This document shows, piece after piece, positions 1 to 64,000 of a stretch of 64,000 nt of DNA (position 1 is its first letter; every line of letters starts with the position of its first letter). The position numbers and the translations under genes are program-made. This DNA is from Dehalococcoidia bacterium (GTDB taxonomy: Bacteria > Chloroflexota > Dehalococcoidia > Lucifugimonadales > CATOSD01): positions 3,367,960-3,431,959 of the forward strand of contig CBDCJA010000002.1 of the NCBI GenBank assembly GCA_965217705.1, written 5' to 3'. The notes under the pieces are model-generated. The model worked only from the letters and a program-made list of their open reading frames with translations. It was not told the DNA's origin and ran no database searches.

Positions 1-1092
1 GCGCTCGTGGCGCCAGCCGTAGCCCCGCACGCGGATCGGCTCGCCCGGGTAGGCCGCCGCGCCCGCGTGGGGGTGCTCGATGTCCTGGAAGAACTCCCTC
101 GACCGGAGTTGGCCGGATTCCAGCAGGTCCTCCACGTCCGCGACGTAGCCCGCGATGGTGCGCATGCCCTGAAGCGTGTGGTAGATCTCCTCCTTGGTCC
201 TGGTGGCGGCCCACTCGCCGACGATGGCCAGCACGTCCTGCTGGTGCTCGCGGCGAGCCTCCCGCGTGCTGAACGCGGGGTCGTCGGCCAGCTCGGGCAC
301 GCCCATCAGATCGCACACCCTGGCCCAGATGTCCTCCCTCACGCCGATCTCCAGGCCGGGGCTCACCCAGCCGTTGGTGGTGCGCACCAGGGCGCTCTCC
401 CTTCTCGCGGGGACGCGACCGAACTGGTGGTGGATGGAAGCATGAATCTGGGCAACCGTGATGGCCTCCATAGCCGACACGTCGACGTGCTGGCCCTCGC
501 CCGTGAAGTCGCGCGCATACAGGGCCAGCATCGCGCCGGAGAACGCCGCGACGCCGACGGCGTAGAGCACGACGCTGCCGCCTATCTTGAGCGGCTCGCG
601 TTCGGGCAGTCCGACGGTGTGCATGAGCGCGCCGATCGCCTGCGTCACGATGTCTGTGCCCTGGTAGTCGCGGTAGGGGCCGGACTGCCCGAACGGGGTG
701 ATGGACACGTACACCAGGCCGGGGTTGCGTGGGGCCAGCGCGTCGTAGCCCAGACCCAGGCCCGCCATGCGGCCCGGCGCGGCGCTCTCTATCAGCACGT
801 CGGAGGACGCAGCCAGACGGCGCAGCGCGTCGGCGCCCCGGTCGGAGTCCAGGTCCAGCGTCACGCTCTTCTTGCCGGTGTTGAGGTAGAGGTGGAGCGC
901 GCTGCCCTCCTGGTGCGGCACGTCGCCGAGGAAGGGGCCTTCCCGGCGGGATGCCTCGCCCACGCCCGGGCGCTCGACCTTGATGACCTCCGCGCCCATG
1001 CCGGCCAGCAGCTTGGCGCAGTACGGCCCGGACACGCCTTCGCTGAGGTCCAGGGCTGTGATGCCGCCGAGGAGGTGCTCGCCCATCTCCAT
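1..1092 (-). CDS. Family III CoA-transferase (CaiB/BaiF-like); the C-terminal end runs off the window
   Basis: Absent from the ORF track because no stop lies inside the window. My minus-strand translation from the ATG at 1092 reads MEMGEHLLGGITALDLSEGVSGPYCAKLLAGMGAEVIKVERPG..., a typical N-terminus for this family. The listed + ORF 7..1134 is its antisense shadow. Confidence 0.8.
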   Translation of the reverse strand, partial: MEMGEHLLGGITALDLSEGVSGPYCAKLLAGMGAEVIKVERPGVGEASRREGPFLGDVPHQEGSALHLYLNTGKKSVTLDLDSDRGADALRRLAASSDVLIESAAPGRMAGLGLGYDALAPRNPGLVYVSITPFGQSGPYRDYQGTDIVTQAIGALMHTVGLPEREPLKIGGSVVLYAVGVAAFSGAMLALYARDFTGEGQHVDVSAMEAITVAQIHASIHHQFGRVPARRESALVRTTNGWVSPGLEIGVREDIWARVCDLMGVPELADDPAFSTREARREHQQDVLAIVGEWAATRTKEEIYHTLQGMRTIAGYVADVEDLLESGQLRSREFFQDIEHPHAGAAAYPGEPIRVRGYGWRHER

Positions 1093-1120
1093 GCGATTCG
1101 CCGTCTTCCGTTCGCCGCGC

Positions 1121-1987
1121 CTATCGTCCGGTGAAGGCGGGTCGGCGCTTCTCGACGAACGCGCGCACGCCCTCCTTGTGGTCCTCGGTACGGCGGCTGA
1201 TCTCCTGCGCCGGGCCGGCCAGCCGCAGGCTCTGCTCCAGGTCGATGTAGAGCGATTTCTGCACCAGCTTCTTGATGAGCGCCATGGAGTAGGTCGGGCC
1301 GTCGGCTATGCGCTGGGCCATATCCATGGTGGTCTCCATCAGCTCGTCGTGGGACACCACCTTGCTCGCCAGGCCGAGCCGCAGGGCCTCCGCAGAGTCG
1401 AGCACGTCGCCGGTGTACTGCATCAGGAAGGTGTTGCCCAGGCCGACCATGCGGGGAAGCTGCCAGCAGGAGCCGTCGGCGGGAATCAGCCCGCGCCGGA
1501 TGAACGTCTCAGAGAGCCGGGCGTTCTCCGACAGCAGCCGTATGTCGCAGGACAGCGCGATGCCGAGGCCAAGCCCCATGGCGTAGCCGTTCACGGCGGC
1601 GATGGACGGCTTCTGCAGGTCGTGCAGCCTGAGCGGCAGGAAGCGGACGTTCTCCGCGCCCTCTTCCTCGGACGGCTCGTCCTGGCTCGCCCACTGGTGC
1701 TCGAGGTACTCCCAGGCGGTCTTGTCCGTCGGTATGGGCTCCTCGGCGACCTTGCTGCGCTCCTGCACGGACTGGTCCATGCGCTTGACGTTGGCGCCGG
1801 AGCAGAAGGACGGGTCGCGGCCCGTGAGCACCACGGCCCGCAGGTTGGGGTCCGCCTCCAGCCGGTCGAGCTCGGCGTTGATTTCGGTGGACATTTCCGA
1901 GCCGATGGCGTTCCTGGTCGTCGGGTCGTCCATGGTGATGACCATCACGTTGCCAACGTCGGCAACCTCGATGTAGTCGTGCGGCAT
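1121..1987 (-). CDS. Enoyl-CoA hydratase/isomerase (crotonase) family protein
   Basis: MPHDYIEVADVGNVMVITMDDPTTRNAIG...VVLTGRDPSFCSGANV...AAVNGYAMGLGLGIALSCDIR is a crotonase-fold signature. I chose the internal ATG at 1987 over the maximal ORF start at 2125. Confidence 0.9.
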   Translation of the reverse strand: MPHDYIEVADVGNVMVITMDDPTTRNAIGSEMSTEINAELDRLEADPNLRAVVLTGRDPSFCSGANVKRMDQSVQERSKVAEEPIPTDKTAWEYLEHQWASQDEPSEEEGAENVRFLPLRLHDLQKPSIAAVNGYAMGLGLGIALSCDIRLLSENARLSETFIRRGLIPADGSCWQLPRMVGLGNTFLMQYTGDVLDSAEALRLGLASKVVSHDELMETTMDMAQRIADGPTYSMALIKKLVQKSLYIDLEQSLRLAGPAQEISRRTEDHKEGVRAFVEKRRPAFTGR

Positions 1988-2112
1988 AGTTTCCCCCTGG
2001 TGTGGAATCGGGCAGTGTCGGATGGGTAGCGATAACGTGAATGTGAGAATAGCGTTGAGGCTATGGGCTGTCAACTTGGGGGGCGGCACGTTCCGTTTAC
2101 CCGCCGAGCCCA

Positions 2113-2562
2113 ATGGTGCTACCATCTTGTTTGCGAAGGAGCCTCTGGTCAGTCCCTAACCGGCCCATTCTGGCTGCGTCTCGACATGGGCGACTGGAGG
2201 AGGGGAGACGCGAAAGGAGTTACAAAGTGCTTCACTGTACACCAACTTGCGAATATTCCACGGACGACCAGGGAAAGCAACACTTACGACGGGTTCGGAT
2301 CAAGATTTGGGACGACAGGGAGTACTTCGATCCCGCGGCTGTCCGTCGTCACGAGGAATATGAAGACATTGAGGAGGCTATCGAGCGGCTGGTTGAATTC
2401 GGCGACGAGCCAAGTTTCGACGCGAAATCTAGAATCAGTTCATCGATGCTTGCAAACCTGCTAATGAGATACAAGCGAACTGGTATCTTGCGTTCGGCAG
2501 AGGATCCCCCGAAAGTGGATCTTAAGGCAGCGTTCGATAGGCTGGCAAGGTCAAATATTTGA
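2113..2562 (+). CDS. Hypothetical protein in an AT-richer patch; start uncertain (a GTG near 2227 is possible)
   Basis: An ORF with ordinary, not Arg/Gly/Pro-skewed, composition. No motif recognised. Confidence 0.3.
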   Translation: MVLPSCLRRSLWSVPNRPILAASRHGRLEEGRRERSYKVLHCTPTCEYSTDDQGKQHLRRVRIKIWDDREYFDPAAVRRHEEYEDIEEAIERLVEFGDEPSFDAKSRISSSMLANLLMRYKRTGILRSAEDPPKVDLKAAFDRLARSNI

Positions 2563-2876
2563 TAGGCAAAGAGAGTGTGTCGGACACAGATAGACAGTTC
2601 CTTGTCGTGCGTGCTGCAACCACCGATGGCGGTGCCACCGACCACATCTACAGTCTGCGCGACGCCGCAAGCGCACCGGGAGAGACAAATGTCGACCTCG
2701 TCCTGGCCCACATCTGGGACGCTTTCACAGGGACAACGCCGTTCTTGAGGCTTGCGAATCCGGATGTCCTATACAATCCCGAACATGTAGTGCGAGTGGC
2801 CTTAGAAGTCATGTCAATTGAAGAGTCGGCAGAAGAATCTGAAGAAAGAGGACCGATTGGCTTCCGACCGCCATAA
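2559..2876 (+). CDS. Hypothetical acidic-tailed protein
   Basis: The ORF overlaps the upstream stop by 4 nt and has ordinary composition. No motif recognised. Confidence 0.3.
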   Translation: MIGKESVSDTDRQFLVVRAATTDGGATDHIYSLRDAASAPGETNVDLVLAHIWDAFTGTTPFLRLANPDVLYNPEHVVRVALEVMSIEESAEESEERGPIGFRPP

Positions 2877-2913
2877 GCGCCAGGCGCCCAGCCGCCACTT
2901 CCCCCAGCTCCGC

Positions 2914-5900
2914 CTACCCGCCCGCCAGCATCCGGCTTACCGCGTCCTCGACGGCGCGGCCCTCGTCGGACTCGCGCAGCCACGCCCGCAGCTCGCGGCG
3001 CACGATGGTGACGCCCACGCCGTCGCCGCGCTCCTCGCGCAGCGCCGCCAGCCGCGCACTCGCGCCTACCGCGGCCGCGGCCCCCGCCGCCGCGATGTCC
3101 GCGTGTAGCTCGTGCGATGCGTCGAACTCCGGTATCGGCAGCTTCCACAGGTGTTTTTGCAGGTCTCGCGCGCCGAACTGTCCCCTTGACATCAAGGGGT
3201 TTACGGCTGTCTCCAGCGCCACACTATTGATGATTGCGAGCAGGTAGTTGGCTTCGTGGACGTCCTTGCAGACAACCCAAAAGAGCTTGTAGTCGATAAC
3301 TGCTTGATCATTTTGAACGAGTGTAGCTGTAGGTCGGCCGGCCGACACGTACACTATTCTTGTTGGTCGCGTGCCCGAGTCACGTTGCCACATAAACTGC
3401 GACGTCAGCTTGCCCATGTAGTCGAGTTGCCCCACCAAGTCCAGCTTGTTGGCGCGGCCCTTCTTCTCCTCCCAGAGGCTGTTGACGGTCTGCCAGCGTC
3501 CGCGCATCCGGCGCTCCAATCCGGCCAGCGACACGCCGCCTGGTTCGCCAACTTGAACCGGTATGGCAGAGTCGCCCTGCTTGAGCGGCAACAGCGCCTT
3601 GAGCGGCTCAAGTGTCACGTAGGGAGCGACGGTCTCGCCGAGGTGGACGCTAAAGAGGTGGGTCTCCTCCACGGTCTGGCCGGTGATTGCTGTAAGGTCC
3701 AGGTTCTTCCAGGGCGCTTTGTCCTGGCTGCCCCGGCGGGGGTTGACGGTTGAGGTCCGCACCGCCTGCATGATGGCGGGGTTGTCGGTCTCGTTGACGA
3801 AGAACAGCGCCCGCGGAACAATGGTCGCGCCCTGGCGTGAGAGAGCGGCATAAGGCGAATCGCCCGTTACGCCCGTGTCGGTGATGGCCGCCGCGTCGCG
3901 CCGCACGTCCGCGGCGCCGGCGGCGCCGCGCCAGCGCTCCACCGAATCTGCAAGCGGCCTGGGGGCGGCCTCCGGCGGCATCCGCTCTGCGAACACGACC
4001 GAGGCCGGCACTGGGAAGAAGGTGTTGGGTTCCAGCCGTTCGAGGTCCCACGCCGCCTTTATGGTGAAGTCCGCCATTATGCCGGTGCCACTTCTGCCCG
4101 CTCGCCAGCGTCCGGAGCGCCACTTGGAGTACTGGCCGGCTTGGAGCGCGCTGTGGGGCATAACGAACCCGATTTTGCCGCCCTCACCGAGGTAGAGGTC
4201 CACGCTACGGGTGAAGAACAGCCCGGCCACGTCCTGGTGGGTGGCGTAGCGTCCGCCGGCCCAGATGCCGTAGCGGTCGCGGCTCAGCCGCTGCAGCTCG
4301 GTGCGCAGCACGTCCGCCGTCTGGTTGTAGTTGATCCAGGGCGGGTTGCCTATCACCACGTCCACCTTTTCGCGGGACAGCGCCACCGGGCGCACCATAT
4401 TGCGAGCGTAGTAGGCCCACACGTGGTCGCGGCCGCGGTCGTGGAGTTGCTTCAGGACGCCGATCGTCCTGCCCAGGGTCTCGCGCTCGGCGGGGTCGGT
4501 CACGTGGTTGTCGTCCAGGGCGAGTTGGGGGTCGTCCCCCTCCACGACGTAGAAGGAGACGTCCGCCATGAGCGCGTCGAAGCTCTCGGCGCGCTCGACC
4601 AGGCTGACCGGAAACACGAGCTCGGCGTGCTCCTCCTCCCTGGTCTGGATGGTTATCTCGTTCTCGTCCAGCAGGTCTCCGCTGCGGATGCGAAGCTGTA
4701 GGGCGTCGCCCAGGTAGACGGGGATGGACAGCGAGGCCTCGACCTGCGCGCTGGAGGCGGCGTCGATGGCGGGCCGGGCGGCCAGGGTCCAGGCGGTGCG
4801 GGCGAGCTGCACCGCCGCGGGGTGAACGTCGATGCCGGTCACGGCGTCGCGCAGCCGGTCCAGTATGCGCCAGGGGTCCCAGTTCGCCTCGCGCGCGGCG
4901 TCCACGAAGTGGGACACCGCCTCGGCCAGGAACGTGCCTGAGCCGCATGCGGGGTCGAGCACGCGCTGCTCGAGCGGCCTGTCCACCAGCTCGCGCGCCA
5001 TCGTCCGGGCCAGCCAGGCGGGGGTGTAGTACTCGCCGAGCTGCCGGCGCTCCTCCGGCGGTATTACCGTGACGTAGAGGGTGGAGGCCGTGTCCGGGGG
5101 CGCGCCGGTCCAGTTGAAGCGCGCCACGCGGCGGGCCAGCGTGCGCAGCATCGGATTGGCGCCGACCTCGTTGGGCCAGCTGAAGAAGTCCGATTCCAGC
5201 ACGCCGCGCAGTCCGGTCGAGTTGTAGAACTCCCTGCCGTCGAGCAGGTCGGCGGGGTCGGTCTCGGCGAGCCGCCGGATGTCGATGCCGAACGAGGCTT
5301 GCACCACCATGCTCAGGATGGCGCACAGGTAGGTGTGGCGAACGAACAGGTCGTCGATCGTCTCGTCACGGCCCGCGCCGGCGACCTCGCCGAGGGCCGT
5401 GCGCAGAAGCTGGCGCCACAGGTCCCGCTTGACCCGGATGGTGTCGAGGGAGGCGTGCCGCCTGTACAGCGTGGAGAGGGCGGCGAGGTCGCGCTGGTGG
5501 GGCGGGCTGTCCGGCCCGAAGTAGCGGGCCAGCCCCTTGGCGTCGGGCGCGACGTTGTCCAGCGAGAACAGGGCGTAGTCGCGCAGCCACTCGTAGAGAG
5601 GCAGCCACCCGGCCGGGTCGTCGAGCGTGAAGTAGTAGGGCGGCGCGAGCTGCGGGTCGGGGGCGCCGGGCCAGCGCAGCAGCCAGTGCCTGCCGTCGGT
5701 GAGCACGCCCATGCGCACCTTGCTCTGCCTGGCCGACTCCTCCAGGTAGCCGTCGAGCTGGCGGACGTACTCCGGGTCCGGGGCGGTCCTGCCGGGCGCG
5801 ATTCGGCGCTTGACCTCGATGAAGGTGTCCAGGGCGGTCAGGTCGACGGCCCGGCTGGAGCCGTGAGCCGGCGGGTTCTCCTCGACTATCTGGTTGCTGG

Positions 5901-6039
5901 CGGCAAGCTCGGTGGTGGTGAGGAAGGCGCGCACCGCGGTGGTGATGTTAGCTTCGGGTTCGCCGTTGTCATGGCGCCGCAGCACCTCTCGCGCCGCCTC
6001 TTGGTGCATGGGATGGTCGATGTCGATGTGGGTAGTCAC
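2914..6039 (-). CDS. Single-chain Type IIG/IIL restriction-modification enzyme: N-terminal PD-(D/E)xK nuclease, gamma-class N6-adenine methyltransferase and a C-terminal target-recognition region
   Basis: Nuclease-like motif AVDLTALDTFIEVKRR near the N-terminus; AdoMet motif VLDPACGSGTFL; catalytic motif VVIGNPPWINY. The maximal ORF extends to 6090; the GTG at 6039 or the ATG at 6012 are alternative starts. Confidence 0.8.
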   Translation of the reverse strand: MTTHIDIDHPMHQEAAREVLRRHDNGEPEANITTAVRAFLTTTELAASNQIVEENPPAHGSSRAVDLTALDTFIEVKRRIAPGRTAPDPEYVRQLDGYLEESARQSKVRMGVLTDGRHWLLRWPGAPDPQLAPPYYFTLDDPAGWLPLYEWLRDYALFSLDNVAPDAKGLARYFGPDSPPHQRDLAALSTLYRRHASLDTIRVKRDLWRQLLRTALGEVAGAGRDETIDDLFVRHTYLCAILSMVVQASFGIDIRRLAETDPADLLDGREFYNSTGLRGVLESDFFSWPNEVGANPMLRTLARRVARFNWTGAPPDTASTLYVTVIPPEERRQLGEYYTPAWLARTMARELVDRPLEQRVLDPACGSGTFLAEAVSHFVDAAREANWDPWRILDRLRDAVTGIDVHPAAVQLARTAWTLAARPAIDAASSAQVEASLSIPVYLGDALQLRIRSGDLLDENEITIQTREEEHAELVFPVSLVERAESFDALMADVSFYVVEGDDPQLALDDNHVTDPAERETLGRTIGVLKQLHDRGRDHVWAYYARNMVRPVALSREKVDVVIGNPPWINYNQTADVLRTELQRLSRDRYGIWAGGRYATHQDVAGLFFTRSVDLYLGEGGKIGFVMPHSALQAGQYSKWRSGRWRAGRSGTGIMADFTIKAAWDLERLEPNTFFPVPASVVFAERMPPEAAPRPLADSVERWRGAAGAADVRRDAAAITDTGVTGDSPYAALSRQGATIVPRALFFVNETDNPAIMQAVRTSTVNPRRGSQDKAPWKNLDLTAITGQTVEETHLFSVHLGETVAPYVTLEPLKALLPLKQGDSAIPVQVGEPGGVSLAGLERRMRGRWQTVNSLWEEKKGRANKLDLVGQLDYMGKLTSQFMWQRDSGTRPTRIVYVSAGRPTATLVQNDQAVIDYKLFWVVCKDVHEANYLLAIINSVALETAVNPLMSRGQFGARDLQKHLWKLPIPEFDASHELHADIAAAGAAAAVGASARLAALREERGDGVGVTIVRRELRAWLRESDEGRAVEDAVSRMLAGG

Positions 6040-6127
6040 GTTCGCGCCCGGCTTTCCGCATGAGTGAGCTAGGCGGGCATTGTATCGCAATGCTGGCCCG
6101 CGCGGGGGCGAGGGTGAATCCCCGACC

Positions 6128-6499
6128 CTATCGGTTGGCGCGTATGGCTACGCGGCCCCCGCGTTCGACGTCGATGGTGAGGTTGTGTCCGTCCAGCAAG
6201 GCCATACCGATGAGGGGCGTAACGCCGGTGATGTCGGCGTCGATGTTTCTCGGCCGTCCATCCCAGAGCGCCGAGACGTTATGGACGTCAAAGTTCGCCT
6301 GCTCGCCGTTGGCCAAGAATGCGTAGCCTACGGTGGCAAAGGGAAGCTCCAACTCGGCTACCAGAGACTGCGGCAAGGTCAAGAAGCCGTTGTAGCCGGT
6401 GTCCACTACGGCTTGGATTTCTCGCGTCTGCCCGGCCGGGCCATGTATGGGGAGGGTCACCACTGCTTCATGCCTGGCATTGACCCGTCCCTCGATCAA
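6128..6499 (-). CDS. Retropepsin-like (clan AA) aspartic protease
   Basis: AVVDTGYNGFLTLP contains the DTG catalytic motif. The 123-aa size is typical of bacterial and archaeal mini-retropepsins. Confidence 0.75.
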   Translation of the reverse strand: MIEGRVNARHEAVVTLPIHGPAGQTREIQAVVDTGYNGFLTLPQSLVAELELPFATVGYAFLANGEQANFDVHNVSALWDGRPRNIDADITGVTPLIGMALLDGHNLTIDVERGGRVAIRANR

Positions 6500-6813
6500 T
6501 CGGTCCTCCGCAGGGAGCCGGCCCCAAAGCTGCGCAGTGCGCGGTATCCGACCTTCTCGGCCAGCACGTTGACAGCTTCCGGGCGCTTCGCGCGCAGGCG
6601 CTCTGATGCCGCTGCGGCGTTTTCGCCCAAAGCCCAGAGGCCGGTGTCCACATCTATGGCAACAATCTCGCCGACATGGTCGGACTCGACGAGGCGGCGG
6701 ATGTCGCGGTCATACATCTCCTTGCCCAGGCGCACCGTTTCGTCGCGCGGCAGTCGCTCAGGCATGGGGACGTCGCTACCATACATGGACGTAGTGGCTT
6801 TCGCGTTTCTCAT
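6496..6813 (-). CDS. Small partner protein upstream of the retropepsin-like protease
   Basis: A GGGAGGA Shine-Dalgarno lies upstream of the ATG at 6813. There is a 4-nt overlap with the protease gene. No catalytic motif recognised. Confidence 0.55.
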   Translation of the reverse strand: MRNAKATTSMYGSDVPMPERLPRDETVRLGKEMYDRDIRRLVESDHVGEIVAIDVDTGLWALGENAAAASERLRAKRPEAVNVLAEKVGYRALRSFGAGSLRRTD

Positions 6814-6922
6814 GATGCGTCCTCCCTGTCCGGCGCACGCCCGCATTGGTGTCAGCCTACCATTTCTCGGAGGAACGGGGCAACGGCAGAGGCTCTGCCC
6901 TTACACCACGCCCTCACCCTAA

Positions 6923-6944
6923 CCCTCTCCCTCGAGGGAGAGGG
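6923..6944. repeat. 22-nt perfect palindrome CCCTCTCCCTCGAGGGAGAGGG (REP-like hairpin) just downstream of the comM stop
   Basis: Read directly from the sequence. It sits between the protease pair and the comM remnant. Confidence 0.6.
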
Positions 6945-6976
6945 GATATGTGGAGCCCCTGTTGGCCCGCCTGCCG

Positions 6977-7489
6977 CTACGCCGCCTGCTCGGCGGGGCG
7001 GTACTGGAGCGCTTCGGCGAGGTGCGGTGACTCGACGTTCTCGGCGCCGCCGAGGTCGGCGATGGTCCTGCCCAGCTTGAGCACGCGGTGGTATGCCCTT
7101 GCAGACAGGTGCAGCCTGCTGGTCGCCATGCGCAGCAGGCCGGCGGCCGTGTCGTCCACCTTGCAGTATTCCCACACCTCGACAGGCCCCATCTCGGCGT
7201 TAGTGATCAGCCCCGTGCCCTCGAAACGCCTGGCCTGCACCAGGCGCGCCGCCTCGATCCGGTCGCGCGTCCGGGCCGAGGTGTCCGTGCCGGACGGCAT
7301 GGTGAGCTTCTCGTACTCCACCCTGGGCACCTCGACGAAAAGGTCGATCCTGTCCATCAGAGGCCCGCTGATCCGCTTGGCGTAGCGGGTGACCTGGCTG
7401 GGGGAGCAGACGCACTGCTTGCCCGGGTCTCCGGCGAACCCGCAGGGACAGGGGTTCATGGCCGCCACGAGCATGAAGTTGGCGGTGGG
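6977..7489 (-). pseudogene. comM: 3' fragment of comM/yifB (Mg-chelatase-like AAA+ protein), cut off by element insertion
   Basis: (PTAN)FMLVAAMNPCPCG...ISGPLMDRIDLFVEVP...SARAYHRVLKLGRTIADL...HLAEALQYR matches the C-terminal third of ComM. An in-frame TGA lies immediately upstream, and no N-terminal AAA+ part is present. Confidence 0.85.
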
Positions 7490-9060
7490 TCAATTGCAGC
7501 CAATTTCTGACTCCCGATGGTCAAAGTTATTTGGACGCAGTTGTCGCGATCGATTGTCACACTGTCTACAATGAGTCGCAACGCATCCTTGCGCTTCTGC
7601 GGGCTTAGTTCCTCAAGGCTGCTGCTTACCGTACTGGCCCACTGTCCAACTTTCCGCATGAGGAGTCGCTTCTCAGCGACAACGGATTGCATAGCGCGAT
7701 ATCCTTCCAGTCTGGTCTGGTAATGATTCAGTCGCTGGGTAATGAACTTTCGCTGTCGATCAAGTTGGTTCTCGGTAATCTTGCCCGAGACGAACAGCCT
7801 TATGGCCCTATCTTCCTCCAACTGAACGTTCCGCATCTCAAGCTCAGCCTTAGCGACTTCCTCAGCCAAGTGGGTATCATCCTGAGCGTGCATCGCGCCG
7901 ATGCCAACCGCTATAACTTCGGGGTTCTGAACAACCTTCTTGACCTCAGCCCAGACCAAGTCTTCCAGCCGTTCCGCTCTTATGAAGGGGTGCGCTCGGC
8001 AGCGGAACAGACGCTTCTGCATTCCGTAACACTGATAGTAGCGCCGGGGAGGGTCTAAATCGTAGTAATATACCTTTCCGTTGCGCCTTACCGTATTCTG
8101 CCTTGTTGCCCGTCCTCCCATAAGCATCCCACACTCTACGCACCGCACAAGATGCTGCAACATATAGAATACCTTAGTGTTCCGCTTGGCTCGGCTCTTT
8201 CTAAGCTTCTTGATGTCTTGCACCTTGTCCCAAGTCTCCTTAGCCACGAGCGGCGGGAATGGGACTTCTATCCAGGTATCCTTTGGCTGATCGTATATCA
8301 TCCTGCCTTCTTCAGTCGTAACCTGGCGGGTCCTGCCGTACCACCAAGTACCCTTGTAGGCCTCATTCCGCAAAATGCGATGGACATGCGACTCATGCCA
8401 TCGCTTGCTGCCGGGCCTTCCCGTCGGAACCTCGTCATCAATCAGGTGGCGGACAATCAACGGGATTCCGATCCCTTCGTGCGCATACTGATTGTAGATG
8501 CGTTGCACGATCGCTGCCTCAGCTTCTAATATGGCGGGCTTGCCGTCATCTCCGATTCGGTATCCGTATGGAATTCCATTGGACGGTATGCGGCCCTGCT
8601 TTGCCGAGCCGCGCTTGCCCATGGAAGCACGCTCGCGGAAGTTGTCGAGCTCGATCTTGCCGATGGCCGCCATGAGTCCGAAGGTCTTCATGTCGATGGA
8701 GTCCATGACGGCTTCGAGATTGATCTGGTGGGCCTCGATGACCTCCATGAGGACGGCGGCGGGGTACATGCCCCGGCTGAGGCGGTCGGACTTCCAGCAG
8801 ACGATGGTGTCGAAGCGTCCTTCCCTGGCGTCGGCGAGCATTCTCTGGAATTCTGGGCGCTTCTTGGACCAGCCCTTGCCCACCTCCTTGTAGCGGGCGA
8901 CGATAGTCAAGCCTCTGCGTTCGCAGTAGGACTCCATTTCGGCCACCTGCTCTACGATGGAGGTCTTCTCCTCCGTGTCCTGGCTCTGGTCTGACACACG
9001 GGCGTAGATGGCCGCTCGGTTCGCTTCTTTCCTCTTACTTCTCAACTTGACCTCCGGCAT
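7456..9060 (-). CDS. Large serine recombinase (integrase of the element)
   Basis: AAIYARVSDQSQD holds the resolvase-type catalytic serine. Also present are FDTIVCWKSDRLSRG, a recombinase domain, the zinc-ribbon CVECGMLMGG...YYQCYG and a coiled-coil tail. A GAGGGGG SD precedes the ATG at 9060. The gene is AT-richer than its surroundings. Confidence 0.9.
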   Translation of the reverse strand: MPEVKLRSKRKEANRAAIYARVSDQSQDTEEKTSIVEQVAEMESYCERRGLTIVARYKEVGKGWSKKRPEFQRMLADAREGRFDTIVCWKSDRLSRGMYPAAVLMEVIEAHQINLEAVMDSIDMKTFGLMAAIGKIELDNFRERASMGKRGSAKQGRIPSNGIPYGYRIGDDGKPAILEAEAAIVQRIYNQYAHEGIGIPLIVRHLIDDEVPTGRPGSKRWHESHVHRILRNEAYKGTWWYGRTRQVTTEEGRMIYDQPKDTWIEVPFPPLVAKETWDKVQDIKKLRKSRAKRNTKVFYMLQHLVRCVECGMLMGGRATRQNTVRRNGKVYYYDLDPPRRYYQCYGMQKRLFRCRAHPFIRAERLEDLVWAEVKKVVQNPEVIAVGIGAMHAQDDTHLAEEVAKAELEMRNVQLEEDRAIRLFVSGKITENQLDRQRKFITQRLNHYQTRLEGYRAMQSVVAEKRLLMRKVGQWASTVSSSLEELSPQKRKDALRLIVDSVTIDRDNCVQITLTIGSQKLAAIDPPPTSCSWRP

Positions 9061-9540
9061 ATGCTGCCCCCTCTCTCGAAAACAAAAGACCCACCTCCTG
9101 TCGGGAGCGGGCCTGCGAGTGGTACAATAGGTCCGCACTGCCTGGTCCCTCCAGGTGGCGCCACGGCCCGGGGTGTTGTCAGCACCGCCGGGTCAACTTT
9201 CGTTCCAATGATACCGTGATTGGCGGGTTGGCGTCAAAGAGAAGCGTCTGCTGGTGGGCACGCCCGACTTGGAGCGCGAGCGGCTGTTCATGATGTCGAA
9301 CGACGCGCCTTCGTCGGGATGATACTACACATCCAGGAGGACCTCGAGCTTTGCGCCACGGTGGTTGACCTACACTGTGGGAATGTCTGTCAAAGACAGT
9401 TGGCCGACCCGTCGACCTACATGAAGATTCTGTGAAAGAGTCACCTGAGGTGAAGGCTGCTTCCCGACACGCAAAGGAACGAGTTAGGCTTCATCACCAG
9501 GCCTGCTGCTAGTAAGTGTTGCGGCGTTCAGCGCTCTCTT

Positions 9541-9762
9541 TCAGTCTTCAAGTTGCCTCTCGCATTCGCTGGCAAACCCTTGGTCTCCGGTGGGCGGCGG
9601 GGCCTGACGTTGCGCGGCCGCTTGTTCGAGCAGCAAGGTGAAGAGGCGGCGCAGCCGGTCCTGGGCGTCCGGTGCGGGGTTGCAGTTGATCGCCACCACG
9701 CGGAGCTCGCCAGGGGCTCTGTCGCCAATGTTCGATTCTGGTCGGCTCTTGGCTTCTCTCAA
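9541..9762 (-). CDS. Hypothetical small protein (weak call)
   Basis: An ORF only, with moderately ordinary composition (…RVVAINCNPAPDAQDRLRRLFTLLLEQ…). Confidence 0.2.
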   Translation of the reverse strand: MREAKSRPESNIGDRAPGELRVVAINCNPAPDAQDRLRRLFTLLLEQAAAQRQAPPPTGDQGFASECERQLED

Positions 9763-9867
9763 GTCGCTGCTCTCGTCTCGTACTCGTTGCGTTCAACACC
9801 GAAGGCGAAGGCGGTACCCACGGCGGCCAACGCCGTTCCTGCTGTCAGTGTGGGTGGTGGACGCGCC

Positions 9868-9935
9868 GAGCGTTATCCCCTGGAAGGGACAGCACGGATG
9901 TAGTGGCCTTGAGGGGACTACGCGGATGTAATCCC
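9868..9935 (+). promoter_or_regulatory. Phased-box element: GGGAC-AGCACGGATG and GGGGAC-TACGCGGATG, 28 bp apart, upstream of the ATPase gene
   Basis: About 65 bp are alignable with 30166..30233 in the same orientation. Confidence 0.5.
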
Positions 9936-10063
9936 CGGAGGTCTGTCATGTGTGCAGGATTGGTGGAAGCCGGGCGTTGTCCTTTCATCGAGCGGAGAGT
10001 TACCTTTCATTCTGCCGTATAGATATCTTGCAAACTGCCGATATCTGAAGTTACAATCAGCCG

Positions 10064-11368
10064 ATGACCGAGAACGCACTCTACACGCGTTTCGCGGAAC
10101 GGCGTCTGACCGAAGCACTGGAGGACTCGCCGGTCGCGCTGATTCACGGCCCGCGCCAGTGCGGCAAGACCACTCTCGCCCTGATGGCCTGCGCGCCGGA
10201 GCGCCTGACTTCGGGAGGCCGTCCTGTTCGCGAGCCGGCCGCCGACTCTCCGAGCCATGCGTACCTCACCTTCGACGATGCGGTAACGAGGGAAAGCGCA
10301 GAGGCCGATCCGATGGGCTTTGTCGCCGACCTTCCCGAGCGAGTCATCCTGGACGAGGTGCAGCGGGTCCCCGGGCTCTTTGCGGCGCTGAAGTTGGAGG
10401 TGGACCGGCGGCGGGCGCCGGGCCGATTCCTCCTGACGGGTTCGAGCAACGTTCTCCTGACCCCGGCGCTGTCGGACTCGCTGGCGGGGCGGATGGAAAC
10501 GGTGCGGCTGCATCCGCTGGCGCAGTGCGAACTCCGGGGATCCTCGATTCCGACCGGCTTCCTCGACGTCCTGTTCGGAGGCGGGTTCGAGGTGCGACGG
10601 ACGGATAGACTGGGGCGCAATCTCAGCGAGCGGATCGCATCGGGGGGATATCCGGCGGCTCTGACGCGGCCCGCCGGCCGCCGGCGGGCCAACTGGTACC
10701 GCAACTACATTGACGCCCAGGTGCTCCGGGACGTACGCGACCTCTCCCGAATCCGCTCTCTCGACGTGTTGCCGAGGCTGATGTCGCTTGCCGCCGCCAA
10801 CACGGCTACTCTGTTCAACTTATCAGACCTGGCCGCGCCCTTTGAGCTCAGCCGCCCCACGATCCGCGAATACGTCACCCTGCTTGAGCAGGTGTTCTTG
10901 CTGGAGGAGTTGCCGTCCTGGCACAGCAACCGCTTGAGCCGCCTTGTGAAGAGACCGAAGCTCCACGTGGGCGACACCGGTCTGGCCTGCGCGCTGCTCG
11001 GAGTGGACGCCGACGGTCTCTGGGCGGACCGGACGCTGCTGGGGCGTTTGCTGGAGACGTTCGTATTCCTGGAGCTCCAGCGGCAGGCGAGCTGGCACGA
11101 CGCTCTCATGTCGTTCTTCCACTTCCGTGACAGGGACGGCGTCGAGGTGGACGTCGTCATAGGGCGGGGCGCTCAGGCTCTGGCGGGAGTGGAGGTCAAG
11201 GCCGGTGCGACGGTCACGGCATCGGACTTTCGAGGGCTGCGTAAGCTCAGGGATGCGGCAGGCGACAGGTTCGCCGGGGGAGTGGTGCTCTACGACGGCG
11301 AGACGAGCGCCGGCTTCGGAGACCGGCTCTACGCGGTGCCCATACGAGCCCTCTGGGAGACGCCGTGA
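10064..11368 (+). CDS. AAA+ ATPase with a DUF4143-type C-terminal domain
   Basis: P-loop HGPRQCGKTTLA and Walker B VILDEVQ. The length and C-terminal region are typical of this family. Confidence 0.8.
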   Translation: MTENALYTRFAERRLTEALEDSPVALIHGPRQCGKTTLALMACAPERLTSGGRPVREPAADSPSHAYLTFDDAVTRESAEADPMGFVADLPERVILDEVQRVPGLFAALKLEVDRRRAPGRFLLTGSSNVLLTPALSDSLAGRMETVRLHPLAQCELRGSSIPTGFLDVLFGGGFEVRRTDRLGRNLSERIASGGYPAALTRPAGRRRANWYRNYIDAQVLRDVRDLSRIRSLDVLPRLMSLAAANTATLFNLSDLAAPFELSRPTIREYVTLLEQVFLLEELPSWHSNRLSRLVKRPKLHVGDTGLACALLGVDADGLWADRTLLGRLLETFVFLELQRQASWHDALMSFFHFRDRDGVEVDVVIGRGAQALAGVEVKAGATVTASDFRGLRKLRDAAGDRFAGGVVLYDGETSAGFGDRLYAVPIRALWETP

Positions 11369-11389
11369 ACAATGGTCTTTCGAGAGCGG

Positions 11390-11674
11390 TTACGGAGCCG
11401 TCCCTGATTGGGGCTGCTGCCGCGGCCTCACCCTTGGAAGCAGGTGACCCAGGCCCATGCTGTCTGCGAGGTCCTGGAGTGCGAGCAGGTGGTGCATGTT
11501 GGGCTGGACGCCTCGCCGCCAGCGCCACAGGTTGACTACGCTGGTGCCGAGACGGCGGGCGATCTCGGCCCACGTCAGCCCGGAGGCTTTCTTGAAGCTT
11601 TCAAGAGCATCGGCGAAGTCGCCGGTCAGGACGTAGGTCGTCTTCTTGGTGCGTTTGACGCGCTTGCGGGGCAT
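11390..11674 (-). CDS. Small HTH protein, type A (paralog of 60128..60463)
   Basis: SGLTWAEIARRLGTSVVNLWRWRRG aligns with SGLPWAEIARRLGTYPYTVWRWYRG. Confidence 0.65.
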   Translation of the reverse strand: MPRKRVKRTKKTTYVLTGDFADALESFKKASGLTWAEIARRLGTSVVNLWRWRRGVQPNMHHLLALQDLADSMGLGHLLPRVRPRQQPQSGTAP

Positions 11675-11678
11675 TTGG

Positions 11679-12029
11679 TCAGTCCTCCTTGAGGGGGTCC
11701 AGGAAGTCGTCTCCCAACAGGATGTCTAGACCTCCCGGTATCCACGGGGCGAGACGAACCAGGGCGTGGTAGGCTCCCCCGCAAGGCTTCGTTCCCTGCG
11801 TCCACCGCAGGACCTGCTTGGGCTCGACTCCCAGCAACTCGGAGAGCTCCTCGAAGGTGAGGTCTGCGGCCTCCTTCAGTCGGACGAGCCGTTGCGGGAA
11901 GTCGTCGGGCAGTTCGCCGTCCCCGTGGGGCACGAGGCGCCCGTCGATGACGGGGTCTCCGGCGTAGATGGACAGGCGGGGAGAGCTATGAGCTATCGTC
12001 GTCTTCGTGTCGCAGCTCGAATAGTTCAT
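11679..12029 (-). CDS. Small HTH protein, type B (paralog of 40059..40325); start uncertain
   Basis: DFPQRLVRLKEAADLTFEELSELLGVEPKQVLRWTQGTKP aligns with DYPERLERLIELVGLTREEFAERLGVGIDRVTAWREGTIP. Confidence 0.55.
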   Translation of the reverse strand: MNYSSCDTKTTIAHSSPRLSIYAGDPVIDGRLVPHGDGELPDDFPQRLVRLKEAADLTFEELSELLGVEPKQVLRWTQGTKPCGGAYHALVRLAPWIPGGLDILLGDDFLDPLKED

Positions 12030-12225
12030 CGAAATCCTCCACTCCCAGGACTCTCTGCATACGCCGTCGGATGCGCCCCGAGGGTGCGCGACCCTCGTTG
12101 ACCAGCGTGGACAGGTAGCCCCGGCTGATGCCCGTCTCGCGAGCCAGCCAGTTCTGGGAGCGGCCGAGCAGTTCCAGGCGATCCCAGAGGGCCTTTGTCT
12201 TGAGCAGGACGACGTTGCGTTTCAT
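11986..12225 (-). CDS. XRE-family HTH transcriptional regulator
   Basis: RSQNWLARETGISRGYLSTLVNEGRAPS is an HTH motif. Confidence 0.7.
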   Translation of the reverse strand: MKRNVVLLKTKALWDRLELLGRSQNWLARETGISRGYLSTLVNEGRAPSGRIRRRMQRVLGVEDFDELFELRHEDDDSS

Positions 12226-12368
12226 GGCGGTCGGGGTCTCCTGTATACTAAGTGTCGCTTATGGTACAGTGTAATCACAAAGCAGATGGCATGTCAAGAA
12301 CGGATGTGCTATTATTCTAAGTCGTGATTATCCTCTCGTATGAGCGCTAGACAGGAGCGATCCAACCC

Positions 12369-12737
12369 ATGACCGAAGACCGGGGCTACCGCTGGAAGAG
12401 CATCGGCGCTCGCATCAAGGAGGCGAGGCAAAAGGTCGGCCTCACCCAGAAGCGGGTGAGCGAGCTGGTCGGGGTCAGCCCCCACGCCGTCTGGTCCTGG
12501 GAGGCGGGGAAGATGAAGCCCACCCCGGAGCATCTGCTGGAGCTTGCATACCAGTGCGAGACCAGCACCGACTGGCTGCTGGGGAGGGATGTGGTGGAGG
12601 CGGAGATACTGAAGGAGGCGGACGTCTCCTTCCGCAACGCAATAGAGGGATTGCCCATGGAGGACCTGGAGTCGATCATGGAGTTCATCCGATTCGTGCG
12701 GGAGCAGCGGAGAAGGAGGGACCGGGCTGAGAGATGA
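12369..12737 (+). CDS. XRE-family HTH regulator, partner of the ImmA/IrrE-like protein
   Basis: IKEARQKVGLTQKRVSELVGVSPHAVWSWEAGKMKP. There is a 4-nt overlap with the downstream gene. Confidence 0.85.
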   Translation: MTEDRGYRWKSIGARIKEARQKVGLTQKRVSELVGVSPHAVWSWEAGKMKPTPEHLLELAYQCETSTDWLLGRDVVEAEILKEADVSFRNAIEGLPMEDLESIMEFIRFVREQRRRRDRAER

Positions 12738-13237
12738 ACCGTGCACAGCGGAAGGCCGCGGCGCTCCGGCGGAAGCTGGGGCTTCATGGCCGCGTTGACG
12801 CCGAGTCCGTGGCCGGCATCCTGGGATTGGAGGTGGTTGCGTGGCCGATGCGCGTACAGCAGGAGATGCAGATGGGCCTGTTCATCGGCGTGGCGGAGCG
12901 CCTGGACGCTCGCTGGCGACGCTGGGTGATAGCCCACGCCATCGGGCACCGGCTGCTACACAGCGGCAACCACCTGTGGATACGCGGCCACACGAGCCTT
13001 AACAGTCTGTTCGAGCGGGAGGCGGAGGACTTCGCCCGTGCCCTGCTGACGGACTTGGACGAGGTGATGGAGGAGGGGCTGAGCGAGGTGTGGGAGGTGG
13101 CGGAGCACTTCGGGGTGCCGGAGGAGATGGTGTGGCTTCAGTCGCCGCTCCTAAGTGGAGTGAACGCCAGTGCTGCACGGTTATGGGAAAAGGAAGGCAA
13201 CGCACAAGGAGGAAGGGGCAGAAGGGAGCCAAAATAA
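12734..13237 (+). CDS. ImmA/IrrE-family metallopeptidase-like protein with a degenerate zinc motif
   Basis: VIAHAIGHRLLH stands where HExxH is expected, giving HAxxH. A downstream EREAEDFARALL motif is present. Confidence 0.75.
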   Translation: MNRAQRKAAALRRKLGLHGRVDAESVAGILGLEVVAWPMRVQQEMQMGLFIGVAERLDARWRRWVIAHAIGHRLLHSGNHLWIRGHTSLNSLFEREAEDFARALLTDLDEVMEEGLSEVWEVAEHFGVPEEMVWLQSPLLSGVNASAARLWEKEGNAQGGRGRREPK

Positions 13238-13286
13238 GATACTCGAATATGGATCTGCAGATCGAAAGCGAGTACGCCTCTGCGGC

Positions 13287-13643
13287 TCATCGTTTCAAGT
13301 ATCTCAACAAGCTGAATCCGCAGTTCACGCGATCAACTAGCCTCTTTTTGCCACCGAAAGAAACCTTCCTTGCTCGTAGCAACTGAGTGCCCTTGCTGCT
13401 CATGCTACCGCTGTACGCCAACAGCGGGTACCAATTCAGTTCAGACGGAGAATCGACTAGAGTCGCTGCAAGATCCAATCCACCCTGAATTTGGCGGATC
13501 GCGTCAGGCACCTTAACGCTCCTGCCACCCTTCAGTTCGACAGAACAAACGACTTCCTTGTCCCGCGATGTGAAAATCAAACGATCACAGAGCTTCCCAT
13601 TCGTCCCATGCTGCTGCTGGTGCTTGTCTCCGTGAATCGTCAC
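13287..13643 (-). CDS. Hypothetical AT-richer small protein, possibly a PD-(D/E)xK fold
   Basis: CDRLIF...VCSVELKGG resembles a D...E-x-K motif. The IS630 end plus its TA duplication abuts the GTG start, leaving no SD between them. Confidence 0.4.
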   Translation of the reverse strand: MTIHGDKHQQQHGTNGKLCDRLIFTSRDKEVVCSVELKGGRSVKVPDAIRQIQGGLDLAATLVDSPSELNWYPLLAYSGSMSSKGTQLLRARKVSFGGKKRLVDRVNCGFSLLRYLKR

Positions 13644-13658
13644 TAGTACCTAGTCAAC

Positions 13659-14330
13659 TTAATTATTGGAGGGATAGAGTCGGTGCAGTTTAGTGCGAGC
13701 ATCCTGGATCGAGAAGCGCCAGTCGATGCTGGCACGATCCGTATTGCGTTCTTCTTGGAGTGCATGGACACGCCGCCTCAGGACAGTCTCATCAGGAACA
13801 CGCCGCCTCAGACAGCCGCGGCTGAACACGCTGAGCTCGATTTCGGCCATAGCCTGCCCCGTACCTGATACGGGGTTGAGCCAGCTTCCATGCTTGGGAG
13901 TGTAGTGGAACCGCAAACGTCTGGCGATGCGTCTGGCTTCGTCAGGCACAAAAGCCACATACAGGGACCCGAGTCTATGAGTGTTGAGGTTGTCGAGGAC
14001 AACCCGGACCGTGTCGGCTTCTGGATAGGCTTCGCCGACAAGCCACTTCATCTGGTGTGCAAAGTCCTGTCGTGTCCGCCGTTCCGTGATGGCCACGTGT
14101 CGGTAACCCGCAAGGGGTTCGATGAACATGAACAGGTTGCGTGTTCCCTGTCGTCGATACTCGGTGTCGTATCTCTCGGGCTGGCCGGGTCGTGCCGCAG
14201 TGGGTTCGCGCACGTCCGCCAACAGTTGAGTAGAGGACTCGTCGAAGCACACCACGGGCTGTTTGGGATCATGCGGTTCGTGGTACACGTCCAGTACCTC
14301 CTCCATGGAAGCAACGAAGTCGGCGCTCAC
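13659..14330 (-). CDS. IS630 transposase DDE part, orfB, reached from orfA by a -1 shift on A7
   Basis: A -1 shift after LKK gives NELKPWQKKEWCIPE..., then VVCFDES, VLDNLNTH and SWLN-[PVSGTGQA]-MAEIE. Confidence 0.85.
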   Translation of the reverse strand: MSADFVASMEEVLDVYHEPHDPKQPVVCFDESSTQLLADVREPTAARPGQPERYDTEYRRQGTRNLFMFIEPLAGYRHVAITERRTRQDFAHQMKWLVGEAYPEADTVRVVLDNLNTHRLGSLYVAFVPDEARRIARRLRFHYTPKHGSWLNPVSGTGQAMAEIELSVFSRGCLRRRVPDETVLRRRVHALQEERNTDRASIDWRFSIQDARTKLHRLYPSNN

Positions 14331-14812
14331 CTCCGGAATGCACCACTCTTTCTTCTGCCATGGCTTGAGTTCGTTTTTTTCAGACGTTTGCGAATGCCCT
14401 CGTGTGATATGGAGTCCACCAGACCCAGTTCCACAGCCTTGTCTGACAGCAGTCTCAACGTCCAGTGGTCGTGCCCGTCAGGTGCGCTGCTGCAAGCCAG
14501 GGCGATCAGGAGTGCCTCACCTTTCTCGTCCAGCTTGGGAGGTCTGCCAGGACGAGGCCGATCCACCACTGCGCCCTGTAGTCCTGCTTCGCAAAAGCGC
14601 CTTTTGATACGGTATACAGTACCTGGAGACACGTCCAGCGCCTCGGCTATCCGATGCACAGTCCAGCCGTCGTCAGCCTTCAGTAAGATCCGCGCCCTGG
14701 CAACCTCTCGTACGGAACTCGTGCCCCCTCGGACGAACTTCTGCAAAGACTCCCGCGCACCATCTGTCAGTTGGACCACATACTTCTCTCGACTCATTTC
14801 AGCACCCTCCAT
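14327..14812 (-). CDS. IS630 transposase N-terminal (HTH) part, orfA
   Basis: MSREKYVVQLTD...WTVHRIAEALDVSPGTVYRIKRRF. The ORF ends shortly after the A7 run at 14374-14380. Confidence 0.85.
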   Translation of the reverse strand: MEGAEMSREKYVVQLTDGARESLQKFVRGGTSSVREVARARILLKADDGWTVHRIAEALDVSPGTVYRIKRRFCEAGLQGAVVDRPRPGRPPKLDEKGEALLIALACSSAPDGHDHWTLRLLSDKAVELGLVDSISHEGIRKRLKKTNSSHGRRKSGAFRR

Positions 14813-14932
14813 ATGAAAGCGAGTTCATCAGAGTGCACCAGTTCTTATATTCATACAAAACTAGGTTGACTAGGTACTAGTGTTGTCCGTAGTTAGGGTG
14901 GTTTTCATCGCAAGTGGGGCTCCTCTAACTAA

Positions 14933-14978
14933 GGAACCGCAGGATAGTTGGTAGCTGACCTGCGGTTCCGCCTTTTCT
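14933..14978 (+). terminator. Hairpin GGAACCGCAGG/CCTGCGGTTCC followed by GCCTTTTCT
   Basis: An 11-bp perfect stem with a 15-nt loop and a T-rich tail, read directly. Confidence 0.35.
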
Positions 14979-15166
14979 ATGCCGGTTGGCTATGTGCCAA
15001 AGGCGTCCCTCCTCCGGTTTGCTTCCCTTAGTTACTCACGCATCGCCACGATACGCAACGCATATGAGCAGGAGCAACTGGTGAGTTTGCCTAGTTTTGG
15101 CTGAAAAGGGCGGGTTTGGGGCGTGTTCTCAGACGAGTAAAGAGGAGCTGGGGTTGCTAAGTGGGA

Positions 15167-15409
15167 TTAGCCTTTGCCGCGCCGGTTGCGGGCGCACTCC
15201 GCGCACTTCGCGGGCACGCGGCCAGTTGTGGCTGTGGAGAAGTCCTGCCCGCACAGCGCGCATCGAACAGAGGTTGGGCGTTGGCCGGCGTAGCCGTTAC
15301 GTCGGCGGTTCTGGCACAGGCGGCAGCGCGCCGGTAGACGGCCCAAAGGCTTGGTGTGAACCGAGCGGCCGCAAGCGCGGCACGGGATTGACGAAGGACG
15401 ACGGCGCAC
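15167..15409 (-). CDS. Small duplicated zinc-ribbon protein (two CxxC...CxxC units)
   Basis: IPCRACG...GRLPARCRLC and VRCALCG...GRVPAKCAEC. GTG start with GGTGAT upstream. Confidence 0.35.
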   Translation of the reverse strand: MRRRPSSIPCRACGRSVHTKPLGRLPARCRLCQNRRRNGYAGQRPTSVRCALCGQDFSTATTGRVPAKCAECARNRRGKG

Positions 15410-15621
15410 TTGACATCACCATAACGAGGTGTAATGAGCGCCCTCGCCGTAAACGACGAGGGCGCTCAAATTAGGAGGGGGCATAATGCGCTTCCCAGCA
15501 CACTACGCGAGGTTAGTTCTTGTAAGCCCAGCCCGTCAAGGCGGTTTGGGGTGTTTACGCGCGAGGATTTTGCATCGAGCGGAGTGGGTGGTAGGACGCC
15601 CGTCGTTTTGCATAACTCTTG

Positions 15622-15886
15622 TATACAGTACCTGGAGACACGTCCAGCGCCTCGGCTATCCGATGCACAGTCCAGCCGTCGTCAGCCTTCAGTAAGATCC
15701 GCGCCCTGGCAACCTCTCGTACGGAACTCGTGCCCCCTCGGACGAACTTCTGCAAAGACTCCCGCGCACCATCTGTCAGTTGGACCACATACTTCTCTCG
15801 ACTCATTTCAGCACCCTCCATATGAAAGCGAGTTCATTAGAGTGTACCAGTTCTTATATTCATACAAAATTAGGTTGACTAGGTAC
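15622..15886 (-). mobile_element. Truncated second IS630 copy: transposase 5' end and one IR only
   Basis: Near-identical to 14612..14877, including the IR GTTGACTAGGTAC at 15874-15886 and the flanking TA. Homology stops abruptly near 15622. Confidence 0.85.
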
Positions 15887-16002
15887 TAGGTCAGATCTGT
15901 CGAGACCTTGCAAGTTGATTTTGCAGGAGCGCTCCTGATAGGAATCGGTGAGACAGCAATTGCTATGTAGGCTGCGAATCTCTTCAGCAATTCTCTTCAC
16001 GT

Positions 16003-17553
16003 TCACTTGATGCGAATCCGTTGCAACGCTATGGCCTCATCATAGACGAGTTCAATCTCGCGGGCGAACTCATCCTCGTCAATCCCTGTCTCAGGGTCGA
16101 TCTCCAAGGGACTGATCACGCTGCCGCCTAGAGCTTGGTCGTAGTGGAACAGAAATGCGCCAATCTGCTTTTGCTGTAGACAGTCTTGAGTCTGGAATTC
16201 ATGCGCTCTAATCCAACGATTGCTTGCGTGGCTCAGGCGCAACAGGTTGTTTATCTGGGCGACGAACATATCGCTGTGGGTCGTCACAATCACTCTTATT
16301 CCCGCATTAACCAGTCTGGCGATGCCGCGGGCCATCTGCCTTTGGGCGCCAGGATGCAGGTGGGATTCGGGTTCCTCCAGAATTACGAGGTCCTCTTCGG
16401 TTACCAGATACTTTAGGAATAGCATTAGAGGAGCCAGTTCCGATACCATCGAAGAAGTATGTTCAAGCGTGAATCTACCAGGCGACGGTTCGATTCCAGT
16501 CTGTTCATACACAATCTCGGGGTAAGGCAAGCCATCTGAATCGTCCAAATCGATTCTACCTCTCAAGACTTCATCCTCAATGAAATTGATTGCGCCATCC
16601 AAATCGGCCTGCCGGGAACGTCTTCTCATGCGTTTGTCTAGCCCAATTATATGGCTTAGGAACTCGGTTGTTATCCCAGGCAAGGTTGGAATGTTGACCG
16701 GCTCTAGCCCTATACGCCTCGATTGCCGCACCAAAGACGCCGCCAACACTTTGTGGCCCTGAGCAATACCGGAACGGGCCGCTGGCAAATAAAAGACCTG
16801 AAGTGGAAGTCCGACAAAGGTCTGTTCAATCGCTGATACCACAAGCGAGTAAAGTGACTGGCGAAGCAATTCTCTCTCGTGTTCATCGTCAAGTACGCCT
16901 ACGGCGGCAAGCTCTTCAAACATGTAAGTCGGCACAGAGAACTGGGAGATCTCAAACTCCGGTACGGATCCGAGCCTGTCCATCAACTCGATGTTTAGAT
17001 GCAACTTTGGCTCGTCCTGACGTATGCTAAGCAGCGGTTTCATCCGTGCTTTTCCTCTTCGCACAAATCCTGAAGCTTCGCCGTAGGTCTGGCGCAATCG
17101 CTCGATAACATCGTCGCCAAATGAACTCAAGAGTTGCACGACTGATTGCGCAACATGCTCCTGCACTCTGCCAGGCAAGTCAGAAATCGTGATTTGGCAC
17201 GACTCCAATGCCTCTACGTCTTGCGCCCTTATCCACTCTCCGTAGGCCTCGACTACTTTTGGGGAATCCTGTGTACTATGCCTACTCCATCCAAAACCGA
17301 AGAGCCTACCGACTGCCCGCCGCTGGCGTCCAGCAAGACTTGCAGTTCGCAAGTATGGAGCTAATTCATTGTAGTGTGAAGCTGTCATAAGAGCGTAAAT
17401 GGCAGCAGCCATGAACGACTTACCAGTATTGCTGCGCCCCATGAAGATCGTTAACGGTCGTAAGTCTACAGACCCCTCAACAATGGGCCCAAAGTCCTTG
17501 GCCGACACTGTCAACATAGTTTTCTCCATATTTTCACTTGTCAGGGAATCCAA
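16003..17553 (-). CDS. ABC/SMC-like AAA ATPase (AAA_15/AAA_21-type) in an AT-richer patch
   Basis: Walker A GRSNTGKSF, Walker B/D-loop LVILEEPESHLHP and H-loop VIVTTHSD. The start may be the internal MLTV at 17517. Confidence 0.8.
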   Translation of the reverse strand: MDSLTSENMEKTMLTVSAKDFGPIVEGSVDLRPLTIFMGRSNTGKSFMAAAIYALMTASHYNELAPYLRTASLAGRQRRAVGRLFGFGWSRHSTQDSPKVVEAYGEWIRAQDVEALESCQITISDLPGRVQEHVAQSVVQLLSSFGDDVIERLRQTYGEASGFVRRGKARMKPLLSIRQDEPKLHLNIELMDRLGSVPEFEISQFSVPTYMFEELAAVGVLDDEHERELLRQSLYSLVVSAIEQTFVGLPLQVFYLPAARSGIAQGHKVLAASLVRQSRRIGLEPVNIPTLPGITTEFLSHIIGLDKRMRRRSRQADLDGAINFIEDEVLRGRIDLDDSDGLPYPEIVYEQTGIEPSPGRFTLEHTSSMVSELAPLMLFLKYLVTEEDLVILEEPESHLHPGAQRQMARGIARLVNAGIRVIVTTHSDMFVAQINNLLRLSHASNRWIRAHEFQTQDCLQQKQIGAFLFHYDQALGGSVISPLEIDPETGIDEDEFAREIELVYDEAIALQRIRIK

Positions 17554-18031
17554 TGCTCAGGAGTCTCATCGCAACAGAGGCATTACATACTTCGCAAATT
17601 CAATGATAGTGGCACTCGCGACGTAACTCAAGATGGCGCATCACGCCATATCCACCGCCTAGGCAAATGAGAAGGCCTCCTTGGAGCCAGCGGCGAGAAT
17701 GACTGTCGCCGTTCAAGGGGAGTACACCGCGGCGGCTCAGATGCTGGGGGACGCTCGAGCCTACAACATCGAGAGCCTCGAAGCTCGTAGTATTCTGGAG
17801 AGTGTGCCCACCTCCCTAAGTCAGGGAGGCATCAGGGACGAGGAGGTGTAAGCTTGCACTAGTGAGGCCACCTCGCGCTGCTTCAACCACCGGCTGTTCA
17901 CGACCAGGGAGTGGGTGCAACCGCACCGGATAGCTCCTCACTGCGCGACTCCCTGAGGGCCGTCTCACGTCCTGAGAAGGTAGACTTCTCATGTGCACAG
18001 CCATTCATGTGACGGTGTGCCCTGGCTGCCA

Positions 18032-18814
18032 TCACCTTCTGACGATCCCCTGGGGGTCTCGCCGCGACGCATTCCGGTTGAGTGCGCGGTCGAGAATGGC
18101 GAACGCTTCACGGATGCCCATGTCCTCGGCGCCGGGTACGGGCTCCTCCTCCTGCATGAGCAGAGCGTGGGCGATGAGGTCGGCCATCTGTAGCAGGTAG
18201 TCGGAGTCTGAGCTTCGGAACGCGGGTCCGCCGATGACGCGCTCGAGGGGGATGTTCCTGGTCCTCTCCCCCTCTTCCCACAGCTCGTACCGGCTGGGCA
18301 CGGGGTTGAATATCCTCAGCCTGCGGTAGGCCCTTGTGACCATCTTTTCCCTGCTCTTGTCGAAGATGAGGAATGCGTGTCGGCTCGCCGCCTTGACCGA
18401 GGTGTTGACGCGGTTGAGCAGCCGGTCGAGGCTTGTCTGTTGGTAGGCCCTCACCTCCGCCTTGCGCAGACAGACGTTGATGACCTCGACGCCGCCGATG
18501 CGGATAGCGGCGTCCTCTATGCGGCGCAGCCCGCTGGTGAAGACCTCCGCCTTCTGTCGGGGTGAGAGTGGCTCGCTGGAACCGCCGTTGCGGGTCAGTA
18601 TTCCCATTCCCGCAAGCGGGGCCTGTCCCGTACCCGAAACGGGGTCGCGGGCTTGAAGCTCCCTGTCGGTTGGGACGGCGTTTCGGTCCTGAAGCTCCCT
18701 TCTCCACTCGCAGATGTCGCCGAACAGGTCGTTCCAGCGTTCGGCGTCCACGCCCAGGGCGGATCGGGCGTGGCGGCTGGGACCCTCGGACTCGCCGACG
18801 TAGTACAAGCGCAT
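18032..18814 (-). CDS. DUF3800-family protein
   Basis: MRLYYVGESE... and C-terminal SDSDYLLQMADLIAHAL are typical of DUF3800. A GGAGG SD lies upstream of the ATG at 18814. It is the last gene of the transfer operon. Confidence 0.75.
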   Translation of the reverse strand: MRLYYVGESEGPSRHARSALGVDAERWNDLFGDICEWRRELQDRNAVPTDRELQARDPVSGTGQAPLAGMGILTRNGGSSEPLSPRQKAEVFTSGLRRIEDAAIRIGGVEVINVCLRKAEVRAYQQTSLDRLLNRVNTSVKAASRHAFLIFDKSREKMVTRAYRRLRIFNPVPSRYELWEEGERTRNIPLERVIGGPAFRSSDSDYLLQMADLIAHALLMQEEEPVPGAEDMGIREAFAILDRALNRNASRRDPQGIVRR

Positions 18815-18819
18815 GATGA

Positions 18820-20490
18820 TCAACCTCCGTTGTTCTCCGAGTAGTCGGGCAGGGCGCGGACGGGCTTCCAGCCGCCGCCCGGGGCCATCCATGCCCGTCC
18901 GAGCGGCCCCTCACGCTCCAGCAATTCTTCGTGGGAGACCAGCAATGGGACCTCGACCCCCGCGCGGTCCATCTCCTCGCCCGCTACGTGCAGGAAGTGG
19001 GTGCCGGCCAGCTCGTCATCGAAGACCACGAGAACGGCGGGTTGCGCGCCGTGGTCGTCGGTGGGCCTGTGTGAGGAGTAGTAGCGCAGGTAGGGGGCGA
19101 GCCGCTGTGCCATCGTCGAAGGGCGCACGGCGCGGCGCTCCCACTCCAGGAAGAACGGCCACGTGTTAGGTCCCCGGCGCAGGATGCCGAAGGCGTCGGC
19201 GTGTACGGAGCGCAGCCCGTCCCGATGACGGAAGTGCCTGGCGGCCCGCATGGGAGGGTCGAGTTGCGCCAGGTCCCAACCCAGTGAGCGGGACTGCGTC
19301 GCCAGCGCCGCTATGAAGGCGTGGACGGCGTCGGTGTGGTCGAGATTCCTGAGGAGCTGGCGGCTTCTCCTGCCCGTGACGTTGCGCCACGCGAGAGGAG
19401 CGCGGGGGTCGCTGCGCGACGCGCTCCAACGCCTCTTCGCCGCGCCCACGGAGGCGCGGTCTCTCCGGGCCAGCAGCGCCAGCCCGCGGTCGGTGAGGGC
19501 GTGACGGCGGCGTCCCTCGAACAAGACGCGGGTCAAAAGCCCCAACCCCTCAAGGCGCATAACGAGCTGCGACGCCCGTGACCCGGACACACCCAGCAGA
19601 CCCGCCAGATGGCCCAGGGTTATCCAGGGCCAGTCGGCGAGCAGGTCGAGGGCGCGTTTTTCGGCGGGTTTCAGCACCGTGGGCAGCAACCAGTCGGGAG
19701 ACCGCCTCCGTGGACTTCCCGGGCCGATGGGTTGGGGCGGAGTAGACCTGGTCAACGGCCTCTCGACGGCCCACTCGCCGCGCCGCCTCGCATGGGACAG
19801 CGCCTCCGACAGGTCGAGGGTCACGGACGCCGAGGGTGTGCGCCATACGCGGGCACCGTCTTCAGCGAGCGCCGCATCTTTCTCCATGGCGAGGAAGGTG
19901 ACGGCGGGCGCTCCCGTCATCAGCCTGCGGGCGTAGCGAAGCCGGACCTCGTCGGGCGAGAGCATCAGGATGCAGCCGGGCTGCGGCCCCTCCCTGAGCC
20001 GCCAGAGCCGCTTGGCGAACCCCGTCCTGTCCGACGTGGGTCCCTGCCTGACGATTCCCAGCGTCCTCCCGTTGGGGAGCGCTACGGCGGCGTCCACGGG
20101 CAGGGCGCGGTACCAGCGGAATCGAATGGGATGGGCAATGTCCGAGATCGCGGAAGCGAGGCGGTAGATGACCGCCACGGCGTCGAGCCGCGCCATCAGA
20201 AGGCGTTGCCAGTGGGCGGACACGGGACGGCTTCGAAGCGGCTCGTCCGGGTCGACGCCCTCCTCCCGGGCCAGCACGTGCAATCCCCCGGCGGTCAGGC
20301 AATAGCGGCGGGTTGCCGCCGTCAGTTCGGAGGCGTGGAGCACGGAGGCCGCCAATCCCTCGCCCTCAAGGCTCTCGACGGCCCGGTAGACCGCGCCCCT
20401 CGACCAGCCGGAGACGGAGACCATCTCCAGCCGGTCGATGAGGGGCATGTCGGACAGCAGTCTCAGCGTGTCGGCTTCGACCGACCTCAT
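18820..20490 (-). CDS. Replication-relaxation (Replic_Relax)-like protein with winged-helix regions
   Basis: Two MarR-like wHTH stretches (GAVYRAVESLEGEGL and GSRASQLVMRLEGLGLL) and a C-terminal FFLEWERR motif. ATGA overlap with the upstream coupling ATPase gene. Confidence 0.65.
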   Translation of the reverse strand: MRSVEADTLRLLSDMPLIDRLEMVSVSGWSRGAVYRAVESLEGEGLAASVLHASELTAATRRYCLTAGGLHVLAREEGVDPDEPLRSRPVSAHWQRLLMARLDAVAVIYRLASAISDIAHPIRFRWYRALPVDAAVALPNGRTLGIVRQGPTSDRTGFAKRLWRLREGPQPGCILMLSPDEVRLRYARRLMTGAPAVTFLAMEKDAALAEDGARVWRTPSASVTLDLSEALSHARRRGEWAVERPLTRSTPPQPIGPGSPRRRSPDWLLPTVLKPAEKRALDLLADWPWITLGHLAGLLGVSGSRASQLVMRLEGLGLLTRVLFEGRRRHALTDRGLALLARRDRASVGAAKRRWSASRSDPRAPLAWRNVTGRRSRQLLRNLDHTDAVHAFIAALATQSRSLGWDLAQLDPPMRAARHFRHRDGLRSVHADAFGILRRGPNTWPFFLEWERRAVRPSTMAQRLAPYLRYYSSHRPTDDHGAQPAVLVVFDDELAGTHFLHVAGEEMDRAGVEVPLLVSHEELLEREGPLGRAWMAPGGGWKPVRALPDYSENNGG

Positions 20491-23156
20491 TCCTCACCCT
20501 CCGGTTGCCCGGCCCCCCCATCGCGCCTGTCGCGCCTGCTCCGCCGGTTGCGCCGCCTGTTGTCGGGGCCGCCCGCGCCGTTGCTCGGCGGCGGGTCGTC
20601 GACCTCCAGCCGCTCCATGCCCTCGAGGCTCGACCGGTACTCATCGACCCTCCTGAGGCCCTCGGCCTCACCCGCCGCGATCTCCTCGGCCGACAATGTG
20701 TATGAGGACGTGGCCTCGCGGATATGGGCGGCCCTCTCCGGGTCTCCCGGCTCCGGCTTGCGCACCATCATCGAGAACGCGGGCAACCGGTCGGTTCCGA
20801 CCGTGGCCCGGACGTAGCAGTGGTGCACCGCAAGCGAGGTGATGTCGTCCTCGGACACCCGGTCCCTGCCCAGCTCCCACACCAACGTCCTGGCGTCGGA
20901 CCCGGACACCTGGAAGACGGCGAGGCACCCGATGTTGGCGAGGACGGTGTCGCGCATGGTGGGAGAGAGGTCGTCCAGCTTGGCCAGGCTCTGGGTGGCG
21001 AGCACGAAGGACGCCCCGAACTTGCCGAGCTCAGATAGCATCGACTCGTAGTCCACGCCCGGCATCGACTGCATCTCGTCCACCACCACCAGCGCGCCGC
21101 GCCGGCGCTCCGGCGGCAGGCCGCCCTGCTCCCGTATCACGGCGTCCACGAGGTTGAGCAGCGACGCGCCCACCAGCGCCGCCACGTCCCGGCCCGCCGT
21201 GCCCTGGGCGGTGGAGACCAAGAGGATGCCGCCCTCCTGTATGGTCCTGCGTATGTCGATAGTCGAGCGGGGCTGGCCCAGGATGGCTCGCGCCCGCTTG
21301 GAGGAGGCGTAGTAGGAGAGACGGGTCTGCACCGGGGCCAGAGCGTCGGCCCGGTACTGGCGATGCCAGCTACCGAAGTCCCTGGCCCACCACTCCAGGA
21401 GGTAGGGGTCGGATACCCTCGACAGCACGCCGGCCCGGAACTTCTGGTCCGACAGCAGCCTGAGCCCGTCCAGGATGGTGTGCTGCTCGTCGTCGGCGGT
21501 GGAGGGGTGCCCGTTGGCCTCGTGAAGCGTCTTCACGGTCTGTTCGAGTATCGACTGCATCCTGGGGCCCCACTGCTGCCACAGACCCCTGGCGACGCGC
21601 ACCACGGAGTCTGCGGTGCGGTCGCGGTCGAAGAACACGCGGGTGTCCAGCAGGTTGATGCCGGGAGCCCCCCGCTCGTCGGCTAGGTCTATGAGGCGCA
21701 CCCGGTTCACCAGGGCGTCTGGCACGTGTTCGAGCAGGCCGCCCACCAAGTCGGCGTGGGGATCGACCACGACGATGGCGTCCGAGTCCCTGCCCTCGGC
21801 CTTCTCCCGCATCTTGTGCGTCACCAGGTGGTGCATGAGGGTGGACTTGCCCATGCGGGTGCGGGCGACGTAGAGGTGGTGGCGGCGGAGAAGGTCGGCC
21901 GCGAAGTGGACCGGCCTGGGTCTGCCCGCCGTGGTGTGGCCGACGTGGGCTCCGTCCCTGACTCCCCTGGCGGAGGGAATGAGCGCCCTGGCGCCGGACC
22001 GCTCCACAAGCGGGGTCTCGTCCTGGGCGCCCGGAGGATGCCACAGGGCGGCCGCCTCACGCACACCCATGACGCTTCGGCTGCCGAACAGCCCGGGACC
22101 GGAGGGATGCAGCGCCTCGGAGTCGGGCTCGACGGAACGCACTCCACCGACCCTGAAGCGCGCCCCCGCCGGGTTGTCGTAGTGGCGATATGCCGCCGCG
22201 ACGTGCTCCAGCAGCTCTTCGGCGCGCCTGGGACCCGCGCCGGCGGGCAGTACGGCCGTGACCTGTATCTCGCCGTCGAAGGCGATGCGGGAGACCTTTT
22301 CGCGTATGAGCAGAGGGTCGTAGACGCGCCTTCTCGCCTTCTTCCAGCGGTGCCATGCCCAGCCGCCGGCGGCCAGGGCTACGGCTATGCCCGCGCCCAG
22401 CAGCACCGCCTTCCACGTCTCTCCCGCCTGCACCCACAGGTAACCCTTCAGAGTCGCCAGCGCCGCCACCCCCAGCACGGCCATCGTCACGCCCTGGTTG
22501 CGGTCGGTGCGCATCCGGCTGGTCTCCGAGTCCTGGGGTGGTGTCGCCTGGCCCCCGTGGGCCTTCTCCATGTGGGGCTGCGACCAGTCGGGTCCCAGGG
22601 AGTCGAGCATCAACCTCGCCACGACGCGCTCCCCCTCGTTGAGGTCGGACAGCGCGCCCAGGATGGCGATGAGGGGGTCCGAGCCGGGGTCGAGCAGGTC
22701 GTCGTCACGGAATGTCCTTAAGGGCACGTACTCGGGGCCGCTCGTCCTGAGCGTCATGCGCCACGCCTGTTCGCCCTCGGCCAAGCGCAGGGGATCATCC
22801 TCCGGCGACACTTCCTGCAGCTGCGCCTGGGGGTAGTGGGCGGCGATCTGGCCTCGCACCACCTGGTCGTCCAGGCAGCGGGCCATCAGCGTCACGCCGT
22901 CCGCGTCCCCGGCCAGTTCCAGGGAGAAGGGTTCGGGGACTGCGATGGACTGGAGCATGTTCTCCACGCCCAGCATGGTCCGCTCCCCCGTCCTGGGCGG
23001 GGTCACCGCCAGCAACACCGGAGGTTTTGTGTCCTCGCTGTTAAACAGCCATCCAATCGGGTTCAGTTTCATGGTCTTGCTCCTCTCTGTGTCTGAGTCG
23101 TCACACGATTCGTGCTTTCGGCGCTCCGGTTCCTGTTGACAATCAAAGTCGTTCAT
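20487..23156 (-). CDS. Type IV secretion coupling protein-like ATPase (TraD/VirD4/FtsK-HerA class)
   Basis: Walker A ARTRMGKSTLM and Walker B ALVVVDEMQS, with two N-terminal TM segments. I chose the ATG at 23156 (GAGGAGGA SD) over the maximal ORF start at 23288. Confidence 0.8.
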   Translation of the reverse strand: MNDFDCQQEPERRKHESCDDSDTERSKTMKLNPIGWLFNSEDTKPPVLLAVTPPRTGERTMLGVENMLQSIAVPEPFSLELAGDADGVTLMARCLDDQVVRGQIAAHYPQAQLQEVSPEDDPLRLAEGEQAWRMTLRTSGPEYVPLRTFRDDDLLDPGSDPLIAILGALSDLNEGERVVARLMLDSLGPDWSQPHMEKAHGGQATPPQDSETSRMRTDRNQGVTMAVLGVAALATLKGYLWVQAGETWKAVLLGAGIAVALAAGGWAWHRWKKARRRVYDPLLIREKVSRIAFDGEIQVTAVLPAGAGPRRAEELLEHVAAAYRHYDNPAGARFRVGGVRSVEPDSEALHPSGPGLFGSRSVMGVREAAALWHPPGAQDETPLVERSGARALIPSARGVRDGAHVGHTTAGRPRPVHFAADLLRRHHLYVARTRMGKSTLMHHLVTHKMREKAEGRDSDAIVVVDPHADLVGGLLEHVPDALVNRVRLIDLADERGAPGINLLDTRVFFDRDRTADSVVRVARGLWQQWGPRMQSILEQTVKTLHEANGHPSTADDEQHTILDGLRLLSDQKFRAGVLSRVSDPYLLEWWARDFGSWHRQYRADALAPVQTRLSYYASSKRARAILGQPRSTIDIRRTIQEGGILLVSTAQGTAGRDVAALVGASLLNLVDAVIREQGGLPPERRRGALVVVDEMQSMPGVDYESMLSELGKFGASFVLATQSLAKLDDLSPTMRDTVLANIGCLAVFQVSGSDARTLVWELGRDRVSEDDITSLAVHHCYVRATVGTDRLPAFSMMVRKPEPGDPERAAHIREATSSYTLSAEEIAAGEAEGLRRVDEYRSSLEGMERLEVDDPPPSNGAGGPDNRRRNRRSRRDRRDGGAGQPEGEE

Positions 23157-23253
23157 CGATGTCCTCCTCACTTCTATCGATCTCTCCATGTCCCGACGCC
23201 ATTTCACTCGGCCGGTCCGTGGGCACCTCTGGCGTGATGACGTAGGGCAGGCC

Positions 23254-23664
23254 CTAATGCGACGGCAGATCGTTCCAGACCGTGCCACCGCTCGTGGCCA
23301 GCGTCAGGCACATGAGCCTGAACAGATCCCTCACGTCTTCATCCGACAGGCCCGCGAGTTCCGATGACTCGCCCGCTTGCTCCCACATCAGCCGCAGCCC
23401 GCTTGGACCGAACGATCCATACGCCTCACGGCAGTCGTCATAGAGTTCCGGGCTATAACTTGCAATGTGCCCGCTGCCCCACGAATGGCTCGGAGCTCCT
23501 GACGGCCCCTGTGGACCCGCTGGACCTTGAGGACCCACCGGTCCCAGTGGCCCTATCGGCCCAGGGGGACCCATCGGCCCCTGCAACCCTGCCTCGCCAC
23601 AACCTCCAATTAGCACTAGCGACAGGAGCGCCATCCCTGCCCAGATTCCAAATTGTGCTTTCAT
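23254..23664 (-). CDS. Lipoprotein with a collagen-like G-X-Y repeat
   Basis: Lipobox LVLIGGC followed by [33 protein letters not shown], about 10 G-X-Y triplets (nt 23494-23592). Confidence 0.65.
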
Positions 23665-23734
23665 GTTCCTTTCCTTCCTGACAAGTTATCCACATCGTCA
23701 CTGATTCCCTTGGGTCCCCTGGATGCGTGTCTTT

Positions 23735-25990
23735 CTACGCGTGCCCACCCGGTCTCCACTCGATCACCGCCGTCTCCTCCGGGGTGGCCTCGATGCGCAC
23801 CGGGAAGCGGTTGCCTCGCGCCAGCAGCAGCCCGTCCCCACGCGGGCACGACAGCAGCCACCGCTGCAGGTCCTGGGGCAGGTCGAAGGCGTCGCCAACG
23901 GTGCTTATGGCCGCGGCGTCCTGTTGGAGCAGCAGCTTGAATGCGGCGTTCTGAAGCAGGGCGCGGCCCGAGTGGCCGGTGATAGCGCGGGAGGAGTCTT
24001 CGGACAGCAGGTCCTGGACGTCCTGGGTAATGAACTGCAGCCCCAGCCGGTGCTTGCGGGCGCGCTTGGCCATGCTCACCATGAACGCCGCGCCCTCCGG
24101 GTGCTGCATGATCGACCACACCTCGTCCACGACCAGCAGCCGGGGCTTGGGGTCCTGTGCCGCCGCGGCCCACACGGTCTCGGTGCAGACCATCGCCGCC
24201 GCAGGGCGAAGCTCCGGCTCAAGCAGCCGCAGGTCGAAGACGGTGACCGGCGCCTCGTTGCCGAGCAGGTCGTCGCCCTCGTCCGAGAGCAGGTGGCGGA
24301 GGCTGCCGGTGGCGAAGGGCCGCAGCAGCAGAGCGAGACCGGCGTCGCCGTCCCGGTCGTTCCTGAGGTAGTCGTAAAAGTCCCTGAAGCCGGTGCGGTC
24401 CCTGGGTGTGGCGTAATAGCCCGCCAGTGCGTGGTCGAGGGCGGCCCTTCGCTCCGCGCTCAGCCGCTCTCCCACCATCACCTCGATGAGCCGTCTCAGG
24501 CTGCCGATGCGCTGGAGCAACTCCTCGGAGTCGCCCCGGTCTATGACGAAGGGGTTCATGCCCTGGCCGGGGACGCCGGGGGAGAGCACCCTGCCTCCGG
24601 CAGCCCTTGCCATGTCGGCGTACTCGCCCTCCGGGTCGATGACGTAGGCGGTCACGCCCCGGCACAGGCCCCTGAGCACGCCGAGCTTGGTGGCGAAGGA
24701 CTTTCCCGAGCCTGACCTCGCCAGCACGGCGGTGTTTGCGTTCAGGTGCGTGCCGTCCCACGGGTCGTAGACCACGGGGGAGCATGAGCGCACGTCGATG
24801 CCGTAGAGGGTGCCGGAGCGGGTGTCGAGGTCGGGCGGCGAGAAGGGAAAGAGCCTCGCGATGCTGGACGTGTCCAGGCTGCGCCACTCGGCCACGGCGT
24901 TCAGGGCCAGGGGCAGCGTGGACAGCAGCCCCTCGCGCTGCCGGAAGGCCAGGTCGTCCAGCTTGCCCAGGGTCGCGGCGAAGTGGCCCCTCGCACGCTG
25001 TGTCATCTCGGCGAGCGACGCCTCGTCCTTCGCGTACAGGGTCACCGACAGCGAGGCGTGGAAGAGCCTCTCCCGGCCCCGCTGCACCTCGTCGCGGAGC
25101 CGGGTCACGTCCTCCAGGGCTATCTCCGCCTCCGGCGACATGGTGCGGCCGCGCTTCAGCGACAGGCTCTGTGCGGACTCGAAGCGCACCTTCTGCCACT
25201 CCAGCGTCCTGGCCGCCTGCTCCGCCGGTATCGGCCCCAGGTGGACGGCCAGGTCCATGGGCGCTCCGGCGCTCATCAGCCCCTGCAGGAACCCGGGGGC
25301 CAGGGAGCGGGGCCAGCGGCCCAGGTGCAGCGATCGGATGAGGGTCTCTCCCACCCTGATGTGACGGCGGTGGATCGCCACCTCGACCCCTGTGTCCTCG
25401 TCGTACTCAGCCGGAGACCCGCCCAGGGCCGCCGCGACGAATAGCATCCGCAGTTGGCGTCCTCTGAGTCGGTGGACCGACAGCCCTGCCCTCGCCAGCA
25501 GGCCCCTGAGCTCGTCGATGCGTGCGTGCTCGCACACGGCGTAGAAGCGCCGGTCGAGTACGCCGTCTCGGGACTCGAGGTCGGTGAGGAGCCTGCGCAG
25601 AGACTCCGCCGCTGCTCTCGTCTGAGGGGGCAAGCTGTCGGGCTGGCTGTCCCGGAGGCTATCCCTCAGCCCGCCCAGGCGCGGGGGGTGCTGCCTGATT
25701 AGCAACTGGATGGGGAAGTCGAGAGCGTTGAGAGTCCCCGCGAAGGCTCCCAGCTTCGGCTCGTCGATCTCCAGGCCCATCACCTCGCAGACCCCGAGCT
25801 TCACGCCGTCCAGGCGCACCGGCCCGTCTTCCTCCAGGCGCCAGACCATGAAGAACAGCGGCAGGTCCGGCGGCGGCCTGGGAGCAGGGGACCTATTGGC
25901 TTCGACGGCCGAAGTGTCTTGCGGGGAGTTTGTCTCCTCTGGCGGTGTTGCTCCTCCGCGCCTCGTGTTCTTTCTGAAAAGCTTCTTCAA
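23735..25990 (-). CDS. VirB4/TraC-type conjugation ATPase
   Basis: Walker A ARSGSGKSFATK and Walker B RLLVVDEVWSIM. Size and operon position fit VirB4. Confidence 0.85.
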   Translation of the reverse strand: MKKLFRKNTRRGGATPPEETNSPQDTSAVEANRSPAPRPPPDLPLFFMVWRLEEDGPVRLDGVKLGVCEVMGLEIDEPKLGAFAGTLNALDFPIQLLIRQHPPRLGGLRDSLRDSQPDSLPPQTRAAAESLRRLLTDLESRDGVLDRRFYAVCEHARIDELRGLLARAGLSVHRLRGRQLRMLFVAAALGGSPAEYDEDTGVEVAIHRRHIRVGETLIRSLHLGRWPRSLAPGFLQGLMSAGAPMDLAVHLGPIPAEQAARTLEWQKVRFESAQSLSLKRGRTMSPEAEIALEDVTRLRDEVQRGRERLFHASLSVTLYAKDEASLAEMTQRARGHFAATLGKLDDLAFRQREGLLSTLPLALNAVAEWRSLDTSSIARLFPFSPPDLDTRSGTLYGIDVRSCSPVVYDPWDGTHLNANTAVLARSGSGKSFATKLGVLRGLCRGVTAYVIDPEGEYADMARAAGGRVLSPGVPGQGMNPFVIDRGDSEELLQRIGSLRRLIEVMVGERLSAERRAALDHALAGYYATPRDRTGFRDFYDYLRNDRDGDAGLALLLRPFATGSLRHLLSDEGDDLLGNEAPVTVFDLRLLEPELRPAAAMVCTETVWAAAAQDPKPRLLVVDEVWSIMQHPEGAAFMVSMAKRARKHRLGLQFITQDVQDLLSEDSSRAITGHSGRALLQNAAFKLLLQQDAAAISTVGDAFDLPQDLQRWLLSCPRGDGLLLARGNRFPVRIEATPEETAVIEWRPGGHA

Positions 25991-26009
25991 CGGTGTCTCC
26001 TCTACAGGT

Positions 26010-26321
26010 CTATGGTGTTGGGAACTCGACCAGGCCGCTTCGCAGCAGCGCTGCGACCGCCTTGGCCGAGAGCGCCAGCACGAGGCCGACGATAGCCAGC
26101 GCCACAGCGCTCTTGGCCCTGCCGCCCCCGCGCTCCTCGCCTCCCTCAGCCATCAGGACGAAGCCCGCCCACACGATGGCGAAGAAGCACAGGCCGGCGG
26201 CTGCGAACGACATCGCCGTGAGCGCCCGGTCGAAGGCGGCCAGCATCGCCTGCTCCTCCGGCGAGGCCCCCATGAGAACGAGGGCCACGCCGGCGAGAGG
26301 CAGCAGGATCACTCTTCGCAT
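26010..26321 (-). CDS. Small membrane protein (signal peptide plus two TM; VirB2/TrbC-like candidate)
   Basis: MRRVILLPLAGVALVLMG... The start overlaps the upstream stop (TGATG). It lies within the longer spurious ORF 26010..26591. Confidence 0.55.
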   Translation of the reverse strand: MRRVILLPLAGVALVLMGASPEEQAMLAAFDRALTAMSFAAAGLCFFAIVWAGFVLMAEGGEERGGGRAKSAVALAIVGLVLALSAKAVAALLRSGLVEFPTP

Positions 26322-28069
26322 CACTTGGGCGGCTCCCACCCCTGCGGGCTGCCCGCGGGCTCCTGCTCGCCCAGCTGCTCGGCGGGCTCGGGCTCCGGAA
26401 GAAAGAGCAACCGGAAGGGTGCGTCGGACCCCACGGCGGACTCCATGGCCAGGCTCTCGCGCCTGGTTCGGCCCACTGGCTCCCGCTCCACAACCTCGGC
26501 CTCGACGCGCTCGGGGTGTACGATGGTGAGCGTCACATCCCGGTCGATCCATTCCCCGGGCACCGACAGCGTGGCCGAGATGGTGTACCAACGGGTCGTG
26601 CCGTCGGGGTTGGCCACCTCGACCGTCTCGCTGACGGACTCACTTGTCCCGGGCCTGTACAGGCTCACCGTCTCGGTGCGCTTCTCGACCCGCTCAGGGT
26701 GGTGGGTCAACCTCACCAGCGGCGGTATGGCGATGCGCAGCGACGCCTCGAGGTCGGCCTCGATCGTCACTGAGTGGACAGCCTCGCCCGAACCCACGCC
26801 GAGCCGGAAGCGGGTCAGACCGTTGGGCACGAACGCGACGCTGGCCTCCGACTCCCCCGACGTGACGGATACGGTCCCCGTGATGGCCGTGACCTCCGCG
26901 TCCATGAGAGCGGTCTCTGTGACGCTCGCGTGTCCGGCCACGGTCTGTAGCTCGACCGGGTGCTCGACGTGGGAGACGCATTTCGACTCGACCGCGCCGC
27001 TGACCGTGCGGGGCGTCCAGCCAAGGGTGACCAGCCTCAGGTCGCACAGCTCGCCCTCGACCTCCGGCAGCGGGTAGGGGATCTTCTCGTGCGTGATCGT
27101 GACCGCCCCGGCCTGTCCAAGAGCCTGCCCCGTGCCTGATACGGGGGAGTCCACCCACGAGAAGGTGAAGGAGGGCATTGGCCCGTCCAGGGGCAGGGAG
27201 TAGTCGATGCGCTCCCCCTGGTCCAGGCTCGCTGAACCCCAGAACCGCGGCGAGCCGCCCTGCGGTCCGCCGAACGCCCGCACACGCAGGTCGATGTCCG
27301 TGGCGGCCCTGAGCGTGATCTGGGCGCGGTCGCCCGAGACGGTGAGCGCCTCGACGAACACCCTGCGTCCCTCCACTGGTTCTGCGAGCTCGAAGCCGAT
27401 CTCGTCCTCCCAGTACTTGTGGGCAAGCGCCGCCTGGGGTGCTGCCGCGACCGCCGCCACCAACACGGCTGCCGCGATTGCCAGGAGGCCCCTCGGGCGT
27501 TTCCCTCGTTGGGACTTTCGGACCTCGTCGCCGTTGATCTTGTCCATTTCGGGCGCGCCGCGCCCGCGCCTGCCGAGCCGGCCCCACGGGCCGAAGGGCC
27601 TTCTCCCATTCTGGCGCTCGGCCTCCACGCGCCGCTTCTTCCTGCGCAGCCTGCGCCGCGCCCTGCGCGCCACCAGTCGCACCCCGCGGAGACCCCGCCG
27701 AGCGCGGCGCGCCACAAGGCGCAACGGGCCTGGGCCGGCCTCCGTGGCCTGCGCCGTCGCGGGCGGCTCGCCCCGCACCAGCTGGGACACGGTCCCTGTG
27801 TGAAGCCGCGCCCCCAGCCGGTATCTCAGCAGGTCGGCGGCGACCAGCGGCAGCCGCCGCCCGCCAACCTTCCCAACGATCATCACAATGCCGGCGAGGG
27901 CGAACAGCGCCGCCAGCGCGATCCTCAACTCCGTGGGCCCGGGGACGTACCGGTACGCGCCGTAGGACAGCGCGCACACCGCCGTCACCGCCACTATCTG
28001 GGGGAACGTGAACCACAGCAGCACCCTGTCCTCTGCCTGCACGTGGGTCGGAACCTCGTGCTCTCTCAT
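26321..28069 (-). CDS. PrgI-like N-terminal membrane domain fused to a large extracytoplasmic beta-rich region
   Basis: AEDRVLLWFTFPQIVAVTAVCALSYGAY... resembles PrgI-family proteins found upstream of VirB4 in monoderm-type systems. Confidence 0.6.
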   Translation of the reverse strand: MREHEVPTHVQAEDRVLLWFTFPQIVAVTAVCALSYGAYRYVPGPTELRIALAALFALAGIVMIVGKVGGRRLPLVAADLLRYRLGARLHTGTVSQLVRGEPPATAQATEAGPGPLRLVARRARRGLRGVRLVARRARRRLRRKKRRVEAERQNGRRPFGPWGRLGRRGRGAPEMDKINGDEVRKSQRGKRPRGLLAIAAAVLVAAVAAAPQAALAHKYWEDEIGFELAEPVEGRRVFVEALTVSGDRAQITLRAATDIDLRVRAFGGPQGGSPRFWGSASLDQGERIDYSLPLDGPMPSFTFSWVDSPVSGTGQALGQAGAVTITHEKIPYPLPEVEGELCDLRLVTLGWTPRTVSGAVESKCVSHVEHPVELQTVAGHASVTETALMDAEVTAITGTVSVTSGESEASVAFVPNGLTRFRLGVGSGEAVHSVTIEADLEASLRIAIPPLVRLTHHPERVEKRTETVSLYRPGTSESVSETVEVANPDGTTRWYTISATLSVPGEWIDRDVTLTIVHPERVEAEVVEREPVGRTRRESLAMESAVGSDAPFRLLFLPEPEPAEQLGEQEPAGSPQGWEPPK

Positions 28070-28091
28070 GGCTATCCCTCCTTCCTCTCGA

Positions 28092-28442
28092 CTACTTGTC
28101 GCCGGCGTTCCCGGTGTTGCCGTTGCCGGGGCTGACGGCCGCTCCGCCCGTCTCCGGATCGGGAAGGTCGCCCACGTCCACCACCGGGTCCACCACCGCG
28201 TTCATCACCACCTCCACTACGCCGAAGGCCACCATCGCCAGGATGATGCCCGCGAGCGCCGTCATCATCGCGCTCTTGCCCCGTTCCATCTGGTGGGGCG
28301 CGCCCGACGCCGTCAGGTACAGGTAGGCGCCGTAGACGAAGAAGCCCACGCCCACGACCCCCACGATGCCGAGCAGGATGCCCACCAGGTTCGATATGGT
28401 CTGTGTCAGCTGTTCCATGTGTTTAGTCTCCTCTCTGTTCAC
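28092..28442 (-). CDS. Pilin-like (TrbC/VirB2-type) two-TM protein
   Basis: Two hydrophobic helices (LVGILLGIVGVVGVGFFVYGAYLYL and ALAGIILAMVAFGVVEVV) and a Gly/Asn-rich tail. Confidence 0.55.
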   Translation of the reverse strand: MNREETKHMEQLTQTISNLVGILLGIVGVVGVGFFVYGAYLYLTASGAPHQMERGKSAMMTALAGIILAMVAFGVVEVVMNAVVDPVVDVGDLPDPETGGAAVSPGNGNTGNAGDK

Positions 28443-28547
28443 CGGGGGCCTATCCGCCCGGTCTTCACTCCCGGTCGCTCGTCTCTTCGTGCCCGCTCTC
28501 TCATCTGCACATCGTTTCCACCTCCTGGGTCTGGGTGTTGGTCGTCG

Positions 28548-29510
28548 TTACTCTCCGCTGCTCCTTGGGGTACCGCCGCTGCCGCCCGCGGAAGGTGTGG
28601 CCAGCGATGCCGCGGACCTGATGCCGCCGCCGGCCGCGGAAATCCCCGCGCTCGCCGCGACGGCGTTGGCGCCCACGCCTGCGGGCCCTCCCGCGAGCAG
28701 CCCGACGGTCCTCACCGAGCGCATGAGCGTGCTCGGCAGGTTGAGGCCGAAGTAGAGCGTGGCAGGCCAGGAATCGAAGGTTCCCCCGTTGCCCAGCAGG
28801 GAAGGAACCCGCGTCGCCATGTAGACGAACGCAACCGACATGAGCAGCTTCCAGACCAGGTCCTGCGAGGACTCGAATGCGGCTATCTCCGCGATTTCGT
28901 TCAGGAACGCGAACGCCAGCGCCAGCGCGATCAGCTGGATCGCCTGCTGGAACACGGTCGTCATGAACAGGCGCAGCCACTGCCGGCCCCAGTTCGCCGT
29001 GTGGGGCAGTATCCACAGCCCGAGGGCGATGGGAGCCAGCGCCAGCAGGATGTCGATCAGCGCCAGCCTGAGCACCATCTGCACGATCACGTACAGCACG
29101 AAGAAGCCGTAGACCACGTAGAGGACGGCAAGGAGCAGCGCCATGCCCACGCTCCCGGCCCGCGTCGCCGTCATCAGCGTGTCCTGGGTCGATCTCAGCA
29201 GGTCTCCGGCGGTGATGCCGAGGGACGCCGCGACGAACCCGGACACCGCGTCCGCAACGTCGATGACCAGCGCGCACCACCAAAGGGAAGACGCCGCGGC
29301 CACCAACCCCAGCACCAGTCGCGGTACAATCTCGCGCCATCCCGCCTGGGGCCTGCCCAGGTGCTCGGACACGATCAGGTTCAGGCCCATCCAGCCTAGG
29401 ATGACCGCAAGGGCGCCTGAGGCTATGGCCCAGACGACCGTCCAGGCCTGCTGCACCATGGGATGGCCGTAGGTGAGGTCGGGGGGAGTGCCGGTGATGA
29501 TGTCTTCCAC
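28548..29510 (-). CDS. VirB6/TrbL-like polytopic membrane protein
   Basis: At least six predicted TM helices, a Gly/Ala/Ser-rich C-terminus, and a position inside the T4SS operon. Confidence 0.6.
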   Translation of the reverse strand: MEDIITGTPPDLTYGHPMVQQAWTVVWAIASGALAVILGWMGLNLIVSEHLGRPQAGWREIVPRLVLGLVAAASSLWWCALVIDVADAVSGFVAASLGITAGDLLRSTQDTLMTATRAGSVGMALLLAVLYVVYGFFVLYVIVQMVLRLALIDILLALAPIALGLWILPHTANWGRQWLRLFMTTVFQQAIQLIALALAFAFLNEIAEIAAFESSQDLVWKLLMSVAFVYMATRVPSLLGNGGTFDSWPATLYFGLNLPSTLMRSVRTVGLLAGGPAGVGANAVAASAGISAAGGGIRSAASLATPSAGGSGGTPRSSGE

Positions 29511-29519
29511 GTCCTACCC

Positions 29520-30098
29520 TCACCGGCAGTTGGCGGCGTCCGCGCCGGACGCGCGTTCCACTACGCCGCACAGCGTCCCGTGGACGCCCTCGATCACCCA
29601 GCCGGCGAATGCCCTCGCCCAGCGCGCCGGGTTGAGCGCCGAGAGGATCCTGTCCCAGATGCCCGTCGGCTCGTACACCGGTATGAGGGAGTGGAAGGTG
29701 CCCTTCGCGCCGTCCTGTGCCCCTGCCACCATCACGAGCAGGTAGGCCCGGCCGGGGACGAGCTCGGGCTGGCCGTCGAGAGCGGGATACTCCCACGAGT
29801 ACTCCCAGCCGTCGCTGACCCTCTTCTCTCCGCCCCTGACTGCGTACATGGCGCTAAGCCAGTCGCCGGTGTCCGCGTCGCGGACTGCGTAGAAGAGGTT
29901 GGTGATCCTGCGGTCGAACACCGGGCGGGCTACGAACTCGCCGCCCTTCTTGCGCTCGACGAAGTCGCGGTCTGCGTTGACCAGCACGACTTCGGCGCCT
30001 TGGGCCAGGACGATCCCGCCGGACGTGATCGCCATGAGCGCCGCAAAGAGCAGCGCCGCGGCCAGGGGTATCAGACGGACGGTCGATTGGGTTCCCAC
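29520..30098 (-). CDS. Secreted protein, first gene of the transfer operon
   Basis: Signal peptide TVRLIPLAAALLFAALMAITSGGIVLAQG. GAGGAGG SD 8 nt upstream of the GTG at 30098. Confidence 0.5.
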   Translation of the reverse strand: MGTQSTVRLIPLAAALLFAALMAITSGGIVLAQGAEVVLVNADRDFVERKKGGEFVARPVFDRRITNLFYAVRDADTGDWLSAMYAVRGGEKRVSDGWEYSWEYPALDGQPELVPGRAYLLVMVAGAQDGAKGTFHSLIPVYEPTGIWDRILSALNPARWARAFAGWVIEGVHGTLCGVVERASGADAANCR

Positions 30099-30165
30099 GT
30101 CTTCGCCTCCTCGTCAATGGGGTCGTGATGCCTGCCATCGAGTCTGGGGAGTCGAGAAGCGGAGC

Positions 30166-30250
30166 GTCATCCCCCGGAGGGCACTACACGGGTGTGGTGG
30201 TCTTGAGGGGACTACACGGATGAAGTCCCCTCTGAGGGATTACACGGCGA
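30166..30250 (+). promoter_or_regulatory. Three phased boxes GGG-N-A(C/T)TACACGG (TACACGG at 30184, 30213 and 30241) in the divergent control region
   Basis: Spacing is 28-29 bp. About 65 bp are alignable with 9868..9935. Confidence 0.55.
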
Positions 30251-30496
30251 GGGGCCGCCGTGATGTCATGGGGCTGTACAGGGAAACGGGTCTGTGTGCA
30301 AGTTGTACACCGGGCGGATTTCATAGCTGGGACAGCCGGGAAAGGCCCCCTACAGGACGTAAACAGCGAACACTTTCTGTCAAGTGCCGGTTCCACGCCG
30401 TGTGCACATCGGCCTAGCTGAGATGTACATGTCGTACACCGCCGAAATCGGGAAGTGTGTACGGGAGTGGTACATGTTGCAGAGGAGGCGCAGACG

Positions 30497-31372
30497 ATGA
30501 AGCCGGATGAACAGACGGTGGCTGACGGAGGCGCCGAGGATGAGTTGCACCATGACCGGCTCATGGCGCTGCTGCACGAACTCGTGCGGAATCACGGCGG
30601 TCGCAGGGGTGCTGCGACGGTGCTGGGAATCGACCGGCGGACCGTGGCCGCGTGCATGGACGGGAGAGGTATGTCCTGGCGGATGAGGGAGGCGCTGGAG
30701 CGGGCGCTTCAAGACGGGGCGGGCCCGGCCGCCGCACGGCAGCTGGAGCGCAACGAGGCGCTGAAGCAGCGGGTGGACGCGCTGGAGAGGGAGGTTCGCA
30801 GCGGCATGGACGCCGTCAGGGGTGAGATCGAAGCCCTGCGGGAGGAACATTCCCGGGCGCTGTGCCGGTTGGAGCGGCGGTCGTTGGCGTGCGGGCAGGC
30901 CCCGCAAGAGTCCCCGGTGCCGGATGAAGCTTCCAGCGCGGCCGGACAGTGGCCGGAGAAAGCCCTGCCGGCAACCCGGCCGGCGGCGGCCGTGCTCCTG
31001 AAGCGGCTGTATCCCGAGCTGGTGACGAAGGAGCCCGCGCCCGACGACGAGGAGGTGTACGGCGAGGCGTGGCCGCTCGTCGAGGCGTGGCGCAGGCTGT
31101 GGCAGACCCACTCCGCCGGGGGCAGGGGCCTTCAGTGGCTGGAGGCAGAGGAGCACGTCCGGGAGCTGGAGGTTGCCATGCTGGAGGAGCACGGGCTGAC
31201 GCTGCCGCCGGAGACTGTGCCGCTGACGGGCCTGTGGCGAAGCACGCAGCTGAACTGGCGCAGGGAGACCCTCAGGGACGTCCGGAGGGCGGTGGCCTGG
31301 CGACGGTTGGTGAGGCGTATCCTGACGCTGGGTATGTGGGGGAGAAAGGCGAGTTTCAAGGGGCGCGCTTAG
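30497..31372 (+). CDS. HTH plus coiled-coil protein, module copy 1 (paralog of 63111..63929)
   Basis: HHDRLMALLHELVRNHGGRRGAATVLGIDRRTV... and the C-terminal WPLVEAWRRLW...LEEHGLTLPPETVPL align with the paralog. GAGGAGG SD before the ATG at 30497. Confidence 0.7.
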   Translation: MKPDEQTVADGGAEDELHHDRLMALLHELVRNHGGRRGAATVLGIDRRTVAACMDGRGMSWRMREALERALQDGAGPAAARQLERNEALKQRVDALEREVRSGMDAVRGEIEALREEHSRALCRLERRSLACGQAPQESPVPDEASSAAGQWPEKALPATRPAAAVLLKRLYPELVTKEPAPDDEEVYGEAWPLVEAWRRLWQTHSAGGRGLQWLEAEEHVRELEVAMLEEHGLTLPPETVPLTGLWRSTQLNWRRETLRDVRRAVAWRRLVRRILTLGMWGRKASFKGRA

Positions 31373-32068
31373 GGTTTTGTGGAACTGTACAGAACACTTT
31401 GGGCGGTGACGCCCCGAAACCCTTCCATCCGCACGTGCGTTCGGCGATAATCGAGCCAGTTTCAGGCTTTTCCAGCTGTTTCCCGCCCAGAAACCTGGAG
31501 GGTTCTCCGTCCCCCGAACCCGGGACCGGCTACACAGGATCGAGCACCGCGCTCTCCGAACAGCCGCCCAGGGGACCAAGCCGAAGGGATCGAGCATCGC
31601 GCTCTCCCGACGACCGCCCCGGAGGGACACATTCGCAGCGGCCCAGGCGCTTCCCGCTTCGGCCCCTCGGACACCATCGTAGCGAGTACGGTGTAGACTC
31701 TGTTCGGAGTGCGTCCCGCGCCCCGACCGATTTCCCACGTTTGCTGCACAACCGTCACGCGGTTGGGTCGCAGTTTCAATACATGCCGGCCTGCGATGAC
31801 GTCGTAGGTCTGCGTCGCTCTCTCACCGCGCCGTCCTGTGGTCGGTCTTCAGGTCGGTCGAATTTCCCTCACAGCAGCTTTCCCATGTCGATTCTCCTCG
31901 AGTTGACCCTGGACCCAGCTGCGTCTTCTTCACCCCGGTGTCTCCTGCGTTCGAATCGTCTCCGGATCGCGGGCGGCGGCGGCGTTCGGACACATGGATG
32001 CACGGAGACCAACGGCGAGCAAAGGAGATCACTAAGGCCGGACACAGACTGACGAAGGAGGACGGGAC

Positions 32069-32356
32069 ATGACGGAACGGTACACGGGGCCGAGCGCGCT
32101 CAGGATCGCCAACCTGCTGCCGCACCGAGTGAGCCACGACAAAGGCTGGTTCTGGACGGCGACAGCGATCTGTCACGGCAGCAAGTCGGACGGGCTGTCG
32201 TTCAGGCAGAGGCCGGACGGCGAGGAAATCGACGTGTGCTGCCGCACCGGGGGCTGCTCCCGTGGCATGGTAACTACGCACCCGGAGACCGCCGTCGGGC
32301 TGCCCATCTGGACGGCATATGAGCCGGTGGACGACGCGGCGAACAAGGCACCGTAG
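32069..32356 (+). CDS. Small protein with a primase-type (CHC2-like) zinc-finger pattern
   Basis: CHGSKSDGLSFRQRPDGEEIDVCCRTGGC. GAAGGAGG SD upstream. Confidence 0.45.
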   Translation: MTERYTGPSALRIANLLPHRVSHDKGWFWTATAICHGSKSDGLSFRQRPDGEEIDVCCRTGGCSRGMVTTHPETAVGLPIWTAYEPVDDAANKAP

Positions 32357-32559
32357 AAACGGCCGTGGTGGAAGCGCAAGCGGGTCTTGGTGGCCGGCGT
32401 GAGGGCCCTTGTCACTGCGGGGCCGCCGCTGACCCTCGCCGTGGATATCTTCTTCCCACACCACATCGGGCTGCTGCTCCTGCGGCGGTTCATGCCCCGG
32501 CGTTCTGTAAGGCGACGCTGGCGGCCCCGGGCCGTCAACAACCCATTCCCAACACTCAA

Positions 32560-32595
32560 GGGCCGTCTCCATCCGGGGACGGCCCTTCTTCTTTG
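32560..32595 (+). terminator. Intrinsic-terminator-like hairpin GGGCCGTC/GACGGCCC followed by TTCTTCTTT
   Basis: Read directly. It is followed by a second hairpin (GCCCGC-AGG-GCGGGC), an SD and an ATGACGACGGCAA start. Confidence 0.5.
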
Positions 32596-32646
32596 CCCGC
32601 AGGCGGGCGCAATCGGCAAGTCAACACAACACAGAAGGAGGTCGTG

Positions 32647-33114
32647 ATGACGACGGCAATGGTAGTAGCGGGCAATCGAACGGTGGACAACGTAGCGCGG
32701 CCCAGGCGCAGCCTGGAGGAGCTGGTCGACCGGCTCATGGACGCGCTGTTCGCTGCTAACACAGCGGGGGAGGAGCGGAGCGCGACGCGGACGATCCACG
32801 AGGCGCGGCGGCTCAGGCAGGCTGGGGACGTGGACGGGGCGCTTGCAGTGCTGGCCGAACTGGACATGTCGAGGGTGGAACAGCACGAGGCCAGGTGGGC
32901 CTTCACCGAGTGGCGGAACTTGGTCCAGAGGCAGTCCGGTGGATACGGAGTGCTGCTTTACAGCCAGGGCACGGGGAGGGCCGCAGCCCTGGTTCCCACC
33001 GGCGACGGGACGCTTGAGGTCGTTGCTGTCCTGGGGATGCGCTGGCGGCCCGGGGAGGCCTTCTCGACCCGCAGCCTGCGTGGGCTCAGGCCCTTGGAGA
33101 AGACTTGCCCTTGA
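32647..33114 (+). CDS. Hypothetical protein (MTTAMVVAGN...)
   Basis: GAAGGAGG SD and ordinary composition. The listed ORF 32365..33114 has a spurious N-terminal extension. Confidence 0.5.
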   Translation: MTTAMVVAGNRTVDNVARPRRSLEELVDRLMDALFAANTAGEERSATRTIHEARRLRQAGDVDGALAVLAELDMSRVEQHEARWAFTEWRNLVQRQSGGYGVLLYSQGTGRAAALVPTGDGTLEVVAVLGMRWRPGEAFSTRSLRGLRPLEKTCP

Positions 33115-33586
33115 CCCTGTCCTCGTCACCCTCCCGGATGACTTCTGCGGCGCGGCCGAGGGCTTGCTGGGAGCCGGATGGCGGTCCCGGGTTTGTTCAC
33201 CGGGTTCGGTGACGTCGTCGGCGCGTCTAGCAGGGGATTGCAGGCTCGGCCACGCCGCCTCCTTGCACCTGCTCGCACGGGCCGGGCGCTCCGCCAGGTA
33301 GGAGTCCGCCGCCCAACCCATCATGGCGGAGCCTGCACGCTCCGCCCCTTGCTTGCGGGACCTGACCCCGTCTCACACATCCCTCATTCACCGGCCGGAG
33401 CCTGCCCCCAATCCAGAGCAAGGGAGTAGCTCCGCCCGATTCACGACGGAGCCGGCCCCGGCTTGATTCGGAGGCTTGCCCCACACGCGGCGTCCCACAT
33501 TGGAATGCCGCACACCAGCTATCGGCCACGGCAACAAGGCCACACAACCCACGGAGACAGTCCCGGCCACCGGGACACGAGATCGA

Positions 33587-33625
33587 GCGGGACTGTCTCC
33601 ATCGGGGGGCCGTCCCGCTTTTTCA
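33587..33625 (+). terminator. Hairpin GCGGGAC/GTCCCGC followed by TTTTTC, immediately before the SD and start of the 4xHTH gene
   Basis: Read directly. The layout matches 32560..32660. Confidence 0.45.
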
Positions 33626-33642
33626 TTACAGGAGGAAGCGAC

Positions 33643-34758
33643 ATGACGACGGCAACGATGGCAAACGGGACCCAGGCGACGGAGACGGCAGCACGGGAGA
33701 CCGAGCTGAGGGCCGCGGCGCGGCGGCGTGGGCTGACCATGAAGGAGCTCGCGGCCCTGATGGGAGTGTCCGCGGGCTACCTGTCGCAGGTTTCGACGGG
33801 GCGCAGGCCGTGGACGCAGACGATGCGGGACAAGGCCATGGCGGTGCTGGGAGAGGTCCCCGGCCAGGGAATGGTCTACCGCCAGACCAGCGTCGTGACC
33901 GGTGAGAGCAGCTTCATCCGGGAGCGCGCCCGTGAGCTGGGCATGACCATGCGGGACCTGGCCGACCGCGCCGGGGTGTCCTACAGCTACATGACCCAGG
34001 CGGCCCGGGGCCGCAAGAGCATGGGCGTGAGGGTCCAGGCCAGGATCGAGTCCGCTCTGCGGGCCCCGGCGAAGGTCGCTTCCGCTGCGTGCCCTGACCG
34101 CCCACAGAGCGTGGCGACCGCAGAGAGCAGCTTCATCAGGGAGCGTGCCCGCGCACTGGGCATGACCATGCGGGAGCTTGCCGATCGCGCGGGGGTATCC
34201 TACGGCTACCTGTCGCGGGTGTCCCGCGGCCACCGGAGCATGGGGGTGAAGGTCCAGGCAAGGGTCGAGGCGGCGCTTGAGGCGCCGGCGAAGATCGCGC
34301 CCGCGCAGCCCGCCAGTGTCGATCCCCAGGTGCTGTGGGACCGGATGAACGCCCACGGCATCAGCCAGAACGAGGCCGCCCGGCGCGCCGGCATCAGCTC
34401 ATCCCACCTCTCCCAGATCATGAACGGCAAGGCCAGCCCGTCTGCGGTCGTCCTCAGGGAGCTGCACGGTGTGCTGTTCAGGAGGACGAAGGCGGAGGAG
34501 CGGGTGATGCCCGTCGAGCTTAAGGTGCTGGGCTGGCGGAAGGGCGAGCGGAGCGGGACGGTGGTGCACGGCGCTCGCGGGAGGGACGGCACGGCCAGGG
34601 GCGGGGCCGTTCGGATCGGAGGCCGGGTGCCCTGGGGGGCGAAGGCGGAGTACGCCTACCGAGCGGGTTACGACGGCTCGGGCCGGCTGGCGATGACGCC
34701 CGTCCTGGCGCCCGGCTACTCCGCCATGCTGACTCAGCCGGAAGCGGGAGCCGCGTAG
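33643..34758 (+). CDS. Protein with four tandem XRE-type HTH domains plus a C-terminal domain, copy 1
   Basis: Four repeats of the pattern G(L/M)TM(K/R)(E/D)LA...GVS..Y(L/M)S(Q/R)...G. AGGAGG SD before the ATG at 33643. Paralog of 60785..61888. Confidence 0.8.
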   Translation: MTTATMANGTQATETAARETELRAAARRRGLTMKELAALMGVSAGYLSQVSTGRRPWTQTMRDKAMAVLGEVPGQGMVYRQTSVVTGESSFIRERARELGMTMRDLADRAGVSYSYMTQAARGRKSMGVRVQARIESALRAPAKVASAACPDRPQSVATAESSFIRERARALGMTMRELADRAGVSYGYLSRVSRGHRSMGVKVQARVEAALEAPAKIAPAQPASVDPQVLWDRMNAHGISQNEAARRAGISSSHLSQIMNGKASPSAVVLRELHGVLFRRTKAEERVMPVELKVLGWRKGERSGTVVHGARGRDGTARGGAVRIGGRVPWGAKAEYAYRAGYDGSGRLAMTPVLAPGYSAMLTQPEAGAA

Positions 34759-34960
34759 ACGTACCGCCGCCGCGCCTCCGCGGACACACCGCACGATATA
34801 CGGCTCGCACCGGGCCGCGGACGCAGGTCCCGCCCCCGGCGGACTCTGCGCCAAATCAAGCATACGCCGTGGGCGTTGCCGGTACGCGGACCCCCCGGTG
34901 GGGTGCAGTCCGGGTACCGGCTTCGTCCTCCGGCTGACAACGAAGGGAGGATTACACGAC

Positions 34961-35186
34961 ATGAACCTCGGAGACTTCATCGACAGGTTCAAGGACTCCA
35001 TAGCGCAGCGGGTGGTCGAGTCCTACCCGCCGCTGTACAGGCGTTCGGAGAACGGTGGGAAGCTGCCCCGCCTGCTCCGCAGGCCCCTGGGGGCGCAGGC
35101 CGACGCCATCAGGGGCGCCGCTCTTTCGCTGGCGGCACACCGGGGCACGACGGTGGTGGGAGAGATGGGCACCGGCAAGACCTTCA
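34961..35186 (+). CDS. SNF2/DEAD-like helicase, exon 1, ending inside the Walker A region
   Basis: MNLGDFIDRF...TVVGEMGTGKTF then GTGCG (the intron 5' end). GGGAGGA SD upstream. Confidence 0.8.
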
Positions 35187-35661
35187 GTGCGCCGCGTAAC
35201 GCGGCATAGGATACCCGGCTCAGTCGGGAAGAACTCGGAGAAAGTTCTTGGGCCAACCGACCCACCTCGAAGCGAAAGCCTAGGGGGAAAGCAGCATGTC
35301 GGTAAAGCGGCTACAGTCCCAAAGCGTTGTAGGACTGGTTCCGCAAGGCCCGCGCGATACGGTGAAAGCTTGATTGCCTGAACCCCAGTTCCCAGTTGGT
35401 GTTCTTGCCACCCGCCGGTAGAACGCTTGTAACCCGGCGCCACTCATTGCCTCGGTACGATGAAGGTACCAATGCAACTCCGATGAGTGGACGATGACCG
35501 ATGCGGTCTATTCAAGGGAACGAACGGGGCACCTACAGTCGCGCTAGAACGTCCTATGTCAACGGAACGCGGGATGGCCTACGGGGGGAGACCCCTATGG
35601 TCACGGAGTCCTCATAGTAGCCCGAGCCGGGGAAAGCCCGGCACATGGCGAAGGAGGACAG

Positions 35662-37470
35662 GTGTCAACGACGAACAAACACAGAGAGGTATGCAGAATG
35701 CAAAACGCCGAAACTGTACTGAACGTCATACGCGAACGCGGAGAACGAGGATTGCCGCTGGAGAACATCTATCGGCTGCTGTACAACCGGAACCTTTACC
35801 TGCGGGCCTACGGGCGTATCTACTCAAATCAGGGGGCTACGACCAAAGGCGTCACCGCAGAGACCATGGACGGTATGTCACTGGCGAAAATCGACCGCAT
35901 CATCGAAGCCCTGCGCTACGAGCGGTTCCGATGGACGCCGGTGCGACGGGTCCACATTCCCAAGCCTAACGGCAAGACCCGCGCCTTGGGCATACCAACG
36001 GGGCCGGACAAGCTGCTGCAAGAGGTCATCCGGATGATTCTGGAAGCCTACTACGAGCCGCAGTTTTCCGACCGCTCCCACGGCTTTCGGCCTAACCGGG
36101 GGTGCCACACCGCCCTAGGCAACGTGACCACCCACTGGACCGGTGTCCGCTGGTTCGCCGAGGGAGACATCAAAGGGTGCTTCGACAACATCGACCACGA
36201 TGTCCTGTTGTCGGTGCTCGGCGAGAAGCTCCACGACAACCGATTCCTACGCCTGCTCAAGTACCTACTGAAGGCAGGTTACATCGAGGATTGGAAGTAT
36301 GGCCGCACGCTGAGCGGGACACCGCAAGGCGGCATCGTCAGCCCAATCCTCGCCAACGTTTACCTAGACCGGTTGGACAAGTTTGTCGAGAACGTGCTGA
36401 TACCAGCCCACACCCGTGGCTCAGACCGGAGAGACAACCGCGAGTACACACGTTTGCTGAACCAAGCGGCCCGCCAGAGGAAGCGGGGGAACCACGCCGA
36501 GGCACTGCAACTGCGCAAGCAAATGCAACAACTGCCGTCACGTGACCCCTACGACCCCGGCTACCGCCGGTTACGGTACGTGCGCTATGCGGACGACTTC
36601 GTGCTGGGTTTCATCGGGCCAAAGGTCGAAGCCCAACAGGTGAAAGAGTCCTTGGAGACGTTCCTGCGCGACACACTCAAGCTGGAGCTATCCAGGGAGA
36701 AAACTCTCATAACCCACGCCACCAGCCAGGCGGCGCGGTTCCTCGGCTACGAACTCGTGAACCAACAGGCCAACGACCAGTTTGACCGCAATGGTCGGCG
36801 CAGGGTCAACGGCCAAATCGGATTGCGGGTTCCCGCCAACGTCATCGAACAACACTGCCAAGCCTACATGCGCAAAGGCAAACCGGCACACCGCAGTTAC
36901 CTACTCCACGATGAAGATTTCTCCATCATGGCACAGTACCAGTCGGAGTTCCGGGGCGTCGTCAACTACTACCTTCTGGCCTACAACGTCTCCTATTTCG
37001 GGCGACTGCAATCGGTCATGGAGATGTCTTTGGCACGGACCCTTGCGGCAAAGCACAAGTCCACCGCACGGAAGATGCGACGCCAGTACAAGAGCGTCGT
37101 GGAAACCGAGCACGGGCCGCGTGCCTGTCTCAAGGTCGTCAAGCAGCAGGACAACGGCAAACGCCCTAAAGTGGCGTACTTCGGTGGCATACCCCTGAAA
37201 CGGCAACGGCAGGCAGTTCTCATAGACCAACAGCCTCAACGGTACAGGGCTGGCCGCAACGAGCTTATCAAACGGCTCGAAGCGGACGAGTGCGAGATGT
37301 GCGGGTCGGCAGTGGACGTAGAAGTTCACCACATCCGCGCACTTCGCGACCTGAACGTGAAAGGCCAACGGGAAAAGCTCAAGTGGGTTCAAATCATGGC
37401 GGCGCGAAAACGCAAGACCCTCGCGGTCTGCCGGACGTGTCACATGAACATCCACCACGGGCGAAAGTAA
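35662..37470 (+). CDS. Group II intron-encoded protein: reverse transcriptase, maturase and HNH endonuclease
   Basis: RT motifs (GIPTGPDKLLQ, FAEGDIKGCFDNIDH, GTPQGGIVSPILAN, RYADDFVLG), an X domain, and C-terminal CEMCGS...VHHI...CRTCHMNIHHG. The ATG at 35691 or 35698 are alternative starts. Confidence 0.9.
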   Translation: MSTTNKHREVCRMQNAETVLNVIRERGERGLPLENIYRLLYNRNLYLRAYGRIYSNQGATTKGVTAETMDGMSLAKIDRIIEALRYERFRWTPVRRVHIPKPNGKTRALGIPTGPDKLLQEVIRMILEAYYEPQFSDRSHGFRPNRGCHTALGNVTTHWTGVRWFAEGDIKGCFDNIDHDVLLSVLGEKLHDNRFLRLLKYLLKAGYIEDWKYGRTLSGTPQGGIVSPILANVYLDRLDKFVENVLIPAHTRGSDRRDNREYTRLLNQAARQRKRGNHAEALQLRKQMQQLPSRDPYDPGYRRLRYVRYADDFVLGFIGPKVEAQQVKESLETFLRDTLKLELSREKTLITHATSQAARFLGYELVNQQANDQFDRNGRRRVNGQIGLRVPANVIEQHCQAYMRKGKPAHRSYLLHDEDFSIMAQYQSEFRGVVNYYLLAYNVSYFGRLQSVMEMSLARTLAAKHKSTARKMRRQYKSVVETEHGPRACLKVVKQQDNGKRPKVAYFGGIPLKRQRQAVLIDQQPQRYRAGRNELIKRLEADECEMCGSAVDVEVHHIRALRDLNVKGQREKLKWVQIMAARKRKTLAVCRTCHMNIHHGRK

Positions 37471-37590
37471 TCCGCACAAGCAGAAGTAGGTAGTGTCAGC
37501 ACTCCAATCGAATACGATTCTTCGCCGCCACTTCCTTCATGGCATGGTAAAATCACAGCCACCACCGATCCAGTTGAGAGGAGGCTGACC

Positions 37591-38298
37591 GTGCCTAACC
37601 CACGTGGGATCATACTAGGGTTCGACCCCGGCGGTCGGGGCAAATTCGGTTGGAGCGTATGCGAAACGACGGGTGGTCAATTGCTCTCACCCGCACTTAC
37701 CGGCTTGGCCAACGACGCCTGGCACGCCATGGACCAGGTGCAAAAGGCTCTGCCAGATAACCTACCCGTCCTTGCCGCGGGCATTGATGCCCCGCTGTTC
37801 TGGAGTAAGACGGGAGACCGAACAGTTGACATCGTGCTCCGACAGGCGTTGAGGGACACTAAGTTCCCTGCGTCCAAGTTGGGAGGTACGGTTCAGACTA
37901 CAAATAGCTTACAGGGGGCATGCGTCGTACAGGGACTGTTGTTGGCTAAGTACCTCAGCGAAACCCGCTGGGGCTTGACAATAACGGAGTCCCACCCCAG
38001 GGCTTTGTGCCACCTGCTCCATCACATGGGGCAACAGGACATGATAAAGCGCCTAACGGCAGGATTGGCTGACTATTCCCAGTACGCCACCCGCTGCTTG
38101 TGCGGATGCGAAGAGGCCGAAAAGCCCCCAGCAAACTTGGCAGACCATAAACGGGACGCCATACTATCCGCAATTTCAGCATGGGCGGCCACTTCCCAAC
38201 CCCTGACCGCATGGCAAAACCTCTACGATGAGAACAAGGATCCTCATCGAATCATGCCTTTTGATATACCCATCAGCTACTGGATGCCAATCCCGTAA
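37591..38298 (+). CDS. DUF429-like / RNase H-fold predicted nuclease, encoded inside the intron between the IEP (intron-encoded protein) gene and domain V
   Basis: GAGAGGAGG SD 8 nt before the GTG. Motifs ILGFDPGG, AAGIDAPLFW, ITESHPRA and HKRDAILSAISAWAA follow the D / D / E-x-H-P / D pattern I associate with DUF429. Confidence 0.65.
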   Translation: MPNPRGIILGFDPGGRGKFGWSVCETTGGQLLSPALTGLANDAWHAMDQVQKALPDNLPVLAAGIDAPLFWSKTGDRTVDIVLRQALRDTKFPASKLGGTVQTTNSLQGACVVQGLLLAKYLSETRWGLTITESHPRALCHLLHHMGQQDMIKRLTAGLADYSQYATRCLCGCEEAEKPPANLADHKRDAILSAISAWAATSQPLTAWQNLYDENKDPHRIMPFDIPISYWMPIP

Positions 38299-38404
38299 GC
38301 ACCCCACGTTGCTAGGCCAACCCGCCTACTGCGCAGCACAAATTCACGTGGCATCCTTCGATGCTGCGCTTCATCCCCCACTACCTACACATAACGACAC
38401 TGGA

Positions 38405-38438
38405 GAGCCGGATGCGGTGAAAGCCGCACGTCCGGTTC
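38405..38438 (+). ncRNA. Group II intron domain V
   Basis: GAGCCGGATGCGGTGAAAGCCGCACGTCCGGTTC is a 34-nt hairpin with the canonical GAGC...GTTC ends and a GAAA loop. Confidence 0.85.
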
Positions 38439-38501
38439 GGAGGGGGGCCGACGGAAAAGTGCTCCGGTAACACGGGGTAACTCGCCGGCGGCCTACCCTA
38501 C

Positions 38502-40132
38502 TCGGCGCGGCCGCGGCGTACATGGCTGGATTCAGGCGGGTTCTCGTGCTCTGCCCGCCGCATCTCGTGGCCAAGTGGAAAAGAGAGGTGGAGATGACGG
38601 TGCCCGGCGCCCGCGCCGCCGTGGTCGAGTCCGTCACCGACCTGGAGCGGCTCAGGTTCTCCATAGGCCCAGGCCCGCTGTTCGCGGTGATGAGTCGGGA
38701 GAAGGCCAAGCTGTCCTACCGCTGGAAGGCCGCCGTCATCCAGCGGTGGGCTGTATCCAGTGGTGGGCTCGTCAGGATGGAGGAGACGGGGGAGCCCTTC
38801 CGGGTCCCCTGCTGTCCGGATTGCACGGCCCAAGTCGTGGACAGGGACGGCATTCCGCTCACGGAGAAGGACCTGAACCGCCGCAAGCACACCTGCGCCG
38901 CCTGCGACGCCCCCCTGTGGCAGGCCGACAGGTCCGGGCCGAAACGCTATCCTCTCGCCGACTACGTCAAGCACCACATGCGGGGCTTCTTCGACCTGCT
39001 GATCGGGGACGAAGTTCACGAGTTCAAGGGGCGCGGCTCGGCCCAGGGCATCGCCGCGGGCATCCTCGCCGACGCCTGCGGCAGGTCCCTCAGCCTGACC
39101 GGGACCCTCTTGGGCGGCTATGCGAGCACCATTTTCCATCTGCTCTACAGGTTCAGCCCGGAGATCAGGACGGAGTTCGGGCGCTCGGAAGAGCGCCGCT
39201 GGATACAGCGGTACGGCTTCGAGGAGGTCACCGTCGGCAAGCCCGACGACGACGCGGTGGAGGACGGCAGGTACAGCCGCAGGCGCAAGTACCGCAAGAC
39301 GGTCAGGGAGAGGCCGGGCCTCGTGCCCAGCGCGCTCTTCCACATCATCGGGAACACGGTGTTCCTGCGGCTCTCCGACGTGGCCTCGGGCCTCCCCGAA
39401 TACACCGAGCAGGTGATGCTGTCCTCGATGGACGCGGAGGAGGACGCCACGGGCTACTCCCAGCGCAGCGCCTACAACCACGTGTTCGACGAACTGCGCA
39501 AGGAGCTGGCGGAGGCCCTCAAGTCCGGCTCCAAGCGGCTGCTCGCCACCTACCTGCAAACATTGTTGGCCTACCCGGACGGCTGCACCAGGGGGGAGAC
39601 GGTCTTCGACCCCAGGACGGGCGACGTCATCGTTCAGGTGCCGCCCCTGTCCGAAGAGAATCTCTACCCCAAGGAAAAAGCCCTGGTGGACCTGGTGGCC
39701 GCCGAGCGGCTTGAGGGAAGGCGCGTGCTAGTCTACGTCACCCACACGGGCACCAGGGACGTGACGGGGCGTATGGATGACATCCTCACCCGGCACGGGT
39801 TCCGGGTGGCGGTGATGAAGGCCAACGCGGTGGCCCCAAACCGCAGGGAGAAGTGGGTGGCCGACAAGGTGAAGCACGGCATAGACGTGCTCATCTGCCA
39901 CCCGCGGTTGGTGCAGACCGGCCTCGACCTGATCGACTTCCCAACCATCGTCTGGGACGAGGTAGAGTTCTCCGTCTTCCAATCGACACAAAAAAGTACG
40001 GTTCTCATGGGCGGTCGAATTGGATGCTACCGGAGTCGAATAGGTGCGGCTCCGGTCGCTACTCCGCACCCTCGGCGGCCTCTGGAAGCATCACTTCTAT
40101 GCCGCCGGGAACAGAATAGGCCAGCCGCATGA
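38502..40132 (+). CDS. SNF2/DEAD-like helicase, exon 2; the C-terminus appears truncated or replaced after about 39975
   Basis: VLVLCPPHLVAKWKRE, a zinc-ribbon insert CPDCT...CAACD, DEVHEFKG, and motifs IV-V (VLVYVTH, VLICHPRLVQTGLDL). No motif VI (Q..GR..R.GQ) follows. The last ~50 codons are AT-richer, unrelated sequence. Confidence 0.75.
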
Positions 40133-40325
40133 TGTGCCAGACCTCCCCGCCAGTCGGGATCGTCCCCTCACGCCATGCCGTCACGCGGTCGATCCCGACG
40201 CCGAGGCGCTCCGCGAACTCCTCCCTTGTCAGCCCTACGAGCTCTATGAGCCTCTCCAGCCGCTCTGGATAGTCCTTCGGGAAGAGCTCCCGGTAAGAGC
40301 CCTCTGTCCGCTCACGTGAGTCCAT
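40059..40325 (-). CDS. Small HTH protein, type B (paralog of 11679..12029)
   Basis: See the alignment under 11679..12029. Confidence 0.6.
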   Translation of the reverse strand: MDSRERTEGSYRELFPKDYPERLERLIELVGLTREEFAERLGVGIDRVTAWREGTIPTGGEVWHIMRLAYSVPGGIEVMLPEAAEGAE

Positions 40326-40570
40326 AGTCCCACCTCCTCCTTCTGTGGACCCGTATCAGGCCCTCATTCGGCAGCGTCCCCAAGACCCTCCGAAACCCGC
40401 ATGGCCTATTTTACCAGTAACGGCATGGCTGCCGCCGTTCGCCGTTCCGCCATCCTGCCGGTACTTTCAACTGCTTGGGATCACCCCCTCGTAGGAGGCC
40501 CCCTCCTCCGGATAGAAGACTTTACGAACGGTGTGTTCTCCGCAGCCACAGCCCACACGATGTGGGGACT

Positions 40571-41737
40571 TCAGTCCAGCGGGAGCGGCAGCCGTATCCA
40601 CAGCGGCAGGTGGTCGCTCACCTTGTGCTCGAACCGAGGCACGAGGGCGGACCTCTCTCTGGACGACAGATCCCTGTACGGACGGCCCAGCAGGGCCTCG
40701 CTGAACAGGTCGCCGAACTCGAACACCCCGTAGTCCGGCCCTCTGGCCTCGGTGCCCATTACCGCATTGTCCATGTAGGTCGGCAGACGCGAATCCCGGT
40801 TGAACAGGCCAATCTGGTCGAAGGTCTCCGTAAGCCGCGCGTTGGTGCGGAAGATGTCATCCCGGCCCGGATGCACGTCCAGGAAGGGGAAGTTGACGTT
40901 GGCCCCATCCAACTCCCCGTTCAGCGACTTGATTCGCTCCTCTATCCGCCCCCGGTCCCTGGCGGGATTGTCGTAGTCCAGGTTGAGGTCGCCCAGCAGC
41001 ATGAAATTCGGGTAGTAGGCATGGCTCTGGGTCCTGAACCGGCTCATGATCCAGTCGACCAGGGCATTGAACTCCTGGCGCCGGTCGTCGATGTAGTTCC
41101 CGAAGTACAGGTGGGCGTTGACGGCCATGAGCTCATACGGCCGGGTGCCGGGATGCCCGGGTATACGGAACGCCACGCAGAAAGGCTGGCGTATGAAGGA
41201 CAGGAAGACGCTCAGCTTGAGCCTCGGCTTGGTCTTGCGCCTTCCCGACCGGTAGTCCGCAAGCCTCTTCGAGTAAGGTCCCAGGTCGTCGACAAACGCC
41301 TCGTAGTTGCCGGCGATGGAGTCGATGACCTTGGTCCGGTCGTAGGTGACGTCGCTGGCGACCTCCATCCGTTCCACCGTATTCCAGCGGTAGATGAATC
41401 CGAGCCGCTCACCCAGTCCCGGCTCGCCGGGGAACACCCCCGTCTGGTCCGAGACCACCATGCTGAACTCCGGCCCAAGCAGGGACATCAACCGCCGCAG
41501 GCCGCTGAGGTCGTCCATTATCTCCTGAACGGCCAGCAGGTCGAAGCTGCGGCAGACATCGGCCAGGAACTCCCAGGTGTCGGAATTGCGGCTCCGGGAA
41601 GATCCCAACTTTCGTATGTTGAAGGACCCCAGGAGCACCGAGCCGTACTCCCTCTGCGGCAGACCGTACCGCCGTGGGTCTTCGTCCAGTCGAGCCCTGA
41701 TCAGTTTCCAGTCGGCTGATGTGAATTGCCTGGCCAT
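40571..41737 (-). CDS. Endonuclease/exonuclease/phosphatase (EEP, DNase I-like) family protein
   Basis: LLAVQEI, AVNAHLYFG, LLGDLNLD and the terminal KVSDHLPLW are EEP catalytic motifs. No signal peptide is evident. The ATG at 41737 has a GGAGGA SD; the maximal ORF extends to 41749. Confidence 0.85.
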   Translation of the reverse strand: MARQFTSADWKLIRARLDEDPRRYGLPQREYGSVLLGSFNIRKLGSSRSRNSDTWEFLADVCRSFDLLAVQEIMDDLSGLRRLMSLLGPEFSMVVSDQTGVFPGEPGLGERLGFIYRWNTVERMEVASDVTYDRTKVIDSIAGNYEAFVDDLGPYSKRLADYRSGRRKTKPRLKLSVFLSFIRQPFCVAFRIPGHPGTRPYELMAVNAHLYFGNYIDDRRQEFNALVDWIMSRFRTQSHAYYPNFMLLGDLNLDYDNPARDRGRIEERIKSLNGELDGANVNFPFLDVHPGRDDIFRTNARLTETFDQIGLFNRDSRLPTYMDNAVMGTEARGPDYGVFEFGDLFSEALLGRPYRDLSSRERSALVPRFEHKVSDHLPLWIRLPLPLD

Positions 41738-41754
41738 GCTGTCCTCCATTCAAG

Positions 41755-44181
41755 TCAAGATGAGTCGTCAGCGCCGTCATCGTATGGTGTGTCCTCGTGC
41801 GGGGTTGTGATGTCCTCCCCCTTCTCCATCCGGTAGCCGACGCGAGGCACGGCGAAGATGAAGGCCGGGTTGGACGCGTCCTCGCCCAGCTTGCGGCGCA
41901 GCCTCTTGACGATATTCCTCACCGGCCCGGAGTCTTCGCCCTTGTCCGGTCCCCAGACCCGTTGCAGCAGACGCTCGTGGGTCAGGGCCCGCCCCGCGTT
42001 GACCGAAAGCTCGACCAGCATCCGGTACTCGATGTCGGTGAGCTCCACGGGGTTTCCGGCCACCGTCACCCTGCGCTGGGCATAGTCGACGGTCAGGTCT
42101 CCCCGCACGTAGGGCGCGGAGGGCTGAGCCAGCTCGGGCGCCGCACGCTTGCGCAGGGCCGCCCGGATCCGGGCCGCAAGCTCCGTCGCCGAGAAGGGCT
42201 TGACCACGTAGTCGGCCGCTCCCATGTCGAAGGCCCGCGCCACGACCTCCTCCTGGCCGTTGACGGAGAGGAAGATGACCGGCACGTCGGAGACTTCCCG
42301 GATGTCCTTCATCAGCTCCATGCCGTCGCTGCCCGGCAGCATCATGTCCAGCAGCACCAGGCGGGGCGCTTCCTCCGCCATGAGCCGGGAGACCTCCTCC
42401 GGGTCTCCGGTCACGACGGGCGTGTAGCCCGCCTTCGTGAGGGCGTCCCGCACGTACCGGAGCGTCTGCGGGTCATCGTCCACGCAGAGAATACGGGGCC
42501 GCTCCCTGGTCTTCGTCCTGCGCCGGCGTGACGGCGGAGGGGGAAGGGTGACGGTCTCCTCCACCGCCGGAACGGTGAAGGTGAACCGGCTTCCCAGGCC
42601 AAGCCCGTCGCTCTCGGCCCGGATGCGGCCGCCGTGGGCCTCCACGATGCCCTTGCAGATGGCGAGTCCCAAGCCCGACCCGGCGATCGCCCGTCCCCGC
42701 TCCTCGCCGTCGAGCTGGGAGAACTTGCGGAACAGGTGCGGCAGCCGCTCGGCGGGCACGCCCACGCCGTCGTCCGCCACCGAGAAGGCGACGTGAACGC
42801 CATCCAGCACTGCGGCCACCCGGATGGGGGACAACTCGTTCGAGTGGTGGGCCGCGTTGGAGAGCAGGTTGCCCAGCGCTTGGACGATGCGCCGCCGGTC
42901 CGCCATGACCCGGGGCAGGTACGGCGGCAGGTCGATGACCAGGTTGCTCCTTCCGCCCCCGCTCTGGAACCTGCTCCTGGCCTCGTCCACCAGGACGGCC
43001 GCATCCACGGGTTCGGGGGAGACCGGCAGGGCGCCCGTCTCGATGCGGGCCACGTCCAGCAGGTCGCCTATCAGGTAGCGCATGTTCTCGGACTGGTCGC
43101 GGATGATCCTGAAGAACTGCGTCATCTCGGCAGAGTCCAGGTCGGAGGCGGACTCCAGAAGGGTATCCACCGATCCCTTGACGGCGGCCAGGGGCGTCCT
43201 CAGCTCGTGGCTCACCATGCCCAGGAACTCGGCCCGCAGCCGCTCCAGTTCCTCCATCGGCGTCATGTCCTGCATGGTCACGACCACCGACTCGACCTCG
43301 CCCTCCTCGGAGAAGATGGGCGTGGCGTTGATCAGGGTGGTGACGCTCTGCCCGCCGGGGGCCTGGAGGACGATCTCCTCGGCCCGCACCGTCTCCCCCG
43401 TGCGCAGCCCTTGGGCCAGGGGGAACTCCACCAGGGAGACCTCCCGACCGTCGAACCGCCGGAAGGTCAGCACCTCCAGCAGCTGCTCCGCCGAGCCGCC
43501 GGGCGCGCAAAGGTCGTTGACGATCCGCCTGGCCTCCCGGTTGACCGACGTCACGCCGCCCGTCTTGGCGTCGAACACCAAGACGCCCACAGGTGTGGTG
43601 TTCACCAGGGTCTCCAGGTCGGTCCTGGCCCGCTGCTCCTCCCGGTGCCTGCGGGCGTTGGCGATGACCAGCGCCGCCTGGGAGGCGAACATCACCAGGG
43701 TCGCCTCGTCCTCGGGGGTGAACTCCAGCTCCTTCTCGCCGACGTAGAAGGCCCCGACGCTCTCCCCCAGGTGGCGGATGGGCGCGGCCAGGAAGGGAAG
43801 GGGCGAGCTCACCGCCATCGGCGGGAGGAACTCGGGCAGGCCCAACTCCCTGATGTAACTGTGGAAGTCCCGCAGCCGCAGCGGTTCACTGATGCTGCTC
43901 AGGTACTCGAAGAACAGCATCCCGTCGGGAAATTCGGCGAACTGCCGGCTCTCCTCGGGAGTCAGCCCGGAGTAGACAAAGTCCTGTATCCGCCCCGATT
44001 CGTCCAGGAGGGTGATGACGCCGTAGCGCGCCCCAGTCAGCGAGCAGGCTGAGTCCAGCACCCTCTGGAGCACCGTCTCGAAGTCGAGGCTCTCGTTGAT
44101 GCGCAGGCTGGCCTCGCTCAGCCTGGAGAGGCGGGCGCGCAGGGCCTCGTTCTCCCGCTCAAGCTCCCCGGCGTCCCTCAT
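41755..44181 (-). CDS. Single-polypeptide GAF-PAS sensor histidine kinase fused to a receiver and an OmpR-type DNA-binding domain
   Basis: H-box FLGMVSHELRTPL; N and G boxes LGNLLSNAAHH, DDGVGV and GSGLGLAI; receiver ILCVDDDP...LLDMMLPG...VVKPF; winged helix LTDIEYRMLVEL...VRNIVKRLRRKL...VPRVGYRM. Confidence 0.9.
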   Translation of the reverse strand: MRDAGELERENEALRARLSRLSEASLRINESLDFETVLQRVLDSACSLTGARYGVITLLDESGRIQDFVYSGLTPEESRQFAEFPDGMLFFEYLSSISEPLRLRDFHSYIRELGLPEFLPPMAVSSPLPFLAAPIRHLGESVGAFYVGEKELEFTPEDEATLVMFASQAALVIANARRHREEQRARTDLETLVNTTPVGVLVFDAKTGGVTSVNREARRIVNDLCAPGGSAEQLLEVLTFRRFDGREVSLVEFPLAQGLRTGETVRAEEIVLQAPGGQSVTTLINATPIFSEEGEVESVVVTMQDMTPMEELERLRAEFLGMVSHELRTPLAAVKGSVDTLLESASDLDSAEMTQFFRIIRDQSENMRYLIGDLLDVARIETGALPVSPEPVDAAVLVDEARSRFQSGGGRSNLVIDLPPYLPRVMADRRRIVQALGNLLSNAAHHSNELSPIRVAAVLDGVHVAFSVADDGVGVPAERLPHLFRKFSQLDGEERGRAIAGSGLGLAICKGIVEAHGGRIRAESDGLGLGSRFTFTVPAVEETVTLPPPPSRRRRTKTRERPRILCVDDDPQTLRYVRDALTKAGYTPVVTGDPEEVSRLMAEEAPRLVLLDMMLPGSDGMELMKDIREVSDVPVIFLSVNGQEEVVARAFDMGAADYVVKPFSATELAARIRAALRKRAAPELAQPSAPYVRGDLTVDYAQRRVTVAGNPVELTDIEYRMLVELSVNAGRALTHERLLQRVWGPDKGEDSGPVRNIVKRLRRKLGEDASNPAFIFAVPRVGYRMEKGEDITTPHEDTPYDDGADDSS

Positions 44182-44391
44182 CCTCTCGACCTCCGTTCAG
44201 GCATGGACGGCCCGCGGTTCCCCTGGTCCCGCACGGCCCGGCGCGCCCATTATAGGGGTGGTGTGCGCATTACACAATTCAAATTGGTCCCAGATTGATG
44301 GCAAATGTGCATAGATTACACTGACTTTCCACGGCTTTCTCCGTCATACTTGTGGGAACTTTGCCCCATCGTACGGCGGGGAGGATTTAAC

Positions 44392-44517
44392 GTGGGATTC
44401 GACAGGCCGATAGACGGAGTGGAGAAACTGGTCGCACCGACCACGTTCGAGACTGCCTTCTGCTGCCTAACTAGCACAGACGTCCCCCCCCCCCCCCCGA
44501 TTTTCCCTCTCCTCTAG
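44392..44517 (+). CDS. Candidate 41-codon upstream ORF containing the C15 tract (speculative)
   Basis: GGGGAGGA SD 6 nt before the GTG at 44392. It translates VGFDRPIDGVEKLVAPTTFETAFCCLTSTDVPPPPPIFPLL*. Confidence 0.25.
   Translation: MGFDRPIDGVEKLVAPTTFETAFCCLTSTDVPPPPPIFPLL
44484..44498 (+). repeat. Homopolymeric C15 tract
   Basis: Counted directly: 7 + 8 C across 44484-44498, about 270 nt upstream of the giant gene start. Confidence 0.95.
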
Positions 44518-44766
44518 CACCCTCGCCGCCTCCGGCTCATACCGGCAGGCCCGATTCTCTCCCATCGCCGCTCCCTCTGAGCGCGCGCCCGAAGCCTTCA
44601 GTGTCCTCGAAGGACGCCTTGCGGCGGGCTTCGCACGTCCCGCACTCACCCGGAACAGCCTTCAACCATGCAACGCCACACGCCCTCCGCGCCGCTATCG
44701 GCTGACGCCTGCGGAGCGGACGGGCTGGCGTCCCATACCCCCGCACAAGCACAAGGAGGACTCATC

Positions 44767-47700
44767 ATGACTAACATCAATAGACGACGATTCCCTATCC
44801 TGCTGGCCTCCGCCCTGGCGCTGCTCGCCATCCTCGGCGCGCTCCTCCTGCCCATCACGGCCCAGGCGCAGACCGTGACCACCCTGGTCAGCAATATCGG
44901 GCAGACCACCAACGCATTTGCACTCCTCGATGTGCTTGACGGGGACCAGGCGCTTTCAATCACCACCGGAGGCACCACAAGCGACAGCCACACCATCGAG
45001 AGCCTCGAAATCAAAGTAGACGAGTACGAGCGGGTTGGGAGCACGGGCACGGTCAGCCTCTACTCGGATAACTCCGGGGTTCCGGGCTCGAGCATCTTCA
45101 CGTTCACGAACCCGACCGGCGGTATCGTATCCGAGTCGGTCAACACCTTCACCGCCCCCGACAACACCACGCTGACGGGCGGAACGACCTACCACATCGT
45201 GGTTTCCGGGGAGGCCCCTGCGGGTGCCACCGGCCCCAACTTTGATTTGGAGGTAACCACCTCGAATGACCAGGACGACGCGGGGGAAGACGACTGGGAG
45301 ATCGGAGACTCCGGGCACTCGCTGTCTGGTACTACGTGGAGCAGTTCGACCTATGTCATGCAGATCCGCGTCAACGGCAGCGCGGTGGGCGGCGAGACGC
45401 CGACGCTCTCGACGGACGCGACGCTGAGCGGGCTGTCGCTGGGCACGGGGGTGACGCTGAGCCCGGCCTTCGCCTCGGGCACGGACACCTACACTGCGTC
45501 GGTCGCCAACAGCGTCGACGAGGTGACGGTGACGCCGACGACGAACCACGCCAGCGCGACGGTCGAGATTCTAGACACGGACGACAACGAGCTCAACGAC
45601 TCGGACGACGTGGAGGACGACTTCCAGGTGGCGCTGGAGGTGGGCGACACCGTCATCAAGGTGAAGGTGACGGCCGAGGACGGCACCTCGACGCAGACCT
45701 ACACGGTGACCGTGACGCGGGCGGCGGAGATGACGCCGGACGATTCCGGCAACGTCTCCGAGGGCGACACCGACCTGCCCGGCGACACCACCACCACCGG
45801 CAAGGTGGAAGTGGGCGGCTCGGTCACGGGCAAGATCAGAAACCTCAACGACAAGGACTGGTTCGCGGTGGAGCTGGAGGCGGGCAAGCGATACCAGATC
45901 GACATGGAGGGAGCGGACACCGGCCGCGGTACCCTTACACACCCGCGTGTGAGTGGGATTTACGATGCGGCGGCGAATGCGATTGCAAACACAGCTAACA
46001 ACGGCGGCGGTGTGGGCAACAACGCCCGGGTGATCTACACGCCGGACGCGGCCGGAACCTATTACGTAGAGGCGTACTTCCAAACGGGAGAACTTAACCG
46101 CACCTACACGCTGTCGGTGATCCTGCTGGGCGCGAACGGCGCCTCGGAGGCCGACACGGACTTTCCCGCCACCACCGCCACCACCGGCCGGGTCGAGGTC
46201 GGCTCCAAGGTCGAGGCCTCGGTCACGGGCAACATTGAAAGCGCAACAGATGAGGACTGGTTCCGCGTCGACTTGGAGGCGGGCAAGACCTACCAGATCG
46301 ACATGAAGGGCGAATATGGCGGCGGCGGCACCTTGGAAGACCCTTATCTGAACAATATCCGCGACTCATCCAGCAACGAGATTGAGGGCACATTTAATGA
46401 CGACATCGACCCCGACAATAACCTCAACAGCCAGATAACCTTCACGCCGACCGCGGGCGGCACGTACTACCTGCTTGTCGGTGCCGCGTCCAGCACCACA
46501 GGCACCTACACGCTGTCGGTGCGTGAGATCCCGCCGTCCTGCACGCTGAACACGGGCGACGTCTGGTGCGGCGTGGTGACGGTGGGGGAGTATAAGTCTG
46601 GTGGGATTACCTTTGCCTATGGGTTCGTGGATGCCACAACCGATACAGGTGCCCTGTCCGACACGACGTTCGACGTCAGTCCGAATTCCTACACGATAGA
46701 CCGGGCTAGCGTGGGAGTGAGTGGGCTTGCCGGCCAGCTGATTTTCAGCCTGACCAGCGCCCTTACCGAACCGGACCGGGCCAAGCTGGTCCTGCATGTC
46801 GACGGCAGCAGTGGCTCGTTCGCGTTCGACGGTGTCACTCCAACTGCTAGCTTTGGCTACCGATGGGCCATGTCCGGCTTGGACTGGTCCTCGGAGACGT
46901 CCGTGACGCTGCGGCTGCGGGACACCCCGCCGCTCTCGACGGACGCGACGCTGAGCGGGCTGTCGCTGGGCACGGGGGTGACGCTGAGCCCGGCCTTCGC
47001 CTCGGGCACGGACACCTACACGGCGTCGGTCGCCAACAGCGTCGACGAGGTGACGGTGACGCCGACGACGAACCACGCCAGCGCGACGGTCGAGATTCTA
47101 GACACGGACGACAACGAGCTCGACGACGCGGACGACGTGGAGGACGACTTCCAGGTGGCGCTGTCGGTGGGCGACACCGTCATCAAGGTGAAGGTGACGG
47201 CCGAGGACGGCACCTCGACGCAGACCTACACGGTGACCGTGACGCGGGCGGCGGATATGACGCCCGACGATCCCCCGGACGATTCCGGCAACGTCTCCGA
47301 AGGCGACACCGACCTGCCCGGCGACACCACCACCACCGGCAAGGTGGAAGTGGGCGGCTCGGTGACAGGCACAATCGCGGACACTATTGATGACCTTTCT
47401 AGTGGCGACAGCTTCAAGGTCGATCTGGAAGCCGGCAAGCGATACCAGATCGACGTGGAGGGCGCGCCCACCGGACGCGGCACGCTGCCGGACCCGTGGC
47501 TGGCCAGCATCGTCGACCCTGACGGCAACCAGGTTCAAGGTGCGGGGGACAACGACAGCGGCGTGGGCCTCAACGCCCGGTTGATCCTCACGCCGACGGA
47601 GGACGGCGCCCATGACGTCAACGTGCGCGCCTACTTCGTACCCAGCGCCCAACCGGGCACCTACACGCTGTCGGTGATCCTGCTGGGCGCGAACGGCGCC

Positions 47701-50700
47701 TCGGAGGCCGACACGGACTTTCCCACCACCACCGCCACCACCGGCCGGGTCGACGTCGGGGCCTCGGTCACGGGCAACATCGGCGCCGTAGATGAAGAGG
47801 ACTGGTTCCGCGTCGACTTGGAGGCGGGCAAGATTTACCAGATCGACCTGGAGGGTTTGCCGACCGGCCGCGGCACCTTGGGAGACCCTTGGCTGGACAA
47901 CATCCGCGACTCATCCGGCACCGAGATTCTCGCCACCTCCAATGACGACATCGACGGGGACAATTTCAACAGCCAGATAACCTTCACGCCGACCGCGGCC
48001 GGCGCCTACTACCTGGTAGCAGCCGGGAATGGCGTTGCAGGCACCTACACGCTGTCGGTGCGTGACATCACGACGCCGTCCTGCACGCTGAACACGGGCG
48101 ACGTCTGGTGCGGCGTGGTGACGGTGGGGATGTTCACGTTGGACGGGACGAGCTATCTCGGTTACCTGGACGGTACGGGCGGCGGCGGCATGCTGTCGGA
48201 CAACGATTTCGATTTCACGGACACCGAACTGGACTCCAAGAGCCATACGATCACCGGCGTCCTGCTCGCTTCCGGGACGTTGAGTCTGATTTTCGAGGAC
48301 TCTCAGGACGAAGATGACAAGCCGGTTCTGGACACCTGGGACCTCCAGGTCGGCACCGACACGTTCGCGCTCGACGACGACGACGTCACCCAATTGCCGA
48401 CCGGCGGCTACCAGTGGACCGGCACCGGTCTGAGCTGGTCTGTGGGGGACACCGTCACGCTGCGGCTGCGGGGCGAGACCGGGCCGCCGTCGGTCGCCAA
48501 CGTGGCGGTCACGTCGATGCCGTTGCTGACCTCGTCGGGCGGATCGGAGCAGGACACCTACGGTGCGGGCGACGAGATCGAGTTCACGGTGACCTTCAGC
48601 CAGGTGGTCGTGGTCACGGGCGATCCGCAGTTCGGGTTCAGCCTGAGCGGGGCGCGCCAGGCCGACTACCGCTCGGGCAGCGGCAGCACGGCGCTGAAGT
48701 TCGTGTACACCGTGCAGTCCTCCGACTCGGACGACGACGGGATCTGGATCGGCAACCACAACTCCAACACCAAGTCGCTGCAGCTCGACGCCAACGACGA
48801 GATCACGAGCCCCGGGGGCATCGACGCCAATCTGGAACACGACCAGAAGCAGGTGCAGGCCGGTCACAAGGTGGACGGGTCGCTGTCGTCGAAGCCGACG
48901 CTCAGCATCGCGGACGCCGCGGCGGCCGAGGGCGACGACCTGTCGTTCACGGTGACGCTGTCGGCGGCGGCGGCGGCGGACGTGACGGCGACCTGGACGG
49001 CCTCGATCGAGACCGGCGACACGGCGGTCGCGGCGGACCTCGGAACGACGAGGACGGGGACGGTGACCGTCTCGATGGGTAACACGACGGGGACGATCAC
49101 GGTGGCGACCGTGGAGGACAGCACGGTCGAGGTGAACGAGACGTTCACGGTGACGCTGTCGGGCGTGTCGTCGAACGCGCAGCTGTCGTCGACCGCCGCG
49201 ACGGCCCAGGGCACGATCAACAACGACGACCTGGCGACGCTCTCGACGGACGCGACGCTGAGCGGGCTGTCGCTGGGCACGGGGGTGACGCTGAGCCCGG
49301 CCTTCGCCTCGGGCACGGACACCTACACGGCGTCGGTCGCCAACAGCGTCGACGAGGTGACGGTGACGCAGACGACGAACCACGCCAGCGCGACGGTCGA
49401 GATTCTAGACACGGACAACCTCGCGCTGACGGACGCGGACAGTACGGAGGACGGTTTCCAGGTCGCGCTGTCGGTGGGCTCGACCCAATTGGGCGTACTA
49501 GTGACGGCCGAGGACGGCACCACCACGAAGTTTTACACGGTGACCGTGACGCGCGACGACTTTCCCGCCGACACCACCACCACCGGCAAGGTCGACGTCG
49601 GCGGCTCGGTCACGGGCAACATCACCAGCGCATCGGATAGAGACTGGTTCCGCGTCGATCTGAAGAAGGACAAGCGATACCAGATCGACCTGGAGGGCGC
49701 GGGCACCAACCGGGGCACCCTGACAGACCCGACTCTCAACGCGATGCGCGATGCATCGAGCAATTCGATCTCGGGCACGGGGAACTCTGACAGCGGCGTG
49801 GGGATCAACGCCCGGACGATCTTCACGGCGCTCGCGGACGGCGCTCACTACGTAGTCGCCGCAGGGAACGGTGCGACGGGCACCTACACGCTGTCGGTGA
49901 TCGTGCTGGGCGCGAACGGCGCCTCGGAGGCGGACTTCGACTTTCCCGCCACCACCGCCACCTCCGGCCGCGTCGAGGTCGGGGCCTCGGCCACGGGCAA
50001 CATTAAAAACTTGGATGACGCTTATGACTGGTTCCGCGTCGATCTGGAGGCGGGCAAGACTTACCAGTATGACCTGGAGGGCGTGGATACCAGCCGCGGC
50101 ATGCTGGACGATCCGTACCTGGGGCTCTTCGACGGGTCCGGAACCTCCCTTTTCGACGACGACGACGACGGCACGGGCTTAAACAGCCGGATTACCCACA
50201 CACCTGCGACCGGCGGCACCTACTACCTGGGGGCGGCCCGTGCCGGCACCTCTGCCGGCACCTACACGCTGTCGGTGCGTGACATCACGCTGCCGACGCT
50301 GAGCGTCGCGGATGCCTCGGACGCCGAGAACGATGGGGAAGTGGAGTTCACGGTGACGCTGTCGGAAGCGGCCGCGACGGCCGTGACGGCGACCTGGACG
50401 GCGACGATCGAGACCGGCGACACGGCGGTCGCGGCGGACCTCGGGACGACGACGACGGGGACGGTGACCGTCGCGATCGGCGACACGATGGGAACGTTCG
50501 AGGTGCCGGTGGTGAACGACGCCACCGACGAGGGCGACGAGACCTTCACGGTGACGCTGTCGAACGTGTCGTCGAACGCGAAGCTGGAGACGGACCCGAC
50601 CGCGAAGGGAACCATCGAGGACGACGACGCGACGCTGCCGACGCTCAGCATCGCGGACGCCGCGGCGACCGAGGGCAGCAACGTGAGTTTCGCGGTGACG

Positions 50701-53700
50701 CTGTCGGCGGCGGCGGCGGCGGACGTGACGGCGACCTGGACGGCCTCGATCGAGACCGACGACACGGCGGTCGCGGCGGACCTCGGGGCGACGAAGACGG
50801 GGACGGTGACCGTCGCGATCGGCGACACGGACGCGACAATCACGGTGGCGACGGCGCCGGACACCACGGTCGAGGTGAACGAGACGTTCACGGTGACGCT
50901 GTCGGGCGTGTCGTCGAACGCGCAGCTGTCGTCGACCGCCGCGACGGCCCAGGGCACGATCAACAACGACGACCTGGCGACGGTGAGCGTCGCCGACGCC
51001 GAGGGCGACGAGGACGACGGCGTGGAGTTCACGCTGACGCTGTCGGCGGCGGCTCCGGCGGACGTGACCGTGGACTGGACGGCGTCGATCGAAAGCGGCG
51101 ACTCGGCGAGTACGGCGGATCTCGCGACGACGAAGACGGGGACGGTGACGATCACGAAGGGCGACACGACGAAGAAGTTCACGGTGCCGGTGAACGACGA
51201 CAGCACGGACGAGCCCGACCAGACCTTCACGGTGACGCTGTCGAACCCGACCCCGACGAGCCTCGCGCAACTGGCGGCGGACCCGACGGCCGAGGGCACG
51301 ATCGACGACGACGACGACCCGCCGACGATCAGCGTCGTGGACATGACGGTGATCGAGGGCGATCTGAACCCCGACAATGTCCCGACGTTTAATAACAATC
51401 CCGGCTTCCCGTGGACGGTGATGCTTTCGGAGGCGAGCGAGAAGCGGGTGCGGTACCGCAGCCGGCAAGTGGTGGACGGCACGGCGACGGACGCGGACCT
51501 GAAGGTAACCGTCGCTTTCTCCGGACGTCCTTCTATACAGGCAGGCCTTACGTCCGTAGTTCGTGGTGTGAACAACATCGTCAACGACGCCTTGGACGAG
51601 GACGACGAGACCTTCACGATCGAGGTCTATGACCTCGAAAACGCGACGGCGGGGGCGACGCGCTCGACCATCACCATCGTCGACGACGACCCGACGCCGA
51701 CGGTGACGGTGGCGGACGCGGCGGCGACCGAGGGCGACAAGGTGGAGTTCGTGGTGACGCTGTCGGCGGTGAGCGGACGCGACGTGGACGTGGACTACGC
51801 GACGTCGGTGGCGACCGGAGACGACGCCGTCTCGGACACGGACTTCACGGCGGCGAGCGGCACGCTGACCATCGCGGCGGCGGACAGTACCGCCACCGGG
51901 ACGATCGAGGTCCAGACGACGGAGGACGACGCGAGCGAGAGCGCCGAGACCTTCACGCTGACGATTTCAAGCCCGGATAACGCGACGCTGACCACGGACA
52001 CCACCGCGACGGGCACGATCAACAACCGGGCGACGACGGCGGCCGAGCCGACGACGTTCGCGGCGGCGGTGGGCGACGAGGAGGTCGTGCTGTCGTGGGA
52101 CGCGCCGGTTTCCGCTTCGGGCGTGACGCGCCACGAGTACCAGTACAAGGAGGGGACCGGGGCCTACAAGGGCTGGGTGCAGATCGCCAACAGCGGCGTG
52201 GACGGGGCGAACGAGGCCGGCTTCACGGTGACGGGCCTCACCAACGAGGTCCTCCACACCTTCCAGCTCCGCGCGGTGAACGCCCAGGGCGAGAGCACCG
52301 CGGCCGAGGCGGACGCGGTGACGCCGACGCCGGGCATCTGCGACCGGACGGCGAAGATCCAGGAGGTGATCCTGGCCGAGCTCGCGGACGTCAGCGAGTG
52401 CGCGGCGGTGACCGTGGCCGACCTGGCGTCGATCACGACGTTCGGGCTGAGCGCGCTCGGCACGTTCAACCAGGGGATCACCTCGCTCCAGGCGGGCGAT
52501 TTCGCGGGGCTGACGGCGCTGACGCAACTTAACCTGAGTCAAAACCAGCTCACGACGCTGCCCGAGGGGATCTTCTCCGGCCTGACCGCGGTTGAGGGAA
52601 TCAGCATGGAACAAAACCAGCTGACGGCGCTGCCCGAGGGGATGTTCGCGGGGCTTCCAAATCTGACATTGATCCTATTGACGGGTAACAGTCTCACCGC
52701 CATCCCGCCCCGGGCGTTCGCCGGCCTGACGGGGCTAACAAACATCAGTCTGGGCCTTAACGATCTGACTGCCCTGCCCGCCGGGCTGTTCACCGACCTG
52801 ACGACGCTGGAAAACATCAGTCTGGCCGATAACGACCTGACTGCCCTGCCGGCCGGGGTGTTCTCGGGCCTGACGGTGCTGGATACTCTCTATCTGGGTG
52901 GAAACGAATTGAGTTCGCTCGACGCCGGGGTGTTCTCCGGCCTGACGTCGCTGGAGCGCCTCGAACTGGATCGCAACGACCTGAGTTCGCTCCCCGCCGG
53001 GGTGTTCTCCGGCTTGGCGGCGTTGACACGCCTCAATCTGGACGACAACGATCTGAGTTCGCTCCCCGACGGCCTGCTCTCCGGCCTGACGGGGCTGACA
53101 CGGCTCCAGCTGTTCGACAACCCCAACTCCGGCGATACGCTGGCGCTGACCGTGACGGTGGAGAAGTTCGGGACCGACCAGGCGCGGGCGAAGGTGCTGG
53201 CGGGGGCGCCGTTCGCGGTGAACTTCACGGCGACGGTGGTGAACGGTTCGCTCCCGACGGGCGTCACGAAGCTTGCCGTGGCGGCGGGCTCGGTGGAGGG
53301 CACGGCGGTCACCGTGACCCGCACGTCCGGGACGATGGCGGCGGTGACGGTGGACATCGACCTGACCACCCAGCCGACCCTGCCCGAGTTCCACAGGGGC
53401 TACGAGTTCGTGAAGGCGACCTCGGGCCTGCCGGCGGAGATCCTGCCGGACACCAGGGGCCCCCAGAATTTCACCGCCAAGCCGGGCGACGGGCAGGCCG
53501 TGCTGTCGTGGACCGCGCCGGCGTCGGGTTCCGGCGTGACGAAACACCAGTACCGCCAGAAGGAGGGGACCGGGAGCTATCCCGCGAACTGGACTGACAT
53601 CCCCAACAGCGCGGAGGGCGAGGCGAACGAGGACGGCTACACGGTGCCGGGCCTCACCAACGAGACGGTATACACCTTCGAGCTCAAGCGGTTCGTCGGC

Positions 53701-56700
53701 ACGACCGAGAGCGCGACGGCGGAGTCGAACGCGGTGACGCCGACGCCCGGCATCTGCGACCGCACGCAGCAGGTGCAGGACGGCATCCTGGCCGGGCTCG
53801 CGGACGTCAGCGACTGCGCGGCGGTGACCGTCGCCGACCTGGAGAGTTTCACGGCCTCCCTGGAGTTTGCGGGTGAGGACATCGCGTCGCTGAAGTCGGG
53901 CGACTTCGCGGGGCTGTCGAACCTGGATGTCCTGGAACTTTCCAGAAACACCTTCACCACGCTTCCCGCGAACGTGTTCTCCGGCCTGACGTCGCTGACA
54001 AGCCTGAAGGTGTCAAACGGCGAGCTGAGTTCGATCGACGCCCGGGCGTTCTCCGGGCTAACGGCGCTGGAAGTACTCAAACTGGATACCAACGACCTGG
54101 ATTCGCTCCCCGGGACCGTGTTCTCCGGTCTGACGACGCTGATAACCCTCGAGCTGAACGGTAACGACCTGGCCTCGCTTCCCGGGACCGTGTTCAATGG
54201 CCTGTCGGCGCTGCATACTCTTCATCTGCAGAGCAACGATCTGGAAACGCTCCCCGCCGGGCTGTTCTCCGGCCTGTCGGCGCTGTCAACCCTCACACTG
54301 GCCGATAACGATCTGACTGCGATCCCCGCCCAGGTGTTCTCCGGCCTGTCGGCGCTGGAAATCCTCAATCTGAGCGACAACGACCTGAACTCGCTCGACG
54401 CCGGGGTGTTCTCCGGCCTGAGCAATCTGCGATCCCTGTCGCTGCGAAACAACCAACTGAGTGCGCTCCCCGACGGGCTGTTCTCCGGCCTAACGGCGCT
54501 GACTGGTCTCAATCTGAGCGACAACACCACCAACCCCATGCCGCTCACGGTGACGGTGGAGAAGTTCGGGACCGACCAGGCGCGGGCGAAGGTGCTCGCG
54601 GGGGCGCCGTTCGCGGTGGAGTTCACGGCGACGGTGGTGGACGGTTCGCTCCCGACGGGCGTCACGAAGCTTGCCGTGGCGAAGGGCTCGGCGGAGGGCA
54701 CGGCGGTCACCGTGACCCGCACGACCGGGACGATGGAGGCGGTGACGGTGGACATCGACCTGAGCACCCAGCCGTCCCTGCCCGACAAGCACGAGGGCTA
54801 CACCTTCGCCCGGGCCTCGGACCTGCCGGCGGAAATCCTGCCGGCGGAGGCGTCGCTGGAGCCGCCGACCGGCCTCAGCGCCACGCCCGGCGACCGGCTG
54901 GCGGTTCTCACCTGGACCCCGCCGGCGTCGGATTCGGGCTTCACGCGCCACCAGTACCGCTACGGGACGGACGGAGACTTCGTGGACTGGACGGATATCC
55001 CCGACAGCGGGCCGGGCGAAGCGAACGGGTCGCGGTACACGGTGACGGGGCTCGACAACGCGGTTGAGTACAGCTTCGAGCTGCGCGCGCGGGACGCGGG
55101 CGCCGGTAGGAGCCACGCGGCGACGGTGGCGGTGACGCCGGAGGGTCCGCCGCGGATCCTCTCGGTCGAGGTGACCTCGGTTCCGGTCCTGGACAACGAG
55201 ACCACCTACGGCGCGGGCGAGGAGGTCGATATCTCGGTGACCTTCGACCAGCCGGTGGTGGTCGAGGGCGCCCCGCAGCTCGTGCTCGACGTGGACGGAT
55301 CGCGCCTGGCGGAGTACCACGAGGGCAGCGGCAGCAACACGCTGGTGTTCGCCTACGTGGTGACGGAGAGCGACCGAGATACCGACGGCGTCTCGGTCGG
55401 CGACAACGCGCTCCGGCTGGACGGCGGCGACGTCATCCGCAACGGCGCGGGCGACAACGCCGAGCTGCCCCACGACGGGCCGGGCCAGCAGTCCGGCCAC
55501 CGGGTGGACGGCGAGCGGCGGGCTGGCGTGCACGATCACGGCGAGTTCACCCACTCGCATTCGCATTTCAGGCAACAGTATCCCGAGCACACGCACGAGG
55601 GCCACGAGCACGCCGACGATGCCAACGGCCACAAGCGCCGGCCCGGGACGCACGTGCACCACGCGCAGGAGGAGCCGAATGCGTCAATCTCCGGCGGCCC
55701 CGACGTCAGGACGCACGACGGGGTAGAGCACATTCACCGGTGCTTCGACCTGAAACCCTCGTGCAACCAGGGCGACGACTACGCCGAGCGGGGCGACGAG
55801 CTGGGGCTGCCGATCGAGGTGACCCATTCCCACGAGCACTCCGAGCCGGGCCACCGCTTCGACTGGCGGGCGTTCTTCGAGGAAGGCGGGTCCGGCGCGA
55901 CGGTGTCGGTGGCGGACGCGGTGGCGATGCGAGGCGAGGGCCGCACGCTGGACTTCGAGGTGAGCCTGGAGCCGGCGGTGGCGTTCGCGGTGCGGGTGGA
56001 CTACGCGACGGTGGACGGCACGGCGACCGCGGGCGAGGACTACCTGGGGACGTCGGGCGTGCTGGAGATCCCGCCCGGGCAGACGCGCGCGACGGTGTCG
56101 GTGCGGATGCCGGCGGACGGGCCGGGGGACGGCCCGGAACTGTTCGAACTGAGGCTGAGCTCCGCCACGGCGGCGACGGTGGCGGACGGCGAGGCGACGG
56201 GCACGATCCTGACGCCGGGGCCGTCGACGCCGCCGGTGATCGAGAGGATCGCGGTGGCCTCGACGCCGCGGCTGAGCTCGGACGGCAACACGAACAGGGA
56301 CACCTACGGCGAGGGTGAGACGATCCGCATCGAGGTGCGGTTCGACCAGCCGGTGGTGGTGGTGGGCGACCCGACGTTCGCGCTCGAGGTGGGTGACCCG
56401 TGCGAGTCGGTGTGCGAGGCCGACTACGAGTCGGGGAGCGGCGCGGACACGCTGGTGTTCGCGTACCTGGTGCTGGAGGTCGACGTCGACCGCAACGGCA
56501 TCGCGATCCGCGGCAACCCGATCGAGGTGGTGCTCGGCGACAGCATCCGCAACGCGGCGGGCCAGGAGGCGCGCCTTTCCTCCAAGGGGAAGGGCACGCA
56601 GCGCAACCACAAGGTGGACGGGTCGCGGTCGGCGGCGGCGCACCTGTCGGTGGCGAACGCCGAGGCGCGCGAGGCCGACGGCGAGATGACGTTCACCGTG

Positions 56701-59700
56701 CGTCTGGAACCGCACGGGCTGGGCATCGTGACGGTCGACTACGCGACGCGCGACGGCTCGGCGCGGGCGGGCGAGGACTACACGGAGACGGGCGGCAGGC
56801 TGAGGTTCAATTCGCTGGAGACGGAGCGGACGGTGACGGTGCCGATCACGGACGACACCGAGCCGGACGACGGCGAGACGTTCACGCTTACGCTGTCGAA
56901 CCCGGACGGCGCGCAGCTCAGGGACGGCGACGGCGAGGCCACGGGCACGATCCACAACAGCGAGCCGCAGGAGGCGCTGACGGCGTCCTTCGAGGACGTG
57001 CCGGCGGCACACGACGGCGCCGCGTTCCGGTTCCGGGTGGCGTTCAGCGAGGACATCGGCATCAGCTTCCAGGCGCTGCGCGAGGACGCGTTCGCGGTGA
57101 CGAACGGGCGGATCACGGACGGGGTGCCCGTGGACGACCGCCGCGACCTGTTCGATATGACGCTGGAGCCGGACGGCGACGGCGACGTGGCGGTCACGCT
57201 TGAGGCGGACCGCGACTGCGCGGAGTCCGGGGCGATCTGCACGAAGGGCGAGCCGCAGCGGCGGCTGACGACCACGGTGTCGGCGATGGTGGCCGGCCCG
57301 GACGGCGCGGCGAACGCCCCGGCCACGGGCGCGCCGGCCATCATCGGCACGGTCCAGGTGGGCGAGACGCTGACGGCGGACACCTCTGGCATCGCCGACG
57401 CCAACGGACTGACCAACGTTTCTTACAACTACCAATGGCTTGCCGACGACGCGGACATCGCCGGCGCCACCGGCTACAGATACACCCTGGCCGATAGCGA
57501 CGAGGGCAGGACCATCAGGGTAAGGGTGACCTTCACCGACGACGCGGGCAACGAGGAGTCGCTGACCAGCGCACCCACGGAGCCGGTGTTGGAGGAGCCG
57601 GTGTTTGGGGACGGCCCGCCGGGAGCGCCGCGCAACCTCACCGTCACCGCCGGAGACCAGGAGGTCACCCTGTCCTGGGAGCCGCCAGCCGACAACGGCA
57701 ACGCGCCCGCGACGAGATACCGCATCGAGTGGAGGATAGACGGCAAGGACTACAAAAAGGGGCATTGGGGCCCATCGGGAGAGACTACCTATACGAAGAC
57801 CGACCTGGCCAATGGAGTGAAGTACATCTTCCGGGTAAAGGCCGAGAACGGCAACGGCAACAGCTACGGACCATACGGACCGGCCTCCGAGGAGGTGAGC
57901 GCCACTCCCACGTCCGGCTTGGCGGTGGACCTGGGCACGCCGGTGCTGTCGAACACGAAGACCCTGCATCACGGCATGGTGCAGCTGGACTGGGAGGACG
58001 TAGAGGACGCCGGTTGGTATGTAGTCCAGTACTACCATGTCAAAGGTGGGGAGTGGCTGGACCTGCCCGCCGCCGGAGTGGACATCGCGTTCCACGGTTC
58101 GAGCGCGGTGGTGAGCAACGTGCATGGGCTCTCGTGGCTGAGGGTTCGAGCGATGAGCTGTGCGGGAGAATCGGAGTGGTCGCAGATCGAGGAGTTGTAC
58201 GGGACCAATGCATCGGACTGGGAGGGAGTGCCCGTACCCGAGGTGGCGGAGGGCGACGAGATCGAGCCATGCCCCGTGGTCCTGGGCACGCCGGTGCTTT
58301 CGAACACGGAGACCCTGCATCACGGCATGGTGAGGCTGGACTGGGAGGACATTGAGGACGCCGGTTGGTACGTGGTCCAGTACTACCACGCCAAAGGTGG
58401 GGAGTGGTTGGACCTGCCCGCCGAGGGAGTGGACATCGCGTTCCACGGTTCGAGCGCGGTGGTGAGCAACCTGCATGGGCTCTCGTGGCTGAGGGTTCGA
58501 GCGATGAGCTGTGCAGGAGCATCGGAGTGGTCGCAGATCGAGGAGTTGTACGGGACCAATGCATCGGACTGGGAGGGCGTGCCCGTACCGGAGGTGGCGG
58601 AGGGCGACGAGATCGAACCGTGCTCCGAAGACGGTGACACGACGGACAACAGTCCGGCGACTGGAGCGCCCACAATCAGCGGGACGGCGCAGGTGGGCGA
58701 GACGCTGTCGGCGGACAAGTCAGGAATCGCCGACGCCGACGGCCTAACGAACGCCACCCACAGATACCAGTGGCTTGCGGACGACGCTGCAATCGCGGGC
58801 GCTACCGGCTCGACCTACACCCTGGCGGACACCGACGAGGGCAAGGCCATCACGGTGCAGGTGAGCTTCACCGACGACGCGGGCAATGATGAGACTCTGA
58901 CCAGTGAGGCCACGGACGCAGTGGCGGCAGCGCCTGCTGCCAACAACCCAGCCACCGGCGCTCCCACGATCAGTGGCACGGCCCAGGTGGGCGAGACGCT
59001 GACGGCGGACAGGTCGGGGATCGCCGACGCCGACGGGCTTAGCAACGTCCAGTACGAGTACCAGTGGCTTGCCGACGACACAGCGATTCAGGGCGCCACG
59101 GACGCCACCCACACCCTGGCGAACACCGACGAGGGCAAGGCCATCAAGGTGCAGGTGAGCTTCACCGACGACGCGGGCAATAATGAGGCGCTGACCAGTG
59201 CGGCTACGGGCGCGGTGTCGGCGGCGGAACCTACGGAGCCGCCCGCCAGACCCACCGGCCTCTCGGCCACGGCGTCGCACGACTCTGTGACCCTCACGTG
59301 GGACGACCCCGGCGACGACTCCATCACCGGCTACGTGATCCTGCGGCGCGTCCGCGTGAACAATACCGGGGGCGACTTCAGTGAACTGGTGGCGGACACG
59401 GGCACAGCGGCGACCACCTACACCGACGACACGGTGGCTGCCGGCACCACTTACACCTACCGGATCAAGGCCATCAACGGGGCCGGAACGAGTGAACGCT
59501 CGCGCTGGTTCCACATCGACACTCCGGCAGCGCCCGTACCCGATAAGCCCACGGGCTTGTCCGCCACGGCGTCCCACGACTCGGTGACCCTCACCTGGGA
59601 AGACCCCGGCGACGATAGCATCACCGGCTACGTGATCCTGCGGCGCCTCCGCTACGACGACCCCTCGGGCCACTTCGATGAGCTGGTGGCGGACACGGGC

Positions 59701-59835
59701 ACGGCGGCGACCACGTACACCGACGATACGGTAAAGGCCAACACTCACTATACCTACCGGATCAAGGCCATCAGCGGGGCCGGGGTGAGCGAGCGTTCCC
59801 GCTGGTTCCACATCCAGACCCAGGAGGCCCCGTAG
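44767..59835 (+). CDS. Giant (5,022 aa) secreted mosaic surface/adhesin-like protein
   Basis: AAGGAGGA SD. Signal peptide MTNINRRRFPILLASALALLAILGALLLPITAQA. By eye: cadherin-like beta-sandwich repeats, pre-peptidase C-terminal (PPC)-type repeats, Calx-beta repeats, FN3 domains, two leucine-rich-repeat blocks, a His-rich segment, and YQWL...GAT..Y.L...D.G-type beta repeats. The listed ORF starts 33 codons earlier, at 44668. Confidence 0.9.
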   Translation: MTNINRRRFPILLASALALLAILGALLLPITAQAQTVTTLVSNIGQTTNAFALLDVLDGDQALSITTGGTTSDSHTIESLEIKVDEYERVGSTGTVSLYSDNSGVPGSSIFTFTNPTGGIVSESVNTFTAPDNTTLTGGTTYHIVVSGEAPAGATGPNFDLEVTTSNDQDDAGEDDWEIGDSGHSLSGTTWSSSTYVMQIRVNGSAVGGETPTLSTDATLSGLSLGTGVTLSPAFASGTDTYTASVANSVDEVTVTPTTNHASATVEILDTDDNELNDSDDVEDDFQVALEVGDTVIKVKVTAEDGTSTQTYTVTVTRAAEMTPDDSGNVSEGDTDLPGDTTTTGKVEVGGSVTGKIRNLNDKDWFAVELEAGKRYQIDMEGADTGRGTLTHPRVSGIYDAAANAIANTANNGGGVGNNARVIYTPDAAGTYYVEAYFQTGELNRTYTLSVILLGANGASEADTDFPATTATTGRVEVGSKVEASVTGNIESATDEDWFRVDLEAGKTYQIDMKGEYGGGGTLEDPYLNNIRDSSSNEIEGTFNDDIDPDNNLNSQITFTPTAGGTYYLLVGAASSTTGTYTLSVREIPPSCTLNTGDVWCGVVTVGEYKSGGITFAYGFVDATTDTGALSDTTFDVSPNSYTIDRASVGVSGLAGQLIFSLTSALTEPDRAKLVLHVDGSSGSFAFDGVTPTASFGYRWAMSGLDWSSETSVTLRLRDTPPLSTDATLSGLSLGTGVTLSPAFASGTDTYTASVANSVDEVTVTPTTNHASATVEILDTDDNELDDADDVEDDFQVALSVGDTVIKVKVTAEDGTSTQTYTVTVTRAADMTPDDPPDDSGNVSEGDTDLPGDTTTTGKVEVGGSVTGTIADTIDDLSSGDSFKVDLEAGKRYQIDVEGAPTGRGTLPDPWLASIVDPDGNQVQGAGDNDSGVGLNARLILTPTEDGAHDVNVRAYFVPSAQPGTYTLSVILLGANGASEADTDFPTTTATTGRVDVGASVTGNIGAVDEEDWFRVDLEAGKIYQIDLEGLPTGRGTLGDPWLDNIRDSSGTEILATSNDDIDGDNFNSQITFTPTAAGAYYLVAAGNGVAGTYTLSVRDITTPSCTLNTGDVWCGVVTVGMFTLDGTSYLGYLDGTGGGGMLSDNDFDFTDTELDSKSHTITGVLLASGTLSLIFEDSQDEDDKPVLDTWDLQVGTDTFALDDDDVTQLPTGGYQWTGTGLSWSVGDTVTLRLRGETGPPSVANVAVTSMPLLTSSGGSEQDTYGAGDEIEFTVTFSQVVVVTGDPQFGFSLSGARQADYRSGSGSTALKFVYTVQSSDSDDDGIWIGNHNSNTKSLQLDANDEITSPGGIDANLEHDQKQVQAGHKVDGSLSSKPTLSIADAAAAEGDDLSFTVTLSAAAAADVTATWTASIETGDTAVAADLGTTRTGTVTVSMGNTTGTITVATVEDSTVEVNETFTVTLSGVSSNAQLSSTAATAQGTINNDDLATLSTDATLSGLSLGTGVTLSPAFASGTDTYTASVANSVDEVTVTQTTNHASATVEILDTDNLALTDADSTEDGFQVALSVGSTQLGVLVTAEDGTTTKFYTVTVTRDDFPADTTTTGKVDVGGSVTGNITSASDRDWFRVDLKKDKRYQIDLEGAGTNRGTLTDPTLNAMRDASSNSISGTGNSDSGVGINARTIFTALADGAHYVVAAGNGATGTYTLSVIVLGANGASEADFDFPATTATSGRVEVGASATGNIKNLDDAYDWFRVDLEAGKTYQYDLEGVDTSRGMLDDPYLGLFDGSGTSLFDDDDDGTGLNSRITHTPATGGTYYLGAARAGTSAGTYTLSVRDITLPTLSVADASDAENDGEVEFTVTLSEAAATAVTATWTATIETGDTAVAADLGTTTTGTVTVAIGDTMGTFEVPVVNDATDEGDETFTVTLSNVSSNAKLETDPTAKGTIEDDDATLPTLSIADAAATEGSNVSFAVTLSAAAAADVTATWTASIETDDTAVAADLGATKTGTVTVAIGDTDATITVATAPDTTVEVNETFTVTLSGVSSNAQLSSTAATAQGTINNDDLATVSVADAEGDEDDGVEFTLTLSAAAPADVTVDWTASIESGDSASTADLATTKTGTVTITKGDTTKKFTVPVNDDSTDEPDQTFTVTLSNPTPTSLAQLAADPTAEGTIDDDDDPPTISVVDMTVIEGDLNPDNVPTFNNNPGFPWTVMLSEASEKRVRYRSRQVVDGTATDADLKVTVAFSGRPSIQAGLTSVVRGVNNIVNDALDEDDETFTIEVYDLENATAGATRSTITIVDDDPTPTVTVADAAATEGDKVEFVVTLSAVSGRDVDVDYATSVATGDDAVSDTDFTAASGTLTIAAADSTATGTIEVQTTEDDASESAETFTLTISSPDNATLTTDTTATGTINNRATTAAEPTTFAAAVGDEEVVLSWDAPVSASGVTRHEYQYKEGTGAYKGWVQIANSGVDGANEAGFTVTGLTNEVLHTFQLRAVNAQGESTAAEADAVTPTPGICDRTAKIQEVILAELADVSECAAVTVADLASITTFGLSALGTFNQGITSLQAGDFAGLTALTQLNLSQNQLTTLPEGIFSGLTAVEGISMEQNQLTALPEGMFAGLPNLTLILLTGNSLTAIPPRAFAGLTGLTNISLGLNDLTALPAGLFTDLTTLENISLADNDLTALPAGVFSGLTVLDTLYLGGNELSSLDAGVFSGLTSLERLELDRNDLSSLPAGVFSGLAALTRLNLDDNDLSSLPDGLLSGLTGLTRLQLFDNPNSGDTLALTVTVEKFGTDQARAKVLAGAPFAVNFTATVVNGSLPTGVTKLAVAAGSVEGTAVTVTRTSGTMAAVTVDIDLTTQPTLPEFHRGYEFVKATSGLPAEILPDTRGPQNFTAKPGDGQAVLSWTAPASGSGVTKHQYRQKEGTGSYPANWTDIPNSAEGEANEDGYTVPGLTNETVYTFELKRFVGTTESATAESNAVTPTPGICDRTQQVQDGILAGLADVSDCAAVTVADLESFTASLEFAGEDIASLKSGDFAGLSNLDVLELSRNTFTTLPANVFSGLTSLTSLKVSNGELSSIDARAFSGLTALEVLKLDTNDLDSLPGTVFSGLTTLITLELNGNDLASLPGTVFNGLSALHTLHLQSNDLETLPAGLFSGLSALSTLTLADNDLTAIPAQVFSGLSALEILNLSDNDLNSLDAGVFSGLSNLRSLSLRNNQLSALPDGLFSGLTALTGLNLSDNTTNPMPLTVTVEKFGTDQARAKVLAGAPFAVEFTATVVDGSLPTGVTKLAVAKGSAEGTAVTVTRTTGTMEAVTVDIDLSTQPSLPDKHEGYTFARASDLPAEILPAEASLEPPTGLSATPGDRLAVLTWTPPASDSGFTRHQYRYGTDGDFVDWTDIPDSGPGEANGSRYTVTGLDNAVEYSFELRARDAGAGRSHAATVAVTPEGPPRILSVEVTSVPVLDNETTYGAGEEVDISVTFDQPVVVEGAPQLVLDVDGSRLAEYHEGSGSNTLVFAYVVTESDRDTDGVSVGDNALRLDGGDVIRNGAGDNAELPHDGPGQQSGHRVDGERRAGVHDHGEFTHSHSHFRQQYPEHTHEGHEHADDANGHKRRPGTHVHHAQEEPNASISGGPDVRTHDGVEHIHRCFDLKPSCNQGDDYAERGDELGLPIEVTHSHEHSEPGHRFDWRAFFEEGGSGATVSVADAVAMRGEGRTLDFEVSLEPAVAFAVRVDYATVDGTATAGEDYLGTSGVLEIPPGQTRATVSVRMPADGPGDGPELFELRLSSATAATVADGEATGTILTPGPSTPPVIERIAVASTPRLSSDGNTNRDTYGEGETIRIEVRFDQPVVVVGDPTFALEVGDPCESVCEADYESGSGADTLVFAYLVLEVDVDRNGIAIRGNPIEVVLGDSIRNAAGQEARLSSKGKGTQRNHKVDGSRSAAAHLSVANAEAREADGEMTFTVRLEPHGLGIVTVDYATRDGSARAGEDYTETGGRLRFNSLETERTVTVPITDDTEPDDGETFTLTLSNPDGAQLRDGDGEATGTIHNSEPQEALTASFEDVPAAHDGAAFRFRVAFSEDIGISFQALREDAFAVTNGRITDGVPVDDRRDLFDMTLEPDGDGDVAVTLEADRDCAESGAICTKGEPQRRLTTTVSAMVAGPDGAANAPATGAPAIIGTVQVGETLTADTSGIADANGLTNVSYNYQWLADDADIAGATGYRYTLADSDEGRTIRVRVTFTDDAGNEESLTSAPTEPVLEEPVFGDGPPGAPRNLTVTAGDQEVTLSWEPPADNGNAPATRYRIEWRIDGKDYKKGHWGPSGETTYTKTDLANGVKYIFRVKAENGNGNSYGPYGPASEEVSATPTSGLAVDLGTPVLSNTKTLHHGMVQLDWEDVEDAGWYVVQYYHVKGGEWLDLPAAGVDIAFHGSSAVVSNVHGLSWLRVRAMSCAGESEWSQIEELYGTNASDWEGVPVPEVAEGDEIEPCPVVLGTPVLSNTETLHHGMVRLDWEDIEDAGWYVVQYYHAKGGEWLDLPAEGVDIAFHGSSAVVSNLHGLSWLRVRAMSCAGASEWSQIEELYGTNASDWEGVPVPEVAEGDEIEPCSEDGDTTDNSPATGAPTISGTAQVGETLSADKSGIADADGLTNATHRYQWLADDAAIAGATGSTYTLADTDEGKAITVQVSFTDDAGNDETLTSEATDAVAAAPAANNPATGAPTISGTAQVGETLTADRSGIADADGLSNVQYEYQWLADDTAIQGATDATHTLANTDEGKAIKVQVSFTDDAGNNEALTSAATGAVSAAEPTEPPARPTGLSATASHDSVTLTWDDPGDDSITGYVILRRVRVNNTGGDFSELVADTGTAATTYTDDTVAAGTTYTYRIKAINGAGTSERSRWFHIDTPAAPVPDKPTGLSATASHDSVTLTWEDPGDDSITGYVILRRLRYDDPSGHFDELVADTGTAATTYTDDTVKANTHYTYRIKAISGAGVSERSRWFHIQTQEAP
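45406..45719 (+). repeat. Near-identical ~315-nt intragenic repeat (cadherin-like unit), copy 1 of 3; the others are at 46933-47248 and 49240-49553
   Basis: CTCTCGACGGACGCGACGCTGAGCGGGCTGTCGCTGGGCACGGGGGTGACGCTGAGCCCGGCCTTCGCCTCGGGCACGGACACCTACAC... recurs almost base for base. Confidence 0.9.
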
Positions 59836-60127
59836 CAGGTATCGAGGACTGCGAAGGCGAGGGAGCCATCGGCACGAGCGACGGCAGAAAGTTGTCCGAC
59901 GAGTTGGCGCCGACCGTCAGCGGTCCGGGCCGGTAGAGGGCAACGGAAAAAGGCCGCACACATGTGTGAAGCTGGGGAGGCCGCCACAGCCCTTGGGCAA
60001 GCAGGGCAGCGGCCTCCCCGAAGGCTCCGGGTTGGACCGACTGCGGGCGCTTGCGCTCCGCACACCGTCCGGCCCGGACGTCGGCGGTTGGAGGGAGATT
60101 GCAGCCGTCCTGCGGAAGGACCGGACA

Positions 60128-60463
60128 ATGCCGAGAGAGCCAGTTGACCACGGCAGAATAGTCTACGTCGTGCCTCCCGACTTCCCGGAGCGACTGGAGC
60201 TGCTCCAGGAGGAGTCGGGGCTGCCGTGGGCGGAGATCGCTCGCCGTCTCGGGACCTATCCCTACACCGTATGGCGTTGGTATAGAGGCCGAGCGCGGCC
60301 CCATTTCCGGCACCAGATGGCGCTGCTGGACCTGGCCGACGAACTGGGACTCGCCCACCTGCTGACCGCGTGGACCCTCCCGGACGAAGCGCGGCGCGAG
60401 AAGCCCGCCAAAGACGTCCCGCCCGGGTGCGAGAGTCCTGGGAGGAAAGCCGCGCGTCGGTGA
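60128..60463 (+). CDS. Small HTH protein, type A (paralog of 11390..11674)
   Basis: MPREPVDHGRIVYVVPPDFPERLELLQEESGLPWAEIARRLGTYPYTVWRWYRG. GGAAGGA lies upstream of the ATG at 60128. Confidence 0.6.
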   Translation: MPREPVDHGRIVYVVPPDFPERLELLQEESGLPWAEIARRLGTYPYTVWRWYRGRARPHFRHQMALLDLADELGLAHLLTAWTLPDEARREKPAKDVPPGCESPGRKAARR

Positions 60464-60784
60464 GGCGGCCGCCACCGCAGGGGCTGAAACGCAACGAGGG
60501 CGGCGTACGCGGACGACGCCGCGGCGCGCATGGCGATGGGCTGCTCCCGCGAGGGGCAGGTGGAGCACGGAGGCGGCCGGGCGCTGAATCGGCGGCGCGG
60601 CCGCGCCGCCGCCCGCACGTGAGCGTCGAGCTTGCGCCCCCGCCTGCCCTGCTCCGATGATTTCGGGCAACAAAAAAAGCCCGCACACATGGGAAGCCGG
60701 GGGAGGCCGTCGTCGATACGGCGACAACCTCCCCCCTTGAGTAACGGCCCGGCGGTACTACGCCGGGCCGTCGCCTGTGCCTCG

Positions 60785-61888
60785 CTAGGCGGCGGCCATC
60801 TCCGGCTGCTTCAGCATGGCGGAGTAGCCCCTCTCGACGACGTGGGTCACCGACAACCGGCCATGACCGTCGTACCCCGCGCGGTAGGCGAACTCCGCCT
60901 TCGCGCCCCAGGGCACGTGGCCGCCGACCCGGACGGCGGGGCCTCCAGACCTGCCGCGGCGCCCCGGCCCGCCCGCGCCGTGCACCACCATCCCGCTCCG
61001 CTCGCCCTTCCGCCAGCCCAGCACCTTCACCTCGGCGGGCATGACCCGCTCCGCCTTCGTCGGCTGGAACAGGACACCGTGCAGCCCCTTCAGCACGCCC
61101 GCCGACGGGGAGGACTTGCCGTTCATGATCTGGGAGAGGTACGAGGAGCTGATGCCCGCTCGCCGGGCGGTCTCGTTCTGGCTGAAGCCGTGAGCGTCCA
61201 TCCGGTCCCACATCGCCTCCCGGTCGATGCTGGCGGGCTGCGCGGGAGCGATCTTCACCGGGGCCTCCAGCGCCGACGCGACCCTGGCCTGGACCTTCAC
61301 GCCCATGTTGCTATGACCCCGTGCCACCATTGACATGTAGCCGTAGGAGACGCCCACGCGGTCGGCCAGGTCCCGCAGGTTCATGCCCAGCTCCCTGGCC
61401 CGCTCCCGGATGTAGCTGCTCTCCCCGGCCACGACGACGCCTTGGCGGTGGGCGCACGTGGCGGGCGCGACCTTCGCCGGACCGTGCAACGCCGACTCGA
61501 CCCTGGTCTGGACCTTCACGCCCATGTTCTGGCGGCCACGGGCAACCTGGGTCATGTAGCTGTAGGAGACGCCCACCTCATCGGCCAGGTCCTTCATGGT
61601 CATGCCCAACGTGCGGGCGCGCTCCCGGATGAAGCTGCTCTCGCCGGTCACGACGCCGCCCTGGCGGTAGACGATGCCCTGGCCGGGGACTTCTCCCAGG
61701 ACCGCCGCGACCTTCTCCCGCATCTTGGGCGTCCACGGACTGCCCCCGTTGGCGATCCGCGACAGGTAACTCGCGCCCACGCCCATCAGGGCCGCGAGTT
61801 CCTTCATGGTGAGCCCGCGCCGCCTGGCCGCAGCCCTGAGCTCGCTCTCCGCCGTCCTCGTTCCGGTTGCCATCGTTGCCGTCGTCAT
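60785..61888 (-). CDS. Protein with four tandem XRE-type HTH domains, copy 2
   Basis: MTTATMATGTRTAESELRAAARRRGLTMKELAALMGVGASYLSRIANG... is colinear with 33643..34758. Confidence 0.8.
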   Translation of the reverse strand: MTTATMATGTRTAESELRAAARRRGLTMKELAALMGVGASYLSRIANGGSPWTPKMREKVAAVLGEVPGQGIVYRQGGVVTGESSFIRERARTLGMTMKDLADEVGVSYSYMTQVARGRQNMGVKVQTRVESALHGPAKVAPATCAHRQGVVVAGESSYIRERARELGMNLRDLADRVGVSYGYMSMVARGHSNMGVKVQARVASALEAPVKIAPAQPASIDREAMWDRMDAHGFSQNETARRAGISSSYLSQIMNGKSSPSAGVLKGLHGVLFQPTKAERVMPAEVKVLGWRKGERSGMVVHGAGGPGRRGRSGGPAVRVGGHVPWGAKAEFAYRAGYDGHGRLSVTHVVERGYSAMLKQPEMAAA

Positions 61889-62180
61889 CGGTCCGTCCTC
61901 CTTCTGTTGTGTTGTGTTGCCTTTGGCCTGCGCCCGCTTGCGGGCAAAGAAGAAGGGCCGCCCCCGGCGAACGAGGACGACCCTTGTGAATGGGGATGTG
62001 TTGTGAGAACCGGAGGCCCCGCCGTCAGCGGCGATGGACCTCGTTGACGTGCATAGACGCCTCCTTTCAGTTGTTGACCCGTGCAGGCATCCGTGGCGCG
62101 GGTACTTCGTGATGGGGTTGACGCTGGACGCACTCCGCCCACGGTCGGATGCCGGACGCGAGAGACGGAGTGGGAGTGAG

Positions 62181-62480
62181 AGAAGACGCAGCCCGGCCCA
62201 GGGTGATTCGCCGGGAAATCGACTGCCGGGGAGCTGCTACGGGGGAAGCGACCGTCCTACGACTTCATCGCAGGACGGCGCAGGTGAAGAAGGCGCGGCT
62301 CGCCCAGGGTGCGTAGCGTCAGAGTTGGGGGAAGCTGCGAGAGGTGAAGCGGCCGGCCCACGACGTGGCCGCAGACCGACGCATGACAGAAGACGCAGCT
62401 CGGCCCAGGGTGAACAACGTCAGTGGGAGAACTGCGAGACGTGAAGCGGCCAGCCTGCTTTCAACGGCAGACCGGCGCAT
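62181..62480. repeat. Three tandem ~102-105-bp non-coding repeats
   Basis: AGAAGACGCAGCYCGGCCCAGGGTGA-type heads at 62181, 62286 (degenerate) and 62388, each followed by CTGCGAGA(G/C)GTGAAGCGGCC-like tails. Confidence 0.6.
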
Positions 62481-62612
62481 GTCGAAGCTGCGGCCCGGCT
62501 GCGTGTCAGCCGTGCCGCGGGCATGAGGAGTCGGCGGAGCGACAGACGCACTCCGACCGACTTGTGGAGGACGAAGCACAAGGCGCGCTCCGTCCCAGTT
62601 GTCCAGCGGCGA

Positions 62613-62930
62613 GAGCGATCGACTCCCAACGCCAGCCCTGAGTCCAACGAATGGAGCGATCAACTCCGATTCGCCAGACCAATGCCCAGCGAGTGAAGCG
62701 ATCAACCCCAACCGGCAGACTGGTTCCCAACGGCAGGAGCGATCAACTCCAATCGCTGAACGGGTGTCCAGCGGGCGAAGGGCTTATCACTCCAACCGCC
62801 GGACTGGACCGAGGACGGAGAGCTACGTCAAATCCGTCGTTTCGATCCGTGCTGCCTGCGAAGGACCAACGTCAACTCCGCTTCAGCAGCATTCCCTCGT
62901 GGGCAACCGGGGGAGAGCGAATCATCCTCC
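62613..62930. repeat. Iteron-like array: about 8 direct copies of AGCGATCAACTCC-like boxes with 41-47 bp phasing
   Basis: Boxes start near 62614, 62655, 62697, 62738, 62781, 62824, 62868 and 62915. The spacers are not conserved. Confidence 0.6.
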
Positions 62931-63110
62931 AGTCGGACCCGTGCAACAGGGATCGCGCACCCAGGTTTCTATGGTCGGAAACCTTGGTCAAAAGCCAAAC
63001 AGTGCAGTCATTGTCGCCGTTCCCGGCGCCGCAAAAGAGGGCCTGCAAGACCCCCCCGGCAGATTGCCGCCAAATCGTTCACTAAAGTTCACAACGAACC
63101 CGCCGCCCGG

Positions 63111-63929
63111 CTACCGCCACAGCAGACCGAGGGTCAGACGCCGCAGAAGCTCCCGCTTGCGCCGCGCTCTCCGCGTGTCGTAGAGCGCGGTCCTGCGCCA
63201 GCTGGTCTGCTCGTCCCGCTCGAAGCCCCGCAGCGGGTACGTCTCCGGGGGCAGCGTCATGCCGTGCTCTTCGAGCAGAGCCAGCTCCACCGTCAACAGC
63301 CGCTCCTGGGTCGCCAGCCACTCAAGGCCCCCGCCCCGGTTGGGGTGCGCGGCCTTCAACTCCCGCCACTCGACGATGAGGGGCCAGGCGTTCCCGAACA
63401 CGTCCGCGTCGTCGTCGGCAGGCTCGATGGTCACCAGGTCGGGAAACTCCCGCCTGACCGGGGACCCCCGCTTCGCCTGCGCTCCAGCTCCCGGCGCGGC
63501 CCCGTCCCGAGCGGCCCGGCCCGACTCCAGCTGCGCCAGCCGCCGCCCCATCTGGGCCTGCTCGTCCCCCAGCGCCTTCACGTCGCCCCGGACCGCCGAG
63601 AGGCCCTTGCTCGTGTCCCTGCCCAGCGCGTCCACCCGGCCCTCGACCTCCGTCACCCGCCCATCGAGGCTGTCGTTGCGCTCCCTCTGCTCGGCCGCCG
63701 GCGAGCCCTCCCCCTCCAGAAGCGCCTTCTCCAACACGCTGCGCATCCGCCTGGACAGCCTGCCCCGCTCCATGCTGGCGGTGAGGGTCTTGTAGTCCAC
63801 CCCCAACAGCTGCGTCGCCTTCATCACTCCCTTGTCCCGCACCAGCTCGTTCAGCAGCGCCATCAGCCGCATGTGCTGCATGTCCTGGACGCTCCTGCTC
63901 TTCTCGAACACCGGCTTTCCCGTATTCAT
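63111..63929 (-). CDS. HTH plus coiled-coil protein, module copy 2
   Basis: HMRLMALLNELVRDKGVMKATQLLGVDYKTL... and WPLIVEWRELK...LEEHGMTLPPETYPL are colinear with 30497..31372. Confidence 0.7.
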   Translation of the reverse strand: MNTGKPVFEKSRSVQDMQHMRLMALLNELVRDKGVMKATQLLGVDYKTLTASMERGRLSRRMRSVLEKALLEGEGSPAAEQRERNDSLDGRVTEVEGRVDALGRDTSKGLSAVRGDVKALGDEQAQMGRRLAQLESGRAARDGAAPGAGAQAKRGSPVRREFPDLVTIEPADDDADVFGNAWPLIVEWRELKAAHPNRGGGLEWLATQERLLTVELALLEEHGMTLPPETYPLRGFERDEQTSWRRTALYDTRRARRKRELLRRLTLGLLWR

Positions 63930-64000
63930 CGGTCACTCCTCCTCTCTCAAGGCCTCCAAGTTTCCAACGGGGCCAGTCCAAGTCCAGTCCTGCCTCCAGA

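Follow-up and report, generated by a model that had tools for sequence, protein, structure and literature searches.

The antitoxin RNAs of type III toxin-antitoxin (TA) systems (ToxI, CptI and TenpI) are carried on mobile elements and show a promoter, direct tandem RNA repeats of ~35-45 nt in variable copy number, and an intrinsic terminator before the next gene. The sponge RNAs CsrB, RsmY and RsmZ (and CrcZ) consist mostly of repeated hairpins showing one short motif. In the boxB element of the lambda and P22 nut sites with their N-type antiterminators, and in the processive antitermination RNAs put/EAR and pLS20 conAn, a small hairpin lies in a leader upstream of a terminator. Leader-peptide attenuators and the leader RNA/terminator controls of the Gram-positive conjugative plasmids pCF10 (prgQ/Anti-Q) and pAD1 combine a short leader ORF with a ribosome-binding site, an intrinsic terminator and a regulated gene in a conjugation control region. 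Finally, plasmid iterons and parC/parS-type centromere arrays are direct boxes at regular spacing and variable copy number beside genes for DNA-binding proteins. We analysed a locus that resembles each of these systems in part, located in a 64,000-nt stretch of DNA from a Dehalococcoidia bacterium (the window).

Compared with ToxI, CptI and TenpI, the locus has a regulator with four HTH domains (4xHTH) downstream where theirs is an endoribonuclease; its repeats are separated from the terminator by a second array, by single-copy hairpins and by a leader ORF; and its units are plain hairpins, whereas theirs form pseudoknots. The likeness to the sponge RNAs suggests multivalent binding or titration, but where they show GGA or a CA-rich motif, the hairpins here show UUGAUCG (or UUGACGUUGG) and have GGA/GGG (GGAG/GGGG) in the stem, and the RNA is about three times longer, fused to leader ORF, terminator and downstream gene, and without an Rfam match. 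A CsrA-type reading with GGA in the loop was rejected because many units carry GGGG and covariation supports GGAG/CUCC pairing. The comparison with boxB, put/EAR and conAn, which is by resemblance only, extends to the size of the hairpin (5-bp stem, 5-nt loop), to a protein with a conserved arginine-rich helix encoded by the neighbouring gene, and to the role of a regulatory switch in a mobile element. Unlike lambda and P22 boxB, however, the hairpin is present in eight or more copies rather than one, its loop is UGAUC rather than GNRA-like, and the protein considered as its partner has 272 aa, combines an HTH with a coiled coil and bears its arginine-rich helix at the C-terminus. In contrast to the attenuators and the pCF10 and pAD1 controls, ~900 nt of repeated hairpins precede the attenuator here, and no regulatory codons were identified. 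No antisense RNA partner was found in the window, where TTGATCGC or its complement has two isolated, chance-like matches elsewhere; the idea of a GUCAAC complementarity between loops and leader was given up, since the motifs in the leader lack conservation. Relative to iterons and centromere arrays, constraint spans the spacers as pairing and is strand-specific and G·U-dependent; no Rep or Par gene is adjacent. A CRISPR array was rejected, since the full period is 41 nt and the "spacers" are conserved between genomes and mutually paired; no cas genes were present among the genes scanned.

We propose, with a probability of about 0.6, that the gap between the two regulator genes of this locus encodes a ~1.06-kb non-coding leader RNA of ~20 hairpins with multivalent loops, which gates read-through into a repressor-like gene. 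The coordinates of its parts are collected in Table 1.

Table 1. Features of the gap and the two flanking genes (positions within the window).
Feature	Position	Strand	Basis or remarks
Upstream gene ("coiled-coil" protein of the original prediction), 272 aa	63111..63929	-	GC3 0.93
Terminator-like G+C hairpin, then UCUUUU	63033..63055	-	Directly 3' of the upstream gene's stop codon; read from sequence
-10-like box GACAAT (candidate)	63010..63015	-	GATAAT or GATACT in relatives (alignment)
First (5') hairpin CCAAGGUUUC...GAAACCUGGG	62956..63006	-	Local fold -14.3 kcal/mol; column identity 0.85-0.94
Eight ~41-nt hairpin units: 62893-62952, 62850-62891, 62806-62848, 62764-62805, 62723-62762, 62682-62721, 62640-62680, 62599-62638	62599..62952	-	RNAalifold, unit alignment A3, model R1, folding z
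Three single-copy conserved hairpins joining both arrays	62487..62604	-	Local folds -19 to -22 kcal/mol each
Three ~101-nt tandem units: 62385-62480 (96 nt), 62285-62384 (100), 62178-62283 (106)	62178..62480	-	HMM search
Highly conserved hairpin CACUCCG...CGGAGUG	62131..62172	-	Local fold -21.4 kcal/mol; column identity 0.90-0.98
Shine-Dalgarno AAAGGAGG (62067-62060) and 9-codon leader ORF MHVNEVHRR* (62054-62025)	62025..62067	-	
Intrinsic terminator, 14-bp G+C stem and CUUCUUCUUU tail	61943..61985	-	Terminator scan
Downstream gene, 4xHTH	60785..61888	-	Four tandem XRE-type HTH domains and a ~100-aa C-terminal extension

The gap and its flanking genes

A gap of ~1.2 kb separates two regulator genes of a conjugative element in an uncultured Dehalococcoidia, both on the minus strand. 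The host element is an integrative conjugative element whose regulatory module faces the type IV secretion operon: in both copies of the module in the window, it is divergent from the TrbL/VirB4/T4CP/Replic_Relax operon. The Replic_Relax (relaxase-like) gene itself lies at 18820-20490, and ~11 kb separate it from the homologous region in module 1. The original prediction had placed the array between two regulator-like genes, and both flanking genes indeed encode HTH proteins.

In the upstream protein, a Cro/cII-like HTH at the N-terminus is followed by a central coiled coil and then by a helical C-terminal domain, in which the final helix is arginine-rich (DTRRARRKRELLRR). Its AF2 model was confident for residues 14-71 and 174-271. 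A Foldseek search of the PDB gave only weak matches to XRE, lambda cII and N15 Cro (E >= 1), so that no PDB fold match was significant, and the weak Cro/cII/XRE likeness was confined to the N-terminal domain. The protein has no family in Pfam, NCBIfam or PADLOC, and none of its 1702 homologues is named. The downstream 4xHTH protein matched Pfam HTH_3 at 2.9e-30, and its best NCBIfam match was the conjugal transfer regulator TrbA (87 bits, under the cut-off of 96); it is repressor-like (TrbA/XRE-like). It has at least 2007 homologues, and the loci taken from reference genomes were all in Dehalococcoidia MAGs (80 of 80), with several copies per genome. A toxin, a nuclease and a known RNA-binding domain were all absent from the flanking proteins according to PADLOC, NCBIfam and Pfam. 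Between loci, the hairpin type and the motif class of the C-terminal helix in the upstream protein vary together, a correspondence that physical linkage confounds.

Across 32 related Dehalococcoidia loci the gap was ~86% identical (range ~80-94%). Its identity of 0.864, against 0.823 at the third codon positions of the HTH gene, was the higher of the two in 29 of the 32 loci, and it was far above that of the upstream protein, which is ~50% identical in most of them. The original prediction of an interval without a convincing ORF was confirmed: of 506 indel events counted between orthologous loci, just 8.7% had lengths divisible by 3, substitutions showed no 3-base periodicity, and all six frames contained 4-10 stops. 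No ORF in the region passed the GC3 filter except a run-on of the HTH frame.

Repeat units, folding and covariation

In the autocorrelation, the check proposed with the original prediction, 62590-62935 peaked at lag 41 (z 5.2) and lag 83 (z 5.5), and 62170-62500 at lag 101 (z 5.5), all above the chance level set by the 95th percentile of shuffle maxima (~3.4). The repeats are where they had been predicted. Three tandem units of ~102-105 bp had been described at 62181-62480 and were recovered by the HMM search as units of 96-106 nt at 62178-62480; TRF reported this array at 62245-62455 (2.1 copies, 76% identity). About eight boxes, 41-47 bp apart, had been described at 62613-62930, and they correspond to eight units of ~41 nt with a spacing of mostly 41-43 nt and a last interval of ~52 nt.

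Each 41-nt unit consists of a basal stem of 7-9 bp, an internal loop and an apical stem-loop of 5 bp and 5 nt, and is not a sequence palindrome. The basal stem is formed by what had been called spacers and the apical stem-loop by what had been called the box. The spacers pair with each other across the box, so that each unit forms a hairpin tipped by the box. The apical part reads GGAGU-UGAUC-GCUCC, with next to no variation, in the five 3' units and GGAG-UUGACGUUGGUC-CUUC or similar in the 5' units; the 8-mer TTGATCGC is nearly invariant across units. The five strong units (62599-62805) were matched by covariance model R1 at 39-55 bits on the minus strand only, and the three 5' units (62806-62952) are degenerate. 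Model R1 had 5 matches in the window and 143 in 80 loci, and every one of the 143 was on the gene strand and between both genes. From locus to locus the array changes in steps of ~41 nt (lengths of 278, 320, 361 and 402 nt), with 5-9 units per locus.

The 101-nt units contain two hairpins each. P1 has 12-13 bp; the stem of P2 is imperfect, is closed by GCAGY...RGCUGC and bears the conserved CACCCUGGGC. After each unit comes a pyrimidine tract, GUCUUCU. Folded singly, the units reached -35 to -48 kcal/mol, and the 33 loci contained 85 of them, 2-4 each. Both arrays are thus tandem duplications of hairpin modules, namely eight single ~41-nt hairpins and three two-hairpin ~101-nt modules.

We compared folding energies with dinucleotide-shuffle controls on both strands. 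Minus-strand and plus-strand z-scores were, respectively, -5.07 and -0.56 for the 41-nt array region (62585-62945), -4.85 and -0.84 for 62170-62600, and -2.11 and -0.02 for 61890-62180. Flanking coding sequence on the gene strand gave z +2.15 and +0.42. With DNA energy parameters the 41-nt array fell to z -0.52 and was no more stable than shuffles, because G·U or G·T accounts for ~20-27% of its pairs, while the 101-nt array region was still significant at z -3.07. For the 41-nt array of 33 loci, RNAalifold predicted a consensus structure of -96.3 kcal/mol with 73 pairs; by strand, the array energy was -80.6 on the minus strand versus -37.7 on the plus strand. The linking hairpins behaved likewise (-48.2 versus -24.8), with compensatory change in 7 pairs.

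Pairing was kept despite substitution. In alignment A1 (the 41-nt array, 33 loci) 98.1% of cells were paired, in A2 (69 of the 101-nt units) 97.2%, and in A3 (41-nt units) 95.9%, compared with 33-58% in slid controls over the three alignments (37-53% for A1). With the reservation that the loci are related and the shuffle tests therefore inflated, 10 pairs in A1 had changed on both sides, a number reached by 0 of 500 shuffles; in A2 the count was 28 cells changed on both sides versus 14 in shuffles, with 0 of 500 reaching 28; and in A3, as in A1, the cells changed on both sides were above all 500 shuffles. Counted by pairs rather than by cells, double changes were not above shuffles in A2 (169 of 500 reached the observed number) or A3 (175 of 500). 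Most of the structural variation consists of transitions via G·U, and pairs persist through G-C, G-U and A-U changes. Among the non-Watson-Crick cells G·U outnumbered A·C by 449 to 14, a ratio that is partly circular since the prediction method allows G·U and forbids A·C.

These results bear on two statements of the original prediction. It had described the spacers as not conserved, which holds between units of one array; between orthologous loci they are kept, with column identity of ~0.8-0.97, and are complementary across each box. It had also left a structured RNA to be ruled in or out, and strand-specific folding with covariation speaks for one. The periodic boxes are best read as the tips of ~20 back-to-back RNA hairpins rather than as DNA-binding iterons. 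As a lesson of method, what looks like phased boxes between "non-conserved spacers" may be a series of hairpins in tandem, and spacer complementarity should be checked before iterons are called.

The remaining parts of the predicted transcript and its relatives

The RNA would span from the -10-like box at ~63010 to the intrinsic terminator at ~61945 on the minus strand. Upstream of this box, the terminator-like element at 63033..63055 is partly conserved: the 33-locus alignment shows GCAGGCCCCTCT without change and the T-run in about two thirds of loci. A consensus terminator scan did not flag it. The -10-like box is a candidate promoter of the structured RNA, judging from its sequence and that of its relatives; no convincing -35 box was found near it, and a consensus sigma-70 promoter scan of the region found none.

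At its 3' end the RNA would carry a ribosome-binding site, the 9-codon leader ORF and the terminator, directly upstream of the 4xHTH gene. The Shine-Dalgarno sequence and ATG of the leader ORF are present in 31 of 33 loci, and its 9-codon peptide, MH/RV-x-EVH-R/H-R, in 26 of 33. The last codons and the stop lie inside a hairpin (62042-62013, -19.3 kcal/mol), and the ORF is ~40 nt upstream of the intrinsic terminator, which in turn is ~55-65 nt upstream of the 4xHTH start codon. The terminator stem shows compensatory changes between loci (CCUCG/CGGGG, CUCCA/CGGAG, UCCC/GGGA), and its U-tract is invariant. Between the 41-nt array and the terminator there are ~650 nt of other conserved structure, the leader ORF included.

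A counterpart exists in module 1, where the two related boxes GGATCGAGCAYCGCGCTCTCC claimed at 31537 and 31587 are present. A GATAAT box at ~31445 precedes the homologous region, followed by a hairpin homologous to the first 5' hairpin (~31455-31500), one copy of the 101-nt unit (31823-31936) and a homologous terminator element (32538-32659). In one related locus (L049), an IS element is inserted inside the region.

Searches for described relatives were negative. Against Rfam 15 at the gathering threshold, the whole window gave a sole match, a group II intron at 38403-38501, and the region had none; with E values up to 5 the region still fell into no family, the best match being CC2171 (24.9 bits, threshold 75). 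A BLAST search of a plasmid collection (distant mode) with 60700-64000 gave no match. The pattern GTTGATCGC-N30-34-TTGATCGC, which is a weak one, gave chance matches among those listed for viral and metagenome contigs, and model R1 found no genuine hairpin in the 80 metagenome loci screened. No description of the element was found in the literature. The best reading is that the RNA is new and without an Rfam family.

Proposed mechanism, rival explanations and implications

We suggest that the gap is transcribed from the candidate promoter and that the RNA acts in cis, as a leader setting how much transcription passes the terminator into the repressor-like gene. Its repeated identical loops would be multivalent docking sites for a sequence-specific RNA-binding factor. 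Once docked, this factor might modify or antiterminate the polymerase, as phage lambda N does at boxB, or it might be titrated, as by a CsrB-like sponge. The best candidate for such a partner would be the upstream protein, which may bind via its conserved arginine-rich C-terminal helix.

The original prediction was of a different kind, a duplex-DNA iteron array or multi-site operator whose boxes, ~four helical turns apart, bind the 4xHTH protein and/or the upstream HTH protein for repression, partition or replication control, with free spacers serving only to phase the boxes on one face of the helix. A nearly invariant 8-mer, TTGATCGC, is repeated at an exact period, HTH proteins are encoded on both sides, the array sits in the regulatory region of a conjugative element, and its copy number varies as in iteron arrays. 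Yet constraint reaches beyond the boxes, in that the conserved spacers stay paired through compensatory changes and changes via G·U; folding is specific to one strand and the covariance model matches one strand only, which is unexpected for duplex sites; and a leader ORF and a terminator lie on that same strand. In addition, the unit has no sequence palindrome, the boxes would be ~140 Å apart on B-form DNA, for which inter-HTH linkers of ~18 residues are probably too short unless the DNA bends, and a similar array is absent from the plasmid collection. The claim of free spacers did not survive, and we consider the operator unlikely. Since the boxes are also exact DNA repeats, a protein could still bind to the duplex, and no observation requires such binding. 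Strand-specific structure in a conjugative element beside a T4SS operon would also fit single-stranded DNA hairpins of the transferred strand, which might form an accessory part of oriT, serve as a single-strand origin or a primosome site, or act as an Frpo-like single-strand promoter when the DNA enters the recipient, and the 101-nt region is structured even with DNA parameters (z -3.07). As DNA, however, the 41-nt array is no better than shuffles (z -0.52), and the Shine-Dalgarno sequence with its leader ORF and the U-tract terminator on the same strand indicate RNA. The relaxase-like gene is at a distance of ~11 kb from the module-1 homologous region, and eight tandem small hairpins are unlike the one long hairpin of known single-strand promoters. 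Taken together, this makes a role as single-stranded DNA quite improbable.

If RNA is the functional form, the order of promoter, ~41-nt tandem RNA repeats, terminator and gene is also that of a type III TA-like system, in which the repeats would be an antitoxin precursor cut to unit-length RNAs that neutralise a protein encoded after the terminator; TA modules are, moreover, common on mobile elements. We give this little credence, for the downstream gene encodes the 4xHTH regulator and not an endoribonuclease of the ToxN, CptN, TenpN or AbiF type (PADLOC and Pfam gave it families of HTH type only, and no such matches), the units are simple hairpins, and ~650 nt of other conserved structure including the leader ORF come before the terminator. 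It is equally hard to believe that the arrays are tandem duplications without function in a mobile element that spread recently, with conservation due to recent ancestry and hairpins formed by chance in G+C-rich DNA. The loci are indeed multi-copy mobile elements within one bacterial class, copy number is variable, and in L049 the region contains the IS element. Nevertheless, the gap diverges more slowly than the third codon positions of the HTH gene in 29 of the 32 loci and far more slowly than the upstream protein, folding z is near -5 as against >= 0 in neighbouring coding sequence and about -0.6 to -0.8 on the opposite strand, and 96-98% of cells stay paired although bases have been substituted. 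The probability that a repeat protein is translated from the region is close to nil: mechanical ORFs of 130-194 aa overlap it, but neither unit length, 41 or 101 nt, is divisible by 3, and with in-frame indels rare (8.7%), no codon periodicity and stops throughout all six frames, we rejected the coding hypothesis.

The preferred reading of the gap as a leader RNA leads to a wider proposal, which is tentative and in our view rather unlikely. The locus may represent an undescribed class of ~1-kb modular regulatory RNA specific to conjugative elements of Dehalococcoidia/Chloroflexota, in which identical loops in variable copy number contact the arginine-rich helix of the HTH and coiled-coil protein that the element itself encodes, either recruiting this protein or being titrated by it, and so set terminator read-through into a transfer repressor gene. 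The classes of hairpin and protein (UUGAUCG loops with DTRRA helices; GGAUCGAGCAYCGCGCUCUCC hairpins with EVRRAVAWRR; GGAUUGAGCCUYGCUCUCC hairpins with KRVRAERNR) would then be immunity or incompatibility groups among co-resident elements.

Chloroflexota are a major uncultured group of soil and the subsurface. To our knowledge, almost nothing has been reported on the regulation of their conjugative elements, and we know of few large conserved structured RNAs in bacteria. The family is abundant, in that homologous regulator genes number at least 2000 and individual genomes carry several elements, and its repeat-of-hairpins design offers experimental handles in unit number, loop sequence and terminator read-through. 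Should the hairpin array prove to be a leader that binds protein multivalently, control of horizontal gene transfer would gain a layer at the RNA level, and the array could explain how several related elements coexist in one genome.

Repeat units and their pairing

Autocorrelation of the non-coding gap between the two minus-strand genes recovered both periodicities of the original prediction, which had read the phased boxes as a candidate iteron or multi-site operator. Peaks appeared at lags of 41 (z 5.2) and 83 (z 5.5) across 62590-62935, and at a lag of 101 (z 5.5) across 62170-62500, the chance level being given by shuffle maxima with a 95th percentile of about 3.4. The three tandem units were found by HMM search with lengths of 96, 100 and 106 nt at 62178-62480, an array also reported by TRF. 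The ~41-nt boxes comprised five strong units and three further degenerate 5' units, and the two boxes of module 1, the paralogous copy of this locus (module 2), lay at 31537 and 31587 as described. The predicted absence of coding was also borne out: a translated reading is refuted by the indels between orthologues (only 8.7% of 506 events were multiples of three), by substitutions without codon periodicity and by stops in all six frames. Neither unit length, 41 or 101, is a multiple of three. The spacers, predicted to be unconserved, did differ between units of one array but were conserved between orthologous units.

The key feature, hidden by the register in which the boxes had been read, is complementarity across each box, between the 3' half of one spacer and the 5' half of the next. 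RNAalifold folded a 33-locus alignment of 62585-62945 (minus strand) into a row of hairpins, with 98.1% of 2335 cells paired (slid controls, 37-53%). Each 41-nt hairpin has a basal stem of 7-9 bp, a small internal loop and an apical stem-loop corresponding to the box; this reads GGAGU-UGAUC-GCUCC in the five 3' units and GGAG-UUGACGUUGGUC-CUUC or similar in the 5' units. The two-stem hairpin emerged again when 65 distinct ~41-nt units were aligned (95.9% of cells paired). The ~101-nt unit forms two hairpins, P1 (12-13 bp) and P2, the carrier of the conserved CACCCUGGGC, and 97.2% of cells were paired in 69 such units. In shuffle tests, which are inflated because the sequences are related, both sides had changed in ten pairs of the 33-locus alignment (reached by 0 of 500 shuffles), in 28 cells of the 65-unit alignment (11.8 in shuffles, none reaching 28) and in 28 cells of the ~101-nt units (14 in shuffles, 0 of 500 reaching 28). 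In both unit-level alignments, pairs with double changes were no more numerous than in the shuffles; most changes went through G·U intermediates. Local folding of 63010-61945 gave 23 consecutive stem-loop domains almost without unpaired linker, two of them trivial 3-bp closures with positive energy.

Strand specificity and conservation

Folding z-scores for three parts of the gap are listed with the feature coordinates in the table. The flanking genes' coding sequence on the minus strand gave folding z of +2.15 and +0.42, so neither the genome nor the strand in itself accounts for the signal; the window is G+C-rich (about 65-70% G+C). Consensus energies were -80.6 (minus) versus -37.7 (plus) for the 41-nt array and -48.2 versus -24.8 for the linker hairpins, and the module-1 intergenic region gave z -1.79 in sense and +2.71 in antisense. 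Non-Watson-Crick paired cells were G·U in 449 cases versus A·C in 14, a ratio partly inherent in the prediction method. In the window, a covariance model built on the 41-nt hairpin matched five times, always on the minus strand and within 62599-62805; no other score exceeded 15 bits. In 80 related loci, all 143 of its 143 matches fell on the gene strand and between the two genes.

Coordinates of features in the window, with folding z-scores where calculated
Feature	Position	Strand	Remarks
Large serine recombinase	7456-9138		module 1
DUF4143 ATPase	10064-11368		module 1, cargo
AbiEii-like AAA ATPase	16003-17553		module 1, cargo
DUF3800 protein	18032-18892		module 1, cargo
Replic_Relax protein	18820-20490		module 1
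TrwB-like coupling protein	20487-23288		module 1
VirB4/TraC-like ATPase	23735-25990		module 1
TrbL/VirB6-like protein	28548-29510		module 1; divergent regulator module next
Module 1	30455-34758	plus	paralogous to module 2
Reverse transcriptase/maturase/HNH ORF	35662-37470		of group II intron
Intron_gpII	38403-38501		Rfam, 67.5 bits
Downstream (4xHTH) gene	61888-60785	minus	four tandem XRE-type HTH domains (Pfam)
Gap	61889-63110		1.2 kb, between two minus-strand genes
Gap, 3' part	61890-62180		RNA z: minus -2.11, plus -0.02
Intrinsic terminator	61985-61953	minus	
Shine-Dalgarno and 9-codon leader ORF	62067-62025	minus	MHVNEVHRR*
Segment with ~101-nt units	62170-62600		RNA z: minus -4.85, plus -0.84; DNA-parameter z: minus -3.07
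41-nt array	62585-62945		RNA z: minus -5.07 (0/100 shuffles as good), plus -0.56; DNA-parameter z: minus -0.52
Upstream gene	63929-63111	minus	272-aa protein

An array of duplex-DNA iterons or operators is unlikely, as it leaves the paired spacers, the strand specificity and the dependence on G·U unexplained. Strand specificity would be expected of single-stranded DNA hairpins on a transferred strand, and DNA parameters leave the 101-nt region stable. They do not do so for the 41-nt array, however, and the Shine-Dalgarno sequence, leader ORF and terminator favour RNA, so that we regard such hairpins as quite improbable. Type III toxin-antitoxin systems, as outlined in PMC8860590, have a layout of repeat, terminator and gene that the locus has in common, but the defining toxin is absent (Pfam, PADLOC) and we give this reading a very slight chance. 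A structured RNA of ~1.06 kb on the minus strand fits best, either as a long 4xHTH leader or as a separate non-coding RNA ending at the terminator, and the two arrays are best explained as tandem duplications of hairpin modules. We put at about 60% the probability that the functional form is a strand-specific structured RNA with a cis-regulatory role, a function that we infer.

The 80 relatives found in reference genomes all came from MAGs of Dehalococcoidia (Chloroflexota), a genome often carrying several copies. The gap could be aligned from end to end with 32 other loci (about 74-94% identity), while the upstream protein shared only about 50% in most of them. Mean identity to the window was 0.864 for the putative RNA (63005-61950) versus 0.823 for third codon positions in the neighbouring HTH gene, and in 29 of 32 loci the gap had the higher value. 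Neutral junk is contradicted by this conservation, above both the upstream protein and third codon positions, and by the strand-specific folding. Poor alignment was limited to stretches differing in unit copy number: the 41-nt array falls into length classes about 41 nt apart (278, 320, 361 and 402 nt), and the ~101-nt units number 2-4 per locus. At the related locus L049, an inserted IS element (4205-5340) separates the 41-nt hairpin array from the 101-nt units; it carries, on the opposite strand, a 333-aa ORF for a putative DDE transposase. Gaps are also long in L072, L022, L002 and L074, with the array still present.

Ends of the putative RNA and a candidate protein partner

The stop codon of the upstream gene is followed directly by a short hairpin with a U-run and then by a conserved -10-like hexamer, which is GACAAT in the window and GATAAT or GATACT in other loci; the hexamer and the first hairpin of the putative RNA are shared with module 1. 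No -35 box was evident near the hexamer and a consensus scan returned no promoter, so we infer the start point of the RNA. The stop codon is also adjoined by a direct repeat, GTGAAC-N5-GTGAAC (63077-63093 minus, 11 bp start to start), where relatives retain AACTTTWGTGAAC; it might serve as a duplex-DNA operator close to the putative RNA promoter. Toward the other end, 31 of 33 loci have the Shine-Dalgarno sequence and ATG of the leader and 26 have the 9-codon peptide; longer or shorter variants occur in a few loci. The leader stop codon lies within a hairpin loop about 40 nt 5' of the terminator, which shows compensatory stem changes and an invariant U-tract between loci. The 4xHTH ribosome-binding site and start codon follow about 55-65 nt past the terminator.

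The nearly invariant loops, repeated 5-9 times, resemble multivalent recognition sites, for which the upstream protein would be one candidate partner. This protein matched no family in Pfam, NCBIfam or PADLOC. Its AF2 model has an N-terminal HTH domain, with weak likeness to Cro, cII and XRE proteins (E values of at least 1), a coiled coil and a helical C-terminal domain whose final helix is arginine-rich, with TRR residues invariant among close homologues. Over the window (63111-63170, minus) and loci L001-L080, this helix sorts into discrete motif classes (DTRRA.., DTRVALRKRK, DTRWARTRRE, EVRRAVAWRR and KRVRAERNR). Across 76 loci the class tracks the downstream hairpin type, distinct types co-occurring with three of the classes: DTRRA..KRELL with UUGAUCG-loop arrays (sole exception, L027), EVRRAVAWRR with two GGAUCGAGCAYCGCGCUCUCC hairpins (module 1 included), and KRVRAERNR with two GGAUUGAGCCUYGCUCUCC hairpins. 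Since the gene adjoins the hairpins, linkage alone could explain the tracking, which is a lead and not a test; specific recognition of hairpin types by the protein is a doubtful model.

The conjugative element and a possible role of the RNA

In module 1 and the near-identical locus L001, the regulator module is divergent from a type IV secretion operon (TrbL/VirB6-like, VirB4/TraC-like, coupling and Replic_Relax proteins), which places the gap within the regulatory module of an integrative conjugative element. A fairly complete element of this kind spans 7456-34758. The best NCBIfam match of the 4xHTH protein is the conjugal-transfer regulator TrbA, with a score under the cut-off. Both 4xHTH genes contain a 219-nt tandem repeat (61242-61668 and 33889-34298; 1.9 copies, about 80% identity), because a 73-aa HTH domain is duplicated.

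The module-1 gap holds two additional small ORFs of no family, at 32069-32356 (95 aa) and 32647-33114 (155 aa), the latter an insertion before the HTH gene. The terminator and ribosome-binding segment of module 2 recurs at 32538-32659; the 155-aa ORF took over the conserved terminator, ribosome-binding leader and first codons (MTTA..), which in module 2 precede the HTH gene itself. A group II intron (35662-38501) lies directly 3' of the module-1 HTH gene. Close to the left end of the element, 2914-6090 encodes a 1058-aa Eco57I/MmeI-type N6-adenine methyltransferase, a type typical of type IIG restriction-modification enzymes. The hairpin loops of the array contain GATC. A single 5055-aa ORF (44668-59835) converges on module 2; the hairpin model has three identical weak matches within it (45422, 46949 and 49256; 13.5 bits each), which suggests internal sequence repeats.

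For the gap, no Rfam family matched, the plasmid collection contained no similar DNA and we found no description in the literature. Nearest in mechanism are repeat-hairpin sponge RNAs (CsrB/RsmZ), type III antitoxin repeat RNAs, N/boxB-type antitermination sites and leader-peptide attenuators. The locus matches none of the first three in all defining features, and its likeness to the attenuators is one of layout only. Regulated read-through into the repressor-like gene is the output suggested by the leader ORF and terminator. We rate the locus as a mobile-element RNA that is structured and either cis-regulatory or non-coding, its function presumed. It is unusual in size, in being built as a string of hairpins and in having two arrays of variable copy number.
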